Assembly: GCA_011051855.1 (NCBI GenBank)
Contig: DRKG01000355.1
Location: 1-26,091 of the forward strand
DNA: 26,091 nucleotides
Source: a bacterium
GTDB taxonomy: Bacteria; Planctomycetota; UBA1135; UBA2386
Direction: 5' to 3'
Part shown: piece after piece, positions 1 to 26,091 of the stretch
How positions within the stretch are numbered: position 1 is the stretch's first letter
How the letters are laid out: each line of letters begins with the position of its first letter
Notes under the pieces: generated by a model
Told to the model about the DNA's origin: nothing
What the model saw: the letters and a program-made list of their open reading frames with translations, nothing else
Database searches by the model: none
Translations under genes and position numbers: made by a program

Positions 1-92
1 CCTGGCGCTACTACTGCCTGTCGCACCTCGGCCAGCCGGTCCCCGGCTCGCCCGCAGCATCCGAACCGGACAAGGTGGAGCAGCCGTCGTGA
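1..92 (+). CDS. 3' end of an upstream gene (partial, product unknown)
   Basis: The frame starting at position 3 reads WRYYCLSHLGQPVPGSPAASEPDKVEQPS. Its stop TGA (90-92) overlaps the GTG start of the next gene (GTGA), as at other junctions in this operon. Confidence 0.6.
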   Translation, partial: WRYYCLSHLGQPVPGSPAASEPDKVEQPS

Positions 93-1027
93 CCGCCGCG
101 GAGAACGGGGCTCCGGTGGTGTCGGTGGTGGTGCTGAGTTGGAACACGCAGGCGTTGACGTTGGCGTGTCTGGGAGCACTGTTCAGGGAGACACCCCGGC
201 ACGCGCGCGAGGTCATCGTCGTCGACAACGGCAGCGAAGACGGATCGGCGGACGCGGTCGCGGCGCAGTTCCCGCAGGTGCGTCTTCTGCGCAACCAGGA
301 GAACCGCCTCTACGCCGCGGGCAACAATCAGGGAGCGGCGTTGGCGACCGGCGAGTTCGTGGTCACGCTGAACTCCGATACCGAAGTGCAGCCCGGCGCG
401 CTCGACCGGCTGGTCGATTTCTTGCGCGAGCATCCCGACTACGGCGCCGTGGCCCCACGGCTGAGCGACCCGGACGGCAGCGTGCAGCACGCTTGCCAGC
501 GGTTTCCGACCCTGTGGACGGCACTGTGCTTCGACTCGTGGTTCGGCACCTTCTGGCCCGGCAAGCGCGTCGTCGACCGCTACCTGATGCGCGACTTCGA
601 CCACCTCGAGTCGCGGGACGTCGAACAGCCGCCGGGCGCGGTGTGCATGCTGCGCACCCGGGACTGGCGCGAACTGGGTGGTTTCGATGAACGGCTCGCG
701 CTGTTCTACAACGACGTCGACCTGTGCAAGCGCGTGCACCAGCGCGGCCAGAGGATCCGCTACCTGGCGACCGCCGAAGTCATGCACCACCGCGGTGCCA
801 GCACCCGGAACTTCGCCAAGATGCTCGTCATCTGGCACCGCAACCGCCTCGCCTACTACCGCAAGCACTACGGCTGGTTCGGCGGCCTGTGGATCCGGCT
901 GTGTGTGCGGCTGCGGATCTGGGAAGAGTGGTGGAAGATCGGGCGCCGCAACCGGCGGGATCCCGGGCGCAAGAAGGCCGAACGTGACTTCTTGCGCCAG
1001 TCGCAGCGGGAGCTGTGGTCGTCGTGA
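89..1027 (+). CDS. Glycosyltransferase family 2 (WbbL/GT2-like), 312 aa
   Basis: Motifs VSVVVLSWN, VIVVDNGSEDGS, LNSD (DxD-like), GAVCMLR, GGFDERLALFYNDVDLC and EVMHHRGAS. GTG start with upstream GGTGGAG. Confidence 0.93.
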   Translation: MTAAENGAPVVSVVVLSWNTQALTLACLGALFRETPRHAREVIVVDNGSEDGSADAVAAQFPQVRLLRNQENRLYAAGNNQGAALATGEFVVTLNSDTEVQPGALDRLVDFLREHPDYGAVAPRLSDPDGSVQHACQRFPTLWTALCFDSWFGTFWPGKRVVDRYLMRDFDHLESRDVEQPPGAVCMLRTRDWRELGGFDERLALFYNDVDLCKRVHQRGQRIRYLATAEVMHHRGASTRNFAKMLVIWHRNRLAYYRKHYGWFGGLWIRLCVRLRIWEEWWKIGRRNRRDPGRKKAERDFLRQSQRELWSS

Positions 1028-2229
1028 AGGTCTGCTTCGTGACCTCGAACTACCCGCCCGAGGCGCGCGGTGGCACCGAGCAGGTGACGGTCGCGCTGGC
1101 GCGCGAACTGGGCGCGCGCGGCGTCGAGGTGGTGGTGGTCAGCGGAAGCGACCAGCCGCACGACGGCTGCGACGTGCGGGTCGAACGGCACGAGGGAACC
1201 ATCGTGCATCGCGTCTTCAAGACCGCCGAAGAATGGGCGGAGAAGGCGTTCGTGCAGGCGCGCGTGCTGCGACTGGTCGGCGATCTGCTGGCGCGCGAGC
1301 GGCCCGACGTGGTGCACGTGCATTCGTGTGCGGTGCTCGGGTGCGGCGTGACCCCCTGGTGCCGGGAGCGCGGGGTGCCGGCGGTGATGACGTTTCACGA
1401 CCAGTGGGTGACCTGCCCGCTGTTCTTCCGCCTGCCGCAGGGCGGAGTCGCCTGTCCGGTCGACGACGATCGCGCGCCGTGTGTCGTCTGCACGGCCGAC
1501 GCACTGGCTGCCGACACCGGGTTCACCGCCCGCGCGATCGCCGAACGCGACCGGCTGGTGCGGGCCGAGGTCGCGGCCGCTTCGGCGTGCACCGCACCGA
1601 GTCGGACGGCGGCGGACCTGGTGCGGCGTTGCCTGCCGTACGACGGGCGGATCGAGGTGGTCCCGCACGGCCTGGTGCGAAAGGTGGCCGCCGCGGACCG
1701 CGCCCCCGAGCCGGTCGCCGGGGAGCGGCTGCGCATCGGCACCTTCGGCGGCCTCGTCGCCGAGAAGGGCGTGCGCGAGTTGCTCGCGGCGGCGGCGCCG
1801 CTCGATTGCGAGCTGCACCTGTCCGGTCGCCTGCACGGGGGTGGCCTCGCCGAAGAACTCGCCGCCCGCGCGGCGGCCGGCCTGTGCTACCGATACCACG
1901 GGCCCTACGGCCCCGAGGACCCGCATCCGGCGCGCAATCTGCACCTGGCGGTGTTCCCCTCGAAGTGCCAGGAAACCTACGGTCTGGTCGTCGACGAGGC
2001 GCTCGCGCACGGTGTGCCGGTGGTCTGTTCAGACCGGGGCGCGCTCGGGGAACGGCGGCACGCGCCGGGCGTGTGCGTCACACCGCTCGAAGCGTTGCCG
2101 GAAACGCTCGCCGACCTGATAGGTTCTCCACAGCGGCTCGCGGCTCTGCGCGCGGCGATCCCGGCCGAGCTGCCGACGATCGCCTCCTCCGCCGACCGCC
2201 ACCTCGCCCTCTACCGATCGCTCGTATGA
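1024..2229 (+). CDS. Glycosyltransferase family 4 (GT-B, retaining)
   Basis: N-terminus MKVCFVTSNYPPEARGGTEQ, then PDVVHVH, TFHDQW and C-terminal ETYGLVVDEALAHGVPVVCS. Start placed at GTG 1024 (GTGA overlap) rather than 1015. Confidence 0.92.
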   Translation: MKVCFVTSNYPPEARGGTEQVTVALARELGARGVEVVVVSGSDQPHDGCDVRVERHEGTIVHRVFKTAEEWAEKAFVQARVLRLVGDLLARERPDVVHVHSCAVLGCGVTPWCRERGVPAVMTFHDQWVTCPLFFRLPQGGVACPVDDDRAPCVVCTADALAADTGFTARAIAERDRLVRAEVAAASACTAPSRTAADLVRRCLPYDGRIEVVPHGLVRKVAAADRAPEPVAGERLRIGTFGGLVAEKGVRELLAAAAPLDCELHLSGRLHGGGLAEELAARAAAGLCYRYHGPYGPEDPHPARNLHLAVFPSKCQETYGLVVDEALAHGVPVVCSDRGALGERRHAPGVCVTPLEALPETLADLIGSPQRLAALRAAIPAELPTIASSADRHLALYRSLV

Positions 2230-2960
2230 AGCACCTGTTCTCACCGCTGCTGCCGAAGGACCCGTTGCAGGGGCCGGTGTTGGTGCTGGCCGCGCATCCG
2301 GACGACGAGGTCATCGGCGCTGGCGGCATGCTCGCATTCCACGCACGGCAGGGTCATGACGTCACCGTCGTGCACGCCACCGACGGTGCCGCCGGGGATC
2401 CCGGTGCGCGCGAACCGGGCGACATCCGCGACGTGCGTCGGCAGGAGGGGGCCGAGGCGTTGCGCCGCCTCGGGCTCGGGCCGGCGCGGCATTGGGATCT
2501 GCCGGACGGGCAGTTGCCGGAACGGCTCGGGGAACTGACTTCGCGCATCGTCGACGTGATGCGCGAGGTCGCGCCGAAGACCCTCTACACGTTCCACGCC
2601 GGCGAGGCGCACCGCGACCACCGCGCCGTCGCCAAGGCCTCCGCCGACGCCGCCCACGCGCTGTCGGACGATTGCCGCTGCCTGTGCTACGGCGTCAACT
2701 TCGTGCCCGGCGGTGGCACCCTGTTCGATACCACCGATACCTACCCGAAGGCCTACGAGGCATTGAAGGCCTACAAGAGCCAGAATGCCTACATCGACCT
2801 GCCGGGCATGAGCGAGCACCGCTGCCGCGCCGCGACCGTCAACCTCGACATCGGCGGGGTGCTCTACGGCGAACTGTTCCTGGACCTGACGCCGCGCGAA
2901 CTGCCCGAGGTGCACGCGCTGCAGGACCGTCTCCACCGATTCGTGCAGCGCGAGGCATGA
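2226..2960 (+). CDS. PIG-L family de-N-acetylase (LmbE/BshB-like), 244 aa
   Basis: VLVLAAHPDDEVIGAGG, TDGAAG and HRDH metal/catalytic motifs. ATG 2226 overlaps the GT4 stop (ATGA). The track ORF 678..2960 is in frame but over-extended. Confidence 0.92.
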   Translation: MKHLFSPLLPKDPLQGPVLVLAAHPDDEVIGAGGMLAFHARQGHDVTVVHATDGAAGDPGAREPGDIRDVRRQEGAEALRRLGLGPARHWDLPDGQLPERLGELTSRIVDVMREVAPKTLYTFHAGEAHRDHRAVAKASADAAHALSDDCRCLCYGVNFVPGGGTLFDTTDTYPKAYEALKAYKSQNAYIDLPGMSEHRCRAATVNLDIGGVLYGELFLDLTPRELPEVHALQDRLHRFVQREA

Positions 2961-3895
2961 CTGAAGAACCGCAGCAACGACCGACCGTCTCGCTGGTGAT
3001 CTCGGTCTGGAACCGCAAAGACGACCTGCGCGAGAACCTCGCCGCGATCCGCCGGCAGACCGTCAAGGCCGACCAGGTGATCGTCGTCGACAACGACTCC
3101 AGCGACGGCACGCCGGAGATGGTCGTCGCGGAGTTCCCCGAGGTGCAGTTGATCCGCATGCCGCACTCCGACTACGGCGCCTGCGAGACGTTCAACATCG
3201 GCTTCGCCAGCGCGTTCGGCGAGTTCGTCGGCATCCTCGACGACGACGTGATCCTGCCGCCGACGTTCGTCGAGCACATGTTGCAGAAGTTCGCCGAGGA
3301 ACCGGCGACGACCGCGATCCTGTCGCCGAAGGTGGTCGAGCCGGAGATGCCGGAGTGGTACCTCGCCAACGAGAAGCTGCACAGCGAGCGCTACCTGGCG
3401 ACGTTCCGCGGTTGTGGCTCGATGGCGCGCGCCCACGCCCTGCGCGAGGCGAAGTGGTACGACATCCGTTTCTTCATCTTCGGCAACGAACGCGACCTGA
3501 CGACTCGGCTCCTGAACCTCGGCTATCGCGTCAAGATGTTCCCGGCGGTCGAGGTGTTCCACAAGGCGCCGTTCGGCATGCGCCACGGCAAACGCAGCCT
3601 CTACTACCACGTGCGCAACTTCTGGCTCTATGCGTTCAAGTACCTGCCGTGGAGCCAAGTGCTGTGGTTCCCGTTCGCGTTCCTGAAGAAAGGCCTCGGC
3701 GGCAAGCGCAAGTCGGACGGCGGCGAAGTCTCCGACGCGGTTGGCACGATCGGTCTGTTCGACAACATCAAGGGCGTGAAGTGGGGGTGGTGGATCTGCT
3801 GCAAGGCGACCCTGAACGCGCTCGCCAACCTGCCGTACTGCCTGCGCCACCGGCAGGTCTGTCGGCACCCGGACTTCGAGCCGCCGCTCAGGTAG
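2957..3895 (+). CDS. Glycosyltransferase family 2, 312 aa
   Basis: VSLVISVWNR, VIVVDNDSSDGT, ILDDDV and FFIFGNERDL. ATG 2957 overlaps the upstream stop (ATGA). Confidence 0.92.
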   Translation: MTEEPQQRPTVSLVISVWNRKDDLRENLAAIRRQTVKADQVIVVDNDSSDGTPEMVVAEFPEVQLIRMPHSDYGACETFNIGFASAFGEFVGILDDDVILPPTFVEHMLQKFAEEPATTAILSPKVVEPEMPEWYLANEKLHSERYLATFRGCGSMARAHALREAKWYDIRFFIFGNERDLTTRLLNLGYRVKMFPAVEVFHKAPFGMRHGKRSLYYHVRNFWLYAFKYLPWSQVLWFPFAFLKKGLGGKRKSDGGEVSDAVGTIGLFDNIKGVKWGWWICCKATLNALANLPYCLRHRQVCRHPDFEPPLR

Positions 3896-3913
3896 CATGC
3901 TCGCCCTCACCTC

Positions 3914-4969
3914 GTGATCAGTGCGATCGTCGTCAATTGGAACGGGCGCGAATACCTGCCCGGGTGTCTCGACGCCCTGCTGGCGCAAGATCCTGCGCCA
4001 GCGGAGGTCATCGTCGTGGACAACCACTCTGACGACGGCTCGCGCGAGCTCGTCGCGGAGCGCTATCCCGGCGTACGCGTGATCGACACCGGTCGCAACG
4101 GCGGGCCGTGCTTCGCGCGCAACGTCGGGGCTGCCGCGGCCAGCGGCGATCGCCTGTTGTTCGTCGACAACGACGTCGAACTGCACGCGGGAGCCTTGGC
4201 GGCCTTGATCGGGTGCATGGATCGGCACGCCGGCACCGCACTGGTGCAGGCCCGTTCGCTGTGCGGTGACGCTCCCGACGTGGTGCACTACGACGGCGGC
4301 GATCTGCACTTCCTCGGCACGCTGGTGCTGCGCAACTGGTACCGGCCGCGGGCGGAGGCGGTCGATCCCGAGGGGCCGATCGGGGCCGCGATCGCACTGT
4401 GCTTTCTGGTCGCGAAGGCCGCCTACGAGGAGGTGTCGGGCTTCGACGAGAACCTGTTCATCCTCTACGAGGACAACGAGTTCTCCTACAAACTGCGCAT
4501 GCGCGGCCACGCCATCCGCCTTTGCCCGAAGGCGCTGTGCACCCACAAGGCCGGCACGGTCGGGCTCAGCGTGCGCGGCGACGCCGCCTATCCCGGCCGC
4601 CGCACCTACCTGCACAGCAAGAACCGCTGGTACGTGCTGTTCACCTGCATGCGTTGGCGCACGCTGGTGTTGACGGTGCCCGCCCAGTTGCTCTACGGCA
4701 TCGTCTATGCGGCGTTCGGCGTCGGCCGCGGCCACCTCGGTTCGTGGCTGCGGGGCAAGTGGGAACTGCTGTGCTTGCTGCCGAAGGCGCTGCGGGCGCG
4801 CGGCCCGGCGCAGCGCGGTCGCACGGTTCCCGATCGCGACCTGCTGGTGGCGACGCCGATGACCCTGAATCCGGGGCTCGCCGACCGAGGGGCTTCGGCG
4901 TGGCTGCGGCGCACCATGGATCGCTTCTTCGCCGGCTACTGGCGGCTGGTGCGGAGGCTCTGTGGCTGA
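3914..4969 (+). CDS. Glycosyltransferase family 2, 351 aa
   Basis: ISAIVVNWNG, VIVVDNHSDDGS, FVDNDV and GFDENLFILYEDNEFS. Confidence 0.93.
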   Translation: MISAIVVNWNGREYLPGCLDALLAQDPAPAEVIVVDNHSDDGSRELVAERYPGVRVIDTGRNGGPCFARNVGAAAASGDRLLFVDNDVELHAGALAALIGCMDRHAGTALVQARSLCGDAPDVVHYDGGDLHFLGTLVLRNWYRPRAEAVDPEGPIGAAIALCFLVAKAAYEEVSGFDENLFILYEDNEFSYKLRMRGHAIRLCPKALCTHKAGTVGLSVRGDAAYPGRRTYLHSKNRWYVLFTCMRWRTLVLTVPAQLLYGIVYAAFGVGRGHLGSWLRGKWELLCLLPKALRARGPAQRGRTVPDRDLLVATPMTLNPGLADRGASAWLRRTMDRFFAGYWRLVRRLCG

Positions 4970-5894
4970 TCGTGGCGCGCCCGAAGTGGCCGCGCTGCTG
5001 CTGAACTGGCGTGGTGCGGCGATGACCTTGCAGTGCCTCGGCGACCTGCTGCGGGTCGACGGCGTGACGCTGCTGGTGCTGGTGATCGACAACGGCTCGG
5101 GCGCGGCCGAGGTCGATCGGTTGCGGGCGGGCATCGACGCGGCCGACGCCAACGGCCACGCGATCGAGCTGTTGGCGTTGCCCGACAACCTCGGCTTCAC
5201 CGGCGGCATGAATCGCGGCCTGCGGCTCGCCGCGGCGCGCGCCGTGCCGTTCGCGCTGGTGTTGAACAACGACCTGCGGTTGCCGGCGGACTTCTTGCGG
5301 CCATTGGTCGACGTGCTGCGCCACGACGCGAGCGTGGCTGCGGTCGGCCCGACCGTCGTGCACCCCGACGGCACGGTCTGGGCGGAGGGCGGTGCGGTTG
5401 CGTTCGCCGCCAACGCGCTGCGGCTGCACGGCCACGGGCGATCCCCGCGCCCGCCGAGCCACGGCCCGGAGGAGGTCGGCTTCGTGCCGGGCGCCTGCCT
5501 CTTGCTGCGCACGGCCGCCGCCGCGGAAATCGGGTTCTTCGCCGACGACTACTTCATGTATTGGGAGGACGTCGATCTCGGCGCCCGACTCCGGCGGCAG
5601 GGCCACAAGAACATCTGGCTGCCGTGGGTGCAGGTCGAGCACCACGCCGGCAGTTCGTCAGGGGGCGGCCGCTCCCCCCTGCGCAAGTTCCTGATGGCGT
5701 GCAACGCGGTGCGCTACCTGAAGGCATGTGGCGGCGCGCAAGGCTGGCTCGGGTGGTTCGTGTTCGACGTGCTGTTGTGGCCGCTGGCGTTCGCTCGCGG
5801 ACCGCGTGCAGCGTGCGCCAAGCTGCGCGGCACCGTCGCCGGCCTGTGCGGTCACCGGGCGAGTGCCGCCGACGTCATCCGCTATCTCGGCTGA
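4962..5894 (+). CDS. Glycosyltransferase family 2, 310 aa
   Basis: LLLNWRG, VIDNGSG, NLGFTGGMN, LNND, GACLLLR and FFADDYFMYWEDVDL. Overlaps the upstream gene by 8 bp. Confidence 0.93.
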   Translation: MADRGAPEVAALLLNWRGAAMTLQCLGDLLRVDGVTLLVLVIDNGSGAAEVDRLRAGIDAADANGHAIELLALPDNLGFTGGMNRGLRLAAARAVPFALVLNNDLRLPADFLRPLVDVLRHDASVAAVGPTVVHPDGTVWAEGGAVAFAANALRLHGHGRSPRPPSHGPEEVGFVPGACLLLRTAAAAEIGFFADDYFMYWEDVDLGARLRRQGHKNIWLPWVQVEHHAGSSSGGGRSPLRKFLMACNAVRYLKACGGAQGWLGWFVFDVLLWPLAFARGPRAACAKLRGTVAGLCGHRASAADVIRYLG

Positions 5895-7105
5895 TCCCGG
5901 CGGGCCCGCAGGAGGTGGTCGAGGCGCTCGTCCGGCGGCAGCGCAAGGAGCTGCTCCTGCAACGCGCGCCGCCGTCGCCGTTCGTCGGCCGGGGTCGGGT
6001 CGTCTTCGGTGCGGGTCCGGGTGCGCGCCGGGTCGAACGGCAGCGCGACCTCGGCGGTGGCGAGTTCTGGCGCTATGACCACGTCGCTGTTGCTGTGCGG
6101 GGCGAACTCGCTCGCCACCGTGGCGTCGATCGAGCCCGGTTCGCCGGGCAACACCGTCGCGACGATCGTCACCGACCCTGCGCCGGCGAGTTGGCGGGCG
6201 CAGGCGAACCAGCGCTTGGGAGTGAGGAGTGCCCGCGCATCGAGCCCCGGCTGCACCCAGGCGCCGGACGGCGCGCTGGTCCTCGCCTCGGCGCGTGTCA
6301 GCGCCGTCAGGGAATCGAGCAGCAGCAGCACGTCGTGGCCGTGCTCGGCCTGTCGCCGGGCGCGTTCGGCCACCAGTGTGGCGGTGGCTACGTGCCGGTC
6401 GGGTGCCGCGGCGAACGGCGTGTCGACGACCTCGATGCCGGAGCCGTCGAGCCGCGCGCGCACGGCCGCACCGTCTTCGGGGCGCTGGTCGAGCAGGCAG
6501 ATGGTCGTGCGCACTTCGGGGTGTCGGCGTTGCACCGAGCGCGCCAGGCGGGCGAGCAGGTGGCCGCGTGCGAAGGACTCCGGGGCGCGCAGTAGGACGC
6601 GGTGGCCGAAGCACCACGGGGCGAGTGTCTGCAGGGCCCACAGTTCGTCGTCGTCGTCTCCCAGCGACAATGGCCGGGTCGCGACCATGGGCGTGCGCGC
6701 GTCGAACGGCGCGATGCGGTCGAGGTGCTCGGGTGGCTGGCCTTCGACGGCGTCGACGTGCAAGAGGGCGAAGAACCGTTCCCCGCTGCGCGGCGCACGC
6801 ACCGGTCCTTGCACGCGGTGACCTTGCTGTAGGTTCAGGCTGCGTATCTGGCTGGGGCTGACGTAGGTGTCGACGGCGCTCGGCTCGTAACCGAGTTCGA
6901 TCGCACGCAGGAACCCGAACCCTTCCGGCAGCACCGTCAGCACGCCGTCGGCCTCGATGGGGTCACCGCGGCCGAGGTGGGCGGTGAGCACCGCCGCCGC
7001 CAGTTCGTCGGTGTTGAGGTGGGGGCGCAGCTCGCCGCCGAGTTCGAGTGCGCGTCGCAGCAAATCGTCGCGCGGCGTCGCCAGCAGTTCGCGCACGCTG
7101 GTCAT
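5882..7105 (-). CDS. rho: Transcription termination factor Rho homolog, 407 aa, with degenerate ATPase motifs
   Basis: Colinear with Rho: DGVLTVLPEGFGFLR, DTYVSPSQIRSLNL, GERFFAL, LLDSLT, PKRWFACAR and GSVTIVAT. ATG 7105 overlaps the coaE stop (ATGA). Walker A reads APESFARG. Confidence 0.93.
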   Translation of the reverse strand: MTSVRELLATPRDDLLRRALELGGELRPHLNTDELAAAVLTAHLGRGDPIEADGVLTVLPEGFGFLRAIELGYEPSAVDTYVSPSQIRSLNLQQGHRVQGPVRAPRSGERFFALLHVDAVEGQPPEHLDRIAPFDARTPMVATRPLSLGDDDDELWALQTLAPWCFGHRVLLRAPESFARGHLLARLARSVQRRHPEVRTTICLLDQRPEDGAAVRARLDGSGIEVVDTPFAAAPDRHVATATLVAERARRQAEHGHDVLLLLDSLTALTRAEARTSAPSGAWVQPGLDARALLTPKRWFACARQLAGAGSVTIVATVLPGEPGSIDATVASEFAPHSNSDVVIAPELATAEVALPFDPARTRTRTEDDPTPADERRRRRALQEQLLALPPDERLDHLLRARRDQPR

Positions 7106-7746
7106 GCGTCTCCTCCGAGCTCGGCCAGTACCGCGGCGACGGCGGCTCGGGTCCGTGCGAGGTCGGAGCCGTTGTCGATGACGTGTTGGCTGCGGGCGCG
7201 CTTCTCGTGCAACGGCAGTTGGTGCCGTTCCCGTCTCTGCAGTTCGCCGGGCGGCCAGCCGCGCGCCCGGGCGCGCCGTTCGCGCACCTCGTCGTCGGCC
7301 GCGACGAATACGATCGTGTCGCAGTCGGCGGCAAGACCGGCTTCGAACAGGAGCGGCACGTCCAGCAGCGCGGTTTCGCCGGCGGAGCGCGCGGTCGCCA
7401 GCTCGGCGCGGATCCTGGCGCGCACCCGCGGGTGCACGATCTCCTCCAGGCGGCGGCGGGCGTCGGCGTCGGCGAACACCCGCGCGGCCAGTGCCGGGCG
7501 ATCGAGGGCGCCGTCGCGCACGAAGCCGTGGCCGAGGTCGGCGGCGACCGCCGCGACCACCTCGGGGTCCCGTGCCACCTCGCGGGCGAACTCGTCGGCG
7601 TTGATGTGCCGGATCCCGTGGGCCGCGAACAGCTCGGAGACGGTGGTCTTGCCCGCCGCCACGCCGCCCACGAGCCCGATGACGAGGGGCTTCTCGGGCC
7701 GGAACGGAACGGGGCGGCCGGTTGGGCCGTCGGCGCCACTGCGCAT
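7102..7746 (-). CDS. coaE: Dephospho-CoA kinase, 214 aa
   Basis: VIGLVGGVAAGKTTVS P-loop, INAD, LDRPALAARVFAD, LEEIVHP, DVPLLFE and VIDNGS. Confidence 0.95.
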   Translation of the reverse strand: MRSGADGPTGRPVPFRPEKPLVIGLVGGVAAGKTTVSELFAAHGIRHINADEFAREVARDPEVVAAVAADLGHGFVRDGALDRPALAARVFADADARRRLEEIVHPRVRARIRAELATARSAGETALLDVPLLFEAGLAADCDTIVFVAADDEVRERRARARGWPPGELQRRERHQLPLHEKRARSQHVIDNGSDLARTRAAVAAVLAELGGDA

Positions 7747-7800
7747 GCCTCCATCCTGGGGGAGACGGCGGGCGGAGGCAAGACGCGCGCGGAAGCCGCC

Positions 7801-7828
7801 TTGACCACGGGGGGTTCGCTCCTAAGAT
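7801..7828 (+). promoter_or_regulatory. Sigma70-type promoter for the 7976 gene
   Basis: TTGACC (7801-7806), 16 nt, TAAGAT (7823-7828), in the divergent intergenic region. Confidence 0.65.
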
Positions 7829-7975
7829 CTTGCGTTCCCGCGTGCTGACCCGTGCCCTCGGGCTGGCGCGCCGAGTCCGTCCCGAACACTCTCTCCGAAG
7901 AGCCCTCACTTCTCCCCGCCGCTGTCCTCCCCTCGGCAGCGATCGCACAGCACAGACCCCTTGGAGTTGGTTCCA

Positions 7976-9241
7976 ATGCACAATCGCCAGAGCGGTGCCG
8001 CGCACGTCCCGATCATGTTCTTCCTCATCCTCCTGGTGATGTTCCTGGGGGCCCTGGGGTTCGCCTGGATGCAGCAGACGAAGAACGGCGAGCTGATCAA
8101 GGCCCGCCAACAAGCGCGGGCCGACCTGCAGGTGCTGAAGGAGAAGGAGCTGCTGATCCAGCACTACATCGAGGACCTGTTCAACGTTCTCAAGAAGCCG
8201 GGGTCGTACACCGGCCGGCCGCAGTCGAAGGCGCTCTACGGCGACGCGACGCTCGAATACCCGGGCGTGATGAATCCGACCGAGATCAAGGCCGTGCTCG
8301 ACGCGGCGGCGAACGACGCGAAGGTCGCCACGGCGCCGTCGCTGGAAGCGCTGCTCGGTTCGATGGTGACCCGGATCAACACCCAGGAACAGCGCATCAA
8401 GGAACTCGAGGCCGAGCGCGACAAGGCCATGGCGGCCAAGGCGACCGGCGACCAGCGCTACACGCAACTCGAGGGTGAGGCGCGCTCGACCGCAGCCGAG
8501 ACGGCGTCGAATCTCGAACAGGCTCGCTCCGACTACGAGGCGGCGAAGAGCGACCGCGACCGTCGCATCATCGCGCTGCAGGACAACGTCAACAACCTGC
8601 GCGACCAGATGACGCAGGCCAAGGAAGCCGCCGATGCCCGCGAGAAGGAACTGCTCGGCAAGATCGGCTTGCTGCAGACCCAGTTGTCGGCGGTCACCGA
8701 GCGCAACGCCCTCAACCAGCCGCCCCAGGTCGCCGACGGCAAGATCATCGCGGCGGAGAACAACACGCCGGTCGGGTTCATCAACCTCGGCCGCAAGGAC
8801 CTGCTGCAGCGCGGCACCGTGTTCCGCGTGAAGAGTGCCAACAGCGACGCCGTCAAGGGCTACTGCCAGGTGACCCGCGTCGAGGAGGAGCGCTCGCAGG
8901 TGCGCTTCTACGACTTCGTCGACCCGGTCGGGGACTTCGCCCGCCCCGGCGACCTGCTCTACAACGACCTCTACACGCCGCGCGTCACCCGCACGATGTA
9001 CCTGATGGGTCGCTTCATCACGCCGAAGGAGGACATCGCCAACATGCTGCGCCGCCTCGGCAACCGCGTCGTCAACAAGATGGGGCCGGGCGTCGACACC
9101 GTCGTGCTCGGCAACGACCCGGTCAACGAGGCCGGCGACGGCTTTGCGTCGGTGCAGGACAGCGAGGAGTTCAAGCTCGCCAACGAACTGCGCGTCGAGT
9201 TCACCTACCTGTCGAAGATCAGCGACCTGCTCAAGCTCTAG
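7976..9241 (+). CDS. N-terminally membrane-anchored coiled-coil protein with a beta-rich domain and BRCT-like C-terminus, 421 aa
   Basis: GGAG 9 nt before ATG 7976; hydrophobic stretch IMFFLILLVMFLGALGFAW; long E/K/Q/A heptad region; GFINLGRKDLLQRGTVFRV; C-terminal MYLMGRF...LRRLGNRVVNKMGPGVDTVVLG resembles a BRCT fold. Strong G/C bias at third codon positions. Confidence 0.85.
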   Translation: MHNRQSGAAHVPIMFFLILLVMFLGALGFAWMQQTKNGELIKARQQARADLQVLKEKELLIQHYIEDLFNVLKKPGSYTGRPQSKALYGDATLEYPGVMNPTEIKAVLDAAANDAKVATAPSLEALLGSMVTRINTQEQRIKELEAERDKAMAAKATGDQRYTQLEGEARSTAAETASNLEQARSDYEAAKSDRDRRIIALQDNVNNLRDQMTQAKEAADAREKELLGKIGLLQTQLSAVTERNALNQPPQVADGKIIAAENNTPVGFINLGRKDLLQRGTVFRVKSANSDAVKGYCQVTRVEEERSQVRFYDFVDPVGDFARPGDLLYNDLYTPRVTRTMYLMGRFITPKEDIANMLRRLGNRVVNKMGPGVDTVVLGNDPVNEAGDGFASVQDSEEFKLANELRVEFTYLSKISDLLKL

Positions 9242-9280
9242 CAGGGCCGTGCCGCCGGTTGTGAGCCCGGCGACCGAGCG

Positions 9281-9304
9281 ACCGGCGCCGTTTGCGGCGC
9301 CGGT
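9281..9304 (+). terminator. GC-rich hairpin after the 7976 gene (possible terminator or stabiliser)
   Basis: Perfect 10-bp stem ACCGGCGCCG / CGGCGCCGGT with TTTG loop. No real U-tract follows. Confidence 0.45.
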
Positions 9305-9329
9305 GTTCATGTACAGGTAAGCTCCCGCC

Positions 9330-10313
9330 GTGCAGTTGGACGACCCCAGGATCCGCGAAGCGCTCGACGACGATGGCGATGGTGCCGGCGGCGCCGGCAA
9401 GCCCGAGCAGTTGCCGCGCATGTCGTTCGGCGACCATCTCGACGAACTGCGCAAGCGGGTGATCCGTTCGCTGCTGGCGATCGGAATCGCGATCCTCGCG
9501 GTGTTGCCGTTCAAGCAGGAGGTCACCGAGATCCTGATCGAGCCTTACCGCGTGCAGTGGCGGATCGGCTTCGAGAACTGGATCGAGCAGCTCCAGGAGG
9601 AGAAGGCCCGCGGGGAACTCGACGACCTCGGCGAAGGCTTCTTGGCCTTCAGTCTCGAGAACAAGGACAAGATCCTCGCCGGCGGATTCCGCTGGGACTA
9701 CCTGCTCGAACGCATGTCGGGTTATCCGGTGCCGTACAGCCTGTACGCGACCGGTGGCCTCGAGGACATGCTCGCGTTCATGTGGTTCTCGTTGATCTTC
9801 GCGCTGGCGATCGCCAGTCCGGTGGTCGTCTGGCAGGCGTGGGCGTTCGTGGCGGCGGGCTTGTACAAACACGAACGGGCGGTGTTCTACCGCTACTTCC
9901 CGTTGATGGTGGTGCTGGTTTGCGCGGGTGTCTGGTTCGGCTACCGGATTGCGCTGCCGTTCTCGCTCGGCTTTCTGGTCAGCCTGATGGATCCGAGCCA
10001 GGTGAAGGCGATCTTCAGCATCGGCCAGTTCCTGACCCTCGAGTTCACCCTGACGGCGGCGATGGGGGTCATGTTCCAGTTGCCGCTGATCATGCTGGCG
10101 TTGCAGAAGGTCGGCCTGGTGCGCCATCGGGCCTTCGTCAAGCACTGGCGGGTCACGGTGCTGGTGATCTTCTGCTGTTCGGCGCTGTTCACGCCGCCGG
10201 AGCCGGTGTCGATGATCCTGATGGCCGCGCCGATGATGCTGCTTTACCTGTTCGGCCTCCTGCTGACGTGGCGGGCGAGCAAGCACGAGCAGGCGTTGCC
10301 GGAGGCGTCGTGA
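9330..10313 (+). CDS. tatC: Twin-arginine translocase subunit TatC, 327 aa, with enlarged first external loop
   Basis: MSFGDHLDELRKR, SPVVVWQAWAFVAAGLYKHE, FQLPL and LFTPPEPVSM; about 6 hydrophobic segments. Confidence 0.95.
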   Translation: MQLDDPRIREALDDDGDGAGGAGKPEQLPRMSFGDHLDELRKRVIRSLLAIGIAILAVLPFKQEVTEILIEPYRVQWRIGFENWIEQLQEEKARGELDDLGEGFLAFSLENKDKILAGGFRWDYLLERMSGYPVPYSLYATGGLEDMLAFMWFSLIFALAIASPVVVWQAWAFVAAGLYKHERAVFYRYFPLMVVLVCAGVWFGYRIALPFSLGFLVSLMDPSQVKAIFSIGQFLTLEFTLTAAMGVMFQLPLIMLALQKVGLVRHRAFVKHWRVTVLVIFCCSALFTPPEPVSMILMAAPMMLLYLFGLLLTWRASKHEQALPEAS

Positions 10314-11551
10314 TCGCCGAGGTCGTCGCCATCGGCGATGAGCTGCTGCACGGCAGCCTGCTCGACAGCAACAGCAGCCACATCGCGGGCGAACTCGAAC
10401 GCATCGGTTGTGTGGTTGGGCGGTTCACCGTCGTCGGCGACGAGCCTGACGACCTGCGCGCGGCGCTCGCCGACGCCTGCCGGCGGGCCGACGTGGTGGT
10501 CGCCACCGGCGGCCTCGGGCCGACGCTCGATGACCGCACGCGCGACGTCGCCGCTGCCTTGGGCGGCCAGCCGCTGCGGTTCGACGAACGGAGCTGGCAG
10601 CAGATTCTCGCCTGGTTCGAGCGGCACGGCCGCTCGGTGCCGGCGAGCAACCGGCGCCAAGCCGAGCTGCCGGCCGCGGCCAGCGCGCTTCCGAACGCGG
10701 TCGGCACGGCGCCTGGCTTCAGGCTCACGGTGCACGACGCCGAGCTGTTCGTGTTGCCTGGAGTGCCGCGCGAGATGGCGGTGATGCTGCGCGACCACGT
10801 GTTGCCCGCGGTCACGGCGCTCGGTGGCTTGACGCCGACCGTGCAGCACTGCCTGCGTGTGCTCGGCCCGTCGGAAGCACTGCTCGGCGAGCGCCTCGGC
10901 GACTACATGCATCCCGGCCGGAACCCGGCCGTCGGCGTGACCGCAGCGGGCGGTCTGTTGACGGTGCGCATCGTGGCGCGCTCGGCGAGCGTCGCGGGCG
11001 CTCGGGCGCTGTGCGCCGAAACCGCCGCCGAACTGCGGCCGTTGCTGGGCGACTGGCTACTGGCCGAAGGCGATGCCGAACTGCCCGAACTGGTGCTCGA
11101 CCGCCTGCGCCAGAGCGGCACCACGATCGCGTTCGCCGAGTCGTGCACCGGCGGGCTGTGTGCGGCGCGGCTGACCGACGTCGCCGGTTCGTCCGCGGCA
11201 CTGCTCGGCGGGGTCGTCGCCTACAGCAACGCCGCCAAGGAACGCTTGCTCGGCGTCCCGCGGCGCCTTCTCGACCAGCACGGCGCGGTCAGCGAGCCGG
11301 TGGCGCAGGCGATGGCCACGGGTGGGCGCGACCGTTTCGGCGCCGATCTCGCGGTTGCGACCACCGGCATCGCCGGTCCGGGAGGCGGCAGTGCGCACAA
11401 GCCGGTAGGCACCGTCTGCTTCGCGCTCGCGCGAGATGGCGGTAGCAAGGCGTGGACGGTGCAGATCCCCGCGCTCGGCCGCGCGTTCGTGCGCGATCGC
11501 GCCGTGTTCGAAGTCTGGCGCGCGCTGCTAACGGAACCGAAGGGCGTATGA
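10310..11551 (+). CDS. cinA: CinA (molybdopterin-binding-like domain plus NMN deamidase PncC domain), 413 aa
   Basis: AEVVAIGDELLHG, TGGLGPTLDDRTR, LPGVPREM, AESCTGG, VAYSNAAK and TTGIAGP. GGAGG SD and GTGA overlap with tatC. Confidence 0.95.
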   Translation: MIAEVVAIGDELLHGSLLDSNSSHIAGELERIGCVVGRFTVVGDEPDDLRAALADACRRADVVVATGGLGPTLDDRTRDVAAALGGQPLRFDERSWQQILAWFERHGRSVPASNRRQAELPAAASALPNAVGTAPGFRLTVHDAELFVLPGVPREMAVMLRDHVLPAVTALGGLTPTVQHCLRVLGPSEALLGERLGDYMHPGRNPAVGVTAAGGLLTVRIVARSASVAGARALCAETAAELRPLLGDWLLAEGDAELPELVLDRLRQSGTTIAFAESCTGGLCAARLTDVAGSSAALLGGVVAYSNAAKERLLGVPRRLLDQHGAVSEPVAQAMATGGRDRFGADLAVATTGIAGPGGGSAHKPVGTVCFALARDGGSKAWTVQIPALGRAFVRDRAVFEVWRALLTEPKGV

Positions 11552-11576
11552 TGGGGGGCCGCGCGGCGTTGCCGCG
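11525..11576 (+). promoter_or_regulatory. Possible internal promoter and 5' hairpin for the kinase operon
   Basis: TATGAT (11547-11552) with weak CTGCTA 16 nt upstream. Hairpin CGCGGC-GTT-GCCGCG at 11562-11576. Confidence 0.3.
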
Positions 11577-11591
11577 TTCGCTCCGAGACGC

Positions 11592-14500
11592 GTGAAGATC
11601 TGCTTGTCCTGCGAGGGGGTCACCGAAACCCAGGCACAGCGCTGCGGCTTCTGCAACGCGCGTTTGGTCGCGACCGATGCGGTCCACTACCCGGTGCGAC
11701 GCGGCGAACTCGATGCCGGCAATCCGCTGCTCGGCACCGTGATCGACGGGAAGTACCGGCTGCAGTCCGTGCTCGGTCGCGGCGGCCTCGGCACGGTGTT
11801 CCGTGCCCAGCACGTCGGTTCGCTGGTGACGGTGGCATTGAAGCTGCTGCACCCGCGCTTCTCCGAGCGCCCCGAATACCGCCGGCTGTTGGTGCCGGAG
11901 GCGCGGCGGGCGGCGGCTGTCGTGCACGATCGGTGCGCGCGGGTGCTCGACGTCGGCGAAGGCGACGAGGGCATCACCTACCTGGCGATGGAGCTGGTGC
12001 AGGGCCAGACCCTCGACGAGGTGCTGCAGGCGGGTGCCCTGCCGGTGGCGCACGTGCTCGACATCCTGATCCAGGTATCGGCGGCGCTGGCTGCCGTGCA
12101 CGAGGCCGGCTTGGTGCACTGTGATCTGTCGCCGCGCAACGTGATGGTGTCCGTCGAGGGGGGACGGCTGGCGGCCAAGGTGCTCGACTTCGGCATCGCC
12201 CGCGGGGTCATCGCCGGGGTCGGTGGTGCGCGCGGCGAACTGCAGGGGTTCGCCAATCCGGCGTTTTCGGCCCCCGAACTGCTGGCCGGCGAAGACGTGG
12301 ATGCGCGCGCCGACATCTACTCGTTCGGCACGCTCGCGTGGTTGATGCTGACCGGGTCGATGCCGGTCGACGACGCCGATCCCGTGCGCGCCGCCGCGGC
12401 CGTGCGCGAGGGGCGGCTGTCCGCGTGGCCGAAGGTCGCCGGCGTGCCGGCGCGCCTCGCCCGGTTGGTGCAGTGCTGCGTGCGGTTCGCGCGGGAGGAA
12501 CGGCCGGCCACGGCGCTCGACGTGCACCGGCAGTTGGTGGCGCTGCGCACCGGCCGCGGCCGCTACCTGCCGCGCGTGGCGATGTTCGTGGCGACGGTTG
12601 CGCTGGTTTCGGCCTTGGCCGTGACCGGCAGCGAGCGCACGGCGTTCCTCGACCTGCAACCGGGGGCGCTGCTCGAGCTGTCCGCGGCACCGCCGCCGAA
12701 GGACGAGCCGGGCAGCGACCTGAAGGCCGGCGACCTGGACACGCTGGTCTGTCACTACGGCGGCTTCCGGCCGCGTCGGTTGCGCGTGGAACTGGCCCGT
12801 CCAGGAACCGTGTTGACCCAGATCGACCTCAACCCGGAGGTCGACCCTGCCGCCGGCACGTTGTTGCTGTCGACGGCGCAGACCGGGTGGAGCGAAGTCG
12901 TGCGCGGTCTGGTCGCGGCGAGTCGCGAAGGGCCGGTCGATCTCGCGTTCGTCGTGCCCGGCGTGGGGCTGCTCGGGGTCAGCCGGCTGCGAGTCGACGA
13001 GCGACCTCCGACGGTCGAGGCGCAGTTGGAAGGTGCGGCGACGACGCTGCGCTCGGATTCGGTGCTGCTCTATCGGGCCGCGGACGACCTCGGCATCGCC
13101 TCCGTGGCCGCCGAGGTGCGGTTCGACGCGGGGGGCGAGGCCACACTGGCGCTGCCGTCGGCCGGGGAACGGTTCGACATCGGTCGCGCGCTGCGCGGGC
13201 GGGAGGCGCTCGCGCCGCACGACAGCGTGCAGCCGCGCGGGTCGGGCAGCATCACCGTGGTCGTCACCGACCGGGCCGGCTTCCGCAGCGAGAGCGCCCC
13301 GCTGGCGTTCGAAGTGGCCGACCTCGGCGCCCCGGAAGTGACCGCGATCGAAGGCCCGGCCGGCCAGCGCAGTCTGACGCGGCTCGGCGACCGCTTGCGA
13401 TTCCGGGTGCGCCTGTCCGCGGGAGAACCCGGATGCCGTTTGCGCTGCGGGATCGCGGGCAAGGACCAGAGCGTCGACCTGCCGCTCGCCGTCGACGTGA
13501 CCGACGGGCCGGTATCGGTCGCGTGCGAACTCGCGGCGGGCGAACTGGTCGGTGACGACGACGAGATCGTGCTGCGACTCAGCGTCGTCGATCCGGCCGG
13601 CAACGTCAGTTCCGAGGAGTTCCCGGTGGCGGTCGTCGACCGGAGTCCGACCGTGAGGGTCGTCACGTCCGCGGCCGCGCACGGACCGCCGGTCGTCTGG
13701 CGCCGCGGCGAGCTGGTGCTGGGGCCCGAGGGGGGGGAGGTCGTGGTCGCGGCCGGCCGCGCCTACGCCGTCGTCGAAGCTCGGCTCGAATCGTCGGCAC
13801 GCGACCTCGAAGCCGATCGGGTGCGGCTCGGCGAAGAGCGTGATGGTGGCGTGGTCGTGCGGTTCGCGCCGTTGCCGGCCGGCTTGTTCCGCTTGCATCT
13901 GTCCCTCACCGAGCGCGCGGAGCGACTCTTGGCGCCGGTCCGGCGCAGCGTGGACGTGCGGGTGCTGCCGGCCCGGATCGAGGTGCAGGTGCCGACGACG
14001 AGGCCGCACTACGTGCCGGGTCTGCTGGCCGCCGGCGTGTTCGGCAAGCGCGCGGCCGGGGTCGTCGGCGGTCTCGGGGAGGGGCCGGGCTGGCGTCTCG
14101 CTGCCGAACTGCGGCCGTACGTGGGCGGTTGGTCGTGGAGCGGCGCGGTCGGTGCCGAGGTCGAGACGGAGGTGCGGCGCGCCGCGGCGCCGCTGTTGCC
14201 GGGGTTGGTGCCGGTGCGGGGCCGGAACCGGTTGCTGCTTCGGCTCGACGACGTGCTCGGCCGCCGCGTGTTTGTGGTCGATCGTTCGGGCGTTCGGCTG
14301 CCGATGGACGCCGACGGTCGGCAGTTGGTCGCCGACTACTGGTGGAGCGATGTCGCTCCCCAGCTCGTCGGCGAGGAAGTTCTGGTGGAGTACGGGCAGC
14401 CGGCGCGGCTGCGCGTGCGGTTGCCGCTGCCGTTTCGCGACGTCGAGCCGTCGGAACTGCGGCTCGGCGTGCTCAACCATGAGATCCGCGCCAGTCAGAT

Positions 14501-15746
14501 CGCGCACGACGGGGCGCGCTCGATCGCGTTGTTCGAGCTGCCGTTTGCGGATTGGAGTGCCGCCGCCGAGCTCGGTTCACGCCCCCGTGAGGACTACGCC
14601 AAGGGGCTGCGGGTGCGCATTCGGGCCGACATCACCACGCCGGCTGGCGAAGAACGTGCGCTCACGCTGCCGCTGACCACTACCCGCAGTACGCTGTCGC
14701 CGGTTCGGCTCGGTGATCTCGCCGCCCTGCCGGAAGGGCTGGCCGATCTCGTGCTGTTGCCGGTGCTCGGTCCCGACGGTGTGTTCGTCGAGCCTGTGCC
14801 ACCCGATGCTCCGCCGCGGTTCACCTTCCGACCGCAGCAACGGGTCGACGTGCGCAACATGCCCGACATCTTGTTGCAGGACCGCGAGATGGTCTGGCGG
14901 CAGGCGCTGGCGCTGGCCGAGGTCGCCGCGAGCCTGACCGACGAGGCGCTGCGGCGGCGGTGCGTGCACGCCTGCGACCCGTGCGGCACGTCGCGCCTGA
15001 CGACGGCCCGCCTGCTGCCGGCGAGTGCGCCTCCCGGCGCCGGTGACGAGGTGCTCGCCGGCGTCGATTACTACCAGTGCTGGGCGCTCAGCCGCCTGCT
15101 CGGTGTCGCCGTCGCGGGGGATCCGGCTTTGTTCCGGCTGCCGCTCGGTTGCGAACTCGAACGCGCCGCGTTCGGCGATCTGGGGGGGACGTCCTGCCAC
15201 GGCGTCGGCGCACACGGCGGCGCGGTGCGCATGTCCGCCTTCCAGCGGCCGGTCGCGCGCGGCCTGGCGCCCGCGTTCGAGCGCGAGGTCGGCGACGTGA
15301 TCGCGACCGCCTATGGGGTCGACTTCTACGGCCTCGACTTCGGCGTCAGCGAATGGGTGCTCGACCTGCCGCACGTCCCGGGCCGCGAGATGCTGCTGCA
15401 GTTGTGGACCGACGACCATGCGGTGCACCTCGGCCGGGCGCTTGCGATCGGCCGCGGTGAGGCCGACCCGCCGCCCGACCCGGTGGGGCCGCAGACGATG
15501 CTCGGCGTGGTGCGCGGCCTGGCGTTCGGCGATGTCGCCGGCCTGCTCGACCGCGACGGCAGCCGCCTCGACCCGGACCGCTACGAATCCGTGCCGACTT
15601 CGGTGCCGGGGGTGCTGCGCAGCGAGCAACTGCTGCGCGACGGCAGCGACCTGCTCGGCCGCGGCCGCGATCCGCGTCTGGCGCGGATCGGTTTCCGGAT
15701 CGCGGCCGACGCGGCGGCGTTGGCGCGTCGATGGGGGTATCGGTGA
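11592..15746 (+). CDS. Hanks-type Ser/Thr protein kinase, 1384 aa: Zn-ribbon, kinase, TM, Ig-like repeats, degenerate FGE-sulfatase-like domain
   Basis: CxxC...CxxC N-terminus; LGRGGLGTVF, VALKLL, HCDLSPRN, VLDFGIAR, SAPE, ADIYSFG and ERP; TM VAMFVATVALVSALAV; C-terminal FRLPLGCELERAA and GVSEWV. Confidence 0.9.
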   Translation: MKICLSCEGVTETQAQRCGFCNARLVATDAVHYPVRRGELDAGNPLLGTVIDGKYRLQSVLGRGGLGTVFRAQHVGSLVTVALKLLHPRFSERPEYRRLLVPEARRAAAVVHDRCARVLDVGEGDEGITYLAMELVQGQTLDEVLQAGALPVAHVLDILIQVSAALAAVHEAGLVHCDLSPRNVMVSVEGGRLAAKVLDFGIARGVIAGVGGARGELQGFANPAFSAPELLAGEDVDARADIYSFGTLAWLMLTGSMPVDDADPVRAAAAVREGRLSAWPKVAGVPARLARLVQCCVRFAREERPATALDVHRQLVALRTGRGRYLPRVAMFVATVALVSALAVTGSERTAFLDLQPGALLELSAAPPPKDEPGSDLKAGDLDTLVCHYGGFRPRRLRVELARPGTVLTQIDLNPEVDPAAGTLLLSTAQTGWSEVVRGLVAASREGPVDLAFVVPGVGLLGVSRLRVDERPPTVEAQLEGAATTLRSDSVLLYRAADDLGIASVAAEVRFDAGGEATLALPSAGERFDIGRALRGREALAPHDSVQPRGSGSITVVVTDRAGFRSESAPLAFEVADLGAPEVTAIEGPAGQRSLTRLGDRLRFRVRLSAGEPGCRLRCGIAGKDQSVDLPLAVDVTDGPVSVACELAAGELVGDDDEIVLRLSVVDPAGNVSSEEFPVAVVDRSPTVRVVTSAAAHGPPVVWRRGELVLGPEGGEVVVAAGRAYAVVEARLESSARDLEADRVRLGEERDGGVVVRFAPLPAGLFRLHLSLTERAERLLAPVRRSVDVRVLPARIEVQVPTTRPHYVPGLLAAGVFGKRAAGVVGGLGEGPGWRLAAELRPYVGGWSWSGAVGAEVETEVRRAAAPLLPGLVPVRGRNRLLLRLDDVLGRRVFVVDRSGVRLPMDADGRQLVADYWWSDVAPQLVGEEVLVEYGQPARLRVRLPLPFRDVEPSELRLGVLNHEIRASQIAHDGARSIALFELPFADWSAAAELGSRPREDYAKGLRVRIRADITTPAGEERALTLPLTTTRSTLSPVRLGDLAALPEGLADLVLLPVLGPDGVFVEPVPPDAPPRFTFRPQQRVDVRNMPDILLQDREMVWRQALALAEVAASLTDEALRRRCVHACDPCGTSRLTTARLLPASAPPGAGDEVLAGVDYYQCWALSRLLGVAVAGDPALFRLPLGCELERAAFGDLGGTSCHGVGAHGGAVRMSAFQRPVARGLAPAFEREVGDVIATAYGVDFYGLDFGVSEWVLDLPHVPGREMLLQLWTDDHAVHLGRALAIGRGEADPPPDPVGPQTMLGVVRGLAFGDVAGLLDRDGSRLDPDRYESVPTSVPGVLRSEQLLRDGSDLLGRGRDPRLARIGFRIAADAAALARRWGYR

Positions 15747-16810
15747 AGCGTGCCCTGTTGGCGCTGTTGGCGGCCCTCGTCGCGGGGTGCGTTTCGCCGC
15801 GCGACGACCTGCTCGGGCTCAGGAGCCGGCCCCCGCTCGACCGCGCCGTCCTGGTGAGCGGCGGCGCCTTCCTGGCGGCAACGCCGACCGCGGACGGCAC
15901 CTTCCAGTCCGATGAGGATCTCGAAGCCGAACGGGATGCAGAGGCGATTCCGTTCGCGGCGATCGTCGACGTGCTCGATCGCGCCGCGGTCTTCCAGCGA
16001 GTGGTCGCCGACCCGGATGCCGAACGCCGAGCGCGCCTCGGGCGGCAGTTGCGCACCCGCGACGACGATGCGCAGCTCGCGGCCTTCTTGCGGCAGGCGC
16101 GTGATCAGGGCTTCGATCTGCTGCTGGTGATCGAGGAACTACAGGACGGTCCGATCGAGAGTCTCGGCACCAACGATCGCTGGCCGGTGACGTTCGCGAC
16201 CTGGATCCTGCTGGGGGTCGGCGCGCTGATCCCCGACCACACCTTCGAGTCCCGCGCGGCGCTGCGTGTGTCGCTGCGCGAGTTGCAGACCGGCCGGGAG
16301 CTCGATTACCTGTTGTTGGTGCCCGGCCGCGTCGAACTGGCGTTGACCGAGCGCACCGACCTGCTCGGCCTGTTGATGTCGATCCTGGTGCCGCCGTTCT
16401 GGGTGCCTAGCGACCCGGCGACGCTGCGGCGTTCGGTGCGCGATACCGCCGAACGACGGCTGCTGCTGTCGATGGCGCGCGATCTGAAGAGTGAGGCGAT
16501 GCGCCGCAAGCTCGCCGAACTGGCCGCTGCCCGCATCGACCTGGTCGGTTCGCCGGAAGGGCCGGAGATCACGGTCGAATCGCGGGAAAGCCTCAGCGCG
16601 GTGGCGCTGCGGGCCGCGGGGCTCGGGGACGCCACCCCCTGGCGAGAGTTCGAGCGGGAACTGCTGCGCTCGGGGCGGATCGAGGGCGAGCGCTTCCTGT
16701 ATCGCGCGCTGCTGCCACGCATCGCCGACGGGCAGCCGTTCCAGGTCCGGGTCGCGACCCTGCGCGGCGGTATCGCGTCGGCGACGTTCCGGCTCGGGAG
16801 CGCGCGATGA
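15743..16810 (+). CDS. Lipoprotein of unknown function, 355 aa
   Basis: GTG 15743 overlaps the kinase stop (GTGA). MKRALLALLAALVAGC is a basic/hydrophobic signal peptide with a VAGC lipobox. Confidence 0.85.
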   Translation: MKRALLALLAALVAGCVSPRDDLLGLRSRPPLDRAVLVSGGAFLAATPTADGTFQSDEDLEAERDAEAIPFAAIVDVLDRAAVFQRVVADPDAERRARLGRQLRTRDDDAQLAAFLRQARDQGFDLLLVIEELQDGPIESLGTNDRWPVTFATWILLGVGALIPDHTFESRAALRVSLRELQTGRELDYLLLVPGRVELALTERTDLLGLLMSILVPPFWVPSDPATLRRSVRDTAERRLLLSMARDLKSEAMRRKLAELAAARIDLVGSPEGPEITVESRESLSAVALRAAGLGDATPWREFERELLRSGRIEGERFLYRALLPRIADGQPFQVRVATLRGGIASATFRLGSAR

Positions 16811-17694
16811 AGGTGCCGCGCGGTCTGCAGGTCGGCGTCTGCAGCCACACCGGACTGGTGCGCGGCGGCAACGAGGACGACTTCCTCTTGGTGACGCCGT
16901 CCGTCGATGGCTCGCAGCCGTTCGCGGCCGCGATCGCCGACGGCATGGGTGGCGTGGCCGGGGGTGCCGAGGCCAGTCGCACCGCGCTGCGCGCCCTGGC
17001 TACGGTGCTGCTCGACGCGCCCGCGCCCGATGATGCCGCCGCCGCCGAGCGCATGCGGCGCGGTTTCCTCGCCGCCAATACGCGCGTCTACGATGCGGCC
17101 AACGCAGTGCCGGCGCTGCGCGACATGGGAACGACGCTGACCGCGCTCTGGCTGTGGGGCAGCCGCTGCGTGTTCGGTCACATCGGCGACACCCGGCTGT
17201 ATCGACTGCGCGGCAGTGCCTGCGAGGTGCTGACCACCGACCACGTCGTGCGCGAGGGCGAGAACCTGCTGACGCGCTGCATCGGCGGCGGCCAGGTCGA
17301 GTGCGAGCCCGACGGAGGCGCGTTCGAGGTGTTCGCGGGAGATCGCTTGGTGCTGGTGACCGACGGAGTGTGGAACGTCGTGCCGGACGCCGAGTTCGCC
17401 GATCTGGCCGGGGCACGCGGCGCCCAGTCCGCTGCCGAGAGGTTGGTGCGCCGCGCGCTCGATGCCGGCGGCCCGGACAACGCCACCGCTGTCGTCGTCG
17501 ATGTGCTGGCCCTCGATGGCGCCGGCTGCGAGGAACAGGAACTGCCGCGCCGCGAGCGACCCGATGCGCGCAGCCTGTGGCCGGCTCCCGCGTCGCTGCG
17601 CCCGCCGATCTGGCCCTGGCTGGTGCTCGTTTGCGGGGCTTTGCTGCTGATCTGGTCGGCGCTGCGCTGGGCCGGCATCCGCTTGTTCGATTGA
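16807..17694 (+). CDS. PP2C/PPM-family Ser/Thr phosphatase with C-terminal TM anchor, 295 aa
   Basis: SHTGLVRGGNED, IADGMGG, MGTTLT, GHIGDTRLY, LTTDH, LTRCIG, LVTDGV and GGPDNATAVVV; C-terminal WPWLVLVCGALLLIWSAL. ATGA overlap. Confidence 0.95.
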   Translation: MKVPRGLQVGVCSHTGLVRGGNEDDFLLVTPSVDGSQPFAAAIADGMGGVAGGAEASRTALRALATVLLDAPAPDDAAAAERMRRGFLAANTRVYDAANAVPALRDMGTTLTALWLWGSRCVFGHIGDTRLYRLRGSACEVLTTDHVVREGENLLTRCIGGGQVECEPDGGAFEVFAGDRLVLVTDGVWNVVPDAEFADLAGARGAQSAAERLVRRALDAGGPDNATAVVVDVLALDGAGCEEQELPRRERPDARSLWPAPASLRPPIWPWLVLVCGALLLIWSALRWAGIRLFD

Positions 17695-17759
17695 CGCGGC
17701 GGGGGCGGCGGCCAACGTATGCCGCACCCGGGTTGCCCGCGGCGGCGCGATCCGCAACG

Positions 17760-18956
17760 ATGGCCGTGCCCCTCTCCGTTCCGAGCCCATCGATGCCGAA
17801 GAAACTGCAGCGCCGGATGCCGGCGCCAAAAGCTCCGTCCGCCGCTGCCGCGAGGCGAACCGCCGGTGAGCCGCGCGGCGGCGGCCTGTCGCTGTCGTTC
17901 GGCAAGGGGCGGGTCACGGCGCGCGTGCTGGCGGAGTTCACCAGCCAACTCGCGGTGTTGCTCAACGCGGGCATTCCGATCACCAAGAGCCTGCGCATTC
18001 TCGAAGGGCAGTTGCCGCAGGGGGCGATGAAGCGCATCGCCGGCCAGTTGGTCGAGGACGTCGAAGGCGGCACCGCGCTGTCCGAGGCGATGGCCAAGCA
18101 CGATGGCGTGTTCGACGCGCTCTACACCAACATGGTGCGCGCGGGCGAGGCGGGCGGTGTGCAGGAAGAGATCCTCAACCGGCTCTCCGGGTTTCTGGTC
18201 GCGAGCGAAGAGATCAAGTCGCGCGTCAAGGGCGCGCTCGCCTATCCGGTCGCGATCATGGTGGTCGCGGTGCTGGTGCTGCTGCTCGTGTTCGCGTTCG
18301 TGATCCCGAAGTTCAAGCAGGTGTTCGCGACCCTCGGTGAAGGCAACCTGCACTGGACCACGCAGTGGGTGATGGGCATCGGGGACCACCTCAAGGTGTG
18401 GTGGTGGTCCTACCTGCTCGGGGCGATGCTGATCGTCGTCGTGCACCGGGTGCTGATGGCCAAGGTCGCGGGCTACCGCAGCGTCATGCACCGTTTCGCC
18501 CTGCACGTGCCGCTGTTCGGCAGCCTCGTGCACCGAAGTCTGGTGGCGCGATTCGCGCGCACTTTCGGCACGCTGATCCAGTCGGGTGTGCCGCACCTCG
18601 AAGCGCTCGACATCCTCAATGCGTCGACCCACAACGTGCACATGAAGGCCGCCATCGCCGACGTGCAGAGCTCGATCCGCGAAGGGGCCGGGTTCGCCGT
18701 GCCGATGGGGGAGAGCGGCATGTTCGACGACATCGTCGTCAACATGGTCGACGTCGGCGAGCAGACCGGCGAGCTCGACGGCATGCTGACCAAGGTGGCC
18801 GATCGCTACGAGAAGGAGGTCGACCAGACGATCGAGACGACCTTCAAGCTGATCGAGCCGATCCTTCTGGTGGTGATGGCGGTGGCGGTCGGCTTCATCG
18901 TGTTTGCGCTGTTCATGCCGTTGCTGACGATGATGCAGCAGATGAGCAAGCGGTAG
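17760..18956 (+). CDS. pilC: Type IV pilus / T2SS inner-membrane platform protein (PilC/GspF); start uncertain (17760 or 17793)
   Basis: FTSQLAVLLNAGIPI, LYTNMVRAGEAGG, ALAYP, FARTFGTLIQSGVP, VGEQTGELDGML and IVFALFMPL; two T2SSF repeats. Confidence 0.93.
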   Translation: MAVPLSVPSPSMPKKLQRRMPAPKAPSAAAARRTAGEPRGGGLSLSFGKGRVTARVLAEFTSQLAVLLNAGIPITKSLRILEGQLPQGAMKRIAGQLVEDVEGGTALSEAMAKHDGVFDALYTNMVRAGEAGGVQEEILNRLSGFLVASEEIKSRVKGALAYPVAIMVVAVLVLLLVFAFVIPKFKQVFATLGEGNLHWTTQWVMGIGDHLKVWWWSYLLGAMLIVVVHRVLMAKVAGYRSVMHRFALHVPLFGSLVHRSLVARFARTFGTLIQSGVPHLEALDILNASTHNVHMKAAIADVQSSIREGAGFAVPMGESGMFDDIVVNMVDVGEQTGELDGMLTKVADRYEKEVDQTIETTFKLIEPILLVVMAVAVGFIVFALFMPLLTMMQQMSKR

Positions 18957-18983
18957 CAGCGCTGCACGGATAGGATTGCCGTC

Positions 18984-20558
18984 GTGTCTCTGGCGTGGCG
19001 GATCCTGCTGTTCGCGCTGCTGCTGAACGTGGTGACCGTCGGCGGCCTGCAGATCGTCGTCTACCAAGCGCAGCAGCAGTGGTTCGACGAGCAGCGCCGG
19101 CTGGGCAATTGGCTGTTGGGCGAGTCGTTCGCCGAACTCGAGCAGTTGTATGCCCCCGACGCGGTCGAGGATGCGGCCGGCAACGAAGCGGTCGTGCGCC
19201 GGTTGCTGCGCACGCCTTCGCTGCGCGAAGCCTACGAGGATGTCATCGTCACCCGCGGCCGGCCGCCCTTTGACGGCATCTACCTGAACACGCTCGGCGC
19301 CGTGCACCGCGACCCGGACCGGTTCCGCCTGGAGGAGATCGTCGCCGGCATGGCGCGGGCGCGCGGTATCGACGGCGTCGTCAAGGTCGCGGGCGGCTAT
19401 TGCCGGCGGTTGCGCCACCAGGGCCGCACCGTCGGCTACCTGTGGTTCGTGCCGAAGTTCGAGCGCGCGCTGCCGACGACGCTGCCGTTCTGGACGACGT
19501 TGCTAGGTCTGTTGGCCTCGGCGGCGTTGTTCGGCTTCGTGCTGTTCTGGCTGACGCGTCGGTTGGTCACGAGGCCGCTGGCGGACGTCGGCGAGGCGGC
19601 CCGGGCGGTCGCGGCCGGCCGCTACGACGTGCGCCTGCCGGATCACGGGGCCGTGCCGGAGCTGGGACCACTGGTCGCGACCTTCAACCGCATGTGCGAA
19701 CAGGTCGAGGACCACACCCGCACGCTCGAACGGGCGGTCCGTGAGGCGGTCGCCGCAACCGAGCAGAAGGAACGCGCGCTGCTGCTCAGTTCGCGACTGG
19801 CCACGATCGGCACCCTGGCCGCCGGCGTCGCCCACGAGATCAACAACCCGATCGGCGGCATGCAGAACGCCGTCAACCGGCTGTTGCAATCCGATGGCTT
19901 GACGGACAAGCAGCGCGTCTACCTGCAGTTGGTGCAAGACGGCCTGCAGCGGGTCGCGCGCACCAGTCGCCGCATGCTCGAGTTCGCCCCGAAGGACGCG
20001 CGGCCGGCGCCGTTTGCGCTGCGTGCGGCGATCGACGGCGCCTACGCGCTGGTCGAGCACCGCTGCCGGCAGGCCGGTGTGCGCTGCACGGTCCACGGCG
20101 CCGATGGTCTGCCGCCGGTGCACGGCGATGCGCACGAACTGCAACAGGTGATGCTGAACCTGTTCCTGAACTCGCTCGATGCGCTCGGGGATCGCGGCGG
20201 TTGCATCGCGGTCGAGTGTTCCCATCGCGACGGGGTCGTGCGCTGCGTGGTGAGCGACGATGGACCCGGCATCGCTCCCGAACTGATCGAGCGCATCTTC
20301 GACCCGTTCTTCACCAACAAGGATCGGCCGGACGCGAGCGGGCTCGGCATGTTCATCAGCTACTCGATCGTGCAGAACCACGGCGGCACGATGCGGGTCG
20401 AATCGCGGCCCGGCGAGGGCTTCCGCACGATCATCGAACTGCCGCAAGCGCCCGGTGCTGCGGGCGCTGGCCGGGCGAACGCCGGGGATCAGGCTTCGGA
20501 CGCCGCGGGTTCGCCGCCGTCCGAACCGCCGTCGGCGCCGCCGCCGGCGTCGCTGTAG
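18984..20558 (+). CDS. Two-TM sensor histidine kinase (HAMP-HisKA-HATPase, NtrB-like), 524 aa
   Basis: LATIGTLAAGVAHEINNP H-box, LQQVMLNLFLNSLDA N-box, SDDGPGI, IFDPFFTNK and SGLGM; HAMP region from RPL. Confidence 0.95.
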   Translation: MSLAWRILLFALLLNVVTVGGLQIVVYQAQQQWFDEQRRLGNWLLGESFAELEQLYAPDAVEDAAGNEAVVRRLLRTPSLREAYEDVIVTRGRPPFDGIYLNTLGAVHRDPDRFRLEEIVAGMARARGIDGVVKVAGGYCRRLRHQGRTVGYLWFVPKFERALPTTLPFWTTLLGLLASAALFGFVLFWLTRRLVTRPLADVGEAARAVAAGRYDVRLPDHGAVPELGPLVATFNRMCEQVEDHTRTLERAVREAVAATEQKERALLLSSRLATIGTLAAGVAHEINNPIGGMQNAVNRLLQSDGLTDKQRVYLQLVQDGLQRVARTSRRMLEFAPKDARPAPFALRAAIDGAYALVEHRCRQAGVRCTVHGADGLPPVHGDAHELQQVMLNLFLNSLDALGDRGGCIAVECSHRDGVVRCVVSDDGPGIAPELIERIFDPFFTNKDRPDASGLGMFISYSIVQNHGGTMRVESRPGEGFRTIIELPQAPGAAGAGRANAGDQASDAAGSPPSEPPSAPPPASL

Positions 20559-21526
20559 AGCCACACTTGGTTCTTGCCGCGGCGTTTGGCCTCCTGCAGG
20601 GCGCGGTTGGCGTTGCGGCGCAGTTGGTCGACGCTGCTGGCCCGGCGGCCGTCGTAACTGTCGACCCCGATCGACACCGTCACCTGGCGCTCGTAGGAAC
20701 CGCTCTGCACGATCATGCCGGAGATCCGCTGGCGAATGCGCAGCGCCGTCTGCACGGCTTCCGCCGGACTGGTCTGCGGCAACAGCACGCAGAACTCGTC
20801 GCCGCCGAAACGCGCCGCGAAGTCGGTCTCGCGCACGTTGCCCTTCAGTGCGTCGGCGACCTTGCGCAGCACGGCGTCGCCGAAGGCATACTCGGTCGTG
20901 TCGTTGACGCTCTTGAAGTTGTCGACGTCGATCAGCAGCAGCGACAGTGGGTTCTGGTGGCGCTGGGCGCGCTTCCATTCGCGGCTCATGATGCGGCGCA
21001 TGTAGACTTCGCTGGTGAGCCCGGTCTTGAAGTCGACACTGACCTGGCTTTCGAGCTGGCGTGCGCGCGATTGCAGGCCGCGGATGCGCATACGCGTCTG
21101 CAGGGCGAGTTCGACCCGGTGCAGCACCTCGGCCGACGAGAACGGCTTCAGTACGAAGTCGCGGAACGGCACCCGCAGATTGCGTGCGTCACCGAGCGCG
21201 GCCAGATCTTCGACCAGCAGGATCACCGGGATCGGGTCGTCCTCTTCCTGCAGGCGTTCGAGCAGTTCGAGTTCGACGCCGTCTTCGCACAGCACCAGCG
21301 GGTTCAGCAGCACCACGTCCGGGCGGCCTTCGCCGATCAGCCGATCGCTCTGCGTCAGGGAGTCGCCGAGCCGCACCTCGTAGCCGTTGCGCGTCAGGGC
21401 CGCAGTCAGCTCGTCGAGCGGGTCGCGGTTGTGGTTCATCACCAGCACGGCCGAGGTGCCGATCGGCGCGCCGGACCCGGAGGTCGGGCGTTGCGCTTCG
21501 TCGGGCTCGGGCTTGCCGCCGGTCAT
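20489..21526 (-). CDS. Pseudo-receiver plus GGDEF diguanylate cyclase-like protein, about 345 aa (alternative GTG start at 21550)
   Basis: DVDNFKSVND, RETD I-site, RFGGDEF, VSIG and AKRRGKN; REC-like N-terminus with VLKPF but PDVVLLN in place of the phospho-Asp. Confidence 0.9.
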   Translation of the reverse strand: MTGGKPEPDEAQRPTSGSGAPIGTSAVLVMNHNRDPLDELTAALTRNGYEVRLGDSLTQSDRLIGEGRPDVVLLNPLVLCEDGVELELLERLQEEDDPIPVILLVEDLAALGDARNLRVPFRDFVLKPFSSAEVLHRVELALQTRMRIRGLQSRARQLESQVSVDFKTGLTSEVYMRRIMSREWKRAQRHQNPLSLLLIDVDNFKSVNDTTEYAFGDAVLRKVADALKGNVRETDFAARFGGDEFCVLLPQTSPAEAVQTALRIRQRISGMIVQSGSYERQVTVSIGVDSYDGRRASSVDQLRRNANRALQEAKRRGKNQVWLYSDAGGGADGGSDGGEPAASEA

Positions 21527-21679
21527 TTGCAGGGCGTCTGTGTGGGTCACGGTGGGCTGGCGAGCAGAAGGTCTGCGGCGGTCGGATGGCGAGTCTCGGT
21601 CAGGTGCCGCGGGTCGGTCGTATACCTTGGTTGCGGAAGGGGATGGGGGAAGGCGGGCATTCCCTTCGGACGGCCCGCT

Positions 21680-21688
21680 ACGATACCA
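21680..21688 (-). promoter_or_regulatory. Possible extended -10 promoter for the GGDEF gene
   Basis: Minus strand reads TG-G-TATCGT. No recognisable -35. Confidence 0.25.
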
Positions 21689-21897
21689 CCGTCGCTCGCG
21701 ATCGCGCGCGCCCATCGGGTCCGCATTGCGGGAAGAGTGTCCAGGCCAAACGCCTGCCGAGTGCAGTCTAACGCACTTCGCGCACCGGCGACACACCCGA
21801 GGCCGCTCGAATCCTGTCGGGTGCCCGGCCGGCGGCCGCCGCGGCCGGGGCGCCGTCGTTGCGGCGGGGCGTCTCGCACGACTGGCCGTATCCACGC

Positions 21898-21925
21898 TTG
21901 ACGGCTCTGCGGCCGCCCCTACAAT
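21898..21925 (+). promoter_or_regulatory. Sigma70-type promoter of rpsB-tsf
   Basis: TTGACG (21898-21903), 16 nt, TACAAT (21920-21925), about 60 nt upstream of rpsB. Confidence 0.8.
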
Positions 21926-21984
21926 CCTCCGCCCTTCATTCGTCCTGGAAACCACCGAAACCGAGGCAAGGAGCCCAAGCCCAC

Positions 21985-23022
21985 GTGCCGCTCGTTACTG
22001 CGCAAGAACTGATCGACGCCGGCGTCCACTACGGCCACCAGGCCAGCCGTTGGAACCCGAAGATGAAACCCTTCATCCACGGCAAACGGCACAAGATCCA
22101 CGTCATCAATCTCGAGGAGACGATCCGCGGCCTGTACCGGGCGACGCACTTCCTGCGTTCGCTGGCAGCGACCGGCGCGCAGATCATGTTCCTCGGCACC
22201 AAGAAGCAGATCCGGCCGGTGGTCGAGGCGGAGGCCGGCAAGTGCGGCATGCCGTCGGTGACCGAGCGCTGGATCGGCGGCACCCTGACCAACTTCTCGA
22301 CCGTGCGCGAACGGCTGAAGAAGCTGGTCGAGTACGAGAACCTCGAAGCCACCGGCGGCATCGAGAAGTACAAGAAGAAGGACCAGGCGATGATCCGCCG
22401 CGAGATCAAGCGCATCCGACGCAATCTCGATGGCGTGCGCGATCTGCATGGCCTGCCGGGTGCGTTGGTGGTGATCGACCCGCGCCGCGAGGAGAACGCC
22501 ATGCGCGAGGCCAAGCGCATGAACGTGCCGGTGGTGTGCATCCTCGACACCGACTGTGATCCGTCGCTGGCGGACATCGTGATTCCGGCCAACGACGACG
22601 CGATGAGTTCCGTGCAGTTGATCCTCAGCAAGCTCGCCGAGGCGATCATGGAGGGTCGTTCGCAGTGCGACGAGATGACCCTGCGCGATGCCCAGAAGGC
22701 CGCGCAGGAGGACGTGCGTTGCAAGGCGGCTCCGGGGCGTCGCAGCGAGCGCGACGGTCGCGGCGGCATGCGTCGCGGCGGCGGGCGCGGCGGACGCGGC
22801 GGACGCTTCCAGGCCGGTGGGCACGCCGGTTCGGTGTCCGTCGGTGGCGACAGCTCCGAGGCCGGTCCGGCGGTGGCGCCGGAGATCAAGCCGGTCGAAC
22901 AGCCGGCTGAACAGCCGGCCGAACAGCCGGCTGGCGGCACTCCGGCGAGCGCCGCTCCCGCGGCCCCGGCGCCCGAGAATGCGGGCGGCGACGGTGCGGG
23001 CGACGCGCCCGCCCAGGGCTGA
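21985..23022 (+). CDS. rpsB: 30S ribosomal protein S2 (uS2) with long C-terminal extension, 345 aa
   Basis: LIDAGVHYGHQASRWNPKM, RWIGGTLTNF and IPANDDA. AAGGAG SD before GTG 21985. Confidence 0.98.
   Translation: MPLVTAQELIDAGVHYGHQASRWNPKMKPFIHGKRHKIHVINLEETIRGLYRATHFLRSLAATGAQIMFLGTKKQIRPVVEAEAGKCGMPSVTERWIGGTLTNFSTVRERLKKLVEYENLEATGGIEKYKKKDQAMIRREIKRIRRNLDGVRDLHGLPGALVVIDPRREENAMREAKRMNVPVVCILDTDCDPSLADIVIPANDDAMSSVQLILSKLAEAIMEGRSQCDEMTLRDAQKAAQEDVRCKAAPGRRSERDGRGGMRRGGGRGGRGGRFQAGGHAGSVSVGGDSSEAGPAVAPEIKPVEQPAEQPAEQPAGGTPASAAPAAPAPENAGGDGAGDAPAQG
22897..22932 (+). repeat. In-frame 12-bp tandem repeat x3 (GAACAGCCGGCY), encoding (EQPA)3
   Basis: Read directly: gaacagccggct gaacagccggcc gaacagccggct. 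Confidence 0.9.
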
Positions 23023-23036
23023 GCGCCGTCCGTTCC

Positions 23037-23066
23037 CCGGCCGGCCTGCCGGCCGGTCTCCTGTCT
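23037..23066 (+). terminator. Hairpin between rpsB and tsf (possible attenuator or processing site)
   Basis: Inverted repeat CCGGCCGGC / GCCGGCCGG (23037-23056) followed by a pyrimidine-rich run, not poly-U. Confidence 0.35.
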
Positions 23067-23164
23067 CCCGCGACGCTGCCGGCCTGTCGCCCGGTGCGCG
23101 CGCGTTCCGAACTCCAACCTTTCCCAGCAACTGTGCCCGTTCGCCGGGCCACCATTGACGAACG

Positions 23165-23767
23165 ATGACGAAGATCGACGCGAAGACCGTAAAGCAACTG
23201 CGCGATATGACCGGCGCCCCGATGATGGACTGCAAGTCGGCGCTGACCGAGACCGGCGGTGACCTCGAAAAGGCGCGCGACGTGCTGCGCAAGCGAGGCC
23301 AACAGGTCGCCGACAAGGCCTCGGAGCGCGAGGTCAAGGAAGGGCTGATCTACGGCTACACGCACCACAACGGCAAGCTCGGCGTGTTGGTCGAGATCGT
23401 CTGCGAGACCGACTTCGTCGCGATGAACGAGGACTTCAAGAAGTTCTGCCACGGCGTGGCGATGACCGTCGCCGCCTACAACCCGGCCTACCTGGACCGC
23501 GATGCGATCCCGGCCGAGGCGATCGAGAAGGAGCAGAACATCGTCACCGAGATGACCCGGGAGACGATGAAGGGCAAGCCCGAGAACGTCATCGAGAAGG
23601 CCGTCGCCGGTCGCATGGAGAAGTGGTTCGCCGAGCACACTCTGATGGCGAAGCAATACGTGCCGGACGACAGCAAGACCGTCGAGCAGATGCGCACCGA
23701 GCTGGTCGGCAAGATCGGCGAGAACATCCAGGTCCGCCGGTTCATGCGCATGGAGCTGGGTGCCTGA
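23165..23767 (+). CDS. tsf: Elongation factor Ts, short form, 200 aa
   Basis: VKQLRDMTGAPMMDCKSAL, EGLI, CETDFVA and RRFMRMELG; lies directly after rpsB. Confidence 0.97.
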   Translation: MTKIDAKTVKQLRDMTGAPMMDCKSALTETGGDLEKARDVLRKRGQQVADKASEREVKEGLIYGYTHHNGKLGVLVEIVCETDFVAMNEDFKKFCHGVAMTVAAYNPAYLDRDAIPAEAIEKEQNIVTEMTRETMKGKPENVIEKAVAGRMEKWFAEHTLMAKQYVPDDSKTVEQMRTELVGKIGENIQVRRFMRMELGA

Positions 23768-23844
23768 TCGCCGGGCGGCCGATCGCTCCGCAGAACCGGG
23801 GTGGTGGATAGAACTCGATGGCCGGGGGGCGTAGCCTCGCCGGC

Positions 23845-24627
23845 ATGAGTTCCGCCGACCCAGCCAGCACCGACCCCAAGGATACGCCCGACCCCAAGGC
23901 CACATCGGGCGGTGCGGGCGCCCCTCGCCAGATCAAGCGCATCCTGCTCAAGATCAGCGGCGAGAGCCTCGGCGAAGCCGGCGTCGGCGTCGCCCCCAAG
24001 GTGGTCGCCGACGTCGCCGAGCAGATTGCTCGCGTGCACCGGCTCGGCGTCGAGGTGGCGGTCGTGTGCGGCGGCGGCAATCTGCTGCGCGGTGCCGAGT
24101 TCGCCAAGATGGGCACCAACCGCGCCACCGCCGACCACATGGGCATGCTCGGCACCGCGATCAACGCGTTGGCGCTGCAAGACGGCCTCGAACGCTGCGG
24201 GGTCGAAACCCGCGCCTGCTGCGCCGTCGAGATGAAGACCGTCGCCGAGCCTTACATCCGTCGTCGCGCCATCCGCCACCTCGAGAAGGGGCGCGCGGTG
24301 GTGCTCGCCGGCGGCACCGGCAACCCCTACTTCACCACCGACACGGCTGCCGCCCTGCGCGCGACCGAACTCGCGGTCGACGCGATCTTCAAGGCGACCA
24401 AGGTCGATGGCGTCTATTCCGCGGATCCGGCGAAGGATCCGTCGGCCACCCGATTCGACCGGCTTACGTTCCACGAGGCGCTCGACCGGAATCTGCAGGT
24501 CATGGACCGCACGGCGTTCACGCTGTGCATGGAGAATCGCATGCCGATCATGGTCTTCGACATGTTCCAACCGGGGAACATGGAGCGGGCCGTGCGAGGC
24601 GAGGCGATCGGCACCTGGGTGGTCTGA
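23845..24627 (+). CDS. pyrH: Uridylate kinase (alternative start 23818)
   Basis: RILLKISGE, GGGNLLRG, DHMGMLGT, GTGNPYFTTDTAAALRA and VDGVYSADP. Confidence 0.97.
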   Translation: MSSADPASTDPKDTPDPKATSGGAGAPRQIKRILLKISGESLGEAGVGVAPKVVADVAEQIARVHRLGVEVAVVCGGGNLLRGAEFAKMGTNRATADHMGMLGTAINALALQDGLERCGVETRACCAVEMKTVAEPYIRRRAIRHLEKGRAVVLAGGTGNPYFTTDTAAALRATELAVDAIFKATKVDGVYSADPAKDPSATRFDRLTFHEALDRNLQVMDRTAFTLCMENRMPIMVFDMFQPGNMERAVRGEAIGTWVV

Positions 24628-24653
24628 GCCCGCCCGACAACCCCGAGAAACAC

Positions 24654-25223
24654 ATGGAACCCTACGCTCCGATCCTCGAGTCGCTGCACGACAAGACCGA
24701 GAAGACGATGCAGCACCTGCGCGACCACCTCGCGCAGATCCGCACCGGTCGTGCCGCGCCGGCGCTGGTCGACACGTTGCGCGCCGACTACTACGGCACG
24801 CCGACGCCCTTGCAGCAGTTGGCGCACATCTCGGTGCCCGAACCGCGGCAGTTGTTGATCAAGCCGTTCGACGCCTCGCCCGACGTGCTCAAGGAGATCG
24901 AGAAGGCGATCCAGAAGTCGGACCTCGGCCTCAACCCGCAGACCGACGGCAAGGCGATCCGGCTGGTGATGCCGCCGCTCAGCGGGGAACAGCGCCAGAA
25001 GCTGGTCGGCAAGGTCAAGGAGATCGTCGAACAGAACCGCGTCGCGCTGCGCAACGAGCGGCGTGATGCCAACCGGCACGCAGACCAGATGAAGAAGGAC
25101 GGCGAGCTGACCGAGGACCAGTGCAAGCGGGTGCACGAGTTGGTCGACAAGGAGCTGAAGGCGGTCGAGGCGCGCATGGACGAGGTGCTCAAGGCCAAGA
25201 CCAAGGAAATCCTCGAGGACTGA
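24654..25223 (+). CDS. frr: Ribosome recycling factor, 189 aa
   Basis: IRTGRA, DYYG, DLGLNPQTDG, PPLSGEQR and RVALRNERRDA; canonical position after pyrH. Confidence 0.97.
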   Translation: MEPYAPILESLHDKTEKTMQHLRDHLAQIRTGRAAPALVDTLRADYYGTPTPLQQLAHISVPEPRQLLIKPFDASPDVLKEIEKAIQKSDLGLNPQTDGKAIRLVMPPLSGEQRQKLVGKVKEIVEQNRVALRNERRDANRHADQMKKDGELTEDQCKRVHELVDKELKAVEARMDEVLKAKTKEILED

Positions 25224-25343
25224 CCCGGGTCGGGTCCGCGGCATCGGGCCCGCGCCGTCGGGCGAACGGCATCCGCGGGGAGCAGGCTTGCGCCCGGAGC
25301 CCCCGCGCGGTCTCATCGTTGCCCCGTGTTCGCGGCGAACTCC

Positions 25344-25419
25344 GGGGGCGTAGCTCAGTCGGTAGAGCAGCGGCCTTTTAAGCCGGTGGTCGCAGGTTCG
25401 AGCCCTGCCGCCCCTACCA
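25344..25419 (+). tRNA. tRNA-Lys, anticodon UUU, CCA encoded
   Basis: Hand-folded 76-nt cloverleaf: acceptor GGGGGCG/CGCCCCT, D arm GCTC/GAGC, anticodon loop CTTTTAA, T arm GCAGG-TTCGAGC-CCTGC, ending ACCA. Confidence 0.96.
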
Positions 25420-25459
25420 CTTCCCGCCGCAGCCGGACCGGACTGCGCCCCCTCGTGCC

Positions 25460-25726
25460 ATGATCGATCCCGACTTCCTCGCCATGCTCGTGTGCCCGAC
25501 GAGTCGCCAGCCACTGCGCTGCGCCAGCGACGAGGAACTGCAGCGGATCAACGCCGTGATCGCGGCCGGCGACGCGCGCAATCGCGCTGGCTCGCCGGTG
25601 AGCGAACCGCTGGCCGAGGCGCTGGCCACCGCCGACGGTGCTTGGCTCTATCCGGTGCGAGATGGCATCCCGATCTTGCTTGCGCCCGAGGCGCTCGCCC
25701 TCGGTGCGGGTGCGGCGACCCGCTGA
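25460..25726 (+). CDS. Trm112-like (YcaR/UPF0434) protein, 88 aa
   Basis: LAMLVCP ... YPVRDGIPILL signature. Confidence 0.9.
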   Translation: MIDPDFLAMLVCPTSRQPLRCASDEELQRINAVIAAGDARNRAGSPVSEPLAEALATADGAWLYPVRDGIPILLAPEALALGAGAATR

Positions 25727-25868
25727 GCAAGCACCGATCGCGCCGGAGGAACGGCGCTCGGCTGGCGGCTGGTGAGCAGGTGTTGCCGATAGGGGGCTTC
25801 CGACTCTTGCAATTTGCCGGCGGAGGCTCGCGGCCGGCCGGCGAGTCGGTATTCTCTCTGCCCCTGCA

Positions 25869-26091
25869 ATGTCGACCAACCCCGAACAACCTCAGGCGAA
25901 GCCTGATCCCGATCACGAGTTCGACGAGCTCTCCGGTGTCTACGGCTTCTTTCGCCGCCACCAGAAACTGCTGCTCTACACGGCGGGTCTGTTCACCCTG
26001 CTGACGTTCTCGATTACCGCGTCGCTGCGCGGCGTGGTCAGTAGCTGGTTCCAGGAAGAGCGCGACCGCGGCTCGATCGTCGTCGGCGGCG
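25869..26091 (+). CDS. 5' part of a membrane-anchored protein running off the window; the N-terminus loosely resembles PpiD/SurA-like anchors
   Basis: ATG 25869 is open to the window end: MSTNPEQPQAKPDPDHEFDELSGVYGFFRRHQKLLLYTAGLFTLLTFSITASL..., basic residues followed by a hydrophobic helix. Confidence 0.65.
   Translation, partial: MSTNPEQPQAKPDPDHEFDELSGVYGFFRRHQKLLLYTAGLFTLLTFSITASLRGVVSSWFQEERDRGSIVVGG

Follow-up and report, generated by a model that had tools for sequence, protein, structure and literature searches.

A full-length Rho homologue with a predicted inactive motor, maintained by selection in a Planctomycetota family

Rho, a transcription termination factor, is regarded as a homo-hexameric motor with an indispensable ATPase, and in E. 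coli Rho dead subunits poison the sequential ring motor. Non-catalytic subunits are part of other P-loop ring machines, such as the alpha subunit of F1-ATPase, which still binds nucleotide, and delta-prime of the clamp loader. To our knowledge, the protein regulators of Rho (Psu, Rof/YaeO, Hfq, NusG and RfaH) are all unrelated to Rho. The scheme that divides Rho proteins into Groups A and B reportedly goes back to D'Heygere et al. 2013. Two rho genes are found in genomes of the PVC group and the Actinomycetota, with full-length 'Group A' Rho described among their products, and catalytic residues were reported to be conserved in the Rho pairs compared (Moreira et al., NAR 2024, PMC11347177). 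The same study describes 'Rho-like' proteins, e.g. in Baekduia soli and Conexibacter woesei, that are composed solely of an N-terminal and an RNA-binding domain. No description of a motor-dead Rho family was found in the searchable literature, and the preliminary description of the present locus likewise knew of none.

The protein examined here, P0001, is encoded in a metagenome-assembled genome (MAG) from a family of uncultured Planctomycetota, on a 26,091-nt stretch of DNA that was analysed as a whole and is referred to as the window. P0001 has the same domains as Group A Rho (PMC11347177), is its positional ortholog at a coaE-rho locus, and coexists with an N-terminal domain (NTD)-less 'Group B / type 2d' Rho; in contrast to the published Group A pairs, however, the full-length member has lost the catalytic residues and only the NTD-less member keeps them. 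Like the 'Rho-like' proteins (PMC11347177), P0001 appears to keep the RNA-binding head of Rho without a working motor, but those proteins have no recognisable ATPase domain, whereas that of P0001 is complete, well folded in a structural model, and constrained. By analogy, it may also be compared with F1-ATPase alpha and delta-prime, in that a RecA/AAA-type fold and an arginine finger are kept while the protein's own catalysis is predicted to be lost; unlike F1 alpha, P0001 has no P-loop, and a ring shared with an active partner is a proposal made here.

The gene, the RNA-binding head and the motor residues

The coding sequence of P0001 (5882..7105, minus strand) is supported by Pfam/TIGRFAM searches, alignment with E. 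coli Rho and an AlphaFold model. As first described, the reading frame is unbroken and colinear with E. coli Rho: its stop-free translation of 407 aa, plus stop codon, aligns over residues 4-384. Since the E-value is ∼4e-61, a chance match is excluded and P0001 is a true Rho homologue. PF07497 (Rho_RNA_bind) matched with 86-90 bits, and PF00006 with 26.5 bits fell below its cut-off of 29.5. Bit scores were about half the curated Rho equivalog cut-offs (TIGR00767 / NF006886), at 249.9 bits against a cut-off of 509.45 for TIGR00767 and 255 against 315 for NF006886, and the short-form profile NF041509 (paralog_Rho2) gave 163.8 bits, below its 628-bit cut-off. The AlphaFold2 model (pLDDT 96.4, pTM 0.93) was matched by Foldseek to E. 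coli Rho (8Q3P, 6WA8) with a TM score of 0.91 over 404 columns, and on this model the Rho protomer fold is retained. In architecture (three parts), length and predicted fold, P0001 is thus the same as canonical Rho (E. coli Rho; TIGR00767 / NF006886; PDB 1PV4, 3ICE, 8Q3P), at 33% identity.

An N-terminal helix bundle (residues 1-47; 6965..7105, minus strand), which aligns with E. coli Rho residues 3-46 and forms three helices in the model, is equivalent to the Rho N-terminal domain. It is followed by the OB/cold-shock-like RNA-binding domain (6728..6949, minus strand), recognised by PF07497 and carrying GFGFLR, DTYVSPSQIR and ERF. Residue calls, for which E. coli Rho from NC_000913.3 served as the reference, agree with the preliminary description that the primary rut-binding site is kept: F62, F64, R66, D78, Y80, E108 and R109 are present, and Y110 is replaced by F. 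The equivalents of F62, F64, R66, D78 and E108 are invariant in the family (51/51 members).

In the motor, a remnant APESFARG (residues 174-181; 6563..6586, minus strand) replaces the Walker A sequence APPKAGKT, and the substitutions K181S, G183A, K184R and T185G leave no P-loop. GK[ST] is absent from P0001 and from ∼60 relatives. Catalytic Glu211 is replaced by Gln within DQRPE (residues 206-210; 6476..6490, minus strand), where Arg212 is kept; both of these motifs lie where they had first been placed. Position 211 is Gln in 51/51 members and Arg212 is found in 50/51. The Walker B strand LLLLDSLTAL (6299..6328, minus strand) keeps Asp265 and carries R269A. The former Q-loop (6239..6271, minus strand) has been rebuilt as the family-specific PSGAWVQPGLD with the changes K283A and T286Q, and K326S and K336A follow. 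K352, R353 and F355 are all substituted, although the exact pairing of residues depends on the aligner. The arginine-finger equivalent R366 lies within RTRTE (6005..6019, minus strand) and is Arg in 51/51 members. Compared with canonical E. coli Rho, P0001 therefore has the primary RNA-binding residues, the Walker B Asp, Arg212 and the Arg366 finger, but lacks the Walker A P-loop, E211, K283/T286 of the Q-loop, K326 of the R-loop, K336, R353 and F355.

These alignments bear out the earlier claim that the motor is altered at its key sites, with the qualification that R212, D265 and R366 are retained in P0001 and in 50-51/51 members. The preliminary description gave little weight to these three residues. 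Its reading of a non-catalytic protein with the RNA-binding head kept is supported as a prediction, and P0001 probably binds RNA without pulling on it. As judged from sequence and model, P0001 is a Rho-derived pseudoenzyme (pseudo-ATPase) in which catalytic residues have been lost and the fold and cross-species purifying selection have been kept.

Upstream of rho in the same operon lies coaE, encoding dephospho-CoA kinase (7102..7746, minus strand; PF01121, 138 bits), the TGA stop codon of which overlaps the rho ATG (ATGA). A Shine-Dalgarno-like GGAGGA (7111..7116, minus strand) can be read 5 nt upstream of the ATG at 7105. The gene thus appears to be translationally coupled to coaE with a strong Shine-Dalgarno sequence, an indirect sign of expression; a promoter and terminator scan of positions 5600-8100 returned nothing useful on the minus strand. 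A convergent family-2 glycosyltransferase gene (4962..5894, plus strand), a neighbour conserved within the family, overlaps the 3′ end of the dead rho by 13 nt. On the other side, a conserved divergent gene (7961..9241, plus strand; 426 aa), for which the Pfam search gave no match, is syntenic with coaE-rho across the order in the locus comparison.

A second Rho, ancestry and selection

A check for a second canonical rho was proposed in the preliminary description, and a profile search of the source MAG found a second rho; its product has intact motor motifs, though no N-terminal domain, and scores 366 bits on NF041509, below the 628-bit cut-off. Of the 41 genomes of the order, nearly all carry an active second Rho, and the dead copy is always accompanied by an active NTD-less copy. 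In this family the active copy lacks Rho_N and departs from the canonical binding site (EGNGWLR, an insert of 3 residues, RGPQR); it shares ∼35% identity with the dead paralog, from which it separated anciently. In a quick tree, the dead copies and those with Walker A K184R form a clade (SH-aLRT 100) that groups with active full-length copies, outside the well-supported NTD-less (B) clade, and the K184R branch falls between active and dead copies. In a comparison of loci from relatives, coaE and rho were syntenic in 33/33, of which 31 belong to genomes of the order. On the strength of this synteny and the tree, the dead gene is the positional ortholog and descendant of the active full-length Rho (N-terminal, RNA-binding and ATPase domains) of sister families. 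P0001 had been assumed to be a paralog of a normal Rho; instead, it descends as an ortholog from the full-length Rho, and it is the unusual NTD-less paralog that is the working enzyme. The K184R ('GRT') form is apparently the sole Rho in one 90%-complete genome and K184R is found in some Actinomycetes Rho (PMC11347177), and a view of K184R forms as 'half-dead' was dropped for these reasons.

About 60 database clusters share the losses of P0001 together with new conserved motifs, namely DQRPE and PSGxWxxPGLD; a W-containing P-loop remnant is a further conserved new motif. Among the other 50 members, 80 columns are conserved to 90% or more, and P0001 agrees with 75 of these (94%). All of the dead copies examined (16/16, from 7 genera sampled) run colinear with Rho without any frameshift. 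Two family copies, L110 and L119, are much more decayed, and L119 also lacks R366. A second dead lineage, in proteobacterial MAGs, has kept the head and destroyed the P-loop, with K184R forms as its closest relatives; it is separate from and not close to P0001, and lacks R366 and the Walker B Asp as well. The one feature that every decayed copy, L119 included, has kept is the RNA-binding site, and this independent lineage has kept it too.

Selection was estimated by maximum likelihood (GY+F3X4+G4) for 13 dead copies. The omega of the dead clade was 0.144 overall, 0.087 in the RNA-binding domain, 0.133 in the ATPase domain and 0.224 in the N-terminal domain, compared with 0.049 for active NTD-less copies and 0.043 for active full-length copies of sister families, i.e. 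∼3-fold higher in dead copies than in active ones. Pairwise omega of P0001 ranged from 0.37 to 0.62 with 0 bootstrap replicates reaching 1, and dS among dead copies was well above zero. The dead copy exceeds the active paralog of the same genomes 10-20 times in evolutionary rate; since tree paths are ∼1.6 versus 0.07, the constraint on the dead copy is clearly relaxed. The preliminary description had asked for selection by domain, expecting it on the RNA-binding domain: that domain is indeed constrained, but constraint is not limited to it and extends to the dead ATPase domain. Loss of Walker A and E211 proved common to homologues under purifying selection, which excludes the simple decay that had been considered, and by these measures P0001 is not a decaying pseudogene. 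That P0001 is a catalytically dead, selectively maintained RNA binder appears highly likely.

Proposed function and alternatives

The loss of motor motifs with retention of the head, the conserved changes across the family, the kept fold and the active second Rho lead us to prefer a ring-forming protein that binds rut-type RNA, has no motor and tunes termination by the active paralog, a full mechanism to which we would give somewhat less than an even chance. P0001 would assemble through its ATPase-fold domain, kept as an oligomerisation scaffold rather than as an enzyme, into a Rho-like ring or open ring presenting a crown of pyrimidine-binding sites, which is proposed to bind C-rich unstructured (rut-type) RNA. 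Since it would be unable to thread RNA or translocate, it might serve as an RNA-binding factor with no motor, one that sits on the loading sites of Rho or passes them on, and in this way tune, most likely restrain, termination by the active paralog; whether it would restrain or assist is a guess. A plain scaffold would not need the invariant R366, R212 and D265, and these may point to interaction with a nucleotide-binding partner.

The main rival, which we consider rather unlikely, is that the dead copy joins the active NTD-less paralog in a mixed Rho ring as its non-catalytic subunit. It would contribute an N-terminal domain, a canonical site for RNA loading and an arginine finger in trans, the paralog hydrolysing ATP, and tasks would be shared much as they are between alpha and beta of F1-ATPase or with delta-prime in clamp loaders. 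Such a ring is consistent with the constant presence of the active NTD-less copy, with the complementarity of a textbook head in one copy and a non-canonical binding site without Rho_N in the other, with the invariance of the three retained residues despite the lack of a P-loop of their own, and with selection on the entire ATPase fold, and hetero-hexamers have been raised as a possibility for two-Rho genomes (Moreira et al. 2024, PMC11347177). The ∼35% identity of the anciently separated paralogs argues against it, as does the extreme conservation of the active copy (omega 0.049) while the dead copy races, which would be unexpected for tightly co-evolving interfaces. The poisoning of the sequential motor by dead subunits, general knowledge from E. 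coli Rho, also counts against a mixed ring. The invariant arginine finger was at one stage taken as decisive for such a ring; this was dropped, since both in L119 and in the proteobacterial lineage the head has been kept and R366 lost.

Re-use of the scaffold outside termination, as an RNA chaperone or protective factor, as an RNA-polymerase-bound 'stand-by'-like factor, or as a decoy for phage Rho inhibitors, seems improbable. The W-containing P-loop remnant and PSGxWxxPGLD point to remodelling of a pocket or surface and not to loss alone, and unrelated lineages have repeatedly given rise to motor-dead Rho, as the proteobacterial MAGs show, but no defence, phage or polymerase genes were found in the neighbourhood (coaE, glycosyltransferases and the conserved gene of no assigned family), the synteny of which is merely inherited from the active ortholog. 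Nothing in the analysis points to the Psu decoy suggested in the preliminary description. Still less probable is a relic, i.e. a redundant Rho copy heading to loss with its frame open by chance. Very fast evolution, an omega ∼3-fold that of active copies and the decay of L110 and L119 would fit such a relic, and, since stop codons are rare in a 70% G+C genome and no stop closes the frame for a further 1214 codons past the gene, the open frame is weak evidence here. Against this stand the colinear, frameshift-free dead copies, an omega of 0.13-0.14 with dS well above zero, the retained family-conserved columns, the new invariant motifs, the confident fold, and the retained Shine-Dalgarno sequence and start-stop coupling. 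That P0001 is still an enzyme, hydrolysing NTP or moving on RNA with unconventional residues, is scarcely credible: P0001 retains Arg212, Arg366 and the Walker B Asp, Arg stands at the K184 position, and K184R occurs in an apparently sole Rho and in some Actinomycetes Rho (PMC11347177), but P0001 has neither a glycine-rich loop nor a Ser/Thr for Mg coordination, the general base is Gln throughout the family, the adenine-stacking and RNA-gripping residues are gone, and PF00006 is below threshold.

If the favoured mechanism or the mixed ring holds, a selectively maintained, ATP-dead Rho with a rut-binding head and ring fold would mean that Rho itself has given rise to a regulator or to a non-catalytic subunit. 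A broader and unlikely proposal is that motor-dead Rho proteins are undescribed, repeatedly evolved endogenous regulators of Rho-dependent termination, which in this Planctomycetota family would form a heteromeric F1-like ring, the dead subunit serving as RNA-loading head and arginine finger and the NTD-less subunit as motor. The series from active through K184R to fully dead, recurring in unrelated lineages, provides a natural experiment in how a ring motor becomes a pseudoenzyme. Databases name these proteins 'transcription termination factor Rho' or 'hypothetical protein', so that surveys counting 'functional Rho' by domain content can misassign the working terminator. A search for related loci on genome contigs was swamped by canonical Rho, since the head motif is shared, and yielded one true relative only (L008). 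In a profile scan across the phylum, scores failed to distinguish dead from active copies: against the dead-family profile, full-length active Rho from other orders reached ∼340-360 bits.

The minus-strand gene and its predicted product

The minus-strand open reading frame at 5882-7105 of the window translates without a stop into a protein of 407 residues (P0001). It matched both NCBIfam Rho equivalog models end to end and below their cut-offs, scoring 250 against TIGR00767 (cut-off 509, about twice the score) and 255 against NF006886 (cut-off 315). Pfam returned a Rho RNA-binding domain at 86 bits and the generic ATP-synthase alpha/beta nucleotide-binding domain at 26.5 bits, below its cut-off of 29.5, and a phmmer search of the PDB aligned residues 4-384 to E. 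coli Rho (E about 4e-61). In an alignment to E. coli Rho from NC_000913.3, whose numbering is used here, the primary RNA-binding site of P0001 is intact (GFGFLR, DTYVSPSQIR and ERF). Walker A reads APESFARG with no GK[ST], the K352/R353/F355 stretch is substituted, and the further changes are E211Q, R269A, K283A, T286Q, K326S and K336A. The preliminary description had proposed such a Rho, with its RNA-binding head kept and its ATPase motor dead; all of its residue calls hold against this reference, and the motif coordinates it quoted are exact. R212, Walker B D265 and the arginine finger R366, which it did not stress, are all kept. An AlphaFold2 model from the family alignment was confident (pLDDT 96.4, pTM 0.93) and had E. 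coli Rho as its top Foldseek match (TM 0.91, 404 columns, 33% identity), from which the ATPase-fold domain is predicted to be retained as a folded unit.

The gene upstream is coaE, itself a good Pfam match; its TGA stop and the rho start codon at 7105 overlap as ATGA, and GGAGGA precedes that ATG by 5 nt. The reading frame is open for 1214 codons at 70% G+C, which makes openness alone weak evidence, and comparative evidence was therefore used. Plus-strand genes for a PIG-L-type deacetylase and then three family-2 glycosyltransferases occupy 678-5894; the last is convergent with the dead rho and overlaps its 3′ end by 13 nt, and no terminator-like hairpin was seen between the two. The plus-strand gene at 7961-9241, which encodes a 426-aa protein lacking Pfam matches, diverges from coaE-rho, an arrangement conserved across the order. 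Further along the same strand, 9557-17694 holds CinA (MoCF_biosynth, CinA_KH and CinA), a 1384-aa Ser/Thr protein kinase, a 359-aa ORF and a PP2C phosphatase.

A second Rho and the origin of the dead copy

The window comes from a metagenome-assembled genome (MAG) in 566 contigs with 84.5% completeness. A second rho with intact motor motifs was found outside the window on contig C212 (P0123; L001:1099-2625, plus strand); the preliminary description had suggested looking for a second canonical rho. Its PPRSGKT and DERPEE motifs, R-loop and arginine finger are intact. It is without the Rho N-terminal domain (NTD), beginning instead with an Arg/Gly-rich low-complexity region, and its primary RNA-binding site departs from the canonical form (EGNGWLR, three residues inserted at SIPNGD, and RGPQR replacing GERY); in the Q-loop, Gly takes the place of K283, which is unusual for a working Rho. 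P0123 corresponds to the ‘Group B / type 2d’ Rho described by Moreira et al. (NAR 2024, PMC11347177) from two-rho genomes, of which that study counted 116, including 30 from the PVC group.

When 41 genomes from 10 families and 24 genera of the same order were searched with a profile, nearly every one yielded a full-length Rho copy; a second copy, matching the profile only from about residue 50 on, was also recovered. Motif classification of the full-length copies, extracted from 32 of the 41 genomes, showed those of the order's other families to be fully canonical. Dead copies are those of the window's genus and of several genera in its family; five other genera of the family have GRT (K184R) in Walker A, or SRR in one copy, with DERPE retained and the loops partly intact. 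Since coaE lies directly upstream of all full-length copies compared, and the divergent gene is likewise conserved, the dead rho is, by position, the ortholog of an active Rho. The same picture emerges from a quick maximum-likelihood tree (LG+C20, SH-aLRT), in which the NTD-less copies fall into a single clade (support 100), as do the dead and K184R copies (support 100), the latter grouping with the order's active full-length copies outside the NTD-less clade, where the deeper forks are weakly supported. K184R forms branch first among the dead and K184R copies; fine placements are uncertain, given the long branches and skewed composition of several dead sequences. One K184R copy from another genus of the family (L117, G023:C270:2146-3384; 504 bits to TIGR00767) is apparently the only Rho of its 10.3-Mb, 90%-complete genome, which seems to lack an NTD-less copy, and K184R has also been reported from some Actinomycetes Rho (PMC11347177); K184R forms may thus still be functional. 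Two full-length copies of the same family, L110 (G021) and L119 (G147), are far more decayed; L119 additionally lacks R212 and the R366 finger, though its RNA-binding site motifs are still recognisable.

Conservation and selection among dead copies

In a protein-database search about 60 clusters shared 42-54% identity with P0001, ahead of canonical Rho at 35-38%; most carry Planctomycetota MAG labels, and public records give the proteins as ‘transcription termination factor Rho’ or ‘hypothetical protein’. When aligned with E. coli Rho, the family has lost Walker A throughout (typically AP..WPRAR), E211 is Q in 51 of 51 members, K326 and K336 are lost, and a new conserved motif, PSG[AR]W[IL][QC]PGLD, replaces the Q-loop. 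There is little or no variation at F62, F64, R66, D78, E108, R212, D265 and R366; of the 80 columns in which the other 50 members reach 90% conservation or more, P0001 conforms to 75.

The dead copies are fast-evolving but not neutral. On the tree path from the window's genome to a congener, the dead copy accumulated about 1.6 substitutions per site, against about 0.07 for the active copy. Under a maximum-likelihood codon model (GY+F3X4+G4), omega for 13 dead copies was 0.144 over the whole gene, 0.133 in the ATPase-fold domain and 0.224 in the N-terminal helices, compared with 0.086 for K184R forms, 0.049 for the same family's active NTD-less copies and 0.043 for active full-length copies of sister families. 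In the RNA-binding domain it was 0.087, and loss of Walker A and E211 is common to the homologs, a combination that the preliminary description had envisaged. The closest dead pairs (dS 0.5-0.7) gave 0.17-0.23 by NG86. Constraint is weaker on P0001 itself: compared with three relatives it gave 0.37-0.62, and none of 200 bootstrap replicates reached 1. Judged from these comparisons, P0001 is a selectively maintained Rho ortholog with a predicted dead motor and an intact RNA-loading head, standing beside a separate Rho whose motor motifs are intact.

Possible function and wider occurrence

We tentatively propose that P0001 acts as a ring-assembled, non-translocating binder of C-rich RNA that tunes termination. 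The ATPase-fold domain would be kept for ring assembly, and a crown of primary binding sites on the ring would bind C-rich, unstructured RNA; with the Q-loop, R-loop and P-loop gone, the ring would be unable to thread RNA or translocate, and by occupying or handing over Rho loading sites it could tune termination. The main alternative, a mixed ring of P0001 with the active paralog P0123, is possible though rather doubtful: the losses in the two copies are complementary, dead and active copies constantly co-occur and the arginine finger is invariant in the dead family, but the two partners evolve at very different rates, and both the more decayed L119 and an independent lineage (P0273, below) have lost R366 and kept the head. 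That P0001, with the constraint measured on it, is a relic is unlikely; residual enzymatic activity, given the motor residues it has lost, is very improbable, and nothing supports a role as phage decoy.

When 1.84 billion representatives were searched exhaustively by profile, at least about 24 of the best 150 matches had the P0001-family pattern; lower among these 150 came further Rho-like proteins that combine an intact head with a degenerate motor. P0273 and P0282-P0295, metagenomic proteins, some labelled Pseudomonadota or Deltaproteobacteria MAGs, form a separate clade with a head identical to E. coli Rho's and a motor that has Walker A erased, A or T at E211, H at D265 and no R366. Its nearest relatives (P0296-P0298 and P0301) are again GRT forms. 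The clade is a predicted motor-dead Rho lineage independent of the Planctomycetota one. The preliminary description knew of no described family resembling that of P0001, and no description of an ATPase-dead Rho family was found in the searchable literature, including a Rho diversity survey from 2024 and a review of Rho-dependent termination from 2025, which is not proof of absence. A motor-dead Rho family, known from computation on uncultured organisms, would surprise Rho specialists. The two ESM Atlas feature clusters nearest P0001 are labelled ‘Rho family’, are commonest in Myxococcota and have a detectable ATPase domain in only 55-77% of members; they may represent another degenerate Rho lineage.
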